Below, one piece after another: positions 1 through 64,000 of a stretch of DNA of 64,000 bases. The notes under the pieces are model-generated. The model searched no databases and was not told where the DNA came from. It worked only from the letters and a program-made list of their open reading frames with translations. This stretch comes from Bacilli bacterium. GTDB taxonomy: Bacteria > Bacillota_I > Bacilli_A > RF39 > UBA660. The stretch lies in NCBI GenBank assembly GCA_017541325.1, contig JAFXZI010000014.1, positions 45,741 to 109,740 of the forward strand, given 5' to 3'. The position numbers and the translations under genes were made by a program. The number at the start of each line of letters is the position of its first letter. The first letter of the stretch is position 1.

Positions 1-305
1 GTATTCATAATATTAGTATTACCATTTAAATTGCTACCATTCATGTTTCTAAAATTATTACCATTAACATTAGTTGTATTCATATTATTTGAATTACCAA
101 TATTATTCATAAATTCTGGATTATTCATAATATTTGTATTATTAATATTATTTCTATCCATCTCTTTCATAGCATTTAAAGTACTATTAACACTATCCAT
201 TGGATTATTCATAACATTTTGATTGTTCATATTATCTGGATTATTCATATTATCCATACCATTCATGTTATTAGTATTATTCATTCCATTCATATCGTTA
301 TCCAT
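1..305 (-). CDS. Asn/Met-rich low-complexity repeat protein, N-terminal part only (gene runs off the window start)
   Basis: Minus-strand ATG at 303-305 preceded by AGGAGG (revcomp of cctcct 311-316). Translation MDNDMNGMNNTNNMNGMDNMNNPDNMNNQNVMNNP... is made of MNN/NMN repeats and stays open to position 1. The ORF track shows only a + ORF here (31..222), which I consider spurious. Confidence 0.45.
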   Translation of the reverse strand, partial: MDNDMNGMNNTNNMNGMDNMNNPDNMNNQNVMNNPMDSVNSTLNAMKEMDRNNINNTNIMNNPEFMNNIGNSNNMNTTNVNGNNFRNMNGSNLNGNTNIMN

Positions 306-338
306 AAATACCTCCTACTTTGCTTTTAATATTATTTA

Positions 339-1328
339 TTAATCATAATAAATACCCGCAGTTTTAAAATAATATTTTCCATCTTTATATGCAAATATAT
401 ATTTTATTTGTGTTGGAAATTCATCAAGATATGCTCCTTTTTTAGTATCAGGAGCTTTACAATTTCCATATTTATTTGTTTCAGAATTATATTCTTTTAC
501 ATAATAATTAGTAGTTATTGTAAGTAAATTATACTCTTGTTTAATATTATCAATTGAATCATCGCACATATCATAACCGCCAAGTACCAACGTTAAATCT
601 GGTGGTTGATAGTGATTTGCTTCATAAAACAATTTTTTATCCTTGTTATATAGTACACCATATATACCAAATTCTTTCACTTCATCATTTAGTTTTTCAT
701 CAAACATTTTTAAATATTGCTTTTCAACATTTTCAAGCGTTGCATATCTAGTTTTAGTATCTATTTTATACTTACAAGGGCCTCCCCATTCACAATTAGT
801 AACAGATAAATCTGATTCATAACATGAACTCATATGTTGTGCAAGTCCATCTTTATTTAATTGTTCTAAATCCTTACAAGCCATTAAATCTTTTTCAAAA
901 CTATTTCTAACAGCATATTCAAGTTTTAATGCTTCTAAATCAGTTTTATCTCCCAAACCAACTTCTTCAACTAATACATGTAGATAATGATCATAATTCT
1001 TAATTCTATATAATTCAAATAATTCTTTAACTTCTTTACTATCCTTAGTTAGTTTTGGTTGTTGAACAGTTTTATCAATCCAATCTTCTATTTTTATTTT
1101 TTTATTATCATTAGATTCTTTTACTGTTTTTTCTTCTGTCTTTTTGTTGTCTTTTGAAGAGTTGTCTGCTGTTTGAGTATCTTTTTTTTCTACTTTAACA
1201 GTATCTTTATTAGAATTCTCTTTTGATTTAGTATTGTTATACGATGTCTTATTATTTATTGTAGTTCCACAAATAATTGAAACAACACCAATTAAAATTA
1301 TAACAATTCCAATTATGCGTTTCATCAT
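339..1328 (-). CDS. membrane-anchored hypothetical protein (N-terminal TM helix, K/T/N/D-rich linker, Cys-containing C-terminal domain)
   Basis: 329-aa ORF. N-terminus MMKRIIGIVIILIGVVSIICGTT is a signal anchor. It is followed by a charged low-complexity segment and a C-terminal region with 6 Cys (CYESDLSVTNCEWGGPCKYK...). No family recognised. Confidence 0.55.
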   Translation of the reverse strand: MMKRIIGIVIILIGVVSIICGTTINNKTSYNNTKSKENSNKDTVKVEKKDTQTADNSSKDNKKTEEKTVKESNDNKKIKIEDWIDKTVQQPKLTKDSKEVKELFELYRIKNYDHYLHVLVEEVGLGDKTDLEALKLEYAVRNSFEKDLMACKDLEQLNKDGLAQHMSSCYESDLSVTNCEWGGPCKYKIDTKTRYATLENVEKQYLKMFDEKLNDEVKEFGIYGVLYNKDKKLFYEANHYQPPDLTLVLGGYDMCDDSIDNIKQEYNLLTITTNYYVKEYNSETNKYGNCKAPDTKKGAYLDEFPTQIKYIFAYKDGKYYFKTAGIYYD

Positions 1329-1362
1329 ATCACCCTATAATAATCATATCAAAAAATCAAAA

Positions 1363-1389
1363 AAAGAGATAAATTTTTATTATCTCTTT
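1363..1389 (-). terminator. rho-independent terminator after glyQS
   Basis: aaagagata(9-nt loop)tatctcttt hairpin immediately after the glyQS stop; A-run on + strand gives a T-run on the minus transcript. Confidence 0.5.
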
Positions 1390-2763
1390 TTAGAAGTTTA
1401 CTTTTTCCTTTACATAGTCTATTACTTCATCTATAGAAAGAGTTATTTGTTCCATTGTATCTCTATCTCTAACTGTTACAGTACCATTATTTAAAGTATT
1501 ATCATCTATAGTTACTGCAAAAGGAGTACCAACTATATCTGATCTATGATATCTTTTACCAATGTTTCCAGCTTCATCATAATCACACATAAAATGTTTA
1601 GATAGTTTTTCATATATCTCTTTAGCTTTTTCAGAATGATATTTTTTAATTAAAGGAAGAACTGTTACTTTATATGGTGCAAGGAATGGATGAAATTTCA
1701 TATATTCTCTTGTTCCTTCTTCTGTTTCTTCTTCAGTATAACTATTAAATAGTAAAGCAAGACAAGTTCTATCAAGTCCATAAGTAGATTCAATAATAAA
1801 TGGAATAAACTTCTCATTAGTTTCAGGATCTAAATATTCTTGAGATATACCACTATACTCTTGATGTCTAGATAAATCAAAGTTAGTACGATTATGAGTA
1901 CCATTTACTTCACCCCATCCAAATGGAAACTTATATTCTATATCACATGCACTTTTTGCATAATGAGCTAGTTTTTCATGATCATGAAATCTCAAATCTT
2001 CTTCTGGAATACCTAAATCCATATAGAACTTTTTACCATATTCTTTAAAGAAATCATATAATTTCATATCTTCTCCTTCTTTACAGAAAGTTTGATATTC
2101 CATTTGTTCAAATTCTATAGTTCTAAAAGTAAAGTTTCCTGGAGTTATTTCATTTCTAAATGCTTTACCAATTTGTCCAATACTAAATGGTAGTTTAGTT
2201 CTCATACTACGAAGTACATTTAAGAAATTAACATATTCTCCTTGAGCATTTTCTGGTCTTAAATAAACAACTGATTTAGAATCTTGTACAACTCCTCTAT
2301 GAGTTTCAAACATTAACTTAAATTGTCTTATATCAGTAAAATCACTTTTACCACATACAGGACATGGTACTTTATTATCTTTTATATATTTTTGTGCTTC
2401 TTCATTAGTTAATTTATCTCCTAGACTACTATTAGTATAATCATTTAATAGATTATCTACTCTAAATCTATTTTTACAATGCTTACAATCCATTAATGGA
2501 TCAGCAAAAGAATCAACATGTCCGCTAGCTTCCCATACTCTAGGATGCATTAATATATCTGCATCAAGTTCATATGCATTAGGTCTTTCTTGAATAAATC
2601 TTTTTCTCCAAGCATCTTTAATATTATTTTTAAATCTACTACCTAAAGGACCATAATCCCAAGTATTGGCAAGTCCTCCATAGATTTCACTACCTTGAAA
2701 AATGAATCCATATTGTTTACAAAAATTAACCATTTTTTCCATATTCATATTATTACTACTCAT
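1390..2763 (-). CDS. glyQS: glycine--tRNA ligase (alpha2 homodimeric type)
   Basis: 457 aa. N-terminus ...FCKQYGFIFQGSEIYGGLANTWDYGPLG is the hallmark of dimeric GlyRS. AGGAGG sits 7 nt upstream of the ATG. Confidence 0.95.
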   Translation of the reverse strand: MSSNNMNMEKMVNFCKQYGFIFQGSEIYGGLANTWDYGPLGSRFKNNIKDAWRKRFIQERPNAYELDADILMHPRVWEASGHVDSFADPLMDCKHCKNRFRVDNLLNDYTNSSLGDKLTNEEAQKYIKDNKVPCPVCGKSDFTDIRQFKLMFETHRGVVQDSKSVVYLRPENAQGEYVNFLNVLRSMRTKLPFSIGQIGKAFRNEITPGNFTFRTIEFEQMEYQTFCKEGEDMKLYDFFKEYGKKFYMDLGIPEEDLRFHDHEKLAHYAKSACDIEYKFPFGWGEVNGTHNRTNFDLSRHQEYSGISQEYLDPETNEKFIPFIIESTYGLDRTCLALLFNSYTEEETEEGTREYMKFHPFLAPYKVTVLPLIKKYHSEKAKEIYEKLSKHFMCDYDEAGNIGKRYHRSDIVGTPFAVTIDDNTLNNGTVTVRDRDTMEQITLSIDEVIDYVKEKVNF

Positions 2764-2928
2764 AATATCCTCCTAAAAACAAAAACTTCTAGAATTTGTA
2801 AGGACGATTTATCGCGGTTCCACCTTACTTATTCTAGAAGAATCTCTCTTTGTATATAGCTCTGGGATTCCACCCCGTCATCGCTTCAATAACTAAAGTT
2901 TAATACTTTTTTTTATTTTTGTAAAGAA
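2764..2928 (-). promoter_or_regulatory. T-box riboswitch leader of glyQS (short, stem-II-less Gly type)
   Basis: The minus-strand transcript contains AGGUGGAACCGCG (revcomp of cgcggttccacc, 2813-2824), matching the T-box consensus. It overlaps a terminator hairpin (cuucuagaau...aauucuagaag) followed by a U-run just before the RBS. Confidence 0.8.
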
Positions 2929-4992
2929 TTAGTGATCAACTACTTCGATATTACCGGCTTGATGTTCAATTGTTCCTGTTTTAAATTTTTGATTTGCAAT
3001 TTGAGCACCTGTAAATGAAGTCCAGTTCCACTCTTTTCCAGTATTATTAATGATTTTAACTAAATAAGGGTCATTTGTTGCTGTTTTTGCAAAAATACCA
3101 TTATTCATACTAGTAACATATTTTGGAATAGATACAGTACCATATGTTCTCCAAGTATATGTACCTGATAATTTAGTTATTTTAGTCCCGTCAGGGGCAG
3201 TTTCTGGAATTACAAGAGTTCCTGTTGTTCCTGGATTAGGTCCAACGAAATCTGATATTTCATTGTATAAAATAGTACCATTTGTAACTTTAAACATAAA
3301 TCCGTTATGAATATATTCACTATTATTTGTAATAACGTTATGATAAAAAGTATTAGTATCAATTGTTAAATTTGGTACATCTGATATAGGAGGCAAGTTT
3401 AATGTTTTAATATTACAACTTAAGAATGCTGCTCCTGAAATTTTTGTTAATGTTACCCCTTCTTTTTTTGCTGGTATAGTTAAAGCATAATTAGCAACTC
3501 TTCCTCCACCATAACTAACAATAGTTGTATAATCCCATTTTCCCTTTCCAGGATTATCTGGATCGGCTATTCTTTTATAGAAAATACCATCTATTCCATC
3601 CATTTTATTTTGAACAAATGCTCCTCCTCCAATTGATGTAACAGTATCAGGAATATCAATAGATGATAATTGATTTCCTCTAAATGCAGTTGAACCAATT
3701 GTTTTTAAATTTGCAGGTAATTTAACACTTGTTAAACTATTACTATAAAAAGCAGAACTATTAATTGTTTCTACTGAATCTGGAATAGTAACAGATCCTT
3801 TTAATCCAGCACTTTGGAAAGCACTACTATCTATAGTTTTTAATTGATATCCGTTTTTCCATTCAGGAATTACTATATTTTCTCTTGTTTCTCCACCATA
3901 ACCTACAATTGTAGTAAAGTCTTTTGATCCATTAGACTTTGTTTTATAAATAAATGCATTAGCATCAGTAAAATTATTGTTTGAGAATGCTGCTCCACCG
4001 ATTGTTGCATTACTATTTATATCGATATCTGATAAACAGTTACCTTGGAACGCATATGATCCAATACTCTTTAATGAAGCCGGAAGAGTTACATTACAAA
4101 TCTTATTACTTGCAAATCCATATGAACCTATTTTTTCTAGTCCTTCAGGAAGAATTAATTGTTGAATTTTTGAATTATAAAAACCAAAATCTTCAATTGT
4201 TTTAACTGACTTAGATAGTTTTACGCTTTTTAAATTATTTCCTTGGAATGCTGCATATCCAATTGTAACAATTCCATCATATGAACGAACACTTGTTATT
4301 CCTTTACCTTTAAACGCCCTATTTCCTATTCGTGTTACTTTTAAATTACCTATTTTAGAAGGTATATCAACATCTAATCCACAACTAGTATTATAGTTAG
4401 TTATTGTTATTGTCTCATCTTCATTTTCTTCCCACTCATAACAATCTTGTCCTTGTTCTAAGGTTATATTTACTGTAGGTTCTGTTTTTTCTTTATTTCC
4501 TTCTTCATCGACAATAACTATATTATCTCTTCCACCTATTGGGAAAGAATTATTAATAGTTTTATCATCAGTTACATAAATTTTACCAATTGATAAATCT
4601 TTTTCTGCAGTTAAATCAATCTTATGTCCTGTTTCATCTACACTTACCCAGTAATATTTAAATTCTTTTTTATTATTAATTACTACTACTACATAAGCCT
4701 CAACCCATTTTCCATAAGGACTATCTTTAACAGCACCATTATCTGTTTCTAGATTCTCTATATTATAATAATATGTAGTATTAGTATCTCTTGCTATTAA
4801 ATCATTTTTAGAAAGCATATTTGCACATATTTGAATGTACTCTCTAGCAGTATTAATATATAGTTTTCTTTTACTCTTGTCTATATAGTTTGATATTCCA
4901 AGAATTGCAATCATTCCCATTATACCTAATAATACAACTACTGCAATTATTTCTATTAAAGTAAATCCTTTTTGATTTTTCATAATATTCAC
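2929..4992 (-). CDS. prepilin-type N-terminal cleavage/methylation-domain protein fused to a BspA-type leucine-rich-repeat surface domain
   Basis: 687 aa. N-terminus MNIMKNQKG|FTLIEIIAVVVLLGIMGMIAIL is a classic type IV pilin/pseudopilin class III signal. The C-terminal half carries repeated ~22-aa LRR_5-like units (IGSYAFQGNCLSDIDI, IGGAAFSNNNF, IGSTAFRGNQLSSIDIP...). Confidence 0.75.
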   Translation of the reverse strand: MNIMKNQKGFTLIEIIAVVVLLGIMGMIAILGISNYIDKSKRKLYINTAREYIQICANMLSKNDLIARDTNTTYYYNIENLETDNGAVKDSPYGKWVEAYVVVVINNKKEFKYYWVSVDETGHKIDLTAEKDLSIGKIYVTDDKTINNSFPIGGRDNIVIVDEEGNKEKTEPTVNITLEQGQDCYEWEENEDETITITNYNTSCGLDVDIPSKIGNLKVTRIGNRAFKGKGITSVRSYDGIVTIGYAAFQGNNLKSVKLSKSVKTIEDFGFYNSKIQQLILPEGLEKIGSYGFASNKICNVTLPASLKSIGSYAFQGNCLSDIDINSNATIGGAAFSNNNFTDANAFIYKTKSNGSKDFTTIVGYGGETRENIVIPEWKNGYQLKTIDSSAFQSAGLKGSVTIPDSVETINSSAFYSNSLTSVKLPANLKTIGSTAFRGNQLSSIDIPDTVTSIGGGAFVQNKMDGIDGIFYKRIADPDNPGKGKWDYTTIVSYGGGRVANYALTIPAKKEGVTLTKISGAAFLSCNIKTLNLPPISDVPNLTIDTNTFYHNVITNNSEYIHNGFMFKVTNGTILYNEISDFVGPNPGTTGTLVIPETAPDGTKITKLSGTYTWRTYGTVSIPKYVTSMNNGIFAKTATNDPYLVKIINNTGKEWNWTSFTGAQIANQKFKTGTIEHQAGNIEVVDH

Positions 4993-5019
4993 CTACTTTA
5001 ATAATAACATTTTGTATAG

Positions 5020-5050
5020 TAAAAAAGAGATATTTTTATTGTCTCTTTTA
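5020..5050 (-). terminator. rho-independent terminator after the YitT-family gene
   Basis: aaaagaga...tctctttt hairpin with flanking A/T runs, 24 nt below the 5074 stop. Confidence 0.45.
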
Positions 5051-5073
5051 TCTATTTTACTTAAAAATGTAAA

Positions 5074-5961
5074 TTATTTAGTTATTTTTCTCTTTTTCTT
5101 TAAAGTATTCTTAGCTTTTGTAGATTTAATATGATTTCCAATAATCTCAGATATATCAGAAACAGTTACAAATGCACTATTATCTTCATCATTTATAATT
5201 CGTCTAAGTTCTGGAAGTTCTAGTCTTGTTAAAACTACATAAATAATATCTTTTTTACCACTTATTAATCCAGAACCTTTCATAATAGTACAAGTTCTTC
5301 CAAGTCTTTCATAGATTAGATTAGATATTTTATCAGAATGATCTGTAATTATCATTATTTCTTTAGCTTGAGTTAATCCTTCACTTACAAAGTCTATTAC
5401 TTTAAAAGTAATTACATATGTAAGAAGTGAATATAAAGCTCTATCTATCCCAAAAATAAATCCAGCAGTTCCAAATATAATCATATTAAATAGTAATACT
5501 ATTTGCCCTACTGAAAAAGAAGTATTTTTACTAATTACAATAGCAACTGATTCAGTACCATCTACACATCCACCAGAACGAATTACAAGTCCAACACCAA
5601 TTCCAAGTAAAGCTCCTCCATAAACAAGTCCTAAAAGAGGATCTCCTGTAAGAGCTGGACTAGATGCGAACATTTCAAGTAGTAGTGAAAATAAAGCAAT
5701 ACTATATAATGCTTTTAATAAGAATTGTTTTCCTAAATTTTTATATCCAACATAAATAAATGGAATATTAATAAGAAATACAAGTAAACCTAAATTAATT
5801 TTAGATAGTTTATGAATAATGATAGAAATACCAGCTACTCCTCCATCTAAAATAGAATTAGGTATTAAGAACTCTTGTAGAGCAAAAGCTGCTAATAAAG
5901 AACCTAAAGTCATTCCTAAAAAATCGATAAATAGTTTTATTTCTTTACTTTTGTATTTCAT
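5074..5961 (-). CDS. YitT-family (DUF161/DUF2179) membrane protein
   Basis: 295 aa, polytopic. N-terminal FIDFLGMTLGSLLAAFALQEFLIPNSILDGGVAGISII is typical of the YitT family. The C-terminal soluble DUF2179-like part is present. Confidence 0.75.
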   Translation of the reverse strand: MKYKSKEIKLFIDFLGMTLGSLLAAFALQEFLIPNSILDGGVAGISIIIHKLSKINLGLLVFLINIPFIYVGYKNLGKQFLLKALYSIALFSLLLEMFASSPALTGDPLLGLVYGGALLGIGVGLVIRSGGCVDGTESVAIVISKNTSFSVGQIVLLFNMIIFGTAGFIFGIDRALYSLLTYVITFKVIDFVSEGLTQAKEIMIITDHSDKISNLIYERLGRTCTIMKGSGLISGKKDIIYVVLTRLELPELRRIINDEDNSAFVTVSDISEIIGNHIKSTKAKNTLKKKRKITK

Positions 5962-5998
5962 ACCATCACCTATTATTAATTATATCACAAAATATGCT

Positions 5999-7144
5999 TT
6001 ATTCACTTTTTTCTCTATTAAATTTTTCTTCTACTAATCTTACTGGTAATGATTTATCTTTTAATATTGAATCTATAGATTGATCATTATGAATATTATA
6101 AATAATTTGTGCAATTAATTTTGAACAATCTGCAATATGTAACCATTTAGCTTTTTTATATTCTTCTGGAATATAAGATAAGTTTGTTGTATAAAGTCCA
6201 TTAAATTTACCAGCATTATAGTATTCTTCAAATTTATCTATTCCTTTTGTAAATAATGCATATGTAGTAGCAAGATAAATATATTTAACACCTAATTTAT
6301 TTAATTCTTCTATTATATCGAACATAGAGTTACCAGAAGAAATCATATCATCAGAAACAATTGCTGTATATCCATCTAAATCTTTCATACCACTATAATC
6401 ATGAGCAATAATTGGATATTTACCATCAACTAAATTATTATAATCTCTTTGTTTATAAAAGCTTCCTGCTTCACGAGTAATCTTTTTAGAATTAAATGAG
6501 TTTAAATAGACATTACGTCTACCAACAGCACCATTATCAGGAGCTACAAAGACTATTTTTTTTAATCTATTCATACTTAAATCATTAATCATTTTTTCAA
6601 GTATTTGATTTGTAGGAAAGAAGTTATCAAATTCCATATTATGAATAGCATGTTCTACTCCTTGATCATGTGCATCAAAAGTAATAAAACTCTTTACTCT
6701 ACTCATCATATCTAGTTCATGAAGCATCATACCACAAGCTAGATTTTCTCTTGTATTTCTTCTATGTTGTCTACCTGCATATAAAAGTGGCATAACTACA
6801 TTAATACTTTTAGCATGACAATTACATGCTCCTATACCATCTTTTAATTGTTGCATTAAGTCATTAGGACTCGTATGATTAATAAATCCATGCATTTTGT
6901 ATTCTAAAGAGTAATTACCAATATCTGTTAACATAAACATATCTTTTCCACGAACAGTTTCATTTATTTCTACTTTCAAATGCCCATCTTCAAAATAGTT
7001 TTGTTTAATCGGAATTAAAAAAGTATTTTTTTCTTTATCAAGATTATACATTTCTAATAAATGTTCATCTACTTTTTTCCCTAATTCTTCTGCACTATCA
7101 AATACCATTAGTCTTAAATTAATTGTTTCATTTTGTTTCTTCAT
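5999..7144 (-). CDS. ribose-phosphate pyrophosphokinase family protein (divergent, insert-containing paralogue)
   Basis: 381 aa. Recognisable Prs blocks: DGHLKVEINETVRGKDMF (resembles DGEIRVEIGESVRGKDVF), LLYAGRQHRR (PRPP-synthetase Arg/His loop), FDAHDQGVEHAI..FDNFF (DLHA..QGFF), VAPDNGAVGRR, and IVSDDMISSGNSM (PRPP-binding DxxD-TxGT-like loop). It has extra segments relative to canonical 315-aa Prs. Confidence 0.65.
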   Translation of the reverse strand: MKKQNETINLRLMVFDSAEELGKKVDEHLLEMYNLDKEKNTFLIPIKQNYFEDGHLKVEINETVRGKDMFMLTDIGNYSLEYKMHGFINHTSPNDLMQQLKDGIGACNCHAKSINVVMPLLYAGRQHRRNTRENLACGMMLHELDMMSRVKSFITFDAHDQGVEHAIHNMEFDNFFPTNQILEKMINDLSMNRLKKIVFVAPDNGAVGRRNVYLNSFNSKKITREAGSFYKQRDYNNLVDGKYPIIAHDYSGMKDLDGYTAIVSDDMISSGNSMFDIIEELNKLGVKYIYLATTYALFTKGIDKFEEYYNAGKFNGLYTTNLSYIPEEYKKAKWLHIADCSKLIAQIIYNIHNDQSIDSILKDKSLPVRLVEEKFNREKSE

Positions 7145-7164
7145 CTTCTTCTCCTTTTCTACAT

Positions 7165-7194
7165 AAAAAAGAGTAAGCTAAAAACTTACTCTTT
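7165..7194 (-). terminator. rho-independent terminator after the flippase gene, upstream of the prs-like RBS
   Basis: aaagagtaag(ctaaaaa)cttactcttt hairpin. The minus transcript continues with UUUUUUAUG..AAAGGAG..AUG of the next gene. Confidence 0.5.
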
Positions 7195-7284
7195 GTTTAT
7201 ATTTAAATTACTACATAAATTGGATTTGTTAAACATATTACCATCTCCATTTTAAGTATATCATAAGAAATAAAAAAAAGAATA

Positions 7285-8823
7285 TTAACTTATTCTTTTT
7301 CTTTTAAATATTTTTCTAATTATACTCTTCATTAAATCTAAAAAGTATTTAAATTCCTCAGTATTATGAAATAGTATAAAGAATATTAAATTAGGAATTA
7401 ATACACACATTAGACACTTAAATATAAATATTAATAATACTGGTCCAGTAAGTAAACTAAGTAAATAATACATTATATAGGCTAAAGCAATAGTAAAGAT
7501 CATTCTTAGAATATATTCCATATAATATTTAGAAACACTTACTTTAAACCCATCTTTATAAAGAATAAATACTTCTATCCAGAAAGGAAGTGTAAAATAA
7601 CTAATTAAAGTTCCCAAAAATACTCCAAGTACTCCTAATTTTATAGATAGAATAATAGAAATACCAATATTAGCTATTGCTTCATAAATAGTTATATATC
7701 TATCTTTATAAAAGATTCCACTAGCTTCTCTAAATGAATTAACTACTTTTCTCATTACTGTAAAATAGAATATTAATACTAAAACTAAGACTATTTCTAT
7801 ATTAAATATATATTCTTTTCCCGCTATGATTTCAATAAAATCATTAAATAATACCATTAAACATATTGAACAGAAAAAAGCAATCCAGAAAGTAGCTAAA
7901 TTAGCTTTGTTAAATAATTCTATTCTTCTTTTTTCATCTTGGTCTACCCAAAAGTTTCCTACTCCAGGAGTAAGAGATGTATATACTTGATTAATTATCA
8001 TATATAGTGCATACATAACTAAGTAATAGTTAGAATAAAAACCAACCGCTTCCAAACTAACAAATTTAGATATTACAAGGTTATCAGTAGAATTAACTGC
8101 TACTCCACCTACTTTTTTTAGCATTAATGCTTTAGTGTTTTTAATTATTTCTTTAGTATCTTTCTTATCTAATTTCTTAACATTCTTTTCTTTTAAGAAT
8201 GGATACATTTTATCAGCTTTTTTAGATAATGCCCAGTTAGAAATAATAGTTAAGATAACTTGAATAATTAAATATCCAAAATAATCATGTGACATAAATA
8301 AATATATTATTTGTAATACATTCATTAATATATAAAAACTATATCTATAAATAGTTTCTATATGTCTATTTTGATCTGCTAAAATAAGATTTCTCTTATA
8401 TGAAAAGAAATAAGATACTGCAGTATTTGTTACAAATAACATATATATTATTTCTATGCCTTCGATATCAGGCATATCTTTAATAAAAAATGATAAAAAT
8501 GGTGTTAAAAGAAATCCGATTGCAAATATAACTACACCTATTACAGAATATACATGTTTAAATAAAAGCATTAAGGATTTTATCTTTTCATTATCATGTT
8601 TTGCAAGTGGTCTATATAAAGAATAAGTTATTGCAGTTCCAACACCAAGTTCAGTTAATGATAAAATCGTTAAGATATTTGAGAACAATCCATTTAATCC
8701 CAAATAAGTACTATTTAATACTCTAATAAAAACAATACGGACAATAAAACTAGCTATAATACCTAATGTTTGTCCGATAAGTGACCAATATACATTTCTA
8801 ACCATATTATTTGTTCTAGACAT
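7285..8823 (-). CDS. polysaccharide-biosynthesis (Wzx/MOP-superfamily) flippase-like membrane protein
   Basis: 512 aa, about 14 TM segments. N-terminus VRNVYWSLIGQTLGIIASFIVRIVFIRVLNSTYLGLNGLFSNILTILSLTELGVG is typical of PST-family flippases. Confidence 0.7.
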   Translation of the reverse strand: MSRTNNMVRNVYWSLIGQTLGIIASFIVRIVFIRVLNSTYLGLNGLFSNILTILSLTELGVGTAITYSLYRPLAKHDNEKIKSLMLLFKHVYSVIGVVIFAIGFLLTPFLSFFIKDMPDIEGIEIIYMLFVTNTAVSYFFSYKRNLILADQNRHIETIYRYSFYILMNVLQIIYLFMSHDYFGYLIIQVILTIISNWALSKKADKMYPFLKEKNVKKLDKKDTKEIIKNTKALMLKKVGGVAVNSTDNLVISKFVSLEAVGFYSNYYLVMYALYMIINQVYTSLTPGVGNFWVDQDEKRRIELFNKANLATFWIAFFCSICLMVLFNDFIEIIAGKEYIFNIEIVLVLVLIFYFTVMRKVVNSFREASGIFYKDRYITIYEAIANIGISIILSIKLGVLGVFLGTLISYFTLPFWIEVFILYKDGFKVSVSKYYMEYILRMIFTIALAYIMYYLLSLLTGPVLLIFIFKCLMCVLIPNLIFFILFHNTEEFKYFLDLMKSIIRKIFKRKRIS

Positions 8824-8906
8824 ATCGACACCTCAAAGAAATTATATCATTTCCATATATTTTCTACAATTAGCAATAAAAAAATAGACATTTGTTGGAC
8901 AAATGT

Positions 8907-10646
8907 CTAAATTTCGTTATCTCTTTTCTTTTTTTCTTCTTCTTCAAGTTTTGTATAAGCTATTTTACCTATTAAAGTTTTAGGTAATTTATCTCTAAAT
9001 TCATATTCATGAGGCCATGAATAACGAGCTAAGTTTCTTTCACATAATTCTTTAATTGAATCTAGTATTTTATCATTTTTAGGAACTCCATCTTTTAAAA
9101 CAATAAACGCTTTTGCAACTTGAACTTTATATGGATGAGGTACTCCAATAACACAAGCACGTAATACATCAGGATGTGATTCAATAATACCTTCAATATA
9201 TTGTGGATAAAGATTATATCCAGATGATACTATCATTCTTTTTAATCTATTCTTAAAGTAAACAAATCCTTCATCATCCATTGAACCCATATCTCCGGTA
9301 TGAAGCCAAATCCTTCCTTCTTTATCTGGTTTTAATACTTTATTTGTTTGTTCTGGATCTTTTAAATATCCTTGCATGACAGATGGTCCACAAATAGCTA
9401 TTTCTCCTTCTTTTCCATGCTTTACTTCTCTATTTGTACCATGTTTAACTATTTTATAAAGTGTTCCAGGATAGGGAATTCCAATAGAACCAGCACGATA
9501 ATCATAATATGGAGTTAAGCAACTAGCACCACTACTTTCTGTAAGTCCATATCCTTCTCTTACTTGAATATTTACTGCACCATGTTCATGTAAGAAGTCA
9601 TCTACTTTTTTCTTTAAAGAAATAGATAAAGTATCTCCTCCAGAAATAAGTAATTTTAAGAAAGATAAATCCATTTGATTTATTTCTTCATTTTTTAAGA
9701 ACGCTTCATATAAAGTTGGTACTCCAATAATAATATTGGGTTTATATTTCTTTAATAAATTATCAAATTCTTTAGCATCAAATTGTGGTATTAAAATACT
9801 AGTACCACCAAAATATTGAACTGTATGAATACATACTCCAAGTCCAAAAGCATGGAATATTGGAAGTATTGCTAAGCACTTATCTCCTGCTTCTAATTTT
9901 CCACAAGCATAGAATGATTGAAGAGCACCACTATTAAAATTATAATTTGATAACATAATTCCTTTAGGGTCTCCAGTTGTACCACCACTATATAGTACAA
10001 CAGCAGTTTCATCTCCATCAAAATCATCTTTAATTTCACCCCAATATCTTAAAGATAATCTCATGAATTTTCTCCATTTTATAATACATTTATTATATTC
10101 AATATTAGTTTTTCTTCCTCTAGTTAATTTATAACCTATCTTTAAAAAGAAAGGCATAGAATCAGCTGGACTTACTAAAATAACATTCTTAACTCTAGTC
10201 TCATCTATAATATGATTAATTTTATTAAATGCAGAATCAAGTGCAACTACATAGTTGCTTTCAGATACATTTAAATAATATTTAATTTCATTTTCAGCTG
10301 AAAGTGGATGAATCATATTAGCTACTGCACCTATTTTATTTAATGCATAAAAACTAATAATAGCTTCAGGAGTATTAGGCATACATATGCTTACATAATC
10401 TCCTTTTTGTACTCCTAATCTTTTAAATGATTTAGCACATTTATTTATTTGTTTTAAAAAAGCTTTAAAAGTTTTCTTTTTACCAAAATAATCATAACTA
10501 ATATAATTTAAATGATCTTGAGCAGATTTTTCTAATAATTTATATATAGAACAGTTAGGATAATCAATATTTAAACTTTCATCATCATAAAACTTTTTCC
10601 ATATTCTTTCATCTGTTTGTTTTTTCAAAGTAATCACTCCAAACAA
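8907..10646 (-). CDS. AMP-dependent synthetase/ligase (acyl-CoA synthetase family)
   Basis: 579 aa. AMP-binding motif VLYSGGTTGDPKGIML, plus the GYGLTES and GDMGSMDDEGFVYFKNRLKRMI blocks of ANL-superfamily adenylating enzymes. Confidence 0.8.
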   Translation of the reverse strand: MFGVITLKKQTDERIWKKFYDDESLNIDYPNCSIYKLLEKSAQDHLNYISYDYFGKKKTFKAFLKQINKCAKSFKRLGVQKGDYVSICMPNTPEAIISFYALNKIGAVANMIHPLSAENEIKYYLNVSESNYVVALDSAFNKINHIIDETRVKNVILVSPADSMPFFLKIGYKLTRGRKTNIEYNKCIIKWRKFMRLSLRYWGEIKDDFDGDETAVVLYSGGTTGDPKGIMLSNYNFNSGALQSFYACGKLEAGDKCLAILPIFHAFGLGVCIHTVQYFGGTSILIPQFDAKEFDNLLKKYKPNIIIGVPTLYEAFLKNEEINQMDLSFLKLLISGGDTLSISLKKKVDDFLHEHGAVNIQVREGYGLTESSGASCLTPYYDYRAGSIGIPYPGTLYKIVKHGTNREVKHGKEGEIAICGPSVMQGYLKDPEQTNKVLKPDKEGRIWLHTGDMGSMDDEGFVYFKNRLKRMIVSSGYNLYPQYIEGIIESHPDVLRACVIGVPHPYKVQVAKAFIVLKDGVPKNDKILDSIKELCERNLARYSWPHEYEFRDKLPKTLIGKIAYTKLEEEEKKKRDNEI

Positions 10647-10707
10647 AAAAATTCCTTATTCATAATAACATATAATACAAAAAAAATAAAGAAAACTTAA
10701 GTTTTCT

Positions 10708-11952
10708 TTATATTACTTCTATTGATTCTTCATATGATTTCTTTATTAGATAAAGCATTATAGAAGATGCTGATACATCAACTGATGCATGTTTTCCATT
10801 CTTTTTTATATATCGATAGAAAATATTACGATATAAATTAATGCTTTCAGTATCTTCTAATTTTAGACCATATAAAGTCTTCATAGATACTAAAGTTTCA
10901 TGTATAATTCTTTCTTTTTTTATTTTTATATTAAATTTCTTATTAAAATCTTTATAGTCGTTTAATATCTTTTCAGCTTGTTTATATGTAACTCCATATA
11001 TAATTGAAAAGAATGAAACCTTAAATAATAATAATTGATTATCATCATTCATAAGTGGGAAATCCTTTAATCTATTAAAAGTATTATTACCAATCTTTTT
11101 ATATCCCTCTACTCCAAACATCATTGTATTAACTAAATCTTTATCAGCATTATAATCTTTTTCTAAATTATCTAAACTATTTAGAATAGGAGGTACATTA
11201 TCAGTATAATATCTATTAATCATTAAATTAAATGAATAATCAATAAGCATTTTTAATTTTTGTTTATCAGTATCTCTTTTCTTTTTATAAATATATTCTT
11301 TATAATAATCCCACAATAATCTTCGGTAATTATTATAATTTAACAAAGAAAGTACAACATCAAAGAATTCATTATCACTTGAATAGTTTTCTAAAACATA
11401 ATTATCCATTAAAGAAACCATTTCTATAAATTTATCATTTCTTGATCTAAGTAGAGCTTTTACTACTTTACCTTTATCATCACTTTTAAAGACATTTAAT
11501 AGTAAATTTCTATATGATTCAACACTAAACTTATCAATTACATCTGCTGATAAAAAGTCAGATACTCTAAATTTATTAGACATAATAAGTTCATCGAATA
11601 ATTTTTCTCTTGTTAAAAAGATATAATCAATATATTCTTTTTCAGTATCATATAATATAAATAAATCTTTTAAATTACCTAAGTCATTTTTTTCTAAACT
11701 CATATAAATATATCTATTATTTCTAAAAGATGAAGAAGTTACTATTTGATAAAACTTACTATATTGATTCATATTTTTAATAGTTAGTATTCTTTTTACT
11801 ATAGAACCTGCAATAGATATAGAATATTCATCTGGGTAGTTATTTAAAGCTAAAAGATCTTGATTCATGATGGAAATAAATTCAGTATCACTTAATGATA
11901 ATGTTTCATCAATAGTTAAAGATAAAACTTTCTTCTTCATAACTTCACCCAC
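10708..11952 (-). CDS. hypothetical cytoplasmic protein (414 aa, helical, no recognised domain)
   Basis: Long ORF with no stops in AT-rich DNA. No signal peptide or TM segment. No motif I recognise. Confidence 0.5.
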   Translation of the reverse strand: MGEVMKKKVLSLTIDETLSLSDTEFISIMNQDLLALNNYPDEYSISIAGSIVKRILTIKNMNQYSKFYQIVTSSSFRNNRYIYMSLEKNDLGNLKDLFILYDTEKEYIDYIFLTREKLFDELIMSNKFRVSDFLSADVIDKFSVESYRNLLLNVFKSDDKGKVVKALLRSRNDKFIEMVSLMDNYVLENYSSDNEFFDVVLSLLNYNNYRRLLWDYYKEYIYKKKRDTDKQKLKMLIDYSFNLMINRYYTDNVPPILNSLDNLEKDYNADKDLVNTMMFGVEGYKKIGNNTFNRLKDFPLMNDDNQLLLFKVSFFSIIYGVTYKQAEKILNDYKDFNKKFNIKIKKERIIHETLVSMKTLYGLKLEDTESINLYRNIFYRYIKKNGKHASVDVSASSIMLYLIKKSYEESIEVI

Positions 11953-11984
11953 TTTCCTATTCTAAAAATATTTTATCATACAAA

Positions 11985-12010
11985 AATAAAAAAGAGTATT
12001 TCTACTCTTT
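11985..12010 (-). terminator. rho-independent terminator after yebC (end of the tad-yebC transcription unit)
   Basis: aaagagta(tttc)tactcttt hairpin about 25 nt below the yebC stop, with flanking A/T runs. Confidence 0.5.
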
Positions 12011-12034
12011 AATTATTAAACTAGTTTACACTTA

Positions 12035-12754
12035 TTAAGCATCTAAATTATGATATACATTTTGTACATCATCAATCTCTTCTAAGGCATCAGCTAAAGC
12101 TAATACTTTTTCAGTAGTTTCTTCATCAAGTGTTACAGTATTTTGGGCAATATATGTTATTTCACTTGTTATAAATTCTTCTACTCCAATACCTTCAAGT
12201 GCAGTTTTAACAGCAATAAAGTCTTCTGGAGAAGTATATATTTCATATCCATCATCAGTAGAAACTATATCTTGTGCTCCAGCATCAAGTGCAGTCATCA
12301 TAACTTCATCTTCATCATATTTTGAATCAATCATAATAAAACCTTTACGATCAAACATATATGAAACAGATCCATCTGTACCAAGGTTTCCTCCACGTTT
12401 TGTAAAAGTAGATCTTACAAGCATTGCAGTACGATTACGATTATCTGTTAGGCAATCAACCATGAATGCCACTCCTGATGGACCATATCCCTCATATCTA
12501 ATAGATTCATAGTTTTCACCTTCGTTAGACTTAACTGCTTTATCAATTGCTTTTTGAATATTATCTTTAGGCATATTATTACTTTTAGCTTTTTCAACTA
12601 CTAGTCTTAAATTAGGATTAGTTGCTGGATCTCCATTTGTTCCTTTAGCAGCTACATATAATTCTTTAGCTATCTTTTGGAATATTTTTCCTCTTTCAGC
12701 GTCTAATAATCCTTTTTTTCTGTGAATAGTTGCCCATTTAGAATGTCCACTCAT
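12035..12754 (-). CDS. yebC: YebC/PmpR-family DNA-binding transcriptional regulator
   Basis: 239 aa. N-terminus MSGHSKWATIHRKKGLLDAERGKIFQKIAKEL is near-invariant in YebC. Confidence 0.9.
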   Translation of the reverse strand: MSGHSKWATIHRKKGLLDAERGKIFQKIAKELYVAAKGTNGDPATNPNLRLVVEKAKSNNMPKDNIQKAIDKAVKSNEGENYESIRYEGYGPSGVAFMVDCLTDNRNRTAMLVRSTFTKRGGNLGTDGSVSYMFDRKGFIMIDSKYDEDEVMMTALDAGAQDIVSTDDGYEIYTSPEDFIAVKTALEGIGVEEFITSEITYIAQNTVTLDEETTEKVLALADALEEIDDVQNVYHNLDA

Positions 12755-12764
12755 ATTTTCCTCC

Positions 12765-13460
12765 TTAACTTAGTTTTAAATATTCTATTATTACCGGTGT
12801 AAGAATTAGTAATAATATTAATGGTATATAAAATAATACCGATATAACAGAAACCTTTACAGGTATCTTGTTAATGATTGCTTTTATTTTTAATACTTGT
12901 CTTTCTCTTATATAATCAATTTGAGTATATATATCTTCAATAATATCATTACCTAAAGTATTAGATTCAGATATATGAAGAATAATACTATTTACTTCAT
13001 CTGATGGAATTCTCTCTCTTAATGAATCAAGTGCTTCGTTAAGACCTTTTCCATATTTCATTTCTTCTAAAGTAATTTTAAATTCATTAGATAAATCATT
13101 ATCTACATTTATAGTTGCAACTTCTATAGAATCAACTATGCTTTTTCCTGATTCTAAGGAAAGTGCCATTACTTCAAAGAATTCCATAGCATTATACTCT
13201 AAATTATCTTTTCTTTTATTTATTGGAATCTCAATTAAATAATAAGTAATTAATTTAAAATAAATAAAAGTAATAATCGGACTAAGTAAATATCCCCAAT
13301 CAAGCATATATAATAACATGAAAAATATAATTAGAGAAGAAAAAGTTCTAAAGTTAAGAAAGAATATACTACTCATATTACTTTTTCCCATTTTTAATTT
13401 CTTTTCAAATTCTTCTATTTTTTTTCGAGGATAAATATAATACCAAAATTTATTTTTCAT
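12765..13460 (-). CDS. TadC-like type II secretion system F-domain membrane protein
   Basis: 231 aa membrane protein immediately after the tadB-like gene (4-nt overlap). T2SF-like region ...LSLESGKSIVDSIEVAT. Confidence 0.55.
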   Translation of the reverse strand: MKNKFWYYIYPRKKIEEFEKKLKMGKSNMSSIFFLNFRTFSSLIIFFMLLYMLDWGYLLSPIITFIYFKLITYYLIEIPINKRKDNLEYNAMEFFEVMALSLESGKSIVDSIEVATINVDNDLSNEFKITLEEMKYGKGLNEALDSLRERIPSDEVNSIILHISESNTLGNDIIEDIYTQIDYIRERQVLKIKAIINKIPVKVSVISVLFYIPLILLLILTPVIIEYLKLS

Positions 13461-14446
13461 AATTTCACCTCGATGTATACTATTTTTCTAATTATTATTA
13501 TATAGAATACATATAACATTATTATTAACACAAATGCTAAAAATCCTATGGTTGTAGTAAATAAAGTTACAAAGTATGCTGGATTAAGTAATAATAAGAA
13601 TAAAACTAATATCGGTGGCATTGAAACTAAAATACGATAAACGAATCTAGCTTGAGAAGAATTACTTTTAAGTTCTTCTCTTAATTTTTTTCGTGCTAAT
13701 GCATTTTTTTCAATAGAATCAAATACAGATACAATGTTTCCACCAGTTTTACTTAATACACTAATTGAACTAGTTAAGTATGTAGCTTCAACACTTTTTA
13801 CTCTTTTACTAAATCTTTTAAAAGCTTCTTCTATATCTAATCCAAATTTAATATCTTCACTTATACGTTTAAACTCTATAGATATAGGTCCTTGCATCTC
13901 TTTAGCAACTAAGTCTATAGCTTGAATAATACTTTTTCCTGATTTAAAAGCATTATTCATTATTACTATTGCTTCTGAGATATCATTATCTAGTCTATTA
14001 TCTTCATATTTTCCAAGTACATATAAATAAATATCATATAAGAAGAATCCTGCTAAGAAAGATATTAGAATATTTACGATAGTTAGAACATTTTCTTTAG
14101 CAAATGAATTACATATAAGTAATAATAAACATAATAATCCTATAAATATTTTTCTACTAATGTAATTCATATTTGTAAGAAGTTTTTTACTACCTGAATA
14201 CTTTATATATTTTTTACTATAATCATCAAATACATGAGTTTTTATTAGTCTCCTAGATAGTTTTTCTTCTATATTTCTATAACTACTTACTAAAACATCA
14301 ACAATAGAAAGAGTATCATTATCATAATCTACAGTATAATTATTAAATCTTTTAGTTAATTTATAACTGTTATATGATTTTATAAATAACCATACCAATA
14401 ATAGAATTAAACATATTAACAATAATACTAATAAATATAATTCCAT
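13457..14446 (-). CDS. TadB-like type II secretion system F-domain membrane protein
   Basis: 329 aa. TM segments flank a cytoplasmic T2SF-like domain (..NAFKSGKSIIQAIDLVAKEM.. and ..VLSKTGGNIVSVFDSIEKN..). Directly follows the CpaF-like ATPase. Confidence 0.6.
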   Translation of the reverse strand: MELYLLVLLLICLILLLVWLFIKSYNSYKLTKRFNNYTVDYDNDTLSIVDVLVSSYRNIEEKLSRRLIKTHVFDDYSKKYIKYSGSKKLLTNMNYISRKIFIGLLCLLLLICNSFAKENVLTIVNILISFLAGFFLYDIYLYVLGKYEDNRLDNDISEAIVIMNNAFKSGKSIIQAIDLVAKEMQGPISIEFKRISEDIKFGLDIEEAFKRFSKRVKSVEATYLTSSISVLSKTGGNIVSVFDSIEKNALARKKLREELKSNSSQARFVYRILVSMPPILVLFLLLLNPAYFVTLFTTTIGFLAFVLIIMLYVFYIIIIRKIVYIEVKL

Positions 14447-14459
14447 ATTTTACTCCTTT

Positions 14460-15812
14460 CTATTTTTTCTTAGTTGTAGTCTTTTTAGTAATTTTATTTT
14501 TTGCTTTAGATTCAAACATATCTAAAACAATTCCTTTATTTTTAATTTTTTCATATATTTTTGGTACATTTTCATAAAGAATAAATTCTCCGTTTACTTC
14601 TTTATTTTCAGTTATACCATGCTTTAAGAATGCAAATATATCTTCAATAATAATATTTTCTCCATCAAATCCAGTTATTTCTGAAATATTAGTAACTTTT
14701 CTTTTACCATCACTTAATCTTTCAACCGATATTACTATATCAATAGCACTATCTATATACCCTCTAATAGCTTTAATAGGCAATTCTACTTCGCTCATAA
14801 GAATCATTGTTTCAAGTCTATTTAATGCATCTTTTACTCCGTTAGCATGTAGAGTGGTTAATGATCCATCATGACCTGTATTCATCGCTTGTAGCATATC
14901 AAACGCTTCTTTACCACGAACTTCACCAACTATTATTCTATCAGGACGCATACGAAGAGAGTTTCTTACTAAATCTCTTATTGTTATTTCTCCTTCTTTT
15001 TCATAGTTTTCAGTTTTAGTCTCAAGTGAAATAACATGTTCTTGTTTAAGACGAAGTTCAACTGCATCTTCAATAGTAATTATTCTCTCATCATTAGGAA
15101 TAGATCCTGAAAGAACATTTAAAAGTGTTGTTTTACCAGAACCAGTTCCTCCACATATTAAGATATTTAATCTTGCTTTAATACAAGCATCTAAGAAAGT
15201 AGCCATATATGGAGTTAATGTACCATTTCCTATTAAACTATCCATATCTTCAACATCATCTCTAAATTTACGAATAGTTACAACTGGCCCCTTTACTGAT
15301 AATGGTGGAATAATAGCATTTATTCTAGATCCATCAGGAAGACGAGAATCTACCATTGGGTTACTACTATCAATAGTTCTACCTAGTGGTTGAATGATAC
15401 GACTTACTGTTCTTATTATATGTTCATCATTAATAAATGAAACATCATAATCACGAGATATTATACCATCTACTTCAATATATATTTCATCAGGAGAATT
15501 AATCATTATCTCTGTTACATTTTTATCTTTTAATAATTCTGTAATAGGTCCAAATCCATTTAATTCATTATTAATAAGATTTTTTAAATAGTCTCTTTGT
15601 TCATTTAAAAGATCATATTCAACTGCAATTCTATCTATTACTTCTTCTATATTTTCTTCTTCTATTTCATGAGAATCAATTAATTCTTGAATAATCTTAA
15701 TACGTAATTTATCAAGTTCTTCTTTATTCTCAAAAATATCATAATCAGTATTAGTATAAGTATTGGAACTATTATCTTCTAAATTGAACTCTTCCATCCA
15801 ACTATTATTCAT
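14460..15812 (-). CDS. cpaF: CpaF/TadA-type pilus assembly ATPase (VirB11/GspE superfamily)
   Basis: 450 aa. Walker [17 protein letters not shown], plus the [34 protein letters not shown] block characteristic of CpaF/TadA. Confidence 0.9.
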
Positions 15813-16563
15813 AATCTTCCTCCTCTACTAAACTACGTATATTATTACTAAATGTTTCATATTCTTTTTTAGCTTCACCAGTAAATATTTCATTAAAATT
15901 AATTATTTTTTCATCCATAACTAATTCATTATAATTATTTATAAATAATTTATTACTTATAGAATAATCTAATTTTTTAATTACTGTTTTTATATCATAA
16001 ATATCATAATTATCTTTAATATCTCGATATGATTTATTTAGTAGTACAACAACATTATCTACTTTCATATTTTTAGTTATAGAAATGAAACTCTTATTAA
16101 TTTCTAAATTATAAGCATCATCTCCAACTATATCTATAATCTTCATACTTTTATCAAAAAGAAGCATATTAAGTGGGCTTAAAGTATTATTTGTATCAAT
16201 TACTATATATTCATATGAATACATTAATAAATCTAAAACTTGAGACAATGCTTTTACATCTATTTTAGATGATAATCTCATATCTATAGGAGCAGGAATA
16301 AAAGATAAGTTATCTCTTACATAATAAGTATATGGAGTAGAACTTTCATATTTTTTATTTCTTAAATCATCACACATATTATAAATAGTCTTTTTAGGTT
16401 TAATACCTAGTGCAAAAGCAAGATTTCCTCCATATAAATCTAAATCTATTAAAAGAGTACTTTTATTTTTACTTAAAATATCTGCAATCATCATTGAAAC
16501 AGTAGTTTTACCTACTCCACCTTTCATAGATGTTACAGTTATTATCTTAGCTTTATTCTTCAT
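15805..16563 (-). CDS. CpaE/TadZ-like ParA/MinD-family ATPase
   Basis: 252 aa. Deviant Walker A SMKGGVGKTTVS at the N-terminus. Overlaps cpaF by 8 nt. Confidence 0.75.
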   Translation of the reverse strand: MKNKAKIITVTSMKGGVGKTTVSMMIADILSKNKSTLLIDLDLYGGNLAFALGIKPKKTIYNMCDDLRNKKYESSTPYTYYVRDNLSFIPAPIDMRLSSKIDVKALSQVLDLLMYSYEYIVIDTNNTLSPLNMLLFDKSMKIIDIVGDDAYNLEINKSFISITKNMKVDNVVVLLNKSYRDIKDNYDIYDIKTVIKKLDYSISNKLFINNYNELVMDEKIINFNEIFTGEAKKEYETFSNNIRSLVEEEDYE

Positions 16564-17341
16564 CTAACCAACTCCTATTTTTATTATAATTATTTATTAT
16601 ATTATTTTCTGTTAATAACATATCATATGATTTTACATATTTAATATTCTTAGTATTAATAATTAAATCTCCACTTAAATTATCTATTTCTTTTATAAAG
16701 TCTCCATTTAAATATAGACGTGCTTTGTTAGTACCAACTAAATCTATAATATTTCTTTCATTAACTGGACCAATTAAAATATCATTTAAATACAGACTAT
16801 TATTACTTATAAAGAACCTACTATTACCAATCATAAATTGAGTATCATCTAAATTAGTAAAACCAATTTCTAAAGAATAATTTTCTAAATCAAAATTCTT
16901 TATATTAATTACACCATTAATTATGTTGTAGCCTCTACCATCTAAACTATTTACTTCATTATTATTTATTTCAAAATACATTAAAATATTACTTGTATAT
17001 TTTACTTCTTTTTCTGATGTAACAGTATATTTATCCATACCTATAATTTTTCCAAATATAGGTTTTATATCTTTATGCGTTTTTATATAAATAGATCTGT
17101 TTTCTATTTTTACTTCATCTATAACGATATCTTCATCATTTAAACTATATAATAATTTAATATCTTCATTAGAAACATCAATCTTTTTATTTAAACTAGT
17201 TAAAATATCTTTATTAACGTTATCTAAATAATTTTTATTATAAAACATCAAAGATGAATCTATAATAAAAGCTAAAGCAAGTGTAATAATAGGTAGTAAA
17301 AGTAAGAATAATACCAGTACTTGTCCTTTATTATTCTTCAT
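16553..17341 (-). CDS. TadE/TadG-like pilus assembly protein (pseudopilin-like N-terminus)
   Basis: 262 aa. N-terminus MKNNKGQVLVLFLLLLPIITLALAFIIDSSL resembles a TadE-like N-terminal domain. Overlaps neighbours on both sides. Confidence 0.5.
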   Translation of the reverse strand: MKNNKGQVLVLFLLLLPIITLALAFIIDSSLMFYNKNYLDNVNKDILTSLNKKIDVSNEDIKLLYSLNDEDIVIDEVKIENRSIYIKTHKDIKPIFGKIIGMDKYTVTSEKEVKYTSNILMYFEINNNEVNSLDGRGYNIINGVINIKNFDLENYSLEIGFTNLDDTQFMIGNSRFFISNNSLYLNDILIGPVNERNIIDLVGTNKARLYLNGDFIKEIDNLSGDLIINTKNIKYVKSYDMLLTENNIINNYNKNRSWLDEE

Positions 17342-17684
17342 TATTAATAGTCCTTTCTACTTTAACACTATATGGATCTTTTATTATTCTATTAATTCCT
17401 GGAGTCATTAAATCAACATCTTTAGTAATAATAATTGTTGTAATAGAACCCTTATCAGTAATATCAACATTAATATTTTTGTATCCAATACTAGCTAGAT
17501 ATGACTCTATTTCATCATTATCACTATTCTTTTGATATAGTGAAATAACTTCATTACTAACTCCTTCTAATTTACTATTTTCAAGTATTATTCTTCCTAA
17601 ATCTAAAAATGAAAAGAGAAGTAATATTATTACTGGTAATATAAGAACAAATTCAATAAGTGCTTGACCCTTATTATTCTTCAT
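17331..17684 (-). CDS. TadE-like pseudopilin
   Basis: 117 aa. N-terminus MKNNKGQALIEFVLILPVIILLLFSFLDLG matches the TadE/TadF motif (G-Q-A-L-I/V-E-F, hydrophobic helix). Confidence 0.65.
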   Translation of the reverse strand: MKNNKGQALIEFVLILPVIILLLFSFLDLGRIILENSKLEGVSNEVISLYQKNSDNDEIESYLASIGYKNINVDITDKGSITTIIITKDVDLMTPGINRIIKDPYSVKVERTINNEE

Positions 17685-17746
17685 AATAACACCTTCCCTA
17701 TCTTACATAATTATATCAAACAAATAAAAAAAAGAGAATAACTACT

Positions 17747-18898
17747 TTAAATATCATGAATATTTATTGTAGTATCCTCTTCTGTATCTTTTCTAAATAT
17801 ATCTTCTTTTCTTAACCTATAATTACTAATTATTAACTGCTCTATATTTCTATCTAAAGTTATATAATCTTCTCTATGAAGGGTATTTATTACAAGTCCC
17901 CATATATTAGCTTCTTTAATTGGTTTTGTTTTTAAAGAAAGACTATATATTCCTAAAAGATCCATATTAAATAATTCTTCTAAAGTTCTTTTATCAATAT
18001 CTTTTATTTTTCTTAAAACAAAATCATAACTAGAAGATACAAAATGTTCAAATGCTCCTAGTAATTTATCTTTACCACCAATAGTATTTAATAACTGATT
18101 AATAGTTAAAGCAAAGAAATTATAATTTATCTTTCTAAAAGCTTCATTTTTATATAAAGATTTAGGTAATGAATCACTAGCTGGATCAAAGAAATAAAAT
18201 CCATCTGCTTCATATTTAGAATCTTCTATATAAATTACAGAAACATATTCAGTATCATCTCTTTTAATTGGAACAATATAAACAGGAATATTTAATCTAG
18301 ATAATATTTCTTTAAATAGATTATTAAATCCTAAAGAATTAGTTTTTCTAGTTCTAACTATATCTGGTAATCTATCACTACTAGTTCTATCTAAATCAAG
18401 TAATTTAACAAAATCATATACTTCCTTTACCTTTTCTAGAGGTGACATTTTCTTATCAATAGATAATATTACTATATTAATATATTCCTCCATCATTCTA
18501 TAATTTGGAAGAGTTGTTATTTGATAAGTACCATCTTTATAACTATAAGAAAATTTCCAAGAATCAGGATTTTCATAAGGAAAAGATAATAATTCCTTAA
18601 CTTCATCCGGATTATTATCTCTTAAAACTAATTTTTCGACACTACTATCAGTAATCATAGGAGATAATTCTAAAACATGTTTAATTGTTTCTATATCTCT
18701 AACTTGAACCTGATCTCTAAAAGTAACTTGCGCTACTGTATTTATAGAAAATAGCATTTTCTTTACTTCTTCTAAAGTGTCAGCAGTTATAGGGGTGCTG
18801 AAGTCTAGATTGGTAATTCCAATGTATTTTAGTAGTTCTTCATCAATTGTCCCTAAATCGGATTCGAAACCATTTTCCAACTCAAAACACCCTCTCAT
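17747..18898 (-). CDS. hypothetical cytoplasmic protein (383 aa) between ddl and the tad genes
   Basis: Long stop-free ORF with no TM segment or signal peptide. 10-bp gap to ddl and 62-bp gap to the tadE-like gene. No family recognised. Confidence 0.5.
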   Translation of the reverse strand: MRGCFELENGFESDLGTIDEELLKYIGITNLDFSTPITADTLEEVKKMLFSINTVAQVTFRDQVQVRDIETIKHVLELSPMITDSSVEKLVLRDNNPDEVKELLSFPYENPDSWKFSYSYKDGTYQITTLPNYRMMEEYINIVILSIDKKMSPLEKVKEVYDFVKLLDLDRTSSDRLPDIVRTRKTNSLGFNNLFKEILSRLNIPVYIVPIKRDDTEYVSVIYIEDSKYEADGFYFFDPASDSLPKSLYKNEAFRKINYNFFALTINQLLNTIGGKDKLLGAFEHFVSSSYDFVLRKIKDIDKRTLEELFNMDLLGIYSLSLKTKPIKEANIWGLVINTLHREDYITLDRNIEQLIISNYRLRKEDIFRKDTEEDTTINIHDI

Positions 18899-18908
18899 AA
18901 TTATTGTT

Positions 18909-20099
18909 TTACTTTAAATTTTTAACCCCTTTAGTACCTTTAGCACCTTTTAATCCACTAAATCCACTTAAAATATTAGTATCAAATGAATTTATTTTAC
19001 CAGTTTTCTTTTTATAATCTTTAACACCTATGTTAATTAATTCATCAAGAAGTTCAGTATAATTCTTTCCAGCTGGTTCCCATAAATAGAAAGCTAAACT
19101 TCCAGGAATTGTATTAACTTCATTAATATATACTTTTTTCTTTTTATTATCGATTAAGAAATCTATTCTTACATCTCCACTTAGGTTAAGAGCTTTGCTT
19201 GCTTTAACAGCAATGTCTCTAACTTCACTAGATAATTTTTCTGATATATCAGCAGGAATCTTACGAGTAGCAGAAAGCATTCCTTTACTTCCACTACCTT
19301 TCTTTCCACCAACATATTTATCTTCATAAGTAAGAAGTTCATTACCAGTTAATACTCTTTCAATTACACTAGTATCATATCCATCAGGATTTCCTACAAC
19401 ACTAATATTAACTTCGCAAAGATTTTTAATTACTTCTTCTACAACAATCTTACTATCATATGTAATAGCTTCTTCTACTGCTTTTTGTAATTCTTCACGA
19501 TTACTTGCAATATTTATACCTACAGAACTACCTAAAGTAGCTGGTTTAACTATTACTGGATATTTTATTTGTTCTATCATCTTTAAAACCTTTTCAGGAT
19601 TATCTTCATATTCAGAATCAAAGAACCATACATATTCAGGAATTGGTAATCCTTCACTACCCCAAATTTGTTTTTGGAATACTTTATCTTGTCCAATAGC
19701 AGCTCCTGCAATGTCACTTCCTACATATGGAATACCAATTGTTTTTAAATATCCTTGTAAAACTCCATCTTCAACATTAGTACCATGAACAATTGGAAAA
19801 GCAATATCTATTTCTTTAACTACTTTTCTAAATCCTTTCTTACTTTGAAGAACAAATGAACCATACTTATTACGATATAGTACTACATTTTTACCATACT
19901 TTCTAAGTAGACTCATATCTTGGAATGTTTCTATTTCATTTAAGAAGCTTCCTGTATACCATTCTCCATTTTTATCTATATAAATAGGTACTATTTCATA
20001 TTTCTCAGCATCCATTTTATTCATAGCTTGAATAGCTGAAATAATACTTACTTCGTGTTCAACACTTTCTCCACCAAATATAACTCCTACTTTTATCAT
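18909..20099 (-). CDS. ddl: D-alanine--D-alanine ligase, with a ~35-aa Gly/Lys-rich C-terminal tail
   Basis: 396 aa. N-terminus MIKVGVIFGGESVEHEVSIISA, plus ATP-grasp blocks (..PVIVKPATLGSSVGI.., ..EVNTIPGS..). The tail ..SGFSGLKGAKGTKGVKNLK is beyond the normal Ddl end. Confidence 0.9.
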   Translation of the reverse strand: MIKVGVIFGGESVEHEVSIISAIQAMNKMDAEKYEIVPIYIDKNGEWYTGSFLNEIETFQDMSLLRKYGKNVVLYRNKYGSFVLQSKKGFRKVVKEIDIAFPIVHGTNVEDGVLQGYLKTIGIPYVGSDIAGAAIGQDKVFQKQIWGSEGLPIPEYVWFFDSEYEDNPEKVLKMIEQIKYPVIVKPATLGSSVGINIASNREELQKAVEEAITYDSKIVVEEVIKNLCEVNISVVGNPDGYDTSVIERVLTGNELLTYEDKYVGGKKGSGSKGMLSATRKIPADISEKLSSEVRDIAVKASKALNLSGDVRIDFLIDNKKKKVYINEVNTIPGSLAFYLWEPAGKNYTELLDELINIGVKDYKKKTGKINSFDTNILSGFSGLKGAKGTKGVKNLK

Positions 20100-20111
20100 A
20101 AAAAATCCTCC

Positions 20112-21752
20112 TTATTTTTCGTTATATGTATCAGGTAAATCATTTTCAAATAATGCATATATTTTTTTCTTAGTTTTCATACTATTAAGTATCATATAAG
20201 CTTTAGTAACATCATTTATTATTTCAATATCTGATTCTTTAAAACCTTTTTCTTTTAATCCTTCAAGTATAGGTTTTGTTTGTTTTTCTCCAACTAGTAT
20301 TACATGATCTGCAACTTCTGCTATATCCTTACCAAATTCTTTATTATAGTATTCTTCTTTATCTCCTAATTCTATCATTCCAGGAGTAACAACTACTTTA
20401 TATCCATCCATCATATTAAGGACTTCTAAAGCTCTTTTTGATCCTTCTGGATTAGAATTATATGCATCATCTATAAATACAAATTTTGGAAAATTCTTCA
20501 TACTTAAACGATGTTCAATTGGTTTTAATCTACCAACTGCTCTTTGTAAATGTTCTACATTGATTCCAAGTTCATAACCTAATGCTAAACAAGAAATAAT
20601 ATTATAAACATTATGCTTTCCAAGAAGTCTTGTTTTAAACTCATATTTCTTTTTATCACCTTTAAATTCTACTGTAAATGTTGTTCCTTCATGATTAACT
20701 TTAATCTTACTAGCACGTACATCAACATCATCTTTAGTATCTATTCCTACCCAAAGTAGTTTACAATGATTTTTATTTTTAAATTTATAATTCTTTTGTT
20801 TTTCATCATCTCTATTTAAAACTCCAACTCCATCTTCTGGTAGATATTCAATTAATTCCATCTTTCCTGATTGAATATTTTCTTCACTACCAAATGTTTC
20901 TAAATGAGCTGTACCAATCTTTGTAATTATTCCATATTTAGGATTTACTAGTTTACATAGTCCATTTATTTCACCTTTAACATAAGCACCCATTTCTGCA
21001 ATAAATACTTCATCAAATTTAGATAATGAATTATTTACTGTTATCATAAGTCCATTAAAAGTATTTAGACTTTTTGGAGTAGCTAGTACATTATATTTTT
21101 CACTTAAAATCTCATTTAAAAAGTTCTTAGTACTAGTTTTTCCATAACTTCCAGTTATTCCAACTACTTTTAAATTTTCCATACTAGCTAGTTTTCTTTT
21201 AGCTTTTTTTTCAAAATGTCTATATACAAAATACTCTATTGGTTTATTAATTAAATAAGCAATATATACTACATAATAATTTAGTACTGACATAACAGAT
21301 AATAATATTATAGAATCACATAAACGTGGAAAATCTATTTTAGTATCTACTAAGATAAATTGTACTGTAATACCTAAAGCACAAACAATAAGATGTAATA
21401 ATATTAAAGTAGCTATAAGTCTTTTAATTCTTGCAGTATATACTAATGGTTTCTTATTTTTTTCCTTCTTTTTCTTTTTTTCTTTTAATAGACAATATCC
21501 ATATAAAATAATAATTAAAGCAAGGAAATAGTAAGAAATTAAAGTATCAACACATAAAGCAAATAAAGAAACGAAGATGATTCCATATATATCTATGTTG
21601 GTAAACATTTCTTTTTTATTCTTCCATACCCATTTTAAGTATCTATTGTTCTCATTATATAGATTTTGCTGAAGCATATGTAATGCCCTTCTAGTTTTTA
21701 ACATTGAATAGATAAAAACTATTGCCATTGTCACATAAATTCTAATTAACAT
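20112..21752 (-). CDS. murF: MurF-like Mur ligase (UDP-MurNAc-tripeptide--D-Ala-D-Ala ligase family) with an N-terminal ~185-aa polytopic membrane domain
   Basis: 546 aa. Residues ~195-546 carry the Mur ligase P-loop VVGITGSYGKTSTKNFL and the MurF-like C-terminal DDAYNSNPEGSKRALEVL block. Residues 1-185 form about five hydrophobic helices with K-rich loops and no stop codon in between. Confidence 0.8.
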   Translation of the reverse strand: MLIRIYVTMAIVFIYSMLKTRRALHMLQQNLYNENNRYLKWVWKNKKEMFTNIDIYGIIFVSLFALCVDTLISYYFLALIIILYGYCLLKEKKKKKEKNKKPLVYTARIKRLIATLILLHLIVCALGITVQFILVDTKIDFPRLCDSIILLSVMSVLNYYVVYIAYLINKPIEYFVYRHFEKKAKRKLASMENLKVVGITGSYGKTSTKNFLNEILSEKYNVLATPKSLNTFNGLMITVNNSLSKFDEVFIAEMGAYVKGEINGLCKLVNPKYGIITKIGTAHLETFGSEENIQSGKMELIEYLPEDGVGVLNRDDEKQKNYKFKNKNHCKLLWVGIDTKDDVDVRASKIKVNHEGTTFTVEFKGDKKKYEFKTRLLGKHNVYNIISCLALGYELGINVEHLQRAVGRLKPIEHRLSMKNFPKFVFIDDAYNSNPEGSKRALEVLNMMDGYKVVVTPGMIELGDKEEYYNKEFGKDIAEVADHVILVGEKQTKPILEGLKEKGFKESDIEIINDVTKAYMILNSMKTKKKIYALFENDLPDTYNEK

Positions 21753-21761
21753 AAGTACCTC

Positions 21762-22490
21762 CTATACAAATTCATTAATTATATTAGTAACTTGATTTAA
21801 GTTTTCTAAATAAGCATAATGTGTTGAGTTAGGTAGAATTATTAAAGCAGCATCTTTAAATAATTTTTCTGTTTCTTTAGCTTCTTCTATACTAACTTCA
21901 GTATCATTATCTCCCCAAATTAAAAGTGTTGATGCAGAGACCTTTTTAGCACAATCTGATAAGTCTTCATTAACTGTCTTAACAAGAATATCTCTCATCA
22001 TTGGACTTGCAGCTTTATAATCTCTACTTCCAATATGACGTTTTGCAAATCCTTCTAATTTATTTAATCCTGGAACCTTTTTAAGTTTCTTTAAGATTCT
22101 AACTTTTAAACTAAGTTTCTTTTCTTTACGAATACAAGGACTTCCAAAAAGAATTAATTTATCTACATCATTACGTGATGCATAAACTATACTAATCCTT
22201 CCTCCAAATGAATGACCTATCATCGTAGGATTTTTTACTTTTAACTCGTTTAATAATTTTTCTACAACCTCATTGTAATCATAAATATTCATTACTTCTT
22301 TAGGTTCATCAGATCCTCCAAATCCAGGAAGATCAATTATTATTATGTGATATTTATCTTGTAGTCTATCAGCAAGAGGTCTCATCATTTCTATATTTTG
22401 TCCCCAACCATGTAAGAATACTAATGTCTTACCTTTTTTATTACCATATTCTTTATAATTTATGTCTATATCATTAATATTAAGTTTCAT
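21762..22490 (-). CDS. alpha/beta-fold hydrolase
   Basis: Motifs LVFLHGWGQN and the nucleophile elbow IGHSFGG. I place the start at MKLNIN (GGGTG RBS 5 nt upstream) rather than the track start at 22535, which lies inside the upstream terminator. Confidence 0.75.
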   Translation of the reverse strand: MKLNINDIDINYKEYGNKKGKTLVFLHGWGQNIEMMRPLADRLQDKYHIIIIDLPGFGGSDEPKEVMNIYDYNEVVEKLLNELKVKNPTMIGHSFGGRISIVYASRNDVDKLILFGSPCIRKEKKLSLKVRILKKLKKVPGLNKLEGFAKRHIGSRDYKAASPMMRDILVKTVNEDLSDCAKKVSASTLLIWGDNDTEVSIEEAKETEKLFKDAALIILPNSTHYAYLENLNQVTNIINEFV

Positions 22491-22511
22491 ATTTACACCC
22501 AATATAATTAT

Positions 22512-22543
22512 AAACAAAAAAAGGTTTAAATACAAACCTTTTG
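22512..22543 (-). terminator. rho-independent terminator after yqeG-yqeH
   Basis: aaaaggttt(aaatacaa)aaacctttt hairpin immediately below the yqeH stop. Confidence 0.5.
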
Positions 22544-22550
22544 ACTAAAT

Positions 22551-23552
22551 TTAGATTAAAGAATCTCTTATAAATTCTGAAACATTTAAATCTATATATA
22601 AATCTATTTTTGCTTTAGATACTATTTTAATAAAACCAAGTCCTGGAATTACTAAATCTTCTCTATAATTTATATCCAAAGTTTTCTTAGATAAATCCTT
22701 TAATAAAGTAGATTTATACATATTATATCTTTTTACTTTAATATCATTAGATAAATATAAAGTAAAACTATTTTTAGCACCTTCTACATAATCTATTCTA
22801 AGAAGGTCTCCTATTACAAGACATTGACCAACTTTAATTTGATATGTTTTAGGTTTAATCTCTTTCTTAGGATTAATTTTCTTAAGTAAAGAATTATCTA
22901 CATAATTAATAATATTACCTCTATCAACAAGTCCTGGGGTATCTATTAAAATTAAATCATCACTCATCTTTATACTTATTTTATTTAAAGTAGTAGATGG
23001 CATTGGAGATATAGTTAATTCTCCTTCATATTCAGAATAATTCTTCATAAGTTTATTAATTAAACTACTCTTACCAACATTAGTATTACCTACTACATAT
23101 ACATTTTTACTAGTTTTATATTTCTTTATCATAGATAATAATTCATCTATATTATAATTTTTCAAAGTACTAATAATAATTATATCTTCAAAATCTAAAT
23201 CTAAATTTTTTAAATAAGAAATAATTTTTTCATCTTTAATACTTTTAGGAAGAACATCTCTTTTATTAAGTACCAATATCATTTTATTATTAATATATTT
23301 TCTTATTTCTTTTAAATCTTTTCCTATATTTAAAATATCAACTATATATAAAACTAAATCTTTAGTATTATTAACATCTTCTAATATTTTAATATATTCA
23401 TCATTTGATTTAGTAACGATTTGATATTCACCATAGTTCTTCATGCGGAAGCATCTATTACATATATCATTTTCTAGATTTGAAGTATATCCTTCTAAAG
23501 TAACATTTTCATCTTGTAATTCTACTCCACATCCTAAACATTTCTTACTCAT
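22551..23552 (-). CDS. yqeH: ribosome-biogenesis GTPase YqeH
   Basis: 333 aa. N-terminal Zn-ribbon C-x2-C...C-x2-C (CLGCGVELQ...CNRCFRMKNYGE), circularly permuted GTPase motifs (VVGNTNVGKSSLINKL, DTPG). Confidence 0.9.
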   Translation of the reverse strand: MSKKCLGCGVELQDENVTLEGYTSNLENDICNRCFRMKNYGEYQIVTKSNDEYIKILEDVNNTKDLVLYIVDILNIGKDLKEIRKYINNKMILVLNKRDVLPKSIKDEKIISYLKNLDLDFEDIIIISTLKNYNIDELLSMIKKYKTSKNVYVVGNTNVGKSSLINKLMKNYSEYEGELTISPMPSTTLNKISIKMSDDLILIDTPGLVDRGNIINYVDNSLLKKINPKKEIKPKTYQIKVGQCLVIGDLLRIDYVEGAKNSFTLYLSNDIKVKRYNMYKSTLLKDLSKKTLDINYREDLVIPGLGFIKIVSKAKIDLYIDLNVSEFIRDSLI

Positions 23553-24063
23553 AGTATTTTCCTCTTTCTAAGATTCCTTTCTTTGATAGATGATTAATTA
23601 TTCTATTTTCAATAAAACGATTAACAAAAGTAACTTTTAAATCCTTCTTACCTAAAGGATCTACTAAAATAGTAAAGCACTTATATCTATTACCTCCAAA
23701 GATATCTGTCATTAATTGATCTCCAATAACACACATTTCAGATTTTTTATAATTTCTTTTTCTTTTAATTTGACGGAAACCTTTAGATAATGGTTTTAAG
23801 GCAAAAGATACAAACTCTGCATTAAATGGCTTACAGAATTTTTCAATTCTATCACGATTATTATTAGATACGATATATATATCAAAATCTTTAGATAACT
23901 TACCTATAAAATCTAATACTTTTTTAGGTGGTAAGCCTTCTGATATAAGAGCCAAAGTGTTATCTAAATCAAATAGAAGTGCTCTAATTCCTTCATTTCT
24001 TAATTTTTTATAATCGATATCATATATAGATTTGTAATACCTATTAGGAATAAATACTTTCAT
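23545..24063 (-). CDS. yqeG: YqeG-family HAD phosphatase
   Basis: 172 aa. HAD motif I LLFDLDNTLA, motif IV VIGDQLMTDIFGGN. Overlaps yqeH by 8 nt, the same gene order as in Bacillus. Confidence 0.85.
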   Translation of the reverse strand: MKVFIPNRYYKSIYDIDYKKLRNEGIRALLFDLDNTLALISEGLPPKKVLDFIGKLSKDFDIYIVSNNNRDRIEKFCKPFNAEFVSFALKPLSKGFRQIKRKRNYKKSEMCVIGDQLMTDIFGGNRYKCFTILVDPLGKKDLKVTFVNRFIENRIINHLSKKGILERGKYYE

Positions 24064-24127
24064 AAAGTCCTCCCTTTAGCAAAAAAATGATAAATAGATA
24101 AAATCTAAGTATCATTTTTTCTATTTA

Positions 24128-25699
24128 TTATAAATTAAGTTCTTTAGTTGTCAACTCTTTAGTTGCTTCAAGTTCAGGATCAGGATCTGGTTCTACTGGC
24201 GGTTCACCATTTCTTCTTCTTTCCCTTCTTGGCTCTACGATTAATTGTTTTTCTTCTTTTTTCTTTTCTACTTTTTCTTCTATTATTTTATCTTCTTTAG
24301 GATTCTTTTCTTCTTTTTTTCTTTTTATCCATAATACAAGTATTACTATTAAAATAGCAAATATTAAGAATAATTCTAATAATAAGAAGAAACTAACTCT
24401 TTTATCTTTTTCAATAACGATTGTATATTTACTAGACTCTCCATCAATTCCTGTAATAGTTATCTCTATTTCATCCCCAACTTTTAAGTCTTTTATTAAT
24501 TCTTTATTATTATTAATATCAGGATTCATAGTAACTGTTACTTCATCTTCCGGACTTACTGTTGTGTAATAAATTTTTAAATCTTCAAATTTCAATCTAT
24601 TATAATTTATCTTATATTGATAATTATTTTTATCAAAACTTATATCATATCCTTTTATAGATAATGATTTTAACATCTTACTAATACTTTTATCTAGATT
24701 GTTAACTATTACTGTATATGTAGCTTTTTCTCCTTTTTCAGAAGTAACTATAATTTTAAATTCATTATCTCCAACAAGTAATTTTTGTGGACCAGTAACT
24801 TCTGCTTTAGCATTAGGATCATTTGTTATCGCTTCTATTTTAACAGTCTCTGCTTTATATTTCTTAATAGTATATTTATATTTATTGGATTTAAATTCTT
24901 CAAGAGCAGTACCATCTATTGTAATTCCTGATAAAGTTGCATCAGTACTTCTTGTATCTTCTCTAGTAATATTAAGAGTATATATTTGTTCAGTACCACT
25001 TTCAGATACAACATTTAATTTAATTGTATTATTTCCATATTCCAAATTAACTGTTCTAGGTCCTAAACCATTTTTAAATGATGCTTTAGAAGATGTAGTT
25101 GTTGCTTCTATCTTAGCATTTGCAATATCACCTGTAACACTAACATCATAAGTTAAATTTTCAGAATGAAATTTTTCTACACTCACACCATTTATTTTAA
25201 TACCAGATAAACTAGCATCACTTGATTTGATGCTGATGGTTTTAGTGATTTTAGTACCCAGTTGTGTCACATCTCCAGCAGCATTTGTTATTTGTGTTGT
25301 ATTAAATGTTAGATTTGCACTATTTGCAGTTGGTTTTGATGTTACTTTGAAAACTAGCCTTCCAACTTCATTAGAGCAATTACCGGTTTTACAATTAAAT
25401 ACTACATCTTTACCAGAAATCCCGGGTTCTGATTGATTTTCCCAATTCCCAGATTGTTTAATAGCTTTAAAAGTAAACACCTTAGAATCATAACTAATTT
25501 GGGTAGTAAATGTAGTACCAGTCGTTGCTTGTATCCCATTAACATAAATTATATATTCAAATTCTTCAGATGGAGATACTGCAGTCGGACCAGTTATATT
25601 AACTTGAGGTTGACTTTGTGCATAAGCAAAAATAGGCATAAAAAATGCTAATATGCTTACTAGAATCCCCTTTACTTTCATCTTTTTTATTCTATTCAT
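24128..25699 (-). CDS. membrane-anchored cell-surface protein with three cadherin-like beta-sandwich repeats
   Basis: 523 aa. Signal peptide (MNRIKKMKVKGILVSILAFFMPIFAYAQ). Three repeats of the S-L-S-x-I-x-I-x-G-x-x-[LI]-x-x-F...Y-x-Y pattern (SDASLSGIKINGVSVEKF, TDATLSGITIDGTALEEF, LKSLSIKGYDISFDKNNYQY). C-terminal TM helix plus K/E/R/P-rich cytoplasmic tail. Confidence 0.65.
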   Translation of the reverse strand: MNRIKKMKVKGILVSILAFFMPIFAYAQSQPQVNITGPTAVSPSEEFEYIIYVNGIQATTGTTFTTQISYDSKVFTFKAIKQSGNWENQSEPGISGKDVVFNCKTGNCSNEVGRLVFKVTSKPTANSANLTFNTTQITNAAGDVTQLGTKITKTISIKSSDASLSGIKINGVSVEKFHSENLTYDVSVTGDIANAKIEATTTSSKASFKNGLGPRTVNLEYGNNTIKLNVVSESGTEQIYTLNITREDTRSTDATLSGITIDGTALEEFKSNKYKYTIKKYKAETVKIEAITNDPNAKAEVTGPQKLLVGDNEFKIIVTSEKGEKATYTVIVNNLDKSISKMLKSLSIKGYDISFDKNNYQYKINYNRLKFEDLKIYYTTVSPEDEVTVTMNPDINNNKELIKDLKVGDEIEITITGIDGESSKYTIVIEKDKRVSFFLLLELFLIFAILIVILVLWIKRKKEEKNPKEDKIIEEKVEKKKEEKQLIVEPRRERRRNGEPPVEPDPDPELEATKELTTKELNL

Positions 25700-25787
25700 A
25701 AATATAACTCCTTCGTTATAAGAAACTTCTTATTATTAATAATATTATATGATTATTTTTCTTATTTGTCTATAAAACAGATGTTCT

Positions 25788-26636
25788 TTATTTTAAGTAT
25801 TTTTTGATATCTTTTAATCTAGACTTTGTATCACTTACTCCTAAGTCATATTGTTCTTGCATAATATTAGGATCTTTTTCTACTCTACTAATTTTAACAA
25901 GTCTTGTAGGTTTAATTACTAATATACGTCCTTCATCTTCTAATCTATTCATTTCCATTAAAGTATTATTATACATTTTATCTCGATTAATAAACGCTTC
26001 AGCAAACTTAGGATATTTTCTATACATTACTTTAGCATAAGGTCTTCTTTTATGTTTCATACGATAACTATCAACTCTAGTAGTTACTACTATTACTTTT
26101 TCATATCCCATTTCAATTGCTTTTAAAACAGGAATAGAATCTCCTATTGCACCATCTAAATATAAATCATTTCCTATTTTAACTGGTTTTGATAAGCATG
26201 GCATAGATCCACTTGCACGTAGTTTTTCCATATCTTCTTCTTTTCTCATATCTTTTACTAATTTATATTCAGCTTTACCAGTCTTTAAATTTGTTACTAC
26301 AGCATAAAAGTCTACTTTAGAATTTTTAAAAGTATCATAATCAAAAGGATCAAGTTCATTTACTAAAGTATCAAAACAAAATTCTTTATTCATTATATTT
26401 CCTGTTGTAATAAGAGAATGAAATCCCATATATCTCTTATCAGCTCCATATTTTTGATTATAACGAAGTGCTCTTCCTTTTTGTTTTGAACAATAATTAA
26501 CTCCAAATAAAGCTCCAGCAGATACTCCAATAATACAATCAACCTTGATATTTTCTTCCATTAAAACATCTAGTACTCCTGCACTATATATACCTCTTAA
26601 TCCTCCACCTTCTAATACTAAAGCAGTCTTTTTCAT
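25788..26636 (-). CDS. patatin-like phospholipase
   Basis: 282 aa. Oxyanion GGGLRG, nucleophile GVSAGA, catalytic DGA (LDGAIGD). Confidence 0.85.
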   Translation of the reverse strand: MKKTALVLEGGGLRGIYSAGVLDVLMEENIKVDCIIGVSAGALFGVNYCSKQKGRALRYNQKYGADKRYMGFHSLITTGNIMNKEFCFDTLVNELDPFDYDTFKNSKVDFYAVVTNLKTGKAEYKLVKDMRKEEDMEKLRASGSMPCLSKPVKIGNDLYLDGAIGDSIPVLKAIEMGYEKVIVVTTRVDSYRMKHKRRPYAKVMYRKYPKFAEAFINRDKMYNNTLMEMNRLEDEGRILVIKPTRLVKISRVEKDPNIMQEQYDLGVSDTKSRLKDIKKYLK

Positions 26637-26659
26637 AACATCACCTATTTCATTATAAC

Positions 26660-26690
26660 AAAAAAGACAACTTATTTTAAGTTGTCTTTA
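26660..26690 (-). terminator. rho-independent terminator at the proS stop
   Basis: aaagacaactt(atttta)agttgtcttt hairpin; the stop codon lies in the loop; flanking A/T runs. Confidence 0.5.
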
Positions 26691-28369
26691 ATATATTCTT
26701 TGATTTTATTAGTTATATCTGATAGTTGTATATCTTCTGCTTCAGCTTCACTTCTTAATTTAAATTCTACTAAATTATCAGATATCTTTTTACCAACTGT
26801 TACTCTAATTGGTATTCCTACTAAGTCCATATCTTTAAATTTAACTCCAGGACGTTCTTCTCTATCATCATAAATAACTTCAATACCAGCATTTGTTAAT
26901 TCTTCATAGATAGATTCTGCTACTTCTGTTTGTTCTTTATTATTCATATCAATTTGTACTAATGCTACTTGATATGGTGCAATATTAATAGGTAGAATCA
27001 TACCATGTTCATCATTATTTTGTTCAACAATTGATGCAAGTATTCTTCCTGGTCCTATTCCATAAGAACCCATTAATGGATATTGCTCTTTATTATTTTC
27101 ATCTAAGTAAGTAATACCTAAATCACGACAATAGTGATCTCCTAATTTAAATAAATTACCTATTTCAATTCCGTGTTTAAAGTATAATTTTCCTCCACAT
27201 TTAGGACAAACATCTCCTTCAACAACATTTGAAATATCAGCAGCAAGATCATAATTAATATCTTTAACATTTGCATTTATATAGTGATAATCTTCTTTAT
27301 TAGCACCACAACAGAAATTCTTCATTTTTAATACTTCATTATCAACTACTATCTTACATCCACTTAAATTAATTGGACCAGTAAATCCAGGATAAGCATT
27401 AGATTCAGCTATTTGTTCATCATTAGCAAAACCTATTTCTTTTCCACCAACTGCTTTTAAAGCTTTTTCTTCATTTAATTCTCTATCTCCTCTAATAAAG
27501 AAAATAGTTAGTTTACCATCAACATGCATAAGTAATGCTTTTACAGTATGTTTAATATCAAGTTTTAAATAGTTACATACGTCTTCAATAGTATGAGCAT
27601 TTGGAGTATTTACTTCTTCAAGAGTCTTTTCTTCTTCCTCTTCTTCTTCTATTTTAAAATTAGCAACTTCCATATTTGATGCATAATCACATTTATCACA
27701 TAAAACAAGAATATCTTCACCAATATCAGTTAATGCTTGATACTCTTCAGATAAAGTACCACCCATTGCACCAACAGATGCTCTAACTATTTTATAATCA
27801 ATACCCATTCTATTAAAAATATTACAATAAGCATCATACATCTTTTTATAAGAAGAATCTTGCATCTTTTCATCTCTATCAAATGTATAAGCATCTTTCA
27901 TAATAAATTCTTTTACTCTAACTAATCCATAACGAGGACGCATTTCATCTCTAAATTTATCAGCTTGTTGATAAATATTAAAAGGTAAATTCTTATAACT
28001 TTTTAAATACATAGAAGCAGCAATTGCAAATAATTCTTCATGAGTTGGACCTAAAACCATATGAGCGTTTTTTCTATCTCTTAAATTAAACATATTATCT
28101 CCAAATGCTTCTACACGACCACATTTTTCATAATACTCACTTGGTATTAAGGAAGGCATTAATAATTCTTGTGCTCCTGTTTTATCCATTTCTTCTTTAA
28201 TAATATTCTTAATTTTATCTAAAACTCTGTAACCTAAAGGTAGATACATATATATTCCTGCACCTACTTTTTTAATCATTCCACTACGTACTAAAAGATT
28301 TCCACTTTTACTTTCTTCGTCTTTAGCGTCTTCTCTTAAAGTATAAAAATAACTATTACTTATTCTCAT
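26672..28369 (-). CDS. proS: proline--tRNA ligase (bacterial type with editing INS domain)
   Basis: 565 aa. N-terminus MRISNSYFYTLREDAKDEESKSGNLLVRSGMIKKVGAGIYMYLPLGYRVL is hallmark ProRS. Class II motifs present. Confidence 0.95.
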   Translation of the reverse strand: MRISNSYFYTLREDAKDEESKSGNLLVRSGMIKKVGAGIYMYLPLGYRVLDKIKNIIKEEMDKTGAQELLMPSLIPSEYYEKCGRVEAFGDNMFNLRDRKNAHMVLGPTHEELFAIAASMYLKSYKNLPFNIYQQADKFRDEMRPRYGLVRVKEFIMKDAYTFDRDEKMQDSSYKKMYDAYCNIFNRMGIDYKIVRASVGAMGGTLSEEYQALTDIGEDILVLCDKCDYASNMEVANFKIEEEEEEEKTLEEVNTPNAHTIEDVCNYLKLDIKHTVKALLMHVDGKLTIFFIRGDRELNEEKALKAVGGKEIGFANDEQIAESNAYPGFTGPINLSGCKIVVDNEVLKMKNFCCGANKEDYHYINANVKDINYDLAADISNVVEGDVCPKCGGKLYFKHGIEIGNLFKLGDHYCRDLGITYLDENNKEQYPLMGSYGIGPGRILASIVEQNNDEHGMILPINIAPYQVALVQIDMNNKEQTEVAESIYEELTNAGIEVIYDDREERPGVKFKDMDLVGIPIRVTVGKKISDNLVEFKLRSEAEAEDIQLSDITNKIKEYIKDNLK

Positions 28370-28382
28370 AAATACCTCCTAT

Positions 28383-28615
28383 AAATAAAAAAGAATGATA
28401 CCTAAGGAGTGCATAAGCACGGTACCATCCTCTATTTAACTCAAATCTTTAACGGAACTATCCGGAAGCGATTAACTTCTCTTATGGGTAGGAATTAATT
28501 ACTATTAATATTTGGTTCGCACTATCCCAAACTCACTTAATTAAGGAAATAACTAATTATGTCCCATTCATCGATTTAACTACATGTAATATAAAACAAA
28601 TATTTAAATTTGTCA
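28383..28615 (-). promoter_or_regulatory. T-box riboswitch leader of proS
   Basis: The minus transcript contains GGAUGGUACCGUGC (revcomp of 28417-28430), a T-box-like sequence with 2 mismatches to AGGGUGGNACCGCG. It overlaps a hairpin followed by a U-run, then AGGAGG and the ATG. A 250-nt untranslated leader upstream of an aaRS gene. Confidence 0.7.
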
Positions 28616-28658
28616 ATTTTCTTTGTATAATAAAAAATATAAAGAAAAGGAGTTATTT

Positions 28659-28877
28659 ATGGATAATATTAAAGAAAAGATTGATGAAATCGTAAACAAA
28701 GTTAAAAACGATAAAGATTTCGCTAGTAAATTTCAAAAAGATCCAGTTAAAGCAGTTGAAAGTGTTTTAGGAGTTGATTTACCAGATGATCAAATTAAAA
28801 ATGTTGTAGATGCTGTTAAAACAAAAGTAAACGTTGATAACGCTGGAAGTTTTTTAAAAGGATTATTAAATAAATAA
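28659..28877 (+). CDS. small hypothetical protein (72 aa)
   Basis: ATG at 28659 preceded by AAAGGAG. Candidate sigma-A promoter TTAAAT-16-TATAAT (-10 at 28626-28631). The track start 28623 falls inside the -10 box and is unlikely. Helical and charged, no family recognised. Confidence 0.5.
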   Translation: MDNIKEKIDEIVNKVKNDKDFASKFQKDPVKAVESVLGVDLPDDQIKNVVDAVKTKVNVDNAGSFLKGLLNK

Positions 28878-29288
28878 TCTTTTTTTTTCATTTAAAATAT
28901 CAATTGTTAATTGGTCTAATTCACCATGATAGTACTTATCTAATACTTTTTTATATATTTCTTCATTACTAGCTAAATAAAATAAAGTCATTGAAGATCT
29001 TAATTTTAAAGAATCGACTGTTCCAAAAATATTTATAGGATTTGATGTATCTAACTTCAATAATTCACTACAAATATTTTCTAAATTATTTCTTAAATAA
29101 TCATTATCTAAATACTCTTTAGCTTCATCTAAATCGTTAATTGCATATTCTATAGAAGTAGCTGTTTGTCCAAGGCCTTTTATTTGTGGAAAAATATACC
29201 ACATCCAATGTGTTTCTTTTTTTCCATTTTTAATCTCACTTAAAGCTTGATTATATTTTTGTTTTTGTATTTCTATAAATCTTTCCAT
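28866..29288 (-). CDS. DUF1810-family protein
   Basis: 140 aa. Conserved HWMWYIFPQ(I/L)KGLG block typical of DUF1810. Confidence 0.75.
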   Translation of the reverse strand: MERFIEIQKQKYNQALSEIKNGKKETHWMWYIFPQIKGLGQTATSIEYAINDLDEAKEYLDNDYLRNNLENICSELLKLDTSNPINIFGTVDSLKLRSSMTLFYLASNEEIYKKVLDKYYHGELDQLTIDILNEKKRLFI

Positions 29289-29291
29289 ATC

Positions 29292-29963
29292 TTAAATAAA
29301 ACTACTCTTTTTTCTTTCATTTAAGAATAATATTCCTGTATATAATACAGATAAAAGAAATAAAGAAATAATAATTCCACCAATAATATCAGTAAACCAA
29401 TGTACTCCAGATAATGTTCTTCCTACTACAATTAATATCATTACTATTAAAGATATAGTATCTATATATTTTTTTGTTTTTAAATTAGTTATAAAATACT
29501 TACTAGTTAAAAGTGAACTTCCACAAAAACATAAAGCTAAAATAGTATGACTAGATGGAAATGATGCTTCAAGTTCTCCATCTATTATTACTGGTCTATA
29601 GTTAATAGCTAATTTTTCAAATAAAATATATACTAGTAATACTACTACATAAAAACATCCTAATAATATTAACTTCTTATTTACTTTAAATAAACTTTTC
29701 TTTTGAATTAACTCATATAATCCTATTAATGCATACATTACAACTAATAGTATTGGTACTACTCCAAGATATTTAGTTAATTTATATAAAATATCATTAT
29801 AACCAAATACTTTATGAAAAGATTCATTAATTGTACTTAAACCGACACTAGTATTATTTGGTCCGATTGTTCTAACATCAACATTTTTAATTACTATAAT
29901 ATATAAAATAGATATTATAAGTAAAAATAAACTAATAATTAAAAAAACATATTTCTTTTTCAT
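29292..29963 (-). CDS. PAP2-family membrane phosphatase
   Basis: 223 aa. PAP2 motifs PSSHT and SGVHW..D (RTLSGVHWFTDIIGG), with multiple TM segments. Confidence 0.8.
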   Translation of the reverse strand: MKKKYVFLIISLFLLIISILYIIVIKNVDVRTIGPNNTSVGLSTINESFHKVFGYNDILYKLTKYLGVVPILLVVMYALIGLYELIQKKSLFKVNKKLILLGCFYVVVLLVYILFEKLAINYRPVIIDGELEASFPSSHTILALCFCGSSLLTSKYFITNLKTKKYIDTISLIVMILIVVGRTLSGVHWFTDIIGGIIISLFLLSVLYTGILFLNERKKSSFI

Positions 29964-30011
29964 ATATCCTCCAACTCTAAAATAAGTATATCACAAAATA
30001 ATAAAAAAGAA

Positions 30012-30383
30012 CTAAGAGTTCTTCATATCATTATCAATCCATTTCATTATTAATAAAACTAAATAGTTAATTTGATTATCTGTTAGTTCTACTCCTTTTT
30101 CTATATGATGCCATTTATATAGGCAAGATCTACAACAACATCCGGTAGCATGTTGAGCGATAAATACTGGATGATTTTTCATTGGAGTTTGTTTACCATC
30201 ATTTATAGGATTTTCTGGTTTTAGATTTTTGTTTAAAAAATCATAAGCATGAACACTTATCTTAGAATATCCTTTTTCTTTAACATATTCCTTCATCTTT
30301 TTATTAAGATGAAAACTACTTCTAAATTTAGATTTAGATAATTCTTCTAACTTATTATTAATGATTGCTTCTTTATTATTCAT
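30012..30383 (-). CDS. DUF4186-family protein
   Basis: 123 aa. Cys cluster HATGCCCRSCLYKWHHIEKG typical of DUF4186. Confidence 0.65.
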   Translation of the reverse strand: MNNKEAIINNKLEELSKSKFRSSFHLNKKMKEYVKEKGYSKISVHAYDFLNKNLKPENPINDGKQTPMKNHPVFIAQHATGCCCRSCLYKWHHIEKGVELTDNQINYLVLLIMKWIDNDMKNS

Positions 30384-30384
30384 A

Positions 30385-30579
30385 TTAACTAATTACTTTT
30401 AAGAATATTAGAATAACAGATAAAACAGCAATTAATCCAGTTAGAATCATAGATATATCAATTCTAATAGATAATCCCTTTTTATTATCTTTATTCTTTT
30501 TAAAATATCTTATAAATTCTAAATAAGATAATAGATTTAATACTATTAAAGTAATAATTACAATCATTAATATTTTCAT
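30385..30579 (-). CDS. small membrane protein (64 aa, two TM segments)
   Basis: Stop-free ORF abutting neighbours on both sides. Hydrophobic in both halves. Could be a spurious AT-rich frame. Confidence 0.35.
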   Translation of the reverse strand: MKILMIVIITLIVLNLLSYLEFIRYFKKNKDNKKGLSIRIDISMILTGLIAVLSVILIFLKVIS

Positions 30580-30587
30580 TAGTCCTC

Positions 30588-31526
30588 CTATAGTCTAATT
30601 AATCCTTTTTGAGGATCTTTCTTTTTCTCAAATCCATCTACAGAGTAGTCTCTTTCAGTATCATAATAGAAGAAATATGATTTATCTTTTGCTTTTATAA
30701 CACAAAAATCATCTAATTTTAAATGTTTTTTTCCATAAACAAAACTATCATAATCTTCTTGAGTAAAATCATCTAATAAAACCATATATGGAGCTTTACC
30801 ACAAAAAGAACCAGCCTCGTTATATACATCTACTCCATTAGCCATATCAAGCAAACTATAATCATCTTGTTTATAAGCAGCCATTGAAAAATTATGAACT
30901 TCTCCATCTACTTTTCCACATAAAAAAATAGTAGAAAAATCAAATAGACATAAAATATTAGAAGTCATTGCCGAGTATTCAGTACACATTGCTGCACCAT
31001 TACCTTTATAATCACTTATTCCATGTCCTAGTTTAGGTTCGATATATTTTCCGTCTTTATCAACTAAAACAGTATGCATTTCTTCTCTTGTTATTCCGTT
31101 TATCTTAAAAGCACCCAAATAACTATATAAAAAATCAAATACTATTGGTATCAATTTATATGGACTACTTAAAACTGGTTTTAAATCTCTTAAATAAAGA
31201 CAAAAATCTTTTAGATAGTCTTCACTATCCATATAAAAGTATCTTCCTTTATTACTACCAAAACCACTTCTTCCATCAAGTTCTCCACCATAAACTATTT
31301 TCATACCTTTAGGTATATAATCTATCCAATTATTTATAATATTAAAATTAACTTCTTTATGTTCTGGATCTTTAAATACTTGATGATCAAGCTCTATTTC
31401 ATATCCAATAACATCATAATGTCCATTATAAGTTATAGATGCATTTGTTAATTCTTGTATTCTTGTAGTTAGAATCTCATCTAATTCTTCATCTTTACAA
31501 TTAAGAATCCTTTCCAAAAAATCCAT
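30588..31526 (-). CDS. hypothetical cytoplasmic protein with a transglutaminase-like cysteine-protease signature
   Basis: 312 aa, no signal peptide. G-x-C-x-x-Y-S-A motif (GAAMCTEYSAM) followed ~30 aa later by His (GEVHNFSMAAY) and Asp (DDYSLLD), the Cys-His-Asp order of the TGc/papain-like fold. Confidence 0.45.
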   Translation of the reverse strand: MDFLERILNCKDEELDEILTTRIQELTNASITYNGHYDVIGYEIELDHQVFKDPEHKEVNFNIINNWIDYIPKGMKIVYGGELDGRSGFGSNKGRYFYMDSEDYLKDFCLYLRDLKPVLSSPYKLIPIVFDFLYSYLGAFKINGITREEMHTVLVDKDGKYIEPKLGHGISDYKGNGAAMCTEYSAMTSNILCLFDFSTIFLCGKVDGEVHNFSMAAYKQDDYSLLDMANGVDVYNEAGSFCGKAPYMVLLDDFTQEDYDSFVYGKKHLKLDDFCVIKAKDKSYFFYYDTERDYSVDGFEKKKDPQKGLIRL

Positions 31527-31544
31527 AACCCCACCTCTAAATAA

Positions 31545-31892
31545 TTAGTCTTTTTTCATAAAATTAATTAATTCTAAATCAGGATCATCTTTTTGATGAT
31601 ATTCCTCTCTAGTTTTTTCATATAATCCATTTAATCTTTTACTTATAAAAATATCTATTTGTCTATCAGTTAATCTTTTTTCTTTATTAAGAAGTTTTAT
31701 TTCATCTTCATCCATATCTTCTTCATAAAAACTATCTTTTAATAATCTTTTCATCTCTTCATCAGATAAACCTTTATATTTTAATTTATGTTCTTTACAC
31801 TCTAGAGTTAATTCTTTATGATTCATTTTATTTACTTGATCTCTGTAATCTCTAGCAAGTTTAAGTTCTAGTCCTCCCCATTTATCGTTCAT
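31545..31892 (-). CDS. small charged hypothetical protein (115 aa)
   Basis: Stop-free ORF between radC (19-nt gap) and the TGc-like gene (18-nt gap). K/E/D-rich, no motif recognised. Confidence 0.45.
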   Translation of the reverse strand: MNDKWGGLELKLARDYRDQVNKMNHKELTLECKEHKLKYKGLSDEEMKRLLKDSFYEEDMDEDEIKLLNKEKRLTDRQIDIFISKRLNGLYEKTREEYHQKDDPDLELINFMKKD

Positions 31893-31911
31893 ACTATCCC
31901 TCCTAAATCTA

Positions 31912-32574
31912 TTATAAACTATTTTTATTATCTAAAAAACTAAAATAAGTATTATTGCCAATAATTATATGATCTAGTACCGGTATATTTTGTACTTCTC
32001 CAATACCAATAATTGCTTGAGTAAGTTTAATATCTTCTCTTGATGGAGTAACATCTCCACTTGGATGATTATGAATACATATTATTCCTGATGCTGACAA
32101 TAAATAAGCATATTTAAATATTTCTCTAGGATGAACTACACTTTTATTAATAGTTCCAATAAATAATAATTTCTTATCTATTACAATATTCTTATTATTT
32201 AAATAAATACAATAAAAAAGTTCTTGTTTTTGATTATCAAACAAATACTTATAATTATTATAAATATCCATAGATCTTTTTATTTTAATAGAACTAATAC
32301 TAATATCACTATTTATTCTTTTAGATAGTTCTATTATAGCCATTACTTCTATTGCTTTTACTTTACCTATTCCTTTAATAGATAATAATTTGTTATATGT
32401 TAGATCTTTTAAATTACCTAAAAGTAATATTTCATTAGATAAATCTTTAACTGATTTATTCTTAGTACCACATCTAATAATAATAGATAGTAACTCTCCT
32501 GTTGATAATTTATCTATTCCGTCTATTAATGCTCTTTCTCTCGGTCTTTCAAGTATTGGTAATTCTTTTATCAT
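31912..32574 (-). CDS. radC: RadC-family JAB-domain protein (UPF0758)
   Basis: 220 aa. N-terminal HhH region, C-terminal JAMM motif IICIHNHPSGDVTPSREDIKLT. Confidence 0.9.
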   Translation of the reverse strand: MIKELPILERPRERALIDGIDKLSTGELLSIIIRCGTKNKSVKDLSNEILLLGNLKDLTYNKLLSIKGIGKVKAIEVMAIIELSKRINSDISISSIKIKRSMDIYNNYKYLFDNQKQELFYCIYLNNKNIVIDKKLLFIGTINKSVVHPREIFKYAYLLSASGIICIHNHPSGDVTPSREDIKLTQAIIGIGEVQNIPVLDHIIIGNNTYFSFLDNKNSL

Positions 32575-32663
32575 AATTCACCTCTATTAGTATTATTATC
32601 TTTAAATACTAATTTTACTTATTTTATTTTTAAAGTATAATATTAGAAAAAGGAGGAATTCTT

Positions 32664-33764
32664 ATGAAAACTATTGGTATTATTTGTGAATATAATCCAT
32701 TTCATAATGGTCATATTTATCATATTAATAAAATAAAAGAATTATTTCCTGATTCTTTAATCGTTTTAGTAGTTACTAACAATTTTACTGAACGCGGAAG
32801 TATAAGCGTTTTAAATAAAAAAGAAAAAACAGAAATTGCTCTTAATCATAATATAGATTTAGTAGTAGAATTACCATTTAAATTTGCTTGTTCTAGTGCT
32901 GATACTTTTGCAGAAGGATCTATAAAAATACTTAAAGAATTAAAAGTAGATTATTTAGTCTTTGGTAGTGAATCAAATAATATAGATAAATTAATTAATC
33001 TAGCTAATATTCAATTAAAAAGCAAAGAGTATTCTAGTTTAGTTAAATCTTATCTAAAAGAAGGAATTAATTATCCAACTGCTTTATCTAAAGCATTAAA
33101 AGAAATAACAAATACAACTGTTGAAGAACCAAATGATCTATTAGGTCTTTCTTATGTTAAAGAAATAATTAAACAAAAAACAAATATTAACGCAATAACT
33201 ATAAAAAGAAGTAATGATTATCACAAAAGTTCTACAGATATTAGAAATAGTTTAAATAAAAATAGTATAAAAGAATTTGTTCCTGATGATGTATACAAAG
33301 TACTTAAGAATAAAAAAGATATTGATTACTTTAAATATATAAAATATAAAATATTAACAGATAAAGATTTATCTATATATTTAGATGTAGATGAAGGTAT
33401 AGAAAATAGATTATTAAAATATATAAATGAGTGTAATAATTTAGATGATTTTATAAAACATATAAAGACCAAAAGATATACTTATAATAAGATTAATAGA
33501 ATGTTAATACATATATTAACTTCTTATACAAAAATAGATAATAATACAAATTTAGATTATATTAGAATACTCGGATTTAATAAATTAGGAAAAGAATACT
33601 TAAATAAGATAAAGAAAGATATTAATGTACCAGTAATAACTAATATAAAAAAGAAAGATGAAGTATTATTAAATACAGATATTAAAGTAGAAAAAATATA
33701 TAGTTTAATAACAAATAATGATCTTAATAGTTATAAAGATCCAGTAATATATTTAGATAAATAA
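32664..33764 (+). CDS. tmcAL: tRNA(Met) cytidine acetate ligase (YlbM/UPF0348 nucleotidyltransferase)
   Basis: 366 aa. N-terminus MKTIGIICEYNPFHNGHIYHI (HxGH of the family). AAAGGAGG RBS. Candidate promoter TTTTAC-16-TATAAT at 32614-32641. Confidence 0.85.
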   Translation: MKTIGIICEYNPFHNGHIYHINKIKELFPDSLIVLVVTNNFTERGSISVLNKKEKTEIALNHNIDLVVELPFKFACSSADTFAEGSIKILKELKVDYLVFGSESNNIDKLINLANIQLKSKEYSSLVKSYLKEGINYPTALSKALKEITNTTVEEPNDLLGLSYVKEIIKQKTNINAITIKRSNDYHKSSTDIRNSLNKNSIKEFVPDDVYKVLKNKKDIDYFKYIKYKILTDKDLSIYLDVDEGIENRLLKYINECNNLDDFIKHIKTKRYTYNKINRMLIHILTSYTKIDNNTNLDYIRILGFNKLGKEYLNKIKKDINVPVITNIKKKDEVLLNTDIKVEKIYSLITNNDLNSYKDPVIYLDK

Positions 33765-33796
33765 AAAAAGGAAGTTTAATTACTTCCTTTTTATTA

Positions 33797-36700
33797 TTAA
33801 TAGTAAACAGTTGCTCCGTTACATGCTACATCTCCATAAGAAGCTGTACATGAGCTTGTTGGATAATATGTACCTGTTCCTGACCAACCATTCCATATTT
33901 TACATCCCCAAGCTGCACTATAACATGATTTTGCACATGTATCACATACAAACTCGGTTGTAGATTGATAATGACATGTACAGAATTGTTGTGAATCATC
34001 AGTACCTGTTCCTGTATCAGAACAAGAACATACGTGAGGACTACAGAACGCTCTACATCTTGCTTCAGCTCCTGTACCTCTAAAGGCATTGTCTATTGTT
34101 TTTCCAACACAGTTACAATCTTCTGTTCCACATACACTTGAACTTGGTCCACCCCAATTATGTTGATAACATGTATTCTTTTGATACATATATGCTGATG
34201 ATACAGATACAGTACAACTATTTGTTAGCCCTGCACCGTTTGTACATGTATATGTTTTATCAGATGTTTGATTAGTATTTGAGAAAGAAGCTGTTACAAC
34301 ACCACTTGTACCGTCTGCACATGTTGCTCCTGTTGTTACCCCATTTGAATGATATTGATGGGATTTACTTGGTGTACATGACGGAACAGATGCATCTCTC
34401 TTAAATTTTATTGAACATGTATTAGTGTTTCCAGCATTATCTTTTATATGTCCTGTATATGTTACACTTTTTGTATCAGTAGTATGTGATGCTGTTTTGC
34501 TTCCAGTTACTGAATCTATTCCATATGATGCTGTTCCACTTAAGTCATCTCCAGTATTACCTTTTCCACTTACAAAGCTAACACTTACATTTGATGTATA
34601 CCAATTATCATTTCCAACTGTTCCAGATGTAGTTAACTTACAATATGGTTTTGTTTTATCTAGTTTAAACCAAATCTCACATTTATTTGTTCTTCCTGCT
34701 TTATCCTTTATATATCCATAATATGTTATTCCTGATGTTGTTGTATTAGTAGATTGTGTTTTCTTTGTGCTTTTATTATAACTTGGCGTTGCTGATGTTG
34801 TTATATCCCATGATGCTTTATCACTCATTGAATTATCTTTTTTAACATCTTCATATTTTTTAAATGTTACATCTACATTTCCTTCTTTATACCAATTATT
34901 ATCTCCTTTAGTACCAGTAAGTTGTAATTCACATGTAGGATTTTGTGAATCTTTTTTAACTACACTACTACAATCTTTTAAGTTTCCAGCATTATCTCTT
35001 ACATATCCATACCATGTATGACTTGTTGTATCTTTTGTTTGAGTTCCTGTATCATTTCCATTATATTCTAATCCACTTGAATTTTTTAATCCATAGTTTC
35101 TTGTTCCTGATTTTGTATATTTATTTGCAATTTCAGCATTATCATCTTTTGTTAATTTAACTGGAACATTTTCCCAGAAATAATCATTTTCATGTCTTAC
35201 GACTCTATCACTACCAAATGTTATTGTACATTTTGGCTCTGTTTTATCTATATTTGTTATTTCTCTTGTTTCTGGTAAACTTTCATTTCCTGATGTATCT
35301 TTTACTTTCATTATTACTGTTGCAAGAGTTGGATAAGTATAACTATTATCTTTTTGCCATGGATTATTATCAAATTTGTAGTCTCCTCTTCCTGATACTG
35401 AGTCTGTTGCATTTATATATAATGTTACATCTCTATTTGTATAATATCCTACTGTATCATCTCTTGTTAATAATTCTATTCTTGTTACATTATTTAACTC
35501 TGTTGCACTTGCAAATGATATTTCTAAATTACTAAATGAAGTTGGAGTTGCAAAATAGTTTCTTGCCTTTGATGTTGATGTTGGAATTGTTACAGTTAAT
35601 GTTTTATTTTTTACTGTATCTTTTATTGTTGCAGTTCCACCCTTTCCTGATGCCATATATACATATACTCCATATATATTACCGTACTCACCAGTTATGC
35701 TCGTTAAACTAATTTTTGTTGATGTTTTAGAAGCAAGTAAATCAGCTTTATCTTTTTCTGTACCTACTCCATATACTACTGTTCCATAGTCTATTGATTT
35801 AATAACTGGAATTACTGGATCATATGGAATTTCTCTATAACATGTTCCTACATTTCCAGCATTATCTTTTACATATCCATATACTGTTGTTATACCATCT
35901 TGTACTTCATATTCTGTTTCTTTATTAAAGTCGTAATTACTTCTACTAACTCCCATTCCATATGTTGCAATTCCACTTGTATCTCTTTCATCTACTTTTA
36001 ATTTAACTACTGGTCTTGGACTTGCTTTATACCATCCATTTTCCCCCATAGTTCCTTCAACTTCTAATGTACATTTTGGTGGTGTTTTATCAATATAAAC
36101 ATCTACTGGACACGCATTTGTTTTTCCAGCATTATCGGCAATTGTTATTGTTCCAGTTTCTCCTTCTTCAGTGAACTTCTTTGTAAACGTATCTTGAACA
36201 CATCCTGTACAATTATCACTACATCCAATAGTTATAGTTCTATCTTTATTTGTCCACACTTTAGAATCTCCTTGTGCAACACCACAAAGAGGAGGTTCAT
36301 CATCCATTTCTTCAGTACAAACACGTTGTGGTGGAATTCTTTTACTTAAATCTTCACATTTTCCTGATTGATAATCTCCACAAACTAAACATACTTCATA
36401 TGATAAATTTGTTATGTTTGGTCCTTCATTTTTAACTAAAACGAAACTTTGGAAAGGATCACAATCTTTAGAATCATCTTTAGGATCTCTTAACTTATTT
36501 GAATATCCTGTAGATATTAATTCTGATAAAGTTACTTTTTTATACTTATCTACTCCAGGAATGCAAATAGTATCATTTTTTTCTACACATTCAGTCATTA
36601 GATTTTGTGCAGAAACCTTCATATCAGCTTCATACATTTTATAAGTATTATTTCTTGTATCAATTATGTACCTTGAAATAGCAGGGAATAATAAACCCAT

Positions 36701-36943
36701 TAATAAACCTAGCAATACTACTACTGCTAGCATTTCTATCAAAGTAAAACCAAAACCAATTGTACCATTCTTTTTTTCATGTTTCTTTGGAGTTTGGTCT
36801 TTTCTTTTTATATTTGTTTGTAAAACTTTAATATCTTTTTTAGGTTTTTTAGTAGTTTTTGCTTCATTAGTAACCTTTTTTGTAATCTTTTTATTGTTAA
36901 TACTACTACTTTGTCCCCTTTTTTTAGTTTTATTCTCACTCAT
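33797..36943 (-). CDS. giant surface protein: K-rich 62-aa leader plus prepilin-like GFTLIE hydrophobic segment, ~100-aa Cys-pair repeat modules, extremely Cys-rich C-terminal domain
   Basis: 1048 aa. ...KKNGTIGFGF|TLIEMLAVVVLLGLLMGLLFPAIS pilin-type N-terminal domain. Four modules each ending YGY[VI][KR]D[NK]AG[NR]-x3-C (VYGYVKDNAGNVGTC, WYGYVRDNAGNLKDC, YYGYIKDKAGRTNKC, YTGHIKDNAGNTNTC). The last ~150 aa contain ~30 Cys and are Gly/Ser/Thr-rich. Confidence 0.7.
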   Translation of the reverse strand: MSENKTKKRGQSSSINNKKITKKVTNEAKTTKKPKKDIKVLQTNIKRKDQTPKKHEKKNGTIGFGFTLIEMLAVVVLLGLLMGLLFPAISRYIIDTRNNTYKMYEADMKVSAQNLMTECVEKNDTICIPGVDKYKKVTLSELISTGYSNKLRDPKDDSKDCDPFQSFVLVKNEGPNITNLSYEVCLVCGDYQSGKCEDLSKRIPPQRVCTEEMDDEPPLCGVAQGDSKVWTNKDRTITIGCSDNCTGCVQDTFTKKFTEEGETGTITIADNAGKTNACPVDVYIDKTPPKCTLEVEGTMGENGWYKASPRPVVKLKVDERDTSGIATYGMGVSRSNYDFNKETEYEVQDGITTVYGYVKDNAGNVGTCYREIPYDPVIPVIKSIDYGTVVYGVGTEKDKADLLASKTSTKISLTSITGEYGNIYGVYVYMASGKGGTATIKDTVKNKTLTVTIPTSTSKARNYFATPTSFSNLEISFASATELNNVTRIELLTRDDTVGYYTNRDVTLYINATDSVSGRGDYKFDNNPWQKDNSYTYPTLATVIMKVKDTSGNESLPETREITNIDKTEPKCTITFGSDRVVRHENDYFWENVPVKLTKDDNAEIANKYTKSGTRNYGLKNSSGLEYNGNDTGTQTKDTTSHTWYGYVRDNAGNLKDCSSVVKKDSQNPTCELQLTGTKGDNNWYKEGNVDVTFKKYEDVKKDNSMSDKASWDITTSATPSYNKSTKKTQSTNTTTSGITYYGYIKDKAGRTNKCEIWFKLDKTKPYCKLTTSGTVGNDNWYTSNVSVSFVSGKGNTGDDLSGTASYGIDSVTGSKTASHTTDTKSVTYTGHIKDNAGNTNTCSIKFKRDASVPSCTPSKSHQYHSNGVTTGATCADGTSGVVTASFSNTNQTSDKTYTCTNGAGLTNSCTVSVSSAYMYQKNTCYQHNWGGPSSSVCGTEDCNCVGKTIDNAFRGTGAEARCRAFCSPHVCSCSDTGTGTDDSQQFCTCHYQSTTEFVCDTCAKSCYSAAWGCKIWNGWSGTGTYYPTSSCTASYGDVACNGATVYY

Positions 36944-36999
36944 AGTATCACCTACTATAACAATTATATCAAAAATAGTATAAAAAAAGAAATATAATA

Positions 37000-38412
37000 T
37001 TATATTTCTTCTATTTTTATAAAATTAGTTTCATTTGGCTTACCACGTCTATGAATTCCACCTGTAATAATTATTACATCACCTTTTTCTAAGTCTAAAA
37101 TCTTTTGAGAAGTTTTACGTGATATTTCAGTTAATTCATTAAAATCATCAACTACTGGAACCACTACTGGTATAACACCAAAAGCAAGAGATAGTTTTCT
37201 CGCAACATCTTCTGTTGGAGTTGGTGCAACAATAATTGGTTTTGGTTTTAAATTACTCATTACTCTTGCACTATGTCCTCCCATAGTAGGAACTACTACT
37301 GCTTTAGCATCAACTTCTGTAATACTTGCAACAACTGCTTTAGCTACAGCTGCAGTTATAGCTTTATCATGTTCATATTCAAAATAATAATCATAATCGT
37401 AATTATTTTCTGCTTCACGACAAATTCTACTCATATATGAAACTGCTTCAACCGGATGAAGACCTACTGTTGTTTCAGCACTAAGCATTACAGCATCACA
37501 TCCATCTAACACGGCATTAGCAACATCAGTTACTTCTGCTCTTGTTGGACGAGGTGCTTTTTCCATAGAAGCAAGCATTTCAGTAGCAACTATACATATT
37601 TTTCCTTTTTCACGACATTTTTGTACTAACATCTTTTGAATAATAGGTAATCTTTCAACAGGAATTTCTACTCCTAAATCTCCTCTTGCTACCATTATTC
37701 CATCTGATGAATCAATTATTTCATCAATGTTTTCTAGTGCTGTTTCGTTTTCTATTTTAGATATTATTTGCATTGTACTATTATTATTATCAAGAACTTC
37801 TCTAACTTTTAATATATCTTCTTTACTACTTACAAAAGAAAGTGCTATAAAGTCTCCATTTTTACTACAAGCATAAGTAATATCATTAAAATCGTTTTCA
37901 GACATAAACGGAAGATGAAGATCTCTTCCTGGAACTGATACTCCTTTATGAGATGATACTTCTCCACCACTAATTACCTTACATGTTATACCATCTTTTT
38001 CAACAGATACTACTTTTAAAACTATTAAACCATCATTTATTAAAACAGTATCATCTACTTTTATATTTTTAATAACTTCATTATGATTAACTAATAAACC
38101 ATTTTTAGTACCAATTGAACCTTTTTTTACAATACGGATATTTTCTCCTTCTACAAGATTAATACATCCATTTTCAACATCTAATAATCTAAAATCAGGT
38201 CCTTTTGTATCAAATAAAATACCAATTTGTTTTTTAGATTTTTCTCTTACTTTTTCAACTAGTTCTACTACTTTATCATATTCTTCATAAGTACCATGAG
38301 AAAAATTAACTCTTACTACGTCCATTCCTTCATTTACTAAACTTGTAAGAATTTCAACATTTTCAGTAGCTGGTCCAATACTAGCAATTATTTTAGTTCT
38401 TTTAATATCCAT
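37000..38412 (-). CDS. pyk: pyruvate kinase
   Basis: MDIKRTKIIASIGPATENVEILTSLVNEGMDVVRVNFSHG... is canonical. Start placed at ATGGAT (AGGTGA RBS 6 nt upstream) rather than the track start at 38430. Confidence 0.95.
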   Translation of the reverse strand: MDIKRTKIIASIGPATENVEILTSLVNEGMDVVRVNFSHGTYEEYDKVVELVEKVREKSKKQIGILFDTKGPDFRLLDVENGCINLVEGENIRIVKKGSIGTKNGLLVNHNEVIKNIKVDDTVLINDGLIVLKVVSVEKDGITCKVISGGEVSSHKGVSVPGRDLHLPFMSENDFNDITYACSKNGDFIALSFVSSKEDILKVREVLDNNNSTMQIISKIENETALENIDEIIDSSDGIMVARGDLGVEIPVERLPIIQKMLVQKCREKGKICIVATEMLASMEKAPRPTRAEVTDVANAVLDGCDAVMLSAETTVGLHPVEAVSYMSRICREAENNYDYDYYFEYEHDKAITAAVAKAVVASITEVDAKAVVVPTMGGHSARVMSNLKPKPIIVAPTPTEDVARKLSLAFGVIPVVVPVVDDFNELTEISRKTSQKILDLEKGDVIIITGGIHRRGKPNETNFIKIEEI

Positions 38413-38490
38413 ATTATCACCTATTATCATTATATATCATTTATTACAAAAACAATTTAAAAAGAAGAATCTACTTGTAAAAATTGACAT

Positions 38491-38517
38491 AAAAAAGGAC
38501 TTAATCTCTAAGTCCTA
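38491..38517 (-). terminator. rho-independent terminator at the aspS stop (end of hisS-aspS operon)
   Basis: aaggactta(atctc)taagtcct hairpin; the minus transcript continues with UUUUUUAUG. Confidence 0.5.
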
Positions 38518-40234
38518 TTCCTAATTCTTTTAATTGTTTTTCATCTACTACATTTGGGGCATCACTCATTAAACAATATGCACTAGCAGTCTTAGGGAAT
38601 GCTACAACGTCTTTTATGTTATCAGTATCACATAAAATCATTATTAATCTTTCAAGTCCAATACCTACTCCACCATGAGGAGGTGCACCATATTTAAATG
38701 CATCAATAAAGAATCCAAATTTAGCTTTAGCTTGTTCTTCAGTAAGACCAATCGCTTCAAATACTTTTCTTTGTGTTTCAGAGTCATGTATACGAATTGA
38801 TCCACTTAATAATTCATATCCATTTAAAACAAGGTCATATGCTCTTGAATAACAATTTTCTTTATCTGTTAATAATTTATCAATATCTTCACGTCTTGGT
38901 GAAGTAAAAGGATGATGTGCTGCTTCGAATCTTTGTTCTTCTTCGCTCCACTCATACATTGGGAATTCTGTTACCCATAAGAAATTATATTTAGAGTGAT
39001 CAATTAAATCTAAATCATGTCCAAGTTTTACTCTTAATGCACCAAGTGCAGTTTTAACTATTTTTTCTTTTCCAGCTAAAACAAGTACTAAGTCATTATT
39101 TTCAAGATTAAATTTACTAATTAATCCATTCTTTTCTTCGTCACTCATAACTTTAGCAATTGAACCACTTAACTCTCCATCAGTAAGTTTTAAGTAAGAT
39201 AGTACATTTGCTTTATAAGTTTTTACAAATTCTTGTAATTTATCTATTTCTTTACGAGAATACTTGTCAGCAGCATCTTTTACTACTAAACAGTTAATAA
39301 TTCCTTTTTCTTCTAAAATACCTTTAAATATTTCAAAAGTAGTATTTTTAAATATATCTGTAATATCTTGTAACTCCATTTCAAAACGAGTATCAGGTTT
39401 ATCAGATCCAAATCTATTAATACAATCTACATATTTTAATCTTTCAAACTTAGGAAGATCTATTCCTTTAATATCTTTAAAGATTGCTTTCATTGTACCT
39501 TCTACTACTTCCCAAATATCTTCTTCTTCAACAAAACTCATCTCGATATCTATTTGAGTAAATTCTGGTTGACGGTCAGCACGTAAGTCTTCATCTCTAA
39601 AGCATCTAGCAATTTGGAAATATTTTTCCATACCACCAATCATTAATAATTGTTTATATATTTGTGGAGATTGAGGAAGTGCATAGAATTTACCATTAAA
39701 TACTCTTGAAGGTACTAAATAGTCTCTAGCTCCTTCTGGAGTAGATTTACATAAAATTGGAGTTTCTACTTCAACAAATCCTAAACTATTTAAATAGTTT
39801 CTTACAATTAGAGTAACTTTATTTCTTAATATTAAGTTATTTTTAATATTTTCTCTTCTTATATCTAAATAACGATATTTTAATCTTGTATCTTCTAAGG
39901 CAGTAGTATCTCCATTTATTTCAAACGGAATATCAATACTATTATTAATTAGTTCAAGATCTGATACTATTACTTCGATATCTCCTGTTTTAATTTTAGT
40001 ATTCTTACTTTCCCTTTCAGATACTTTTCCAACAGCTTTTATAACTGCTTCAGTCTTTAAGGAAGATGCTACTTCATTTCCTTCTTTTAGAACTAATTGA
40101 ATAATTCCACTTCTATCTCTTAAATCAATAAATGTAAGTCCACCTAAATCACGTTTCTTTTGAACCCATCCAAAAAGTGTTACTTCTTTTCCAACATCTT
40201 TTATACTTAGATCTGTATTATTAATTGTTTTCAT
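38501..40234 (-). CDS. aspS: aspartate--tRNA ligase
   Basis: 577 aa. Anticodon-binding N-terminus (..GGLTFIDLRDRSGIIQLV..), class IIb motifs (FRDEDLRADRQPEFTQID, GGVGIGLERLIMIL). Confidence 0.95.
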   Translation of the reverse strand: MKTINNTDLSIKDVGKEVTLFGWVQKKRDLGGLTFIDLRDRSGIIQLVLKEGNEVASSLKTEAVIKAVGKVSERESKNTKIKTGDIEVIVSDLELINNSIDIPFEINGDTTALEDTRLKYRYLDIRRENIKNNLILRNKVTLIVRNYLNSLGFVEVETPILCKSTPEGARDYLVPSRVFNGKFYALPQSPQIYKQLLMIGGMEKYFQIARCFRDEDLRADRQPEFTQIDIEMSFVEEEDIWEVVEGTMKAIFKDIKGIDLPKFERLKYVDCINRFGSDKPDTRFEMELQDITDIFKNTTFEIFKGILEEKGIINCLVVKDAADKYSRKEIDKLQEFVKTYKANVLSYLKLTDGELSGSIAKVMSDEEKNGLISKFNLENNDLVLVLAGKEKIVKTALGALRVKLGHDLDLIDHSKYNFLWVTEFPMYEWSEEEQRFEAAHHPFTSPRREDIDKLLTDKENCYSRAYDLVLNGYELLSGSIRIHDSETQRKVFEAIGLTEEQAKAKFGFFIDAFKYGAPPHGGVGIGLERLIMILCDTDNIKDVVAFPKTASAYCLMSDAPNVVDEKQLKELGIGLRD

Positions 40235-41554
40235 CTATTCACCTTCTACTATTTCTTCTTCTATTTCTAATTCATCAAATAATTCTTCTGATAGTTTTTC
40301 TTCAAAGTAATATAATATATAATCTACTCCAACTAAAGTTTCTTCTTTAGTTTTATTATCTTTTATTTTAATTTGATCATTCTTTAATTCTTCATCATTC
40401 AAGATAATAAAGAATCTACTATTTAGACGATCTGCTTGTTTAAATTGACTCTTTAGGCTTCTACCTAGATTTTCCATTTCTATTTTATAACCATTCATTC
40501 TTAAATATTGGCATAAAGTAACTGCATAATCTTTTTCTGTATCAGATACATACATAATATAAGCATCAAGTGCTTTATCAACAGGTAGTTCTACTTTTTC
40601 AAGATCTAACGCCATAATAAGTCTTCCCATACCTAAAGCAAATCCTATTCCTGGAGTTGATGGCCCATCTAATTGTTCTGCTAGTCCATTATATCTTCCC
40701 CCACCAGCTAAAACATTATTAGAACCAAATCCATCTACTTTAGCTTCTATCTCAAATACTGTATGGTTATAGTAATCAAGTCCTCTTACTATATTAGGAT
40801 TTACTTCATAATCTACTTCAAGAAGTGATAAATATTTTTTAACTGTTTCAAATCTTTCTTTACTCTCTTCATTTAAATAATCAATAGTTTTAGGAGCATT
40901 TTTTAATATTGGATTATCACAATCTACTTTACAATCAAGAATTCTTAAAGGATTCTTTTTAAATCTTTCTTGGCAGTCTTCACATAAAGTATCAATATGT
41001 GGACGAAAATACTCTACTAAAGCTTCTCTATAATTATTACGAGATTCATTATCACCTAAAGTATTAATATTAACTTTTACTTCTTGTAATCCTAATAATT
41101 TAAATAAATTAACTGGAATAGATATTACTTCAGCATCTATATATGGATCATCACACCCTAATACTTCTACACCAAATTGTGTAAGTTCTCTATCTCTTCC
41201 TGATTGAGGTCTTTCGTAACGATACATTGTACCATTATAGTAAATCTTAACTGGTTGAGCACCATCTCCATACATTTTGTTTTCAATATAACTTCTTACT
41301 ATTCCTGCAGTTCCTTCTGGACGTAGAGTCATATTACGTCCACCTCTATCTACAAAATCATATGTTTCTTTTGTAACTATATCAGTTGTATCTCCTACTC
41401 CTCTATGGAATAATTCACTAGATTCAAAAATTGGTGTACGCATGAAATCATAATTATATTCTTTCATTAAATCATCAATTACTTGATCAACATATTTAAA
41501 TTTTCTAGCTTGATCACCATATATATCATGGCATCCTTTTGGTTTAGTTATCAT
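40235..41554 (-). CDS. hisS: histidine--tRNA ligase
   Basis: 439 aa. MITKPKGCHDIYGDQARKFKYVDQ.. and ..MRTPIFESSELFHRGVGDTTDIV.. are HisRS signatures. Stop abuts the aspS start. Confidence 0.95.
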   Translation of the reverse strand: MITKPKGCHDIYGDQARKFKYVDQVIDDLMKEYNYDFMRTPIFESSELFHRGVGDTTDIVTKETYDFVDRGGRNMTLRPEGTAGIVRSYIENKMYGDGAQPVKIYYNGTMYRYERPQSGRDRELTQFGVEVLGCDDPYIDAEVISIPVNLFKLLGLQEVKVNINTLGDNESRNNYREALVEYFRPHIDTLCEDCQERFKKNPLRILDCKVDCDNPILKNAPKTIDYLNEESKERFETVKKYLSLLEVDYEVNPNIVRGLDYYNHTVFEIEAKVDGFGSNNVLAGGGRYNGLAEQLDGPSTPGIGFALGMGRLIMALDLEKVELPVDKALDAYIMYVSDTEKDYAVTLCQYLRMNGYKIEMENLGRSLKSQFKQADRLNSRFFIILNDEELKNDQIKIKDNKTKEETLVGVDYILYYFEEKLSEELFDELEIEEEIVEGE

Positions 41555-41836
41555 AAATACCTCCTAAAAATGCAAAAAGATGATACCAGTATAAGGACGA
41601 ATCTCTCGTGGTACCACCTTAATTCATAACAATAGTTATCTCAAATATCTTAACGCGATATAACGTTCTATGTTTATATAAAGTGTCTTCAATACATATT
41701 AGCTTAAGTATTTTCACCAACCATACTTTCTCTAAAAGCAATTACATATTTACTCCTCTTTCATAGAAGTTAACCTAATTTTATATCTAAAACACCTTTT
41801 TTTCAAGTGAAAAAAATAGAAACATATAAATTGTTT
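41555..41836 (-). promoter_or_regulatory. T-box riboswitch leader of the hisS-aspS operon
   Basis: 282-nt leader. The minus transcript contains AAGGUGGUACCACGAG (revcomp of 41605-41618), one mismatch from the T-box core GGUGGUACCGCG. Confidence 0.8.
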
Positions 41837-42304
41837 CTATTTAATTTCAGTAATCTCTATTTTATAAACTCCGTTTGGACTTTCAACTTCAACAATGTCT
41901 CCAACTTTTTTATTTAAAATTGCTTTAGCAATTGGACTTTCATTAGATATTTTGCTCATAAATGGATCTGCTTCTTGACTACCAACGATTTTATATTCAT
42001 CAGTATCATCATCATCTACATATTTAACAGATACAGTTGACCCAATAGATACTTTATCAGTTTTAACTTCATTGATAATTTCTGCATTTTCTAACATTTT
42101 CTCTATTTTCTTAATGCGTCCTTCGATTTCTGCTTGTTCATTTTTAGCAGCATCGTAGTCTGCATTTTCTGACAAATCTCCTAAAGCACGTGCTTCTTTA
42201 ATAGCAATAATATTTCTTGGACGTTGTACATTAATTAAATCATCTAGCTCTTTTTTTAGTTCATCTAATCCTTCTTGAGTTAAATAGGTTTTCTTTTCTT
42301 TCAT
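41837..42304 (-). CDS. greA: transcription elongation factor GreA
   Basis: 155 aa. ..EGLDELKKELDDL..ARALGDLSENADYDAAKNEQAEIEGRIKKIE.. is canonical GreA. Confidence 0.95.
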   Translation of the reverse strand: MKEKKTYLTQEGLDELKKELDDLINVQRPRNIIAIKEARALGDLSENADYDAAKNEQAEIEGRIKKIEKMLENAEIINEVKTDKVSIGSTVSVKYVDDDDTDEYKIVGSQEADPFMSKISNESPIAKAILNKKVGDIVEVESPNGVYKIEITEIK

Positions 42305-42338
42305 AGTAATGCACCTCTTTCAAACACATACTTTTAAC

Positions 42339-42367
42339 AAGATACTACAAATAGGCAAAAAAGTCAA
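42339..42367 (-). promoter_or_regulatory. candidate sigma-A promoter of greA
   Basis: Minus strand TTGACT-17 nt-TATCTT, about 35 nt upstream of the greA RBS AAAGAGG. Confidence 0.4.
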
Positions 42368-42391
42368 GTTGTTATGGTATGAACTTAACAA

Positions 42392-42415
42392 TAAAAAAAA
42401 GACCTATAAGGTCTT
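42392..42415 (-). terminator. rho-independent terminator after the stomatin-NfeD pair
   Basis: agacct(ata)aggtct hairpin followed by UUUUUUUU on the minus transcript. Confidence 0.5.
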
Positions 42416-42419
42416 GTTT

Positions 42420-43319
42420 TTAACTTTCTTTGTCTTTATGATCCTTAAACATTTCTTCAATAGTTGTTGATAAAGTAGCAATATTTTGTAAATCTGATGG
42501 AACAATAATCTTTGTAGACTTTCCATCTGCTACCTTAGCAAGTGCTTCAAAGCTCTTTAAAGTAAGAACTGATTTATCAGCTTTAGCTTCTTTTAATAAC
42601 TTAATTCCATTTGCTTCAGCCTCTTTAATTCTAAGAATTGCTTCTGCTTGTCCTTCTGCTTCTTTAATAGCAGTTTGTTTAATAGCTTCTGCTCTTAAAA
42701 TAGCACTTTCTTTTTCTCCCTCAGCAATAAGGATTGCAGATTTCTTTTCTCCTTCTGCTTGAAGAATTTTTTCACGTCTTTCACGTTCAGCACGCATTTG
42801 TTTTTCCATTGCTTCTTGAATATCACGAGGTGGAATAATATTTTTAACTTCTACTCTGTTTATTTTAATTCCCCATGGATTTGTAGCTTCATCAAGAATA
42901 GCGCACATTTTTTCATTAATAGCATCCCTACTTGTTAAAGTTTGGTCTAATTCTAGTTCACCAATTAAGTTACGAAGTGTAGTTGCAGTTAAATTTTCAA
43001 TTGCAACAATTGGATTTTCAATTCCGTAAGTATATAACTTAGGATCTGTAATTTGATAATATACGATAGTATCTATTTGCATACTAACATTATCTTTTGT
43101 AATAACTGATTGTGGTAAGAAATCTCTAACAATTTCTTTTAAAGTAATTCTGTTAACAATTCTGTCAACGAATGGTAATTTGAAGTGTAGTCCATTATTC
43201 CATGTTTCTAGATATGAACCAACACGTTCAATAACTACTGCTTCTGCTTGTGATACAACTTTTACACAAGTAAGTATGATAATAACAGCAAGTATTAATA
43301 AAAACCAAAATAATTCCAT
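42420..43319 (-). CDS. SPFH/band-7 (stomatin-like) membrane protein
   Basis: 299 aa. N-terminal TM segment, SPFH core, E/A/K-rich coiled-coil tail. Confidence 0.85.
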   Translation of the reverse strand: MELFWFLLILAVIIILTCVKVVSQAEAVVIERVGSYLETWNNGLHFKLPFVDRIVNRITLKEIVRDFLPQSVITKDNVSMQIDTIVYYQITDPKLYTYGIENPIVAIENLTATTLRNLIGELELDQTLTSRDAINEKMCAILDEATNPWGIKINRVEVKNIIPPRDIQEAMEKQMRAERERREKILQAEGEKKSAILIAEGEKESAILRAEAIKQTAIKEAEGQAEAILRIKEAEANGIKLLKEAKADKSVLTLKSFEALAKVADGKSTKIIVPSDLQNIATLSTTIEEMFKDHKDKES

Positions 43320-43738
43320 TAATCTTTTTCCTCCTCTACGACTAATTTTACCCCATCAATTCGAAGTATTTTAACTGTAGCACCTACTTCAATCTTTTTA
43401 TCAGCTACAGCAGTCCATCTTTTTCCATCAACTTTAACTTCTCCATTTTCGTTTTTAGTTATTTCTTTAGTAACTACACCAGTCATTTCTAAAACACGAT
43501 CTAGATTAGTTTTGTGTTTAGTTTTATTAAGCCACTTAGTAAGTTGTTTTCTTGTAGTTATTAATAGAACAATACCTAATACTACAAAGACAGCAAATTG
43601 TACTGCGAATGGTATATCAAAGAAAGATAATATCCATGCAACAATTGCACTGGCAACAAACCATACTGTAACTAAATTAATAGTAATTAGTTCAATAAAA
43701 CTTAAAACTAAAATCATTACAAACCAAAAGTACTCCAT
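43319..43738 (-). CDS. NfeD-family membrane protein (stomatin partner)
   Basis: 139 aa. Several N-terminal TM segments plus a C-terminal OB-like beta domain (..GATVKILRIDGVKLVVEE). Start overlaps the stomatin gene by 1 nt. Confidence 0.8.
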   Translation of the reverse strand: MEYFWFVMILVLSFIELITINLVTVWFVASAIVAWILSFFDIPFAVQFAVFVVLGIVLLITTRKQLTKWLNKTKHKTNLDRVLEMTGVVTKEITKNENGEVKVDGKRWTAVADKKIEVGATVKILRIDGVKLVVEEEKD

Positions 43739-43769
43739 AATCTACCTCCTGGATATATTATACCATAAA

Positions 43770-45404
43770 TTAGTCTTTTTTTGAAGATGGATAATACTCA
43801 TTTATTCTTTTTTCTATACGAGTTTTTCCAAGTATTTTTAAGATGTTATAAAGATTTGGAGTATTATCTTTAGTAGTCATAGATATTCTAATCATATTAG
43901 AGATATCAACAATACTTCCAGGATATGAATCTGGTTCTTCTTTATAGGCTTTCATATCAGTTGCATATCCATATTTAGATGCAAGATCTTTCATCTTATT
44001 AAACCACTCTTCTTCAGTATCAGAACTATCATAATAATTATTAAAATAATCTATTATAATTTCACTATTATCTAAACTCTTCTTTTCTTTAAAAAACAAC
44101 TCATCAAACATGTACCACATATTATCTTTAACTTCACTAAAACTAGAATAATCTTTTCTTGGTTTTTTTCTTTCTCTTTCAATATTAATAAATTCTATAG
44201 AATCATCTTTATATTTAACTAATAAATTGTAAAACTCTGAATCATATTCTTTAGTATATTCTAATAATCTATTATAAAAATCAGATGCACTTAAATAACT
44301 TAAATAATTTTTAGAAATATTAAGTAGTTTTTCCATATCAAAAAGAGAACCACTACTAGAAACTTTTTTAAAATCAAATTTAAATTTATCAATACTTTCA
44401 CGAGGATTAGCATTGTACCATTCCTCAAAATTACTATTAGCTATTGTTAATAAATATAATTTAATTGCTTCTTTTGGAACTCCAAGTTCATGATAGAAAG
44501 AAATTGCTGCTTCTTTATCTTTTCTCTTACTAAGTTTTCTTCTTATTTCTCCATCTTGAATCATTATAGGAGATAAATGGCAATACTTAGGTAATTTATA
44601 TCCTAATACTTTAAATAATTCATAGTGAATTGGAAGAGAACTTAACCATTCATCTCCACGTATAACATGAGTAGTATGCATTAAAGAATCATCTACTGCA
44701 TGAGCAAAATGATATGTAGGAAAACCATCTCCTTTTATTAGTACAACATCTATATTATTTTCTGGAAATTCTAAATCTCCTTTTATTAAATCTTTTATAT
44801 GAATTCTTTTATTTATATCACCTTGTGATTTTAATCTAATAATATATGGTTCTCCATTTTTTATTTTTTTAATTCTTTCTTCATCACTTAAATCTCTATA
44901 TTTAGCAAACGCCCCATAACATCCTATTTCTAGTTTATCTTTTTCTTGAATTTCTCTCATCTCTTCTAATTCTTTTTCAGTTAAAAAGCAAGGATAAGCA
45001 AGATCAATACTCATAAGATAGGAAGCAAAGGACTCATATATTTCTTTACGATGAGTTTGAATATAAGGACCATATATTCCAACCTCTCCATTAGATGTAA
45101 CACCTTCATCTATCTTAATATCAAAATTATCAAGATCTCGAATAATATTTTCTATTCCATTTTCTACTTCACGTTTTTGATCAGTATCTTCTATTCTTAA
45201 AAAGAAAACACCATCAGTATCATGTGCTGCTTTACTTGAAACATATGCAGAAAAAAGTGATCCCATATGAACAAATCCTGTTGGAGATGGTGCAAAACGT
45301 GTAACAACTGCACCTTCTTTTAAATCTCTTTTTGGATATTTTTCTTCATAGTAAGATTTATCTTTTACATTAGGAAATATTAATTTTATTAATTCATCTT
45401 TCAT
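43770..45404 (-). CDS. gltX: glutamate--tRNA ligase
   Basis: VVTRFAPSPTGFVHMGSLFSAYVS.. (HIGH-region equivalent) and the KLSKR motif. Start moved to MKDELIKL (GAGG RBS) because the track start at 45467 would include the upstream terminator. Confidence 0.9.
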   Translation of the reverse strand: MKDELIKLIFPNVKDKSYYEEKYPKRDLKEGAVVTRFAPSPTGFVHMGSLFSAYVSSKAAHDTDGVFFLRIEDTDQKREVENGIENIIRDLDNFDIKIDEGVTSNGEVGIYGPYIQTHRKEIYESFASYLMSIDLAYPCFLTEKELEEMREIQEKDKLEIGCYGAFAKYRDLSDEERIKKIKNGEPYIIRLKSQGDINKRIHIKDLIKGDLEFPENNIDVVLIKGDGFPTYHFAHAVDDSLMHTTHVIRGDEWLSSLPIHYELFKVLGYKLPKYCHLSPIMIQDGEIRRKLSKRKDKEAAISFYHELGVPKEAIKLYLLTIANSNFEEWYNANPRESIDKFKFDFKKVSSSGSLFDMEKLLNISKNYLSYLSASDFYNRLLEYTKEYDSEFYNLLVKYKDDSIEFINIERERKKPRKDYSSFSEVKDNMWYMFDELFFKEKKSLDNSEIIIDYFNNYYDSSDTEEEWFNKMKDLASKYGYATDMKAYKEEPDSYPGSIVDISNMIRISMTTKDNTPNLYNILKILGKTRIEKRINEYYPSSKKD

Positions 45405-45467
45405 ATATAAACCTCGATTCATATAAATAATATCATAAAATAAAAATAATAGTATTATTAAAATCAA

Positions 45468-45503
45468 AAAAGCACTTAATTATAATAATTAAATGCTTTT
45501 AAA
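45468..45503 (-). terminator. rho-independent terminator after the secreted W-rich protein gene
   Basis: aaaagcacttaatt(ataataa)ttaaatgctttt hairpin (1 mismatch) plus U-run on the minus transcript. Confidence 0.5.
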
Positions 45504-45506
45504 TAT

Positions 45507-47045
45507 TTATCTTTCTGTTAAGTGAGGACAAGATTGATTTCCTTTGTAAGCTGCAATATATTTTTTTAACATTTCATAATATTTAGATCCATGTCCACCT
45601 GACATTGGTTCAATATCACGACTACATTCTTGAGTATACTCATCAGTAAATGTTCCACCATATAAACATAATGCAGTCCACTCATTCCACCAAGTAACTG
45701 TTACAACCTTTGGATGATATTTAAATGCTGTTTTCCATTGATTATAGAAAGTTTCACCATTTCTTCTACAAACAGCATCAGATGATGACATATAACTTCT
45801 TTGCATGGCAACACTAACACCAATTTGTTCAACAGCTCCGTTTTTATCTCTAGCAGGTTTATCATTATCTACTTCTAAATATGTCCAATCATATCTACTT
45901 ACTCCATTTAATCCCCACATACTTCTAACTGTAATATCTCTTTCTGGATTCCTTGTAGGAGGACTTGTTGTTAAAAAGAACGGTTTGCTATTCCAATAAA
46001 CCCAAATATTCTCATATTTACTATTTTTATAGAAATCATCATATATTGCATTTACACTTTGCCATCCTTCAAATTGGTTATTTCCACCAGAATTACCTGT
46101 CCATACCCAATTCATTACATAAGGAGTTTTTTCTCCTTCACTTCTCATTTCATATACAGTTTCAAGAATAGCTTTTAATGGTGAATCAACATGAGCATTC
46201 CATCCACTAGAATGATGAGCAAAACCAGCATTTGGATTCATATTTGTATAATCTATAATTATAAAATCTACTCCAGCAGCTGCTAACTGCTTCATATGAG
46301 TCCTTATAACATTTTTATCGTTACTATTGTAAAAACCTAACGCAGGTTTTCCCCAATAATATTCAGCACCACCTTCACAAAAACTAGATTGTTGAGAAAT
46401 AATTCTAACTTTACTTTGATTAGGATGATGCCATGTCGTATAGAATATTCCTACTAAATTTTTAGAATTAGCTATATCAAGTTTAGTTCCACCTAATCTT
46501 TTTTGTTCTTCTTCTAAAAGTTTCTTTATAATATCATCATTTTTCTTTTCATTAGCTTCTCTTGCTTTTTCTCTTTTCTTTTCTCTTTCTTCTCTTTCTT
46601 CACTTTCTTTTTTAGCATTTTCAAATTCTTTAGTATTATCTTTTTTTAATTCTTTATCATAATAATTGCATATATCATTATCATTTATAAAGCAATTAAT
46701 ACATTCAATCATTGAATTTTGTTCTAGCATTTTAAATAACAATTGTGCACCAAAAACTACAAAGAATACTGCTGCTGCAGCAATAAATTTAGGTACTACT
46801 TTTCGTCTTAATCTGTCTAAATCTGGATCTTTATTAATTACAGTTTTAAATATATCTATTCCTGCATATAAAACTAGCAAAATTGGAATTAATATTTTTA
46901 TAATATCAACTGATGTCTTTATAACTGCTGGTACAGCAGCTGGTACCCCACTTATATTTCCACACGAAGCAAAATGTTCGGCAAAAACAATATCAGACGG
47001 AAAAACATATAGTATTAAAAATAAATAAACTAATCTTTTTTTCAT
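45507..47045 (-). CDS. secreted/membrane-anchored protein with E/K/R-rich coiled-coil and Trp-rich C-terminal putative glycan-hydrolase-like domain
   Basis: 512 aa. Signal peptide plus a second hydrophobic segment. The segment EEREEREKKREKAREANEKK is low complexity. The C-terminal 330 aa are W/Y/N-rich (..FIIIDYTNMNP.., ..NWVWTGNSGG.., ..VTWWNEWT..), reminiscent of TIM-barrel glycoside hydrolases. Family not identified. Confidence 0.5.
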   Translation of the reverse strand: MKKRLVYLFLILYVFPSDIVFAEHFASCGNISGVPAAVPAVIKTSVDIIKILIPILLVLYAGIDIFKTVINKDPDLDRLRRKVVPKFIAAAAVFFVVFGAQLLFKMLEQNSMIECINCFINDNDICNYYDKELKKDNTKEFENAKKESEEREEREKKREKAREANEKKNDDIIKKLLEEEQKRLGGTKLDIANSKNLVGIFYTTWHHPNQSKVRIISQQSSFCEGGAEYYWGKPALGFYNSNDKNVIRTHMKQLAAAGVDFIIIDYTNMNPNAGFAHHSSGWNAHVDSPLKAILETVYEMRSEGEKTPYVMNWVWTGNSGGNNQFEGWQSVNAIYDDFYKNSKYENIWVYWNSKPFFLTTSPPTRNPERDITVRSMWGLNGVSRYDWTYLEVDNDKPARDKNGAVEQIGVSVAMQRSYMSSSDAVCRRNGETFYNQWKTAFKYHPKVVTVTWWNEWTALCLYGGTFTDEYTQECSRDIEPMSGGHGSKYYEMLKKYIAAYKGNQSCPHLTER

Positions 47046-47086
47046 ACAATGGTACCTTTCTTTATTATTATTCTAAATAAATAATA

Positions 47087-47803
47087 TCACATCGTTTTAT
47101 AGAACTCTATTATTTTATCTAAAGTATCAAAATCAATTGTCTCTTTACTGTCACATAAACTTTGACTTGGATCATAATGAACTTCAATTAATAGTCCATC
47201 CGCTCCTGCTGTTAAAGCAGCACAAGACATAGATTCAACCATGTAAGATAGTCCACTAGCATGAGATGGATCAATTATTATTTTATAATCTGTATTATTC
47301 TTTATATATGGAATCGCTTGTAAATCAAGTATATTTCTAGTTTCATTTGAAATAGTATTTCTAACTCCTCTTTCACATAAAATAATATTTGTATTACCTT
47401 CTCTTTTTATATATTCTGCTGCTTTAATCCATTCATTATAAGAAGCTGCAAAATTTCTTTTTAAAATAACTGGAGTTTTTGTTTTTCCTACTTCTTTTAA
47501 CAATTCATAATTATACATATTTCTTGTACCTATTTGAATTATATCTATTTTATCTCCGTACTTTTTAACCTGTTCAATAGTAGTTAACTCAGTAACTATT
47601 TTAATATCTAGTTCTTCTTTTAATTTAAGAAGCATTTCCATACCCTCATCTCTTAACCCTTGAAAAGAATTGGGATCAGTTCTCATTTTAAAAGTTCCAG
47701 CTCGAAAATATTCAATTCCTCTTTCTTTTAAAAGAGATGCTATTTTTTTAATCTCATCATAACTTGCGAAAGTACATGGACCAGCAATAATTATTTTATT
47801 CAT
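47087..47803 (-). CDS. 3-deoxy-7-phosphoheptulonate (DAHP) synthase / KDO8P-synthase-family (type I-beta) enzyme
   Basis: 238 aa. MNKIIIAGPCTFASYDEI (family IIAGPC motif), TPVILKR, and IIDPSHA blocks of the DAHPS I-beta/KdsA family. It is short, so it may lack regulatory extensions. Confidence 0.75.
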   Translation of the reverse strand: MNKIIIAGPCTFASYDEIKKIASLLKERGIEYFRAGTFKMRTDPNSFQGLRDEGMEMLLKLKEELDIKIVTELTTIEQVKKYGDKIDIIQIGTRNMYNYELLKEVGKTKTPVILKRNFAASYNEWIKAAEYIKREGNTNIILCERGVRNTISNETRNILDLQAIPYIKNNTDYKIIIDPSHASGLSYMVESMSCAALTAGADGLLIEVHYDPSQSLCDSKETIDFDTLDKIIEFYKTM

Positions 47804-47912
47804 AATATCACCCTCTACATTTTTATTATATCACTATTGTTTTACAATAATATACATTAAAAAGACTAAAATATTTACGTAAACAAATTATATTTGATAT
47901 GATTAAATTGAG

Positions 47913-48734
47913 ATGATAAATATGAATAAAAACAAATTAATAATAGTTAGTATTATTTGTATCTTATTATTTTCTTTTAGTTTTTATTATATATCTTTTA
48001 ATAAAGAGAAAAATAATAAAGAAATTAATAAAAAAGACGAACCAATTATAAATAATGAAAAAGATGATAATAAGAAAGATGAAGAAACGCAAGTAATAGA
48101 TAGTACAGAAACAAAAGATGATAAACAAGAAGTAACCGAAACAAATACTAATACAACTACAAACAATACTAATACTACTAAAGAAACAACTACTAATACT
48201 AAAAAGAGTAATACAACTTCTACTAGCAAAAGTAATACAACAAAAAAGAGTAATACTAATACTAGTACAAATACAAAAAAACCAACTAGTCAAAATAATA
48301 CTAATCATTCTAGTAGTACTACTCAACAAAATAATAACACAAGCACTAGCAGTAACAACAATAATACAAGTAGTAGTAATAACAACACTTCTACTACACC
48401 ACCAGAAACACCTTCAACACCTACAATTACATATTCTTGTCCTAGTGGATATACTCTAAATGGTACTAAATGTACAATAACTGTAAATGCTAGTTTAGTA
48501 TGTCCAGATAATACAACGGAATCTATTAATGATAGTTGTATCAATCTAAGTGAAGGGTATGAAAGTCAAAGCGAAGAATGTCCAAGTGGATATATTATGA
48601 TTAAAATGATTGGTATTGGTATACCTGATAAATATATGTGTCATCCTGCACACTCAAAAGTATATAGATGTGAAAGTGGTTATACTTTAAGTAATAATAA
48701 ATGTACTAAAACAATTGATGCAACACAAAATTAA
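47913..48734 (+). CDS. membrane-anchored protein with Thr/Asn/Ser-rich mucin-like stalk and C-terminal Cys-repeat domain
   Basis: 273 aa. N-terminal TM segment (LIIVSIICILLFSFSFYYI). About 110 aa of T/N/S low complexity. C-terminal tandem motif C-x-SGYTL-x-[GN]-x-KCT (CPSGYTLNGTKCT, CESGYTLSNNKCT). The overlapping minus-strand ORFs are low-complexity mirror frames. Confidence 0.6.
   Translation: MINMNKNKLIIVSIICILLFSFSFYYISFNKEKNNKEINKKDEPIINNEKDDNKKDEETQVIDSTETKDDKQEVTETNTNTTTNNTNTTKETTTNTKKSNTTSTSKSNTTKKSNTNTSTNTKKPTSQNNTNHSSSTTQQNNNTSTSSNNNNTSSSNNNTSTTPPETPSTPTITYSCPSGYTLNGTKCTITVNASLVCPDNTTESINDSCINLSEGYESQSEECPSGYIMIKMIGIGIPDKYMCHPAHSKVYRCESGYTLSNNKCTKTIDATQN
48090..48420 (+). repeat. 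low-complexity coding repeat (acaa/acta/aata-rich) encoding the T/N/S stalk
   Basis: Degenerate short repeats (aatactaatact, acaactac...) are visible in the DNA. They translate to TNT/NNT/SSS runs. Confidence 0.6.
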
Positions 48735-48761
48735 AACTATTAACTTAATGTTAATAGTTTT

Positions 48762-49460
48762 TTATTTGGTATGATTTCTAATTGTACTTTCAGATTTTAC
48801 TTCAGCAATATCCCTATCTAATAATTGATAATCAGCACGTAATCTTTTTTGACTTTGAAGCGGTAATAAAACATTATCTAATGAAACAAATCCACTCATA
48901 GTATGAATAATACTATAATTATCTTCTTTAAAAGAATTTGTACCAACAAATACTTTTTCATGTTTAGGATCTTTAAAAGATAAATACTTCGTTTTATCCA
49001 AACTATCTAGACTTCGACATATAGTAATAACTTCAGGTCTTGTTTCATATAAAGATTTATCTAGTATTTCAAATCCATAAGTTTTTAATAAATATAGTAA
49101 AAATGGTTTTCTTTGTTTAGGATTAACTCCTAAAAAATCATATCCATTATTAAGACACATATCTATCCATGAAGCAACCAAAAAAGAACCAATATTTAAA
49201 TCGCGAAACTCAGGATTTACTTTTATACCTATAAAATCACTTCTTTTTTGTTCATGATCTAAATAGAAATATAAATATCCTTGCATCACTAATCTGTCTC
49301 CAATAGGTGAAAAAGCATTTATGTAAAATTTAGGGCGATGAGAACCATCATCAAAAGATCTTCTTAAATATAATTTTTGATCATAATTTCCTGAAAATAC
49401 ATCATCTTTATATATTATTTCTTCCCCTTCAGGAATTTGTTTAAAAGTATCCATATGCAC
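48762..49460 (-). CDS. GNAT-fold (acetyltransferase-like) protein
   Basis: 232 aa. GNAT motif-A-like FRDLNIGSFLVASWIDMCLNNGYDF and motif B ..LLKTYGFE... Start 5 nt after the stop of the giant NTase-domain gene. Confidence 0.5.
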   Translation of the reverse strand: MHMDTFKQIPEGEEIIYKDDVFSGNYDQKLYLRRSFDDGSHRPKFYINAFSPIGDRLVMQGYLYFYLDHEQKRSDFIGIKVNPEFRDLNIGSFLVASWIDMCLNNGYDFLGVNPKQRKPFLLYLLKTYGFEILDKSLYETRPEVITICRSLDSLDKTKYLSFKDPKHEKVFVGTNSFKEDNYSIIHTMSGFVSLDNVLLPLQSQKRLRADYQLLDRDIAEVKSESTIRNHTK

Positions 49461-49464
49461 CTCT

Positions 49465-52400
49465 TTAATTTCTACTAACAGTTCTATCAGTTGTAAGAGA
49501 ATCTGTTAAGTGTGTTGATCTATCTTGTATTCTTGTTTCTGTACCTTTCATATATTTTCTACAAGCTTCAACCATATTACGGTATCCCTCTTCTCTCATA
49601 TTATCTGATACAAATTCATCAAATCCTTTTCCATAAAAGTTTCTACCAAAGTCATATACTTTATATTTTTCTTTAAATTCTTCAAAAGATACCATTCTTC
49701 CATCAGGAGTTAAAGCAGCTGATAAGAAACTTCTACAAGCGTCAGTAAAACTTCCTCCATTTTGTAAAATCCAGTTTTCTACACCAACTCCACCTAAACC
49801 TCCTGTACTATCTGGAGAATGTGCTGGTTTATAACATTCATTTTCTTTTAAGAACTTTTTAGCAAATATAATATTATCTAGTACTCTCTGATATTTTAAA
49901 GGATCTTGTCGTTTAATATTTTCTAATCTATCTTTTAAACATTCATCTGTACTATAAAAATCCATTTCATCTTTTTTAACGTAAGATATATCTAAATCAA
50001 CCGGTTCTTCAAGTCCTGGAATAACTACTCCTTTTAACCTTAAATTACCATTTGCAAGTACTTGTCCATCTTCTACAGCTTTTTCATAATTAATTCCTAA
50101 TTTAGCACATATAGTTTTACTTAATTCTTCTGGTTTTTCACGTACATCTATTCTCATAATAAAATCAAAGTCACTTGTTATTTCTGTATTAGTTCCTCTT
50201 CCAGTTGAACCTGTATCGATTAAATCTACTCCTCCTAAAGTTAAATCTTCAGATTGAGATGAACTAAATCTTAAACCTCTTTCACTCATAGCTTCAGCAA
50301 CAACTCTATTAATATGAGCTCTTTTGTTATTAGAGTCTTCTATTAATTTTTGATTATTATAATCTGGAACATCATCTAAATGAGATGAGAAAGTATATTC
50401 TTCACATCCATATCTAGATAATCCAGACATTTTACTTCTTATTAAATCATATTCTTCTGGTGTAAATAGTAGTTTCCCAGTATTTTTATCATATACCGGA
50501 ATATAAAAACCATTTAAAGCGATTGCAAATTTAGTATCTTCAACAAGCATTTCTCTTCTTTTTAATTCATCTTCATTTAGATTATCTGTATCACCTTTTT
50601 TTATAGTAGGATCAATTATGACATAGTCTATATCACAAGAACCAAATCCAGTTCTAATTCCCCATTCAATTCCTGTTGAAAAGACTTCTTTTCCATAACA
50701 TACTTCAGAAGACTTCTTAGTATCTGCATCTCTAGTCACTTTAAATCTTCCATCATTTTTAATAACAAACCAAATTGGTCCCCATCCACTAGAATATGAA
50801 TTATCTACTCTATCTTTTACTTTTCTTTCTTTTCCAATTCTTGTAAGATCTGTATCACATGGAGTTTGATCACTTCCAGGAGTCCCTACCCCTAAATATT
50901 CTTTGGCTAGAGAACCATTTTGTAATATATCATATAAGAATTGTGTATCTCCAATTCCTTTTAAGAAATCTCCTTCTTCAAGTGAAATCCCTTCTCTTGC
51001 ATATCTTCTTCCTCTTATATCTGCTCTTGTTTTTGATTCATCCATCATTGTTTTTAGTTGTTCAAAAGATTTAATACCACCCATAAATCCAAACATTCTA
51101 ACAATTCTATCTGGAAGATCATATCTTGAAGTAGTTCCAAACAAAGAATGAAGTTTATTTAAATCTTCTTTAGTATCACCAGATAATTCGACTGGATGTT
51201 CTCTTCCTGCTTTTGATTGATTATAAACCGCCTCTAAATGTTTTAAAAAAGTAGTAAGTATCTTTTTATTTCTATCATCTAAACTCTCAATATCTACTTC
51301 ATTTGATGTTATTAGTAAATATAGAGCATTTCCTCTTTCAATAGTATTTAAATAATTTCTTAAAGATAGATTATTAGATTCTGCAGCTATTCTAATTAAA
51401 TCACCTAAAATAACCATATTTCTTCTTTCATCATCTATATTAGATAATGTTGGACTCATCATATCTTCTTTAACTGTTTCAAAATCAAATTCAGGATACA
51501 TTATTTTATATATTAAAAATCTTTTTGCCATTTCCGGAAGATTATTATGAATAAATACATTTTCTATTTTTGCAAGTTTATCTTCATAATTATCTGGATT
51601 ATTTAAAATTTGTCCTAGTATTTCACAAAAGAATTTATTTAATTCTTTACAATTGGAATTCTCCATATGTTTTTTTAAACACTCGTAAACTTCAATTAGT
51701 TTTGATGCTTTTTTATCATCTATACTAAGGAGTGAACCATCAGAAAATATTTTATCTATTAATACTCCAGCTGAATCATAATTACCTCTTGATATTTTAA
51801 TTAAAACTTCAAACATTGATCTTGAAATACCTAATTTTTCATAATCATATTCATCTAATAAATTCATATTATATTGTTCGATATATTCAAAAACATGTAA
51901 TAGGTTAATTTTACCAATAAACTCTCTAAAATGATCTTCATTAAACATTAATTCCCCTGATTTACTAAGTCTAAATACTTTATTAAAATCTATTGTTTCA
52001 TTTTCTTCATCATGAAAAACATGTCGTCTAAAATCCATAAATAAATAATATGGATAATAAGATGACTCTAATATTTTTAATTCTACTTCTGTTAAATGTT
52101 TTGCAAGTTCTGGTATTACTTTACCATCTTGAATAAATGGCCTTGATGTAGATTCAAACGGATCAATCAATTCATATAACTTATCATTAACTAATAAATA
52201 ATATCCATCAATAGAAAATGCTTCTTTTATATTATTTCTATTTAAACTCCCTTTTTTTAATAAATTCTTAATTAAACTAAAATATTCATCTACATTAGAT
52301 TTTCTTTTATAGTTACCATCTCTAACAACAGTAATAAATTTAGAAACATCTTCTCCAAATAGTTTTTTTATAAAATCACTTGAAAAAGTATTTTTACGAA

Positions 52401-52914
52401 AATAAAAATTTATATTTCCATCAATAAAATAATCAGCACCTTTACTTAATAATAAATCATAGAATTCTGATTTAATTTTATTATTTTCATCAAATATATC
52501 TGAAATAGTTAATCCTTTAAATTTTAATAAATATGTAAGTACACATCCTAAAAGTGCTCTATCATTTGGTTTAAAAGACTTAGTTAATTCTCTAAACGCT
52601 TCTGCTTTTTTTAAATCTTCTTCACTAAAAGAGTTTTCCCAGTTAACACCAAGATTAGATAAGAATTTTTGAACATCAGGTGATAATAAAATAGCCGGAT
52701 TTCCATTAAATGTTCCATTTGAATTAATGAAATCTAATAAATTTTGTGCTGATAAATGTTTTTTATTTAAAATTTTAGAAAAAGAATCTGTAACTGATGA
52801 ATAATCATAATAATGACTAATTGTTTCTCTAAGTTCATCTAATGGTCCTCTTCTTAATAATCTTTTAAATCTTCTTTTACCATATAAAAACCATGTAAAA
52901 GCATTATATCGCAT
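49465..52914 (-). CDS. giant hypothetical protein (~1150 aa) with C-terminal Pol-beta-superfamily nucleotidyltransferase signature
   Basis: The C-terminal third contains ..VDLIDTGSTGRGTNTEITSDFDFIMRIDV.. (the G-S-x9-13-D-h-D signature) and, ~45 aa later, ..EPVDLDISY.. as a candidate third acidic residue. N-terminal ~850 aa is helical with no motif I recognise. Start set at ATG (MRYNAF) with GGTGA RBS. Extended -10 TGtTATAAT upstream. Confidence 0.65.
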   Translation of the reverse strand: MRYNAFTWFLYGKRRFKRLLRRGPLDELRETISHYYDYSSVTDSFSKILNKKHLSAQNLLDFINSNGTFNGNPAILLSPDVQKFLSNLGVNWENSFSEEDLKKAEAFRELTKSFKPNDRALLGCVLTYLLKFKGLTISDIFDENNKIKSEFYDLLLSKGADYFIDGNINFYFRKNTFSSDFIKKLFGEDVSKFITVVRDGNYKRKSNVDEYFSLIKNLLKKGSLNRNNIKEAFSIDGYYLLVNDKLYELIDPFESTSRPFIQDGKVIPELAKHLTEVELKILESSYYPYYLFMDFRRHVFHDEENETIDFNKVFRLSKSGELMFNEDHFREFIGKINLLHVFEYIEQYNMNLLDEYDYEKLGISRSMFEVLIKISRGNYDSAGVLIDKIFSDGSLLSIDDKKASKLIEVYECLKKHMENSNCKELNKFFCEILGQILNNPDNYEDKLAKIENVFIHNNLPEMAKRFLIYKIMYPEFDFETVKEDMMSPTLSNIDDERRNMVILGDLIRIAAESNNLSLRNYLNTIERGNALYLLITSNEVDIESLDDRNKKILTTFLKHLEAVYNQSKAGREHPVELSGDTKEDLNKLHSLFGTTSRYDLPDRIVRMFGFMGGIKSFEQLKTMMDESKTRADIRGRRYAREGISLEEGDFLKGIGDTQFLYDILQNGSLAKEYLGVGTPGSDQTPCDTDLTRIGKERKVKDRVDNSYSSGWGPIWFVIKNDGRFKVTRDADTKKSSEVCYGKEVFSTGIEWGIRTGFGSCDIDYVIIDPTIKKGDTDNLNEDELKRREMLVEDTKFAIALNGFYIPVYDKNTGKLLFTPEEYDLIRSKMSGLSRYGCEEYTFSSHLDDVPDYNNQKLIEDSNNKRAHINRVVAEAMSERGLRFSSSQSEDLTLGGVDLIDTGSTGRGTNTEITSDFDFIMRIDVREKPEELSKTICAKLGINYEKAVEDGQVLANGNLRLKGVVIPGLEEPVDLDISYVKKDEMDFYSTDECLKDRLENIKRQDPLKYQRVLDNIIFAKKFLKENECYKPAHSPDSTGGLGGVGVENWILQNGGSFTDACRSFLSAALTPDGRMVSFEEFKEKYKVYDFGRNFYGKGFDEFVSDNMREEGYRNMVEACRKYMKGTETRIQDRSTHLTDSLTTDRTVSRN

Positions 52915-52999
52915 TAATATCACCACACTTTATTATTATCTATTTTAATTATAACACGACTAAAGATTTAAATAATTCTATTTGACAACTAATCCGTAA

Positions 53000-53034
53000 A
53001 ACAAAAAACAAAAAAAGTCCTCAAAAAGGACTTT
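53000..53034 (-). terminator. rho-independent terminator of the tRNA operon
   Basis: aaagtcct(caaaa)aggacttt hairpin; the minus transcript continues with UUUUUUUGUUUUUUG. Confidence 0.6.
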
Positions 53035-53043
53035 AATAACAAC

Positions 53044-53120
53044 ATGGTGACCAGTACGGGATTCGGACCCGTGTATCCTGCCGTGAAAGGGCAGTGTGTT
53101 AAACCGCTTCACCAACTGGC
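53044..53120 (-). tRNA. tRNA-Glu (anticodon UUC)
   Basis: Revcomp reads GGCCAGT-TG-GTGAAGCGGTTTAACAC-A-CTGCC-CTTTCAC-GGCAG-GATAC-ACGGG-TCCGAAT-CCCGT-ACTGGTC-A-CCA. Cloverleaf folds with perfect acceptor, anticodon and T stems and an encoded CCA. Position 55 in the T-loop reads C (TCCGAAT). Confidence 0.85.
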
Positions 53121-53125
53121 CATAA

Positions 53126-53202
53126 ATGGCGCCTCAACTGGGACTTGAACCTAGGACCCCTTGATTAACAGTCAAGTGCTCTAACCAACTGAGCTATTGA
53201 GG
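53126..53202 (-). tRNA. tRNA-Asn (anticodon GUU)
   Basis: Revcomp GCCTCAA-TA-GCTC-AGTTGGTTA-GAGC-A-CTTGA-CTGTTAA-TCAAG-GGGTC-CTAGG-TTCAAGT-CCCAG-TTGAGGC-G-CCA. One A:C mismatch in the T-stem. Confidence 0.85.
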
Positions 53203-53205
53203 CAA

Positions 53206-53283
<78 letters not shown>

Positions 53284-53367
53284 ATACTTACAACTTCTTC
53301 TCTCAAATCAGTCATACTTCTAAATTGTATAATAAGAAATAGAAAAATGCAAGTATTTTTTTCTTTT

Positions 53368-54012
53368 TTATTTAATGTCAAAGTCTTTTACTTTGCCATA
53401 ATCCTTATATTCTAATTCAACTATTACCTTTCTTGCTGCTTCTCCTCTTGCAATAGCATAATTAGTATAATCAATAGTTACTTTACTTATATGATTATCC
53501 TTATATTTTATTTTAATTGTATTTAGACTTTTATCATTTACTTCAATATCATATGCTAAAGCAAAATTAGTAGTTGAAAGTTTATATATTTTATCTTTTT
53601 TATCATATTCACTCATATTAATTATTTTATTAATTTCATTTATATTAAAATAATCAATATAAAAATAAGGTTTTTTAGTTAATACATAATCATTATCTTT
53701 TTTTATTAAAGCAATATCTTTATATATATAATAATCATTTTCTTCTTTATCTTTAGTTACTCTAAATGATTCTTTATCATTGAATTTTTTTCCTTCATAT
53801 ATATAAGTATCATCATTAATAGTTAACTTATAAGTATAATAATAATTATTTTTAGTAAGATTATCTTCTTTAACAGGATTTTCTTGAATTTTAGAATCAT
53901 TTATTCTTACTATTACTATCATAAAGATAATTATTAATAAATAAATAGCACCAACTACATAATTCTTTATTCTCTGTTCTTTCTCAGTTTCTTTTTTTGT
54001 TTTCTTTTTCAT
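53368..54012 (-). CDS. membrane-anchored hypothetical protein (214 aa, Tyr/Lys-rich ectodomain)
   Basis: K/E-rich cytoplasmic head, one TM segment (YVVGAIYLLIIIFMIVIV), then a Y/K/D-rich domain. Start overlaps the fmt stop. Confidence 0.5.
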   Translation of the reverse strand: MKKKTKKETEKEQRIKNYVVGAIYLLIIIFMIVIVRINDSKIQENPVKEDNLTKNNYYYTYKLTINDDTYIYEGKKFNDKESFRVTKDKEENDYYIYKDIALIKKDNDYVLTKKPYFYIDYFNINEINKIINMSEYDKKDKIYKLSTTNFALAYDIEVNDKSLNTIKIKYKDNHISKVTIDYTNYAIARGEAARKVIVELEYKDYGKVKDFDIK

Positions 54013-54013
54013 T

Positions 54014-54961
54014 TTATTCCCCTTTATTAAAGATTTTTCCTAATAATTTATCTCCATCATGTCCATTAAAATAATCCTTCATAAGTACTCTTTTACCACC
54101 AGCAAATTTTATATCTGTAATTATTACTTCTCCATCTTTACAAGCAACACCAATTCCATCTTTATATATTTTTCCAATTTCACCTAGTTGTTTTTCTGTA
54201 TAAAAATCATTTGTTTTACGAGAATTATATATCTTTACTATTTCTCCATCTAACACTGCATATCCTCCTGGGAATGGAGATAACGCTCTAATTTGGTTAT
54301 ATACAGTATTAGCATCTTTACTAAAATCAATTAACTCATCATCTCTCGTAATAATTGGTGCAAAAGTAGCTTCACTATCATTTTGTTTAATACTTTCATT
54401 AGTACCATTAATAATATCAGGTAATGTTTTTAAAAGAAGATCTCTACCTACTATAGATAATTTATCATGTAATGTTTCAAAATTATCATCTTCTTTAATT
54501 TCTACTACTTCTTTAGATATCATATTTCCTGTATCCATATGTTCATCCATATACATTATAGTGATTCCAGTTTCTTTTTCTCCATTTAATATTGCTCTTT
54601 GAATTGGAGCTCCACCTCTATATTTTGGAAGTAAAGATGCATGAACATTTATACAACCAAGTTTAGGTGTTTCAAGTATCTCTTTTGGAATTATTTGACC
54701 ATATGCACAAGTTACTATTAAATCTGGTTTTCTCATTGTTACTTCATTATATTCTTTTCTTATTTTTTCAGGTTGAATAACAACTATTCCATATTTTTCA
54801 GCTAATAACTTAACTGGACTTTTTCTTAATTCTTTATGTCTACCTACTTCTTTATCAGGTTGAGTAACAACTGCTATAACATTATAATTATCTATTAAAC
54901 TTTGTAAAATAGGTACACAAAAATCAGGAGTACCCATAAAAATAACATCTATCTTTTTCAA
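54014..54961 (-). CDS. fmt: methionyl-tRNA formyltransferase
   Basis: ..IDVIFMGTPDFCVPILQSL.. N-terminus, SLLPKYRGGAPIQRAI formyltransferase motif, C-terminal tRNA-binding domain. Start placed at TTG (54959-54961) with GGTGA 5 nt upstream, giving a 316-aa product typical of Fmt. The track ORF extends further in frame. Confidence 0.9.
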   Translation of the reverse strand: MKKIDVIFMGTPDFCVPILQSLIDNYNVIAVVTQPDKEVGRHKELRKSPVKLLAEKYGIVVIQPEKIRKEYNEVTMRKPDLIVTCAYGQIIPKEILETPKLGCINVHASLLPKYRGGAPIQRAILNGEKETGITIMYMDEHMDTGNMISKEVVEIKEDDNFETLHDKLSIVGRDLLLKTLPDIINGTNESIKQNDSEATFAPIITRDDELIDFSKDANTVYNQIRALSPFPGGYAVLDGEIVKIYNSRKTNDFYTEKQLGEIGKIYKDGIGVACKDGEVIITDIKFAGGKRVLMKDYFNGHDGDKLLGKIFNKGE

Positions 54962-55015
54962 TTTAATCACCAATCTAATTATAAAATAATAAAAACTAAT
55001 AATCAATTAAGATTA

Positions 55016-57556
55016 TTAGTTTAATTCTGTAGGTGGTTCTTCCAAAGCTTGTTCACCATCTAATTCTCTTTTTTCTCCAATTGTTGTTGTATTTACTTCT
55101 GTCATCATAACTTTAACAGTTTCTCCCTCTTTATCTGGTGTAACATTAGAGGTTTTATGTGATCTATATCTTTTTGCAGTTGTTGAATTATCATAAGTAG
55201 TCTTACTACTTGAATAATCTTTTTCAGCAATTTCTGCAGCTTTTGATTTTACTTGCCACTCAGTATAAGCATTACTTCTTCTCTCGTTATATGCTTCTGT
55301 TGATTCTCCTTCATATTGACCAGTTTCAATTACTTCACGATATTTATTCTCTGCAGCTTGTGCAGCGACAATAGCATTTTTCAAATTATCTCTACTTGTT
55401 TCCAGTGCCTTTCCACCTAAATTAGTTTTTCTATATTGAGCATCAGCTCTACTTTTGTTAACACTATTTTGGAAGGCTCTATTTACACTTCCTTTTAATC
55501 TATTAGCATCTAATTGAGTCTCACTATCAATTGTATTCCAAGCATTTCTTAATTGGTCGTTCGCAGCACTTCTATATCTTTCGTTCATACCACGAACACC
55601 TTCTTTAAGACTTCCTCTAATTCCAGCACCACTAGCAAGTCCTGATACTAAACCAGATCCAAATCCTAAAACACCACCAGTTACATTTCCTAAGAAACTA
55701 CCATTATGTGTATCAAGTCCAAAGAATTTATTTAAGTATTTAGGTGACTGATAAACAAATAGTAATAAGCCAACTATTAAGAATGATTTTAAATATAAAA
55801 GTCTAAGTGGCGTTATACCAGTACCTTCTGCACCTTCCCAAGTAATAAATAAATCATTTATTTTTATTTCAGAAGCTAAATATAAAATCATATACATTAA
55901 GCCAATTTTAATAAATAAATCTACAAATGTAATTGCTGTTTCTTTTAACCATTCTTTTAATGGATCATTTTCATCTCTATATGGACTAATATTAAGAAGG
56001 ATTGGAATTGGTGCTAACATTTCTAATACTAAAAGTCTAAAGAACCTAACTCCAGCACTTACTGTTATTCCAACAAGAAGGAATAATGTAATCATTCCAA
56101 CTATAGTAGATAATAAATATCTATATTCATAACTATATCCAGGATTTTTACCATCTCTTCCAAATGGACTTACATCATTTATATGTTTTACAAAATCATC
56201 AATTGATGCAATATCTTTACTTCCATCAATAGATGCAAATTCTTGTTTTTTATTAGTATAATTTGGATGAAAGAATGGAGATAATACAACTACTGCTAAA
56301 TCATCCGATATTTTTTCTATATCTTTCTGCGCTTCATCTTCGTTTTGACCCAATAATACTTTTGGAACTATTGGTATAAAAGTATATTGAATTCTATATG
56401 CAAGTTCAAATAAACCAGGAGTCATTAATAAAAGTATTAACATTGCAATTGTTTTAAATATTAAAGTTCTACTTCCTTTAAATCTATCCGTTAATTCATC
56501 TGGATTAAACATATATCTTATAAATGTTAAACTAAGTCTAAATAGCATTATAATACCTAAAACTACATATATCTTATTTCTAACATTACTAACAATATCT
56601 GTATATATTCTAAGTCTTGCTATATCGAATAAACCTTGAATTACCCAAATAATAGATGAATATATATAATAATCTAAAGTAAAGAATACACTTCTTACAA
56701 CATTAACAAATTTATATCCTTTAAATATTGTTAATTCTGTAGATTGAACATTTATATTTCCTAGAACTGCACTGCTATATATTTCTCCAGTTTCATAAAG
56801 TAATAACGCTTTATTTTCTGATACAGTAAGAGATACTAAGTTATTATTACCAACTTTCATTTCATTAGATATATAATATGTTTTTTTATGTTTTCCTCTT
56901 AAATCAAATATATATATTACATTTCCATTTTTCTCAACAGAATCAAATATCTTTTCTCCAGTAGAATTATGAGTTATTAAATAAACATATCCCGTACTAT
57001 AACTTAAATCATTTCTAGTACCTCTAATATCTACATCAAAATTATTTTCTAACTTTTTCTCTTCGCTATAGACACTACCTTTTTTACCATCGTATGTAAA
57101 ATATCTATTAAATCTATTAGAAAAAGCAATATGACTACCAGATAAATTTATAGTACTTGTCTCAGTTAAAGTTTCCATATCAATAACTGAATATTGTCCA
57201 CTGCCTTTACTTGCTAATAAAGTATTAGTATTAGGATCATATGAAATACTTGCACTACTACTTAAATTAAATCTTTTTTCTTCTAAAACACTATATGTAT
57301 TTTTATCTAAAAACATAAGTGTACCATTACCTCTAGATACAACTAAATAATCTCTAGTTGAAGCAATAGATTTAAAAGTACTATTACCACCTAAGCCATC
57401 AGTCTTAGATAGTTTTTTTTCTAAACTAATATCTATTACTTCTGTAAGTCTTTTTTTAGATAATCCTCTTAAGTTATTTTTAATATCTTCAACCGCAAAA
57501 ACACTTACAGGAATCATAAGTAATAATAAAATTAATACTAAATATCTTCTCCTCAT
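55016..57556 (-). CDS. large polytopic membrane protein with N-terminal secreted beta-rich domain and Gly-rich/charged C-terminal tail (possibly BatD-like)
   Basis: 846 aa. Signal peptide MRRRYLVLILLLLMIPVSVFAVED. ~280-aa Ser/Thr/Asn-rich extracytoplasmic domain. At least 8 TM helices. GSGLVSGLASGAGIRGS Gly-rich segment. ~200-aa hydrophilic C-terminus. Confidence 0.5.
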   Translation of the reverse strand: MRRRYLVLILLLLMIPVSVFAVEDIKNNLRGLSKKRLTEVIDISLEKKLSKTDGLGGNSTFKSIASTRDYLVVSRGNGTLMFLDKNTYSVLEEKRFNLSSSASISYDPNTNTLLASKGSGQYSVIDMETLTETSTINLSGSHIAFSNRFNRYFTYDGKKGSVYSEEKKLENNFDVDIRGTRNDLSYSTGYVYLITHNSTGEKIFDSVEKNGNVIYIFDLRGKHKKTYYISNEMKVGNNNLVSLTVSENKALLLYETGEIYSSAVLGNINVQSTELTIFKGYKFVNVVRSVFFTLDYYIYSSIIWVIQGLFDIARLRIYTDIVSNVRNKIYVVLGIIMLFRLSLTFIRYMFNPDELTDRFKGSRTLIFKTIAMLILLLMTPGLFELAYRIQYTFIPIVPKVLLGQNEDEAQKDIEKISDDLAVVVLSPFFHPNYTNKKQEFASIDGSKDIASIDDFVKHINDVSPFGRDGKNPGYSYEYRYLLSTIVGMITLFLLVGITVSAGVRFFRLLVLEMLAPIPILLNISPYRDENDPLKEWLKETAITFVDLFIKIGLMYMILYLASEIKINDLFITWEGAEGTGITPLRLLYLKSFLIVGLLLFVYQSPKYLNKFFGLDTHNGSFLGNVTGGVLGFGSGLVSGLASGAGIRGSLKEGVRGMNERYRSAANDQLRNAWNTIDSETQLDANRLKGSVNRAFQNSVNKSRADAQYRKTNLGGKALETSRDNLKNAIVAAQAAENKYREVIETGQYEGESTEAYNERRSNAYTEWQVKSKAAEIAEKDYSSSKTTYDNSTTAKRYRSHKTSNVTPDKEGETVKVMMTEVNTTTIGEKRELDGEQALEEPPTELN

Positions 57557-57638
57557 GGCTTACCACCTTATTATAATTATATCAAATAGATAAGCATTAT
57601 TAAACAAAATATAAAAAAAGAAAAAGACTTTACAAGTC

Positions 57639-58310
57639 TTAATAGTTTTTTCCTTTATATTGATATCTAGTATCTTCTTTTCTATTGATGTCGTCTCTTT
57701 CTCTATCATTTCTATCTTGTTGCGTTTGTTTTTGTTGTTCTTTTATTTGTTCTTCTAATTCTTTTTCTTTAGAATCATCATCATTATTATTATTTTGATT
57801 TTCTTTATTATTATCTTTATCTCCAGTACTTCCACCTTTTGAAGATTTTTCTTGTTTTAATTTTTCTAACTCATTATATATTTCTTGTGAATTACTATCT
57901 TTACCACTTACTAAGTCTTTTGCAGCACAATTATTAACTAAAAGAATATCTTGAATATATTCTATATCATCTATTAAATCTTCTTTAGTTAAGTTAAGTA
58001 TTTTCATATATGAAAGTGATAAATTATTTCTAACTTTGCATTCTCTTTTTTTAGATACTGTTTTTAAAGCTTTTTCATATTCTAAAATAGCATCACTATA
58101 TTCTCCTAAATTATATAAATTATTTCCTTTATTATAGTATGCTATATAACTTTCAGGAAAATTTAAAATAAATAATTGTTCTACTAAACTACTATTATAA
58201 TAACCTTTATTACTTTTAGAAATATATGCTTCATTAATTACATATCTAATTGATAAATGAAATAAGAATAAAGACATAATTACTAGTACAAATATTATTA
58301 TTTTTTTCAT
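57639..58310 (-). CDS. membrane-anchored TPR-like protein (BatC-like) with charged low-complexity tail
   Basis: 223 aa. N-terminal TM segment. TPR-like helices (YNKGNNLYNLGEYSDAILEYEKALK). D/N/K/E/Q-rich C-terminus. Confidence 0.5.
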   Translation of the reverse strand: MKKIIIFVLVIMSLFLFHLSIRYVINEAYISKSNKGYYNSSLVEQLFILNFPESYIAYYNKGNNLYNLGEYSDAILEYEKALKTVSKKRECKVRNNLSLSYMKILNLTKEDLIDDIEYIQDILLVNNCAAKDLVSGKDSNSQEIYNELEKLKQEKSSKGGSTGDKDNNKENQNNNNDDDSKEKELEEQIKEQQKQTQQDRNDRERDDINRKEDTRYQYKGKNY

Positions 58311-59245
58311 AATCTTACCTTCCTATAATTATATAATTCTATAAGTAAAAGAATACCTATTAAAGGAGTTATAAAATAATATGTATCTTTATAAATATAC
58401 TTTTTTTGATCTCCCTTAACACTATTTTTTTCTTTACTAATTTCATTTATACTTTTATCTACTTCATTTGTACTAGTCATATGAATATAGTCAATTCCAA
58501 GATCTAATGCAATATTTTTCATATTATCTTCATCTATTTTAGAGAATGCTTTTGTACTTCTATAATTTTCATCATAATAATATAAATCTTCTGCTTCTCC
58601 GTAATAAGTATCTATCTTTATAGTAGATCCTTTTGTCGTTCCATATCCTAAAACTGCTCCACCATCTATATATTTTTTTAAATGATTTAGACTATCTTCT
58701 CCAGAGTCACTTGTATTTTCTCCATCTGTAAAAATATATACTATTACTTTATGATCAGTATCTTTTTCTTTTTCTAACATTTTTTCAAGTTGATTTCTAA
58801 ATAAAGTTACTTTTGTACCTCTTGCATAATATTTATTGATTACAGTTATAGAATCAACCGATGCTGAAATAGCATTAGCATCTTTTGTCATAATCATTCT
58901 TGTATAGGCATTATTATCAAAAGTTATAGTAGCATAACTTGCTCCTGCAGTTTTATCAATTATATAATTAATATCTTTTTTTACTTGATCAAGTCTAGTA
59001 GGTTTAACATCATTCGCAGCCATACTAAGAGTTGAATCAACAATAAATATAATATCTAAATTGTTTTCAAATACTGTTATATCTCCATTAGGTAGCATTA
59101 TTCTTAAATTAACGATAAATAATATTACTAATAATAAAAATCTAATTAGTTTTTTTATTCCTGTACTATAAATTAATACCATCAATAGTATAAATATAGA
59201 TAAAGGAATCATTATCCATAAAGATATAATAGGATTAATTATCAT
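58307..59245 (-). CDS. von Willebrand factor A domain membrane protein (BatB-like)
   Basis: 312 aa. Two N-terminal TM segments. MIDAS motif IIFIVDSTLSM (DxSxS). C-terminal TM segment. Confidence 0.75.
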   Translation of the reverse strand: MIINPIISLWIMIPLSIFILLMVLIYSTGIKKLIRFLLLVILFIVNLRIMLPNGDITVFENNLDIIFIVDSTLSMAANDVKPTRLDQVKKDINYIIDKTAGASYATITFDNNAYTRMIMTKDANAISASVDSITVINKYYARGTKVTLFRNQLEKMLEKEKDTDHKVIVYIFTDGENTSDSGEDSLNHLKKYIDGGAVLGYGTTKGSTIKIDTYYGEAEDLYYYDENYRSTKAFSKIDEDNMKNIALDLGIDYIHMTSTNEVDKSINEISKEKNSVKGDQKKYIYKDTYYFITPLIGILLLIELYNYRKVRL

Positions 59246-60231
59246 CTAATCAACTCCTTATCTATAAATAGTAAAACAACAAAAGAAATCATTAATAGAA
59301 TAAATGGTACTTCTGGTTGATCATACTCTACTTCTTGCTTTTTTCCTTCTAATAAGCTTGTTTCTTTTTTATTTATTTCATTAACAATTACACTAACATC
59401 ATCTGTTTGAATATATGATTTACCTCCAGTTGTTTTAGCTGCTTCTTGAAGTATACTAATATCCTTTTTAAAAGCAAAAGTAGGTGCGATAGTATAAAGA
59501 GTTATATCTTTCTTTTTAGCTAATTTAGAAGCTTCAGTAACATCTATTAATTCTTTTCCTAATACATCGTTATCTGTAACTAAAATAATTGATCTAGTTC
59601 TTTTCTCATCTAATTTTGGAAAAGCAAAAATACAAGAAGCTAATCCATCTCCTATTAAAGAAGAACCTCTACTTCTATCAGTTAAAGTACCATCTGTTAC
59701 ATACATATCATGAGTTGTAAACATACATGTTAAATCATTACGGCAAGTTAATGACTTATTCATTTTAGTTAATACTTCTTTTAAATAATCATAATCTTCT
59801 GTAAGAGGTGCTAATAAGTAAGAAGTACTATTAAAAATAGAAATACCAATTCTTTCTCCTTTTAATCCATCTATTAATTTTATATATTCATCTATAAACT
59901 CTATATTTAACTGATCAGTTGATGATGAAACATCTAAACATAACATAATATCTCTATTATATTTTTCTTCTTTTATAATGCTTCTATTAACAATTCTAGA
60001 AGATAATACTGAAGATGAGATAATTCCTAAAAATAAGACACCATAAATAAGATATAGTAATACTCTATATCTAAACAAAATATTTTTATAATACGCTGTT
60101 CTTTTTACTATATTAGTATTAGCAATTTTAATATTATTTTTCTTTTTTTCTTTTTTTAATCTACTAATAAAAAATACAATAATAAAAAGAACAATGAATA
60201 TAAATATAAATGCTGGATATCTTATTTCCAT
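59242..60231 (-). CDS. von Willebrand factor A domain membrane protein (BatA-like)
   Basis: 329 aa. N-terminal TM segments. MIDAS IMLCLDVSSSTD. C-terminal TM segment. Confidence 0.75.
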   Translation of the reverse strand: MEIRYPAFIFIFIVLFIIVFFISRLKKEKKKNNIKIANTNIVKRTAYYKNILFRYRVLLYLIYGVLFLGIISSSVLSSRIVNRSIIKEEKYNRDIMLCLDVSSSTDQLNIEFIDEYIKLIDGLKGERIGISIFNSTSYLLAPLTEDYDYLKEVLTKMNKSLTCRNDLTCMFTTHDMYVTDGTLTDRSRGSSLIGDGLASCIFAFPKLDEKRTRSIILVTDNDVLGKELIDVTEASKLAKKKDITLYTIAPTFAFKKDISILQEAAKTTGGKSYIQTDDVSVIVNEINKKETSLLEGKKQEVEYDQPEVPFILLMISFVVLLFIDKELIR

Positions 60232-60677
60232 TCTTCTATTACCTTCCTTGTTTTATTAATGGAAGAAATAATGTCTCCCTTATTATTCTTTGAAAATTCT
60301 GGTTCATAATACTCTTTAATTAGATCATATAAAATACCAGTATCTTTTTCTTTTATTTCCGATAAACTACTTTTAAGTAAATCTATATCTGTAGCATCTA
60401 ATACAAAACTTCTTATTAAAACACTCAATCTATTATAAGCAGTTCTACTTTTTATTTTATTAGAATTTATTTCATTATAAAGACTATCTATTTGATATAG
60501 ATATTTCTTTTTTATTATTAAAATATCTTTAGTTATAATATTATTCTTTGGGGTTGGTTTATGTTTAAAAAGTACATATAAAAAATATGCTACTAAAGAT
60601 ACAAGTAATATTATAAAAAGAATAAAACCAACGATATTATAACTAAATTGTCCTTCTAAACTAACTTTTGACTGCAT
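60222..60677 (-). CDS. small membrane protein of the MoxR-VWA operon
   Basis: 151 aa with one TM segment. Overlaps both neighbours by a few nt. Confidence 0.5.
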   Translation of the reverse strand: MQSKVSLEGQFSYNIVGFILFIILLVSLVAYFLYVLFKHKPTPKNNIITKDILIIKKKYLYQIDSLYNEINSNKIKSRTAYNRLSVLIRSFVLDATDIDLLKSSLSEIKEKDTGILYDLIKEYYEPEFSKNNKGDIISSINKTRKVIEEWK

Positions 60678-61536
60678 GATTATGCCTTTCTAATAAATCA
60701 ATAATTTTATTAACTATTTCATTTTTGCTATTAATTGTTGTAGAACTTACTCTGTACTTAGTAAATAAATAAGATTGTTCTTCAATTAATTCTTGTTTTA
60801 TATTTTCTTCTACTTGTTTTAAAGCATAATTCTTAGAAAATAATTTAGGTACATTATTTTTAGAATCCAAATCATATAAATCATCACCAAATAAAGATGC
60901 ATCAGATATATTTATAAATAATAAATCATGAGATGCAGTAACATTTTTTAATAATTGATTATCTATACTTTCCATTCCCGAAATATCAGAAATAATTACA
61001 AAAATCATCTTTCTTTTAGAATTATCCATACAATAATTAATTCTATCTAAAAGAGTATAATTATTCTCTTCTGTTACATGGTTTTCTAAGTCATTTAGAG
61101 TTAATTCTACATTTAATATACTTTCTTTAAAACTAGTCATATATAAAGTATTTTCTTTTACATAAGAAGTTGCGACCTCATCTCCATTTTTACAAACTAA
61201 ATAAGCAAGAGTTCCATATACGTACATTAGAACATCTCTTTTGTGTTCATAACTTGAAGTAACTCCATCCATCTTTATATTGTTATCAATTATAAAAACA
61301 ACATTATGTCTTTTTAATGCTTCATACCTTCTAACTAAAAGAGAACCATTTCTAATAGATGATTTCCAATCTATATCTTTACTTTCATCTCCTAAAGTAT
61401 AATCTCTTAAATCATCAAAATCCATACTACGACCTTTATAAATAGAACGATATAGCCCATTTAATAAAGCGATTGCTTTTTTAGATGAATTAATAGATAT
61501 ATTTGCTTTTATTTTTTCTATATATTTTGTTTTCAT
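60661..61536 (-). CDS. DUF58-family protein (MoxR-associated)
   Basis: 291 aa. DUF58 core ..MDFDDLRDYTLGDESKDIDWKSSIRNGSLLVRRYE... Confidence 0.85.
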   Translation of the reverse strand: MKTKYIEKIKANISINSSKKAIALLNGLYRSIYKGRSMDFDDLRDYTLGDESKDIDWKSSIRNGSLLVRRYEALKRHNVVFIIDNNIKMDGVTSSYEHKRDVLMYVYGTLAYLVCKNGDEVATSYVKENTLYMTSFKESILNVELTLNDLENHVTEENNYTLLDRINYCMDNSKRKMIFVIISDISGMESIDNQLLKNVTASHDLLFINISDASLFGDDLYDLDSKNNVPKLFSKNYALKQVEENIKQELIEEQSYLFTKYRVSSTTINSKNEIVNKIIDLLERHNHAVKS

Positions 61537-62522
61537 GGAGTATCTATTGCTCCTACAATAGCATCTATAATTTGTTCTGTAGTAATTCCATCAGCAACAG
61601 CAGCATAATTAAGTTCAATTCTATGTCTTAAAATACTATGAATCATCTCTTTACAATCATCTGGTGTAACATAATTACGACCATTTAAAATAGCTAGAGC
61701 CTTACTAACATTCATAATAGCAATACTTCCTCTAGGAGATGCTCCAATTTCTATATAATTAGCTAAATCTTCATGAATAAATTCATGTGGATGACGTGTT
61801 GCATAAATAATTCTAGAAATATAACTCTTTATAGTTCCATCTACATAAACTTTCTTTGTTAATTCTTGTAAATATTTAATAGCACTTATATCTAATATTT
61901 TAGGATTATCAATAATTACTCCACTTTCTACTCTATTTAATATTTCTATTTCTTCTTCTATAGTTGGATAATTAATAACTTCTTTTAGCAAAAATCTATC
62001 TAATTGTGCTTCTGCAAGTAAATAAGTACCTTCTTGTTCAATAGGATTTTGTGTTGCAATAACTATAAAAGGATCTGGTACATTATAAGTTACACCAGCA
62101 ATAGTTAATTTCTTTTCTTGCATAACTTCAAGCATAGCACTTTGAGTTTTTGCACTAGATCTATTTATTTCATCTAATAGAACAAAGTTAGCATTAACTG
62201 GTCCAATTATAGTTTCAAATTTATTAGTAGAATAATTGAATATTTGTGTTCCAACTATATCACTAGGAAGTAAATCAGGTGTACATTGAATTTTACTAAA
62301 TTTAGCAGAAAAAGCATCTGTTAATACTTTAGCAGCAGTTGTTTTTGCAAGTCCTGGAACAGACTCAAGTAAAATATGCCCTTCTGTCATTAAAGCTACT
62401 AGTAGTGCCTTTTTTAAATTACTTTGCCCAACTATTCTATAATCATAATATGCTGATATCTTATTTATAATTGTAGCTGCTTCATTTAATTCTTCTTCTC
62501 TTAATTCATTATTCATATACAC
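61533..62522 (-). CDS. MoxR-family AAA+ ATPase
   Basis: 329 aa. ..IVGQSNLKKALLVALMTEGHILLESVPGLAKTTAAKVL.. (Walker A), ..FIVIATQNPIEQEGTY.. (sensor/MoxR signature). Confidence 0.9.
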   Translation of the reverse strand: MYMNNELREEELNEAATIINKISAYYDYRIVGQSNLKKALLVALMTEGHILLESVPGLAKTTAAKVLTDAFSAKFSKIQCTPDLLPSDIVGTQIFNYSTNKFETIIGPVNANFVLLDEINRSSAKTQSAMLEVMQEKKLTIAGVTYNVPDPFIVIATQNPIEQEGTYLLAEAQLDRFLLKEVINYPTIEEEIEILNRVESGVIIDNPKILDISAIKYLQELTKKVYVDGTIKSYISRIIYATRHPHEFIHEDLANYIEIGASPRGSIAIMNVSKALAILNGRNYVTPDDCKEMIHSILRHRIELNYAAVADGITTEQIIDAIVGAIDTP

Positions 62523-62577
62523 TTCACCTATTATAAATTATACCAATAAAAAAAGACTAAAAGTAGTCTTTTATTTA

Positions 62578-63123
62578 TTAAACGTCAACCTTTACATCTG
62601 CTTTTTTCTTTTCATCTGCTTCAAAAAATTCTTTTTTAGTTAAACCTTTTGAGTTAGCAATAACACTTTTTGGAAATGTAACTAGCATTTGATTAAAATG
62701 AGAAACATTTGCATTATACATTCTTCTAGCAGCTTGTAAATGTTCTTCTGTATCAGCAATTGCTTGTTGTAATGTTTTATAATTTTCACTAGATTTAAGT
62801 TCAGGATATGATTCTGCTAAAACATTAATTTTTTCAAAGTTAGCATCCATTTTTTCACTTTCTTTAGCTTTTTCATCAACACTCATACCTTTTCTTAAAT
62901 TAATAACTTCAAATAAAGTTTCTTTTTCATGTTTAGCATATCCTTTAACTACATCAATCATTTTTGTTAAAACATCATATCTTTTTTCTAAAGCTACATC
63001 TATTCCAGATTCTGCTTCTTCAATTTTAACTTGTGCTCTATTTAAACTATTAGAAATTGAAATAACACATAATATAATTATTAAAACTACTGCAACAATT
63101 ATTCCGACATATAATAGATCCAT
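62578..63123 (-). CDS. lemA: LemA-family protein
   Basis: 181 aa. N-terminal TM segment, then ..LNRAQVKIEEAESGIDVALEKRYDVL..VKGYAKHEKETLFEVINLR.. LemA core. Confidence 0.85.
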   Translation of the reverse strand: MDLLYVGIIVAVVLIIILCVISISNSLNRAQVKIEEAESGIDVALEKRYDVLTKMIDVVKGYAKHEKETLFEVINLRKGMSVDEKAKESEKMDANFEKINVLAESYPELKSSENYKTLQQAIADTEEHLQAARRMYNANVSHFNQMLVTFPKSVIANSKGLTKKEFFEADEKKKADVKVDV

Positions 63124-63165
63124 AAGTTCACCTCCTTCATATCATGATTTAATTATAACAAATTA

Positions 63166-63978
63166 CTATTCATTTTTAAATAATTCTTTATTATCTTCTA
63201 TTTCATCTGAAATACTTTTTATAAAACTAATTTGATCAGATAATTCTTTTATAGCAGTTTCTGAATTATTATGTATTTTATTTAGATTAAATAAATTATT
63301 AGAACTTTTTAAAAGAACATGCATCTTATCTGATTCAAAAATTACACATATAGGACACTTAGCACGATTTTTTATTCTTTTAATTTGTTCAATAACGGTT
63401 GGAGTTAAAACATAAAAAACTTCTTGTTCATCGCTGCCACTAATATTAAAATTTTCCATAAAACTAGCATCTTCTATTTTATACTTTTCTCCTATGGCTC
63501 TCATTCTTTTATCACAAACATATATTTCACTTTTTATTTCTTTATAAAAATCAAAAACTAACCATTGGCCAGTAAACTCGGAAGGAAAATTCTGATCACT
63601 ATTATCAAAGTAAAAGACATCATATATTTCTATTGTTTTATTATTATATTTTCCTTTAAAATAATCATTTATAATATTAAAATGAAACACAAACTTCTTT
63701 GTATTAAGATATAATTCCATGTCTTCTATCAGATTATCATCATGACGGAATACATTGTTACCGAATTCTTTTTCTAATAACTCTTTAACTATTGTATCTT
63801 TTATTTCTTTAGATTTATCATCCATCATAGATAAAATGCAAAAGAATAATACAACTCCAATACCATATGTAACAAAATATGCAATAAAATTAGGATATTG
63901 AATATTCGTCTTAAAAATAGCATTAATAATCATTAGAATAAATGGGGAAAAGAATAAAATAAACATAACAGTCCACAT
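63166..63978 (-). CDS. LemA-associated membrane protein (DUF3137-like?)
   Basis: 270 aa with two N-terminal TM segments. Position immediately upstream of lemA matches the common LemA/DUF3137 pairing. Family call is tentative. Confidence 0.4.
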   Translation of the reverse strand: MWTVMFILFFSPFILMIINAIFKTNIQYPNFIAYFVTYGIGVVLFFCILSMMDDKSKEIKDTIVKELLEKEFGNNVFRHDDNLIEDMELYLNTKKFVFHFNIINDYFKGKYNNKTIEIYDVFYFDNSDQNFPSEFTGQWLVFDFYKEIKSEIYVCDKRMRAIGEKYKIEDASFMENFNISGSDEQEVFYVLTPTVIEQIKRIKNRAKCPICVIFESDKMHVLLKSSNNLFNLNKIHNNSETAIKELSDQISFIKSISDEIEDNKELFKNE

Positions 63979-64000
63979 AAGAATATACTGAATATTTATT

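Follow-up and report, generated by a model that had tools for sequence, protein, structure and literature searches.

Canonical MurF, normally a soluble enzyme, supplies the final two D-alanines of the bacterial cell-wall precursor; with its domain 1 (alpha/beta, about 80–90 aa) it binds UDP-MurNAc-tripeptide by the UDP end. Textbooks present MurC to MurF as soluble, and the UDP-binding domain 1 is taken as part of the family definition. A locus from a Bacilli bacterium (GenBank assembly GCA_017541325.1, contig JAFXZI010000014.1) raises the question of whether such a ligase can also be built into the membrane. A preliminary description of the window—the whole 64,000-nt stretch of this contig that was analysed—proposed that one of its genes encodes a MurF-like ligase with a five-helix membrane domain in place of domain 1. 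Is this protein real, is it a MurF, and on what substrate would it act?

The unusual N-terminus is part of a genuine reading frame

In the ORF listing of the window, the gene occupies positions 20112–21752 of the minus strand and starts with ATG. Its 546-aa product, here termed TM-MurF, consists of a membrane domain, a linker helix, and the central and C-terminal domains of a Mur ligase. A strong Shine-Dalgarno sequence, AGGAGG (21758–21763, minus strand; upstream sequence ...GTATAGGAGGTACTTATG), lies 5 nt ahead of the first ATG and shares bases with the stop codon of the hydrolase gene upstream. Unlike the first ATG, the in-frame Met191 has no Shine-Dalgarno sequence in the stretch preceding it. 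The preliminary description had argued that 190 stop-free codons in AT-rich DNA speak against an artefactual extension, and the numbers bear this out: the first 570 nt of the gene are 77% AT, a composition at which such a stretch would stay open by chance with a probability of ~4e-9, and the remaining five frames over the same 570 nt contain 8–26 stops.

The atypical length of the protein and the position of Met191 just ahead of the P-loop strand are the only features in favour of an artefact, in which the protein would really begin at Met191 and the upstream 190 codons would be separate or spurious, or in which domain 1 would be present in diverged form. Set against this are the ribosome-binding site at the first ATG, the improbability of the open frame, the recurrence in hundreds of independent assemblies of one uninterrupted ORF of this kind, its N-terminal motifs conserved (full-length homologue clusters number more than 240), and a confident all-helical membrane model that is unlike the alpha/beta domain 1. 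An internal start, which the preliminary description had named as its own potential refutation, is thus contradicted by ORF, start-site, homologue and model data; we regard the artefact reading as already refuted and its residual chance as negligible.

A conserved membrane domain stands where domain 1 was

Hydropathy, a positive-inside pattern across the family and AlphaFold helices delimit a five-TM domain at residues 1–168 (21249–21752, minus strand). Loops rich in K/R separate the five hydrophobic segments, placed by hydropathy at approximately residues 1–19 (TM1), 53–68 (TM2), 73–92 (TM3), 109–132 (TM4) and 144–167 (TM5). AlphaFold returned an all-helical structure for the membrane domain alone (pLDDT 91.9, pTM 0.86) and modelled the five segments as helices with high confidence in the full protein (pLDDT 86.7, pTM 0.74). 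The predicted topology comprises five transmembrane helices with the N-terminus out and the C-terminus in, which hold the complete Mur-ligase catalytic unit at the cytoplasmic face of the membrane. Being all-helical, hydrophobic and without a MurF profile match, residues 1–168 agree with the proposed replacement of domain 1 and argue against a diverged version of it. The membrane domain of the window protein matched no Pfam family, and the N-terminal domains of 24 family members gave only sub-threshold Pfam matches to assorted membrane DUFs; a fold search with the membrane domain matched no solved structure.

Family alignments revealed two near-invariant motifs in the cytoplasmic loops, HMLQQNxYN..RYxKW and KKPLVxTxRxKR, on which the preliminary description was silent. 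The first (HMLQQNLYNENNRYLKW, residues 25–41; 21630–21680, minus strand) has M26, Q28, Q29, N30, Y32 and W41 as invariant positions, and its Q, Y and W are kept as far as the Clostridia branch. In the second, basic motif (KKPLVYTARIKR, residues 100–111; 21420–21455, minus strand), K100, T106, R108 and R111 are invariant, and K, P, L, T, R and R are common to Bacilli and Clostridia. The cytoplasmic loops carry 6.0–6.3 K/R versus 1–2 D/E family-wide. Conservation reaches 0.79–0.82 in these loops and 0.83 in the ligase part, as compared to 0.46–0.61 in the TM helices and 0.05–0.33 in the outward turns; the loops and the linker helix are conserved as strongly as the catalytic domains. About 75 residues of cytoplasmic loops rich in K/R, Asn/Gln and Tyr/Trp, plus the linker helix, stand where domain 1 was.

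The catalytic unit is of the MurF type

An NxPxE motif and a long amphipathic linker helix (residues 169–192; 21177–21248, minus strand), defined from the AlphaFold model and alignment with canonical MurF, follow the membrane domain; the modelled helix itself spans residues 158–190. Its counterpart in canonical MurF is the final helix of domain 1, leading into the central domain, and the match to the MurF structure 3ZL8 begins at residue 181. The ligase homology that had been placed from about residue 195 onward is real, but its boundary needs shifting: homology begins at about residue 175–192 and includes the linker helix.

The central, ATP-binding domain (residues 199–391; 20580–21158, minus strand; PF08245, Mur_ligase_M, E 5.8e-41) carries the P-loop GITGSYGKTS (GITGSYGKTSTK) together with E253, H283 and K297, all of them invariant in 66 sequences. 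Within the C-terminal domain (residues 414–523; 20184–20513, minus strand; PF02875, Mur_ligase_C), the MurF-type block DDAYNSNP at residues 428–435 is invariant in the family, and TPGMIELG is found at residues 456–463, where canonical MurF has GDMxELG. Further downstream, LFENDLPDTY (residues 534–543; 20124–20153, minus strand) replaces the canonical KGSRGMxxE motif and final helix. Relative to two canonical MurF sequences, TPG(M/L)xELG and L(F/L)ENDLPDxY occur in all TM-MurF members compared. These altered C-terminal motifs had previously been missed.

The murF profile TIGR01143 was the best of 23 NCBIfam matches of the window protein, at 238 bits against a curated cutoff of 288.6; a Clostridia member likewise scored below it (215 bits), and TM-MurF lies far under the cutoffs of all MurF equivalog models. 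Residues 192–516 align to profile positions 72–385 of 418. Positions 1–71, representing domain 1, have no counterpart. The best solved relatives are the MurF structures 4QDI, 1GG4 and 3ZL8, aligned from residue ~181–196 on, and MurF structures lead the matches both by sequence and by fold. Pfam, TIGR01143 and these structures concur with the assignment to the MurF type originally made from the P-loop and DDAYNSNP: TM-MurF is a genuine membrane-integrated MurF-type ligase.

TM-MurF belongs to a conserved gene module

The gene order alpha/beta serine hydrolase, TM-MurF, Ddl is conserved. The ddl gene (18909–20099, minus strand) encodes a D-alanine--D-alanine ligase of 396 aa, recognized by Pfam Dala_Dala_lig_N and _C and by NF002528 (307.7 bits, above the cutoff of 262). 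It begins 12 nt downstream of TM-MurF, rather than after the 13-nt gap originally given, and has its own GGAGG site. The two genes lie side by side in most loci from Bacilli; among those from Clostridia they do so in L022, L024 and L034, with L020 as an exception. Their adjacency persists in both classes though the flanking genes differ. The partnership with ddl noted in the preliminary description is therefore real and conserved from Bacilli to Clostridia. A suggested coupling to the tad genes found no support: what follows ddl in relatives is topA/polA or a glycoside hydrolase gene, with no tad genes there, and we rejected a functional link to the tad pilus on these grounds.

Directly upstream of TM-MurF lies a conserved gene that the preliminary description had overlooked (21762–22535, minus strand; true start probably Met16 at 22490). 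It encodes an alpha/beta-fold serine hydrolase (Pfam Abhydrolase_1) resembling family V lipases/esterases, with EstV lipase as the nearest NCBIfam model (154 bits, below the cutoff of 300) and with conserved catalytic motifs. Counted over TM-MurF loci of 21 kb or less, the hydrolase adjoins TM-MurF in 24 of 30, Clostridia included, or in 22 of 26 distinct loci, as L031–33 and L034/35 repeat single proteins. It is probably a functional partner of TM-MurF, yet a dispensable one, since one subclade has no hydrolase beside the gene. A class B PBP is encoded 3 kb from TM-MurF in one subclade.

The 64-kb window contains no other Mur ligase, and about 700 kb of related loci contain no second MurF. 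The only other Mur ligases near TM-MurF in related loci were both rejected as candidates for a canonical MurF, one being a canonical MurC (L006; 360.9 bits) and the other a MurE by its motifs (L031). No glutaminase is encoded among the neighbours of TM-MurF in the window and its relatives.

TM-MurF forms a large family in Bacilli and Clostridia

The full-length homologue clusters, 515–574 aa in length, derive from uncultured Bacilli and Clostridia. In Bacilli, 120 clusters were found at 58–99% identity; a search with the Clostridia member L022 yielded another 120 at 50–63% identity to the query, beside one further 100% self-match. Nearly all clusters of both sets are full length. Their listed members are MAG entries only, and an exact look-up of the window protein met with no recorded entry. 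A profile search with the N-terminal domain returned 1,322 representative proteins. Among 92 matches of at least 215 aa, 87 run on into the ligase and the other five look like frameshifts or chimeras; the membrane domain was found only joined to the TM-MurF ligase. When only the N-terminal 190 aa served as query, the homologues were mostly gene fragments from short contigs and showed no new architecture. Host contigs measure only 1.0–1.3 Mb, which suggests small, reduced genomes, and we infer TM-MurF to be the only MurF they encode. Literature searches on membrane or transmembrane MurF, MurF-like proteins and MurF paralogues found no description of this architecture or of this large family in uncultured gut Firmicutes.

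Relation to known ligases

Canonical MurF (EC 6.3.2.10; TIGR01143; PDB 1GG4, 4QDI, 4CVK, 3ZL8) is the best match by sequence and fold. TM-MurF shares with it the central ATP-binding and C-terminal domains, the P-loop, the catalytic Glu/His/Lys, DDxYNxNP, the last helix of domain 1 and ddl as genomic partner. It departs from soluble canonical MurF as an integral membrane protein with a five-TM domain and conserved cytoplasmic loops instead of domain 1, with TPGMxELG for GDMxELG, and with LFENDLPDxY for the KGSR motif and final helix. The poly-gamma-glutamate synthetase PgsB/CapB is also a membrane-acting, ATP-dependent amide ligase of the Mur-ligase superfamily with an N-terminal hydrophobic anchor; this anchor is single, the enzyme polymerises glutamate, and its partners are PgsC and PgsA, whereas TM-MurF neighbours a hydrolase and Ddl. 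No PgsB/CapB model was among the 23 NCBIfam matches of TM-MurF.

MurT (PDB 6GS2, 6H5E), part of the lipid II amidotransferase MurT/GatD, likewise combines the central domain of a Mur ligase with the lack of a UDP-binding domain 1. Having lost that domain, this Mur-ligase homologue acts at the membrane on lipid II (PMC6113224). Unlike TM-MurF, it is a soluble protein that lacks TM helices and has a short, disordered N-terminus; it also carries a Cys4 zinc ribbon, and its C-terminal domain is of the DUF1727 type, neither feature being present in TM-MurF (Pfam: Mur_ligase_C). MurT amidates D-Glu together with the glutaminase GatD, a type of enzyme missing near TM-MurF, and in the fold search its structures came out behind those of MurF and MurE. 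Another natural MurF variant with a remodelled N-terminus is found in B. pertussis-type MurE-MurF chimeras (PDB 8F5D), where the MurF ‘cap’ is missing and another polypeptide takes its place (PMC10214165). This end of MurF thus tolerates change, although the chimeras, unlike TM-MurF, are soluble and keep the rest of domain 1. The survey describing them took only Mur proteins of >600 aa, which placed the 515–574 aa TM-MurF family outside its reach (PMC10214165).

Possible acceptors and roles of TM-MurF

What, then, does TM-MurF ligate? It is most likely a membrane-anchored D-Ala-D-Ala-adding enzyme. Co-transcribed Ddl would supply D-Ala-D-Ala, and TM-MurF, using ATP, would activate the carboxylate of residue 3 of MurNAc-tripeptide and add the dipeptide. 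The juxtamembrane loops, in place of domain 1, would hold the diphosphate/nucleoside end of the precursor, and the pentapeptide product would be let go beside MraY. UDP-MurNAc-tripeptide is favoured as acceptor because canonical MurC and MurE occur in related genomes. The explanation as a whole—a membrane MurF-type ligase acting on this acceptor, with loops replacing domain 1—strikes us as on balance probable, if by no means secure. A five-helix domain exceeds the needs of a simple anchor, and TM-MurF scores under the curated MurF cutoff. In addition, the C-terminal domain of Mur ligases binds the incoming amino acid, and since TPGMxELG and LFENDLPDxY lie in this domain, the added group might not be D-Ala-D-Ala.

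It is possible, though doubtful, that TM-MurF adds D-Ala-D-Ala not to the UDP precursor but to undecaprenyl-PP-MurNAc-tripeptide (lipid I/II tripeptide). In that case the form transferred by MraY would be the tripeptide, leaving the last ligation to take place on the lipid carrier at the membrane; this could be the main route, or a repair or salvage of stems that lost D-Ala-D-Ala. The membrane domain entirely replaces domain 1, and loss of the UDP-binding domain, as in lipid II-acting MurT (itself among the fold matches), favours a lipid-linked acceptor. Structures of MurE and MurF show the diphosphate of the substrate where domain 1 meets the central domain, and the MurT authors argue that the membrane would leave no room for a domain 1 without a clash (PMC6113224). 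Further hints are the conserved basic KKPLVxTxRxKR at the membrane interface, a modelled five-helix bundle packed well enough that it could bind a polyprenyl tail, and the lipase/esterase-like neighbour, which points to lipid chemistry. That the last cytoplasmic precursor ligation has been shifted onto the lipid carrier, with the membrane domain binding polyprenyl diphosphate, is a tentative proposal; the step could be biosynthetic, or serve in repair or salvage aided by the co-inherited serine hydrolase. However, MraY would have to use the tripeptide efficiently, and the polar loop QQNxYNxxNRY, with its Asn, Gln and Tyr, resembles a nucleoside/sugar site more than a lipid site. The TM helices, moreover, are the least conserved part of TM-MurF, and MurT works without any membrane domain.

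TM-MurF could also be an accessory paralogue, with a canonical MurF encoded elsewhere. Its acceptor would then be some other carboxylate associated with the membrane (a lipid or a glycopolymer, for example), to which it would join D-Ala-D-Ala or a different amine, and the serine hydrolase would provide the reverse or an editing activity. We consider this improbable. The C-terminal substrate-side motifs are indeed unlike both canonical MurF sequences examined, the protein scores under the family cutoff, and a hydrolase predicted from its sequence to be active is conserved beside it. Yet one subclade does without the hydrolase next to the gene, Ddl is tightly coupled to TM-MurF in two bacterial classes, and the whole catalytic unit is clearly nearest to the MurF family. 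The host contigs of 1.0–1.3 Mb point to reduced genomes, and neither the window nor the related loci revealed a second MurF.

Implications for peptidoglycan synthesis

TM-MurF represents a large family, spread across two Firmicutes classes, in which domain 1 has been swapped for an integral membrane domain. As both of its branches fall under the MurF threshold, metabolic reconstructions of uncultured Bacilli orders may wrongly call murF missing, and a dependence on scavenged muropeptides may in turn be inferred wrongly. PMC10868615 gives ‘steps missing’ for such Bacilli orders without specifying the steps, and one supplement file of a survey of peptidoglycan loss in Bacilli holds no K01929 or murF entry. 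If TM-MurF is the sole MurF of its hosts, the final ligase in the making of the wall precursor is membrane-bound in part of the gut microbiota. This would bear on the coupling of the cytoplasmic and membrane stages of peptidoglycan synthesis and on substrate recognition by MurF, and would affect whether these organisms escape or are hit by MurF inhibitors directed at domain 1 or at the cleft between domains. Should the acceptor prove to be lipid-linked, the step order of a supposedly universal pathway would differ in these lineages, and TM-MurF, as part of a reordered peptidoglycan pathway, would be the first of the MurC–F series to be embedded in the membrane.

A MurF-like ligase with a membrane domain at its N-terminus

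The gene at 20112–21752 on the minus strand (TM-MurF) encodes a 546-aa protein whose C-terminal part is a Mur ligase, with Pfam assigning Mur_ligase_M to residues 199–391 (E = 5.8e-41) and Mur_ligase_C to residues 414–523. The top NCBIfam model was TIGR01143 (murF; 238 bits), of which only profile positions 72–385 of 418 aligned, to residues 192–516. The nearest solved structures were MurF of A. baumannii, E. coli, T. maritima and P. aeruginosa, in alignments that all began at around residue 181–196; a Foldseek search with the AlphaFold model returned the same ranking, the ~365 aligned columns covering the ligase part only. The catalytic set (GITGSYGKTS, E253, H283, K297, DDAYNSNP) is complete and invariant, K297 occupying what we take to be the carbamylated-lysine position. 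Compared with those canonical MurF sequences that could be aligned, the C-terminal domain carries TPG(M/L)xELG in place of GDMxELG, and ends, ahead of the stop, with L(F/L)ENDLPDxY instead of the KGSRGMxxE motif and final helix.

The preliminary description had proposed that five membrane helices precede this ligase and that the stop-free N-terminal stretch is genuine; both proposals held. Five hydrophobic segments were found within residues 1–168 (Kyte-Doolittle scan). An AGGAGG lies 5 nt upstream of the first ATG, where it overlaps the preceding gene's stop codon, and nothing comparable precedes Met191, which argues against this internal methionine as the true start. The first 570 nt are 77% AT, a composition at which 190 stop-free codons have a probability of ~4e-9; the other five frames contain 8–26 stops.

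Canonical MurF domain 1, which binds the UDP moiety of UDP-MurNAc-tripeptide, is an alpha/beta domain. AlphaFold modelled the N-terminus of TM-MurF alone as an all-helical bundle (pLDDT 91.9, pTM 0.86; full protein, 86.7 and 0.74), which, together with the unmatched TIGR01143 positions 1–71, argues against a diverged domain 1. No Pfam family covered the membrane domain in scans of the single sequence or of 24 members. In the model, a long helix (residues 158–190) continues TM5 into the P-loop-bearing strand, and alignment with canonical MurF equates it with the last helix of domain 1, implying a precise swap in which everything upstream was exchanged.

The cytoplasmic loops are conserved like the ligase

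Charge and conservation were computed across 66 aligned family members. Basic residues concentrate in loop 1 (residues 20–52; K/R 6.3, D/E 1.4; conservation 0.79), loop 2 (93–108; K/R 6.0, D/E 1.0; 0.82) and the linker helix (168–192; K/R 6.0, D/E 2.1; 0.72), so that the positive-inside rule predicts five transmembrane helices, an outside N-terminus, an inside C-terminus and a cytoplasmic ligase. The outward turns (69–72 and 133–143) are low in K/R, slightly acidic and poorly conserved (0.05–0.33), and the five TM helices, low in both K/R and D/E, score 0.46–0.61. Both cytoplasmic loops are thus about as conserved as the ligase part (193–546; 0.83, charge not applicable), and the linker slightly less, pointing to selection on a ligase-facing surface rather than on an outward-facing or pore-like feature. 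Conserved elements comprise HMLQQNxYNxxNRYxKW (25–41), KKPLVxTxRxKR (100–111) and NxPxE (169–173), of which the Clostridia branch retains the core Q, Y, W, K-P-L, T, R, R, P and E.

TM-MurF is widespread among uncultured Bacilli and Clostridia

A homologue search of 5.8 billion proteins returned at least 120 clusters, with 58–99% identity among the matches listed, nearly all of them at 94–100% query coverage and 512–546 aa long. Seeding with a distant Clostridia member added at least 120 further clusters (547–574 aa). The closest reference-genome loci belong to uncultured gut ‘Bacilli bacterium’ MAGs (rabbit, mouse, chicken, human), Candidatus Faecenecus among them, and Clostridia and Oscillospiraceae MAGs encode full-length proteins at 34–38% identity. 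Contigs of 1.04, 1.31 and 1.32 Mb bear the gene, which suggests that its hosts have small genomes.

When a 184-position profile of the N-terminus was run against 1.84 billion representatives, 1,322 proteins matched at E ≤ 1e-3 and 542 at E ≤ 1e-10. All 20 complete proteins (≥500 aa) were 515–559 aa long with the ligase starting at residue 174–209, and 87 of the 92 matches of ≥215 aa ran on into the ligase; the remaining five look like the result of a frameshift or of chimeric assembly. No setting other than the N-terminus of this type of ligase is thus known for the membrane domain. Separately, a MurF-like ligase truncated by a contig edge (L026:2-1135, from MAG ‘bacterium JPMR_maxbin.023’) has motifs between canonical MurF and TM-MurF (...IIMPCLIELG... 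and C-terminal ...LIEGRVSKE...), and could, judging from these motifs, mark a transitional lineage.

A conserved module with a serine hydrolase and Ddl

The genes run in the order yqeG-like HAD phosphatase, YqeH GTPase, alpha/beta hydrolase, TM-MurF, Ddl and a 383-aa protein. Ddl (18909–20099, minus strand, 396 aa) is a genuine D-Ala-D-Ala ligase (NF002528, 307.7 bits against a cutoff of 262). Its adjacency to TM-MurF, already remarked upon, extends into Clostridia, although the gap measures 12 rather than 13 nt. Ddl is long: family models stop at around residue 364, beyond which lies a Gly/Lys-rich C-terminal tail, ...GFSGLKGAKGTKGVKNLK.

The hydrolase (21762–22535, minus strand) is an alpha/beta-fold serine hydrolase resembling family V lipases/esterases, with intact catalytic motifs; its listed TTG start probably over-extends the gene, Met16 (22490) being the likelier start. 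EstV family V lipase is the nearest named family (154 bits, below that family's cutoff), and the nearest solved structures are lipase/esterase-type alpha/beta hydrolases. HGWG, GHSxGGR, WG..D and the final His are kept in Bacilli and Clostridia. Among 30 TM-MurF loci of ≤21 kb, 24 have the hydrolase directly 5' of the ligase, or 22 of 26 once repeats of one protein (L031-33 and, likewise, L034/35) are merged, and the two genes often abut or overlap. Ddl comes next in most Bacilli loci. The trio also occurs in Clostridia between other flanks (TsaE, TsaB and RimI upstream, a glycoside hydrolase downstream), and its retention while the flanks change makes a good case for a functional module. The hydrolase is not obligatory, since one Bacilli subclade (loci L007, L011, L013 and L025, ~9.4–16.5 kb) has TM-MurF without adjacent hydrolase or ddl, there surrounded by pilin-like (N_methyl) genes and two ABC exporters, and a class B PBP follows 3 kb downstream.

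Directly after ddl, the 383-aa protein (17747–18898, minus strand) matched nothing in Pfam or the PDB even with E relaxed to 1; just the closest relatives (L002, L003, L005, L023, L031-33) have it in the same place. The earlier suggestion of coupling to the tad genes is rejected, because relatives have topA and polA after ddl instead. The Tad/Flp-type pilus cluster lies beside the ddl module here and not in relatives (12765–17684, minus strand; two TadE-like pseudopilins, a ParA/CpaE-like ATPase, a T2SSE ATPase and two T2SSF platform proteins).

Genomic surroundings and other Mur ligases

The 64-kb window contains no second Mur ligase. Relatives encode, within 10 kb of TM-MurF, a MurC of canonical type and full length (360.9 bits, the alignment starting at profile position 1) as well as a MurE with DYAHT, GGxxxKR and DDPRYE motifs; from these sequences, the MurF step alone appears to be remodelled.

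The window is an ordinary chromosomal region with aminoacyl-tRNA synthetases, pyruvate kinase, GreA, a MOP-family flippase and a PAP2 phosphatase, besides the Tad-type pilus and MoxR/VWA clusters. The latter is BatA-like (57639–62522, minus strand; MoxR AAA ATPase, DUF58, an unknown ORF, two VWA proteins and a TPR protein), with LemA and DUF3137 genes just upstream (62578–63978). A 687-aa protein (2929–4992, minus strand) carries a prepilin-type methylation motif at its N-terminus along with BspA-type leucine-rich repeats and would be a pilin-anchored LRR adhesin-like protein. Four large minus-strand ORFs had no Pfam match at E up to 1e-5: 33797–36943 (1048 aa), 45507–47045 (512 aa), 49465–52926 (1153 aa) and 55016–57556 (846 aa). 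GC skew is negative in all 2-kb bins (GC 22–31%), and, of the ORFs of ≥150 aa that either match Pfam or are not overlapped by a larger ORF, only 32664–33764 and 47913–48734 lie off the minus strand, suggesting a single replichore with strong gene-strand bias.

Proposed function and alternatives

TM-MurF is an integral membrane protein that holds an entire MurF-like catalytic unit on the cytoplasmic side, and is co-transcribed with the enzyme that makes D-Ala-D-Ala. We propose that it carries out the MurF reaction, with ~75 conserved juxtamembrane residues (comparable in size to the missing domain 1, basic in character and with many Asn, Gln, Tyr and Trp) replacing domain 1 in binding the diphosphate-proximal end of the precursor. 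The product would be set free beside MraY. As acceptor we favour UDP-MurNAc-tripeptide, because the earlier ligases are canonical, because a polar Asn/Gln/Tyr-rich loop suits a nucleoside or sugar, and because MraY would then need no change. Taken as a whole, this reading is, in our estimate, modestly probable.

The main rival, a lipid-linked acceptor, deserves attention but strikes us as rather unlikely. In MurE and MurF the substrate diphosphate sits where domain 1 meets the central domain (PMC6113224), a junction that in TM-MurF is the membrane surface itself; moreover, MurT, which has no domain 1, acts on lipid II, where a domain 1 is argued to clash with the membrane (PMC6113224). The altered C-terminal motifs and the hydrolase partner would also suit an accessory paralogue using a different acceptor or adding a different group, an explanation to which we give a small chance. 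That the protein is an artefact is scarcely credible given the AGGAGG, the improbably long open frame and the many full-length homologue clusters.

Canonical MurF is the nearest known system, and TM-MurF would probably work in the same way. Unlike MurF as curated, TM-MurF lacks domain 1, the C-terminal motifs and a score above the family cutoff, and is membrane-integral. Loss of domain 1 is shared with MurT, whereas MurT's specific features are all absent. Public databases label family members ‘UDP-N-acetylmuramoyl-tripeptide--D-alanyl-D-alanine ligase’ or ‘Mur ligase middle domain protein’. Our literature search found no description of a membrane-embedded MurF architecture; a published survey of Mur fusions took in only proteins of >600 aa (PMC10214165). 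TM-MurF represents a MurF family that is embedded in the membrane, widespread and apparently undescribed, and that belongs to a conserved module with the hydrolase and Ddl.

Both branches fall below the TIGR01143 curated cutoff of 288.6 (238 bits for the window protein, 215 for the Clostridia member L022:9872-11536), so HMM- or KO-based pathway reconstructions of these uncultured lineages may call murF absent. A peptidoglycan-gene survey covering RF39, RFN20 and ML615J-28 describes pathways ‘with steps missing’, without naming the steps (PMC10868615), and a below-threshold MurF could contribute to these.

What the first reader, a model, noticed from the sequence alone, without database searches (positions are those of the whole stretch)
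33797..36943. Giant pilin-like surface protein with repeat modules and an extremely Cys-rich C-terminal domain
Seen in the sequence:
- A hallmark type IV pilin N-terminal segment (G-F-T-L-I-E-M-L plus ~20 hydrophobic residues) is preceded by an unusually long 62-aa Lys/Thr-rich leader. There is no in-frame ATG/GTG/TTG closer to the Gly.
- Four ~100-aa modules each end in YGY[VI]KDNAGN-x3-C and start with a P-x-C-T/E motif (paired cysteines).
- A ~150-aa tail contains ~30 cysteines (..CNCVGK..CRAFCSPHVCSCSD..FCTCHY..CDTCAKSC..).

Established knowledge: prepilin leaders are normally 5-30 aa. Cys-dense extracellular domains are uncommon in anaerobic Gram-positives.

Inference: this may be a pilus-tip or minor-pilin adhesin. 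Alternatively it may be a type-II membrane-anchored surface protein that merely borrows the pilin helix.
Basis: partly seen in the sequence, partly recalled or inferred. Interest (0 to 1): 0.55.

Follow-up and report, generated by a model that had tools for sequence, protein, structure and literature searches.

The report
Giant modular type IV pilin adhesin
This gene from an uncultured gut bacterium (class Bacilli) encodes a 1048-residue surface protein in which a genuine type IV pilin module carries a long stalk of disulfide-stapled Ig-like domains, a lectin-like domain and a fast-evolving cysteine-rich tip, so it is an unusually large new example of the known "modular pilin" adhesins rather than a new kind of system.

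Summary
The ORF (33797..36943, minus strand, 1048 aa) is real. It is identical to GenBank MBR4262872.1 from a 'Bacilli bacterium' MAG and is collinear with about 1000-aa homologues, so it is not a gene fusion.

**Confirmed**
- Prepilin motif G65|FTLIE70.
- A 65-aa Lys-rich leader with no nearer ATG, GTG or TTG start.
- Repeated modules with paired cysteines.

**Corrected**
- There are seven Ig-like modules, not four.
- An unnoticed jelly-roll domain (aa 376-497) resembles carbohydrate-binding modules.
- The tail holds 18 Cys in its last 150 aa, not about 30.

**New evidence**
- AlphaFold gives a 54-residue pilin helix, a small α/β head and confident β-sandwich modules. The leader and tail are not modelled.
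- The head domain also occurs as stand-alone 134-141-aa pilins, and in giants up to 3792 aa.
- Across the family, each module's first and last cysteines co-vary, which points to a disulfide within each module.
- Conservation falls from the base (70-96% identity) to the tip (17-30%).

**Best reading**
This is a modular minor pilin that presents a glycan- or surface-binding tip. Whether it sits on a filament or stays anchored in the membrane is unresolved. About 84 kb of sequence holds only a Tad locus and no PilD/ComC-type genes.

Verdict: a new member of a known kind, of moderate interest.

The parts
36948..36953 (-). Shine-Dalgarno sequence AGGTGA, 4 nt upstream of the ATG start
   Evidence: Read directly from the sequence.
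33797..36943 (-). Whole ORF, 1048 aa including the stop codon. It equals GenBank MBR4262872.1 and encodes the giant modular prepilin.
   Evidence: The identical 1048-aa product is recorded on 12 contigs.
36749..36943 (-). Leader peptide, aa 1-65: 19 Lys, net charge +16, ending in Gly65. It is predicted to be disordered and cytoplasmic.
   Evidence: (pLDDT below 50).
36581..36748 (-). Class III signal-peptide core and alpha1 helix, aa 66-121 (F66-T-L-I-E70 plus a hydrophobic stretch). This part is the membrane anchor and filament-core helix.
   Evidence: TIGR02532 hit. AF2 helix at 68-121. F66, L68 and E70 are invariant.
36329..36580 (-). Pilin globular head, aa 122-205: a small beta-sheet with six nearly invariant Cys (119, 127, 161, 185, 188, 196).
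   Evidence: The same domain forms stand-alone 134-141-aa pilins.
36080..36328 (-). Module M0, aa 206-288: a beta-sandwich with six Cys and the conserved motif GCSDxxxGC.
35819..36079 (-). Ig-like module M1, aa 289-375, with Cys291 (P-x-C) and Cys368 (AGNxxxC).
35453..35818 (-). Inserted jelly-roll domain, aa 376-497, without Cys. It has the fold class of carbohydrate-binding modules (CBM32, CBM6, F-type lectin, discoidin).
35240..35452 (-). Ig-like module M2, aa 498-568. It lacks both cysteines.
34940..35239 (-). Ig-like module M3, aa 569-668 (Cys572 and Cys658).
34649..34939 (-). Ig-like module M4, aa 669-765 (Cys671 and Cys755).
34385..34648 (-). Ig-like module M5, aa 766-853 (Cys768 and Cys843).
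34169..34384 (-). Module M6, aa 854-925: a shorter beta-sandwich with five Cys.
33800..34168 (-). Cys-rich tail, aa 926-1048, with 15 Cys. The middle is hypervariable. The C-terminal end is conserved: GC..W.GWSG..YP..SC......C..ATVYY.
   Evidence: (pLDDT below 50).
33765..33792 (.). Bidirectional terminator-like hairpin between this gene and the convergent tmcAL-like gene.

Best explanation
The gene encodes a modular type IV pilin, that is, a pilin module with adhesive modules grafted onto it.

**Proposed mechanism**
- The prepilin is inserted into the membrane with its 65-aa Lys-rich leader in the cytoplasm.
- A prepilin peptidase cuts after Gly65 (inferred).
- The mature 983-aa, 107-kDa protein is held by its hydrophobic alpha1 helix and small pilin head. 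That head also makes ordinary small pilins in related bacteria.
- The protein is then incorporated, most probably at the tip, into a type IV filament (inferred).

**The extracellular part**
- Behind the pilin head, seven Ig-like beta-sandwich modules form a stalk roughly 25-30 nm long.
- Most modules are stapled by a disulfide between the first and last strands. This should make the stalk mechanically inextensible.
- The stalk carries a jelly-roll domain with the fold of carbohydrate-binding modules. It ends in a fast-evolving, disulfide-rich tip.
- The lectin-like domain and the tip are the likely ligand-binding parts, so the protein would attach the cell or pilus to glycans or surfaces in the gut.

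**Shown:** the sequence features, the folds, the family relationships, the cysteine covariation and the conservation gradient.
**Inferred:** cleavage, filament incorporation, disulfide formation and the ligand.
For: **Pilin module**
- Class III motif: TIGR02532 scores 17.6 against a cut-off of 16.3.
- F66, L68 and E70 are invariant, and G65 is nearly invariant, in 48 relatives.
- The AF2 model has helix 68-121 and a beta-sheet head at pLDDT 70-89.
- The head alone (aa 90-215) finds 191 cluster representatives among 1.84 billion. These include complete stand-alone pilins of 134-141 aa and giants up to 3792 aa.

**Stalk and grafted domains**
- Domains 219-912 are confident beta-sandwiches that match tandem-Ig strings such as GhpA, gp130 and titin.
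- The start and end cysteines of one module co-occur in 416 of 457 modules (odds ratio about 98). Across neighbouring modules the figure is 203 of 340 (odds ratio about 1.7).

**Family evidence**
- Identity to orthologues falls from 92-96% (alpha1N) and 70-84% (head, M0, M1) to 17-30% (M6 and tail).
- Full-length collinear homologues exist.
- The modular-pilin concept and its adhesin role were established for S. sanguinis PilB and PilC (PMC8179133, PMC9934059).
Against: - No PilD/ComC-type peptidase, PilB/ComGA ATPase or PilC/ComGB platform was found in the 64-kb window or in about 20 kb of flanks. Only a Tad/Flp locus is present.
- Neither this gene nor any of seven sampled relatives lies in a pilus operon.
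- The 65-aa leader is far longer than any I know of in characterised pilins.
- PF07963 scores below its gathering threshold.
- A related protein group carries the same Ig modules on an ordinary N-terminal membrane anchor, so the stalk does not need a pilin.
- The CBM resemblance is at fold level only: Foldseek E is 4e-3 or weaker, TM is about 0.4, and there is no Pfam hit.
- The tail could not be modelled.
Confidence: 0.6

Rival explanations
1. The protein is a membrane-anchored surface protein that is never polymerised. In this reading the class III signal peptide and pilin head serve only as an export and anchoring device, with or without cleavage. The roughly 30-nm Ig stalk would span the cell wall to display the tip. 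The archaeal sugar-binding proteins that carry class III signal peptides (own knowledge) would be the analogue.
For: - The gene is an orphan, and no T4aP or Com machinery lies in about 84 kb.
- These genomes carry several paralogous giant N_methyl proteins scattered among housekeeping genes. There are three in 23 kb of L004, and a second one (687 aa, LRR_5) in this window.
- A related group uses the same modules on a plain transmembrane anchor.
- The stalk is long enough to cross a Gram-positive wall (inference).
Against: - E70 (Glu5) and the whole pilin head, including its six Cys, are conserved. A mere anchor would not need them.
- The same head forms ordinary small pilins.
- In this reading the CBM-like domain, which sits close to the membrane-proximal end, would be buried in the wall.
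Confidence: 0.3
2. The protein is a minor subunit or cargo of the Tad/Flp filament encoded 16-21 kb away in the same window. It would be processed by a TadV-type peptidase.
For: - The Tad locus is the only type IV filament machinery seen near the gene: TadB, TadC, CpaF, a TadZ-like protein and two TadE-like proteins, with an Flp pilin in the flank.
- The TadE and Flp proteins here have G|QAL[IV]E motifs, similar in outline to G|FTLIE.
Against: - The N-terminus is of the GFxxxE type and matches GspG, ComG and PilA models, not the Flp or TadE models.
- The head is a canonical alpha/beta pilin head, which Flp pilins lack (PMC12786226).
- The gene is not part of the locus.
- Relatives' loci show no linkage to Tad genes.
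Confidence: 0.07
3. The finding is an annotation artefact: two genes fused by a frameshift or assembly error, or a wrong start codon so that the long leader is not translated.
For: - One metagenome gene caller started the protein at TTG codon 68, giving 981 aa.
- An out-of-frame ATG followed by an A7 run lies 10 codons before Gly65. One extra A would give a normal 11-aa leader.
Against: - Homologues of 990-994 aa are collinear over 94% of the length.
- The TTG start would delete the invariant G-F-T.
- The upstream ATG has a strong Shine-Dalgarno sequence, and the 64-codon extension is open with P about 0.001.
- The identical 1048-aa product is recorded on 12 contigs and is NCBI's own call.
- Other family members also have leaders of 21-65 aa.
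Confidence: 0.03

Closest known systems
Modular type IV pilins PilB (vWA module) and PilC (lectin module) of Streptococcus sanguinis (PMC8179133, PMC9934059)
   Same: [quoted passage not shown]
- The host is a monoderm.
- One grafted domain is lectin-like.
- The proposed role is a filament-presented adhesin, probably at the tip.
   Different: - This protein is two to three times larger: 983 aa when mature, against about 50 kDa for PilB.
- It has a seven-module, disulfide-stapled Ig stalk and a Cys-rich tip in place of a single vWA or ConA-like module.
- Its leader is 65 aa, against 7 aa.
- The gene is not in a pil operon.
- None of its extra domains matches a Pfam model, so it would have escaped the InterPro survey in that paper, whose largest case was 860 aa.
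Tip minor pilins CofB (ETEC) and TcpB (Vibrio cholerae) of type IVb pili (as discussed in PMC8179133 and PMC5207764)
   Same: A pilin module is followed by beta-repeat and beta-sandwich domains on a linker. These large minor pilins are thought to sit at the pilus tip and mediate ligand or adapter binding.
   Different: - Those are diderm T4b systems with clustered genes.
- They have only two extra domains and no tandem Cys-stapled Ig array.
- No sequence similarity was detected here.
Tandem-Ig fibrous surface proteins, for example the grappling-hook protein GhpA of Aureispira (PDB 9flp, 9fly)
   Same: These are the best Foldseek matches to the stalk (E 1e-13 to 1e-10). Both are strings of Ig-like beta-sandwiches that form an extended fibre.
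   Different: The similarity is structural only, at 11-13% identity. GhpA has no pilin module and uses a different secretion route.
Sortase-assembled Gram-positive pilins and adhesins with intramolecular isopeptide bonds (own knowledge)
   Same: Tandem Ig-like domains are each covalently locked between the first and last strands. This shields the domain from mechanical unfolding. Here the inferred lock is a disulfide.
   Different: The bond chemistry differs (disulfide against isopeptide). There is no LPXTG sorting signal, since the protein ends in ...ATVYY. Anchoring is N-terminal through a pilin helix rather than C-terminal to peptidoglycan.
CBM32, F5/8 type C (discoidin) and F-type lectin domains, also called galactose-binding-domain-like
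   Different: Identity is only 6-15%. There is no Pfam hit. Foldseek support is weak, with E 4e-3 or worse and TM about 0.4. Ligand-binding residues were not assessed, so sugar binding is only a lead.

Membership tests
Type IV pilins / class III signal peptide proteins (IPR012902, TIGR02532, PF07963) | N-terminal motif: Gly or Ala at -1, hydrophobic residue at +1, Glu at +5, then about 20 hydrophobic residues | tested here: met
   The motif is G65|F-T-L-I-E70. TIGR02532 scores 17.6 bits against a cut-off of 16.3. PF07963 scores 15.6, below 21.2. F66, L68 and E70 are invariant in 48 relatives.
Type IV pilins / class III signal peptide proteins | Hydrophilic leader peptide of limited length, typically about 5-30 aa, ending in Gly | tested here: inconclusive
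   The leader is hydrophilic, basic and ends in Gly, but it is 65 aa long. The family median is 8 aa, and 11 of 79 relatives have 20 aa or more. The review PMC10191384 says only that the length is variable.
Type IV pilins / class III signal peptide proteins | 'Lollipop' fold: an alpha1 helix of about 53 residues packed on a globular head built on a beta-sheet | tested here: met
   The AF2 model has helix 68-121 and strands at 134-138, 167-172 and 180-185, at pLDDT 70-89. The head is homologous to stand-alone 134-141-aa pilins.
Type IV pilins / class III signal peptide proteins | Cleavage (and N-methylation) by a dedicated prepilin peptidase | not testable with these tools
   No peptidase gene was found in the window or its flanks. 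The rest of the genome could not be read.
Type IV pilins / class III signal peptide proteins | Polymerisation into a filament by an ATPase and platform machinery encoded in the genome | tested here: inconclusive
   Only a Tad-type machinery (CpaF, TadB, TadC) lies within about 84 kb. No PilB/ComGA or PilC/ComGB was found. Related Bacilli commonly carry both tad and comG (PMC12786226).
Modular pilins (sensu Raynaud et al. 2021, PMC8179133) | An N-terminal pilin module fused to one or more modules that are not specific to pilus biology | tested here: met
   The pilin module spans aa 66-205. Seven Ig-like modules, a CBM-like jelly roll and a Cys-rich tail follow it.
Competence pilin ComGC / T2SS pseudopilin GspG | Full-length match to the equivalog models | tested here: not met
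   ComGC scores 14.9 bits against a cut-off of 75. GspG scores 23.7 against 88.85. Both matches cover only the first 26-27 residues after the cleavage site.
Flp/Tad (type IVc) pilins and TadE/F pseudopilins | Flp or TadE N-terminal motif (PF04964, PF07811); short proteins without a beta-sheet head | tested here: not met
   There is no Flp or TadE hit. The true TadE and Flp proteins of this genome have G|QAL[IV]E[FY].
LPXTG sortase-anchored adhesins | C-terminal LPXTG motif followed by a hydrophobic stretch and a basic tail | tested here: not met
   The protein ends ...CNGATVYY, with no C-terminal hydrophobic segment.
CBM32 / F5/8 type C (for the insert, aa 376-497) | Sequence-profile match and a conserved sugar- or Ca-binding site | tested here: inconclusive

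The most novel reading that the evidence does not exclude
In this lineage of uncultured low-GC gut Firmicutes, the pilin module may have become a general display platform for a large, rapidly diversifying repertoire of giant adhesins. The evidence includes:
- several paralogues per genome;
- family members of 600-3800 aa with interchangeable tips (Cys-rich, TSP1-like, ephrin-receptor-like, LRR);
- genes scattered outside pilus operons.

Such a platform would functionally replace sortase-type anchoring. The exceptionally long basic leaders (up to 65 aa) would then act as a cytoplasmic regulatory or targeting pro-peptide that controls when a given adhesin is processed and loaded onto the filament.
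Probability: 0.2. Interest if true: 0.65.

Novelty: new member of a known kind. Interest (0 to 1): 0.4.

Why it matters
**What is new here**
- Modular pilins are a recognised way for bacteria to make type IV filaments sticky. The characterised examples carry one or two grafted domains.
- This protein and its roughly 190 family clusters extend that design to 100-400-kDa fibres made of disulfide-locked Ig domains.
- Most of them come from metagenomes or metagenome-assembled genomes, and almost none carries a name.
- Their extra domains match no Pfam model, so domain-based surveys would miss them.

**What it would give if confirmed**
- A candidate colonisation factor for a poorly known group of gut Bacilli and Clostridia.
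- A natural example of an extensive extracellular disulfide architecture in an anaerobic monoderm.
- A test case for how large a cargo, and how long a leader, the prepilin peptidase and assembly machinery can handle.

It does not reveal a new kind of system.

Tried and rejected
1. **Tail-only homologue search** (aa 905-1048). It found nothing, not even the protein itself, so no deeper alignment of the tail could be built. In the full-length AF2 run the tail stayed at pLDDT 29-40.
2. **Diversity-generating retroelement or cassette variation of the tail.** A blastn of the gene against the whole window found only 26-69-nt repeats that encode the YGYVKDNAGN motif. There is no template repeat, and I noticed no reverse transcriptase among the window's ORFs, most of which I read only as translations.
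3. **My first disulfide model.** I proposed a C-x12-C staple between neighbouring modules, with Cys368 and Cys572 closing an inserted loop. Family covariation rejects it: the odds ratio is 1.7 between modules and about 98 within a module.
4. **The ~755-aa relatives as degenerate pilins.** These begin MYTDEEERRGLPIKTF... BLASTP of our pilin module against P0071 gave no significant match, with E 3.3 or worse. They share only the Ig modules.
5. **Sequence searches of PDB.** I tried the whole protein, the module profile and the insert profile. Only the alpha1 helix matched, to Geobacter pilins, at E 0.011.
6. **Search for a prepilin peptidase.** I used a GxGDxK motif on six-frame translations of the window and all fetched loci and read all ORFs. 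None was found. The motif scan is crude.
7. **Context of relatives.** I looked for linkage to pilus genes around six giant homologues and three small pilins. None was found, and the small-pilin contigs were short.
8. **The afdb50 fold library** was not available.
9. **Upstream DNA comparison** with the closest orthologue. There is no alignable homology upstream of the G-F-T codons, so the origin of the leader is unresolved.
Full report
**Observation**

The ORF is at 33797..36943 on the minus strand and encodes 1048 aa. Its ATG is preceded by a strong Shine-Dalgarno sequence, AGGTGA, 4 nt upstream. A bidirectional terminator-like hairpin at 33765-33792 separates the gene from the convergent tmcAL-like gene.

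The N-terminus reads ...KKNGTIGFG65|F66TLIE70MLAVVVLLGLLMGLLFPAIS. TIGR02532 (prepilin-type cleavage/methylation domain) scores 17.6 bits against a cut-off of 16.3. Pfam N_methyl scores 15.6, below its cut-off of 21.2. The GspG and ComG models match only the first 26-27 residues after the cleavage site, far below their cut-offs.

No in-frame ATG, GTG or TTG lies between codon 2 and Gly65. The leader is therefore 65 aa, not 62. It has 19 Lys and a net charge of +16. A 64-codon open frame in DNA of this composition has a chance probability of about 0.0013-0.0015.

The protein has 40 Cys. The last 150 residues contain 18, not about 30.

**Identity and integrity**

The exact 1048-aa sequence is GenBank MBR4262872.1. 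It is annotated 'prepilin-type N-terminal cleavage/methylation domain-containing protein', comes from a MAG named 'Bacilli bacterium', and is recorded on 12 contigs, the longest 324 kb. A second gene caller started the same gene at TTG codon 68, which would remove the invariant G-F-T.

A search of 5.8 billion clustered proteins gave 145 homologues. Almost all are unnamed, and most come from metagenome assemblies. The closest (58% identity, 990-994 aa) are collinear over 94% of the length. The gene-fusion or frameshift explanation is therefore excluded.

Most relatives have short leaders such as MNKKG|FTLIE, and the family median is 8 aa. Eleven of 79 have 20 aa or more, including one of 65 aa. 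The four closest relatives have 5-aa leaders, so the long leader is specific to this lineage.

An out-of-frame ATG followed by A7 lies at 36780-36771. One extra A would give MKKKNGTIGFG|FTLIE. This may be a relic of the ancestral start. I found no sign of phase variation.

**Architecture**

AlphaFold2 was run with a 48-sequence alignment and gave a mean pLDDT of 75.
- Residues 1-65 are disordered.
- A continuous helix spans 68-121.
- A small beta-sheet head spans about 134-200.
- Confident beta-sandwich domains run from 219 to 912.
- The tail, 916-1048, has pLDDT below 50.

Seven modules (M0-M6) align to the consensus P-x-C...WY...D..SG...Y...G.xKDNAGN-x3-C....D.T. Foldseek against PDB matches the stalk to tandem-Ig fibres: GhpA at E 1e-13, then gp130 and titin.

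**Cysteines**

Modules M1 and M3-M5 each have exactly two Cys: one in the P-x-C at the first strand and one after AGN-x3 on the last strand. M2 lacks both.

Across about 120 relatives, the two positions of the same module agree in 416 of 457 modules (odds ratio about 98). The end of one module and the start of the next agree in only 203 of 340 (odds ratio about 1.7). It rejects my initial inter-module staple model.

Such a bond would carry tensile load past the domain and make the stalk mechanically inextensible. This is an inference, by analogy with the isopeptide bonds of sortase pilins (own knowledge).

**The tail**

A tail-only search found no relatives. Aligned with the nearest homologues, the tail has a conserved start and a conserved C-terminal end (GC..W.GWSG..YP..SC......C..ATVYY-COOH) around a hypervariable Cys-rich middle.

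Identity to the 58%-identical orthologues varies by region:

| Region | Identity |
|---|---|
| alpha1N | 92-96% |
| head, M0, M1 | 70-84% |
| insert, M2, M3 | 63-77% |
| M4, M5 | 35-47% |
| M6 | 26-30% |
| variable part of the tail | 17-23% |

In other family members the distal part is replaced by TSP1-like repeats, SCGVESYKSC repeats or about 2500 aa of C..GYT....C repeats (P0184, 3792 aa). No template repeat or other sign of a diversity-generating retroelement was found. A conserved base with an exchangeable, fast-evolving tip is what one expects of an adhesin whose base docks into a conserved machine.

**Is the pilin module genuine?**

The head alone (aa 90-215, without the hydrophobic helix) was searched against 1.84 billion representatives. 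It gave 191 hits at E 1e-3 or better and 52 at 1e-10 or better. These include complete stand-alone pilins of 134-141 aa that end just after the CLxCxxY..C motif (P0137, P0172, P0200), as well as proteins of 600-3800 aa. F66, L68 and E70 are invariant across the aligned family.

The N-terminal 140 residues of the mature protein are thus a real pilin module onto which other modules are grafted. This is the definition of a modular pilin (PMC8179133). That paper's InterPro survey found more than 1,200 such proteins, the largest being 860 aa.

**Machinery and context**

- The neighbours are housekeeping genes: pyruvate kinase, AspRS, HisRS, GreA, ProRS and tmcAL.
- The window also holds a Tad/Flp-type locus at 12765-17684, with TadC, TadB, CpaF, a TadZ-like protein and two TadE-like proteins.
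- An Flp pilin lies about 8 kb beyond the window start.
- No prepilin peptidase and no PilB/ComGA or PilC/ComGB was found in the window or in about 20 kb of flanks.
- The six giant homologues and three small pilins whose contexts I read are all orphan genes among housekeeping or sporulation genes. One 23-kb locus carries three giant N_methyl proteins.
- A second large prepilin-type protein with BspA-type LRRs lies at 2929-4992.
- Related small-genome Bacilli typically carry both tad and comG systems (PMC12786226), so a ComC/ComG or Pil system may lie elsewhere in this genome. I could not check this.
- A related group of about 755 aa carries the same Ig modules on an ordinary N-terminal membrane anchor that has no detectable similarity to the pilin module. 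The stalk is therefore a portable cassette.

**Interpretation**

The best-supported reading (confidence about 0.6) is a modular minor pilin and adhesin. The steps are:
- membrane insertion with the basic leader in the cytoplasm;
- cleavage after Gly65;
- docking through alpha1 and the head into a type IV filament, probably at the tip;
- a stalk of about 25-30 nm made of disulfide-locked Ig domains, carrying a lectin-like domain and a variable Cys-rich tip that bind ligands.

The folds, the family relationships, the covariation and the conservation gradient are shown. Cleavage, filament incorporation, disulfide formation and the ligand are inferred.

The main rival (about 0.3) is a membrane-anchored protein that is never polymerised. 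It is favoured by the orphan, multi-paralogue gene arrangement and by the absence of nearby machinery. It is disfavoured by conservation of Glu5 and of the whole pilin head. Assembly by the neighbouring Tad system (about 0.07) and an annotation artefact (about 0.03) are less likely.

**Novelty**

This is a new, unusually large member of a known kind, the modular pilins. Notable but not category-breaking features are:
- a 65-aa leader;
- seven Cys-stapled Ig modules;
- extra domains that match no Pfam model;
- a family reaching 3792 aa;
- genes scattered outside pilus operons.

Interest is moderate, at 0.4. The most novel reading still open is that this lineage uses the pilin module as a general display platform for a diversifying adhesin repertoire, with long leaders acting as regulatory pro-peptides. 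I give that a probability of about 0.2.

Noticed in passing
window 2929..4992 (-): A second large prepilin-type protein of 687 aa (MNIMKNQKG|FTLIEI...). N_methyl scores 29.5 bits, and the protein is fused to BspA-type leucine-rich repeats (LRR_5, E 1.4e-49). This genome therefore puts pilin N-termini on more than one kind of large surface protein.
   Followed up: partly
window 12765..17684 (-), and L003 18481-18672: A Tad/Flp (type IVc) filament locus: TadC, TadB, a CpaF ATPase, a ParA/TadZ-like protein and two TadE-like pseudopilins. The Flp pilin (MRNNKKG|QALVEY...) lies separately, about 8 kb beyond the window start. No TadV peptidase was seen.
   Followed up: partly
window 36771..36780 (-): An out-of-frame ATG followed by an A7 run sits 10 codons before the cleavage-site Gly. 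One extra A would give a normal 11-aa leader (MKKKNGTIGFG|FTLIE). It may be a relic of the ancestral start. The same 1048-aa product is recorded on 12 contigs, so there is no evidence of phase variation.
   Followed up: partly
L007 (about 10 kb beyond the window end): A cluster of WXG100 and DUF4176 genes interspersed with about 500-aa proteins of unknown function, which looks like a type VII secretion or toxin region.
   Followed up: no
window 47913..48734 (+): A secreted 273-aa protein with a Thr/Asn-rich low-complexity region followed by CPSGYTLNGTKC and CESGYTLSNNKC motifs. These resemble the C..GYT....C repeats that form the 2500-aa tail of the 3792-aa relative P0184.
   Followed up: no
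L004 13283-13846, L006 15286-15705, L012 13367-13945, L005 13521-14297, L013 6506-7324: In more distant homologue loci, the giant pilin gene is followed 10-20 nt later by a small N-terminally anchored protein (139-272 aa, no Pfam hit). This may be a co-transcribed partner. It is absent downstream of the window gene and of its closest orthologue.
   Followed up: partly
L004, L006, L012: Several homologues lie next to spoIIGA (Peptidase_U4) and a sigE-like sigma factor gene, and near Coat_F genes. The family's hosts therefore include spore-formers, and some copies might be expressed during sporulation.
   Followed up: no
window 24128..25699 (-): A 523-aa surface protein with three Cadherin-like beta-sandwich domains and a C-terminal membrane anchor followed by a charged tail. 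It is another non-LPXTG surface protein in the same region.
   Followed up: no
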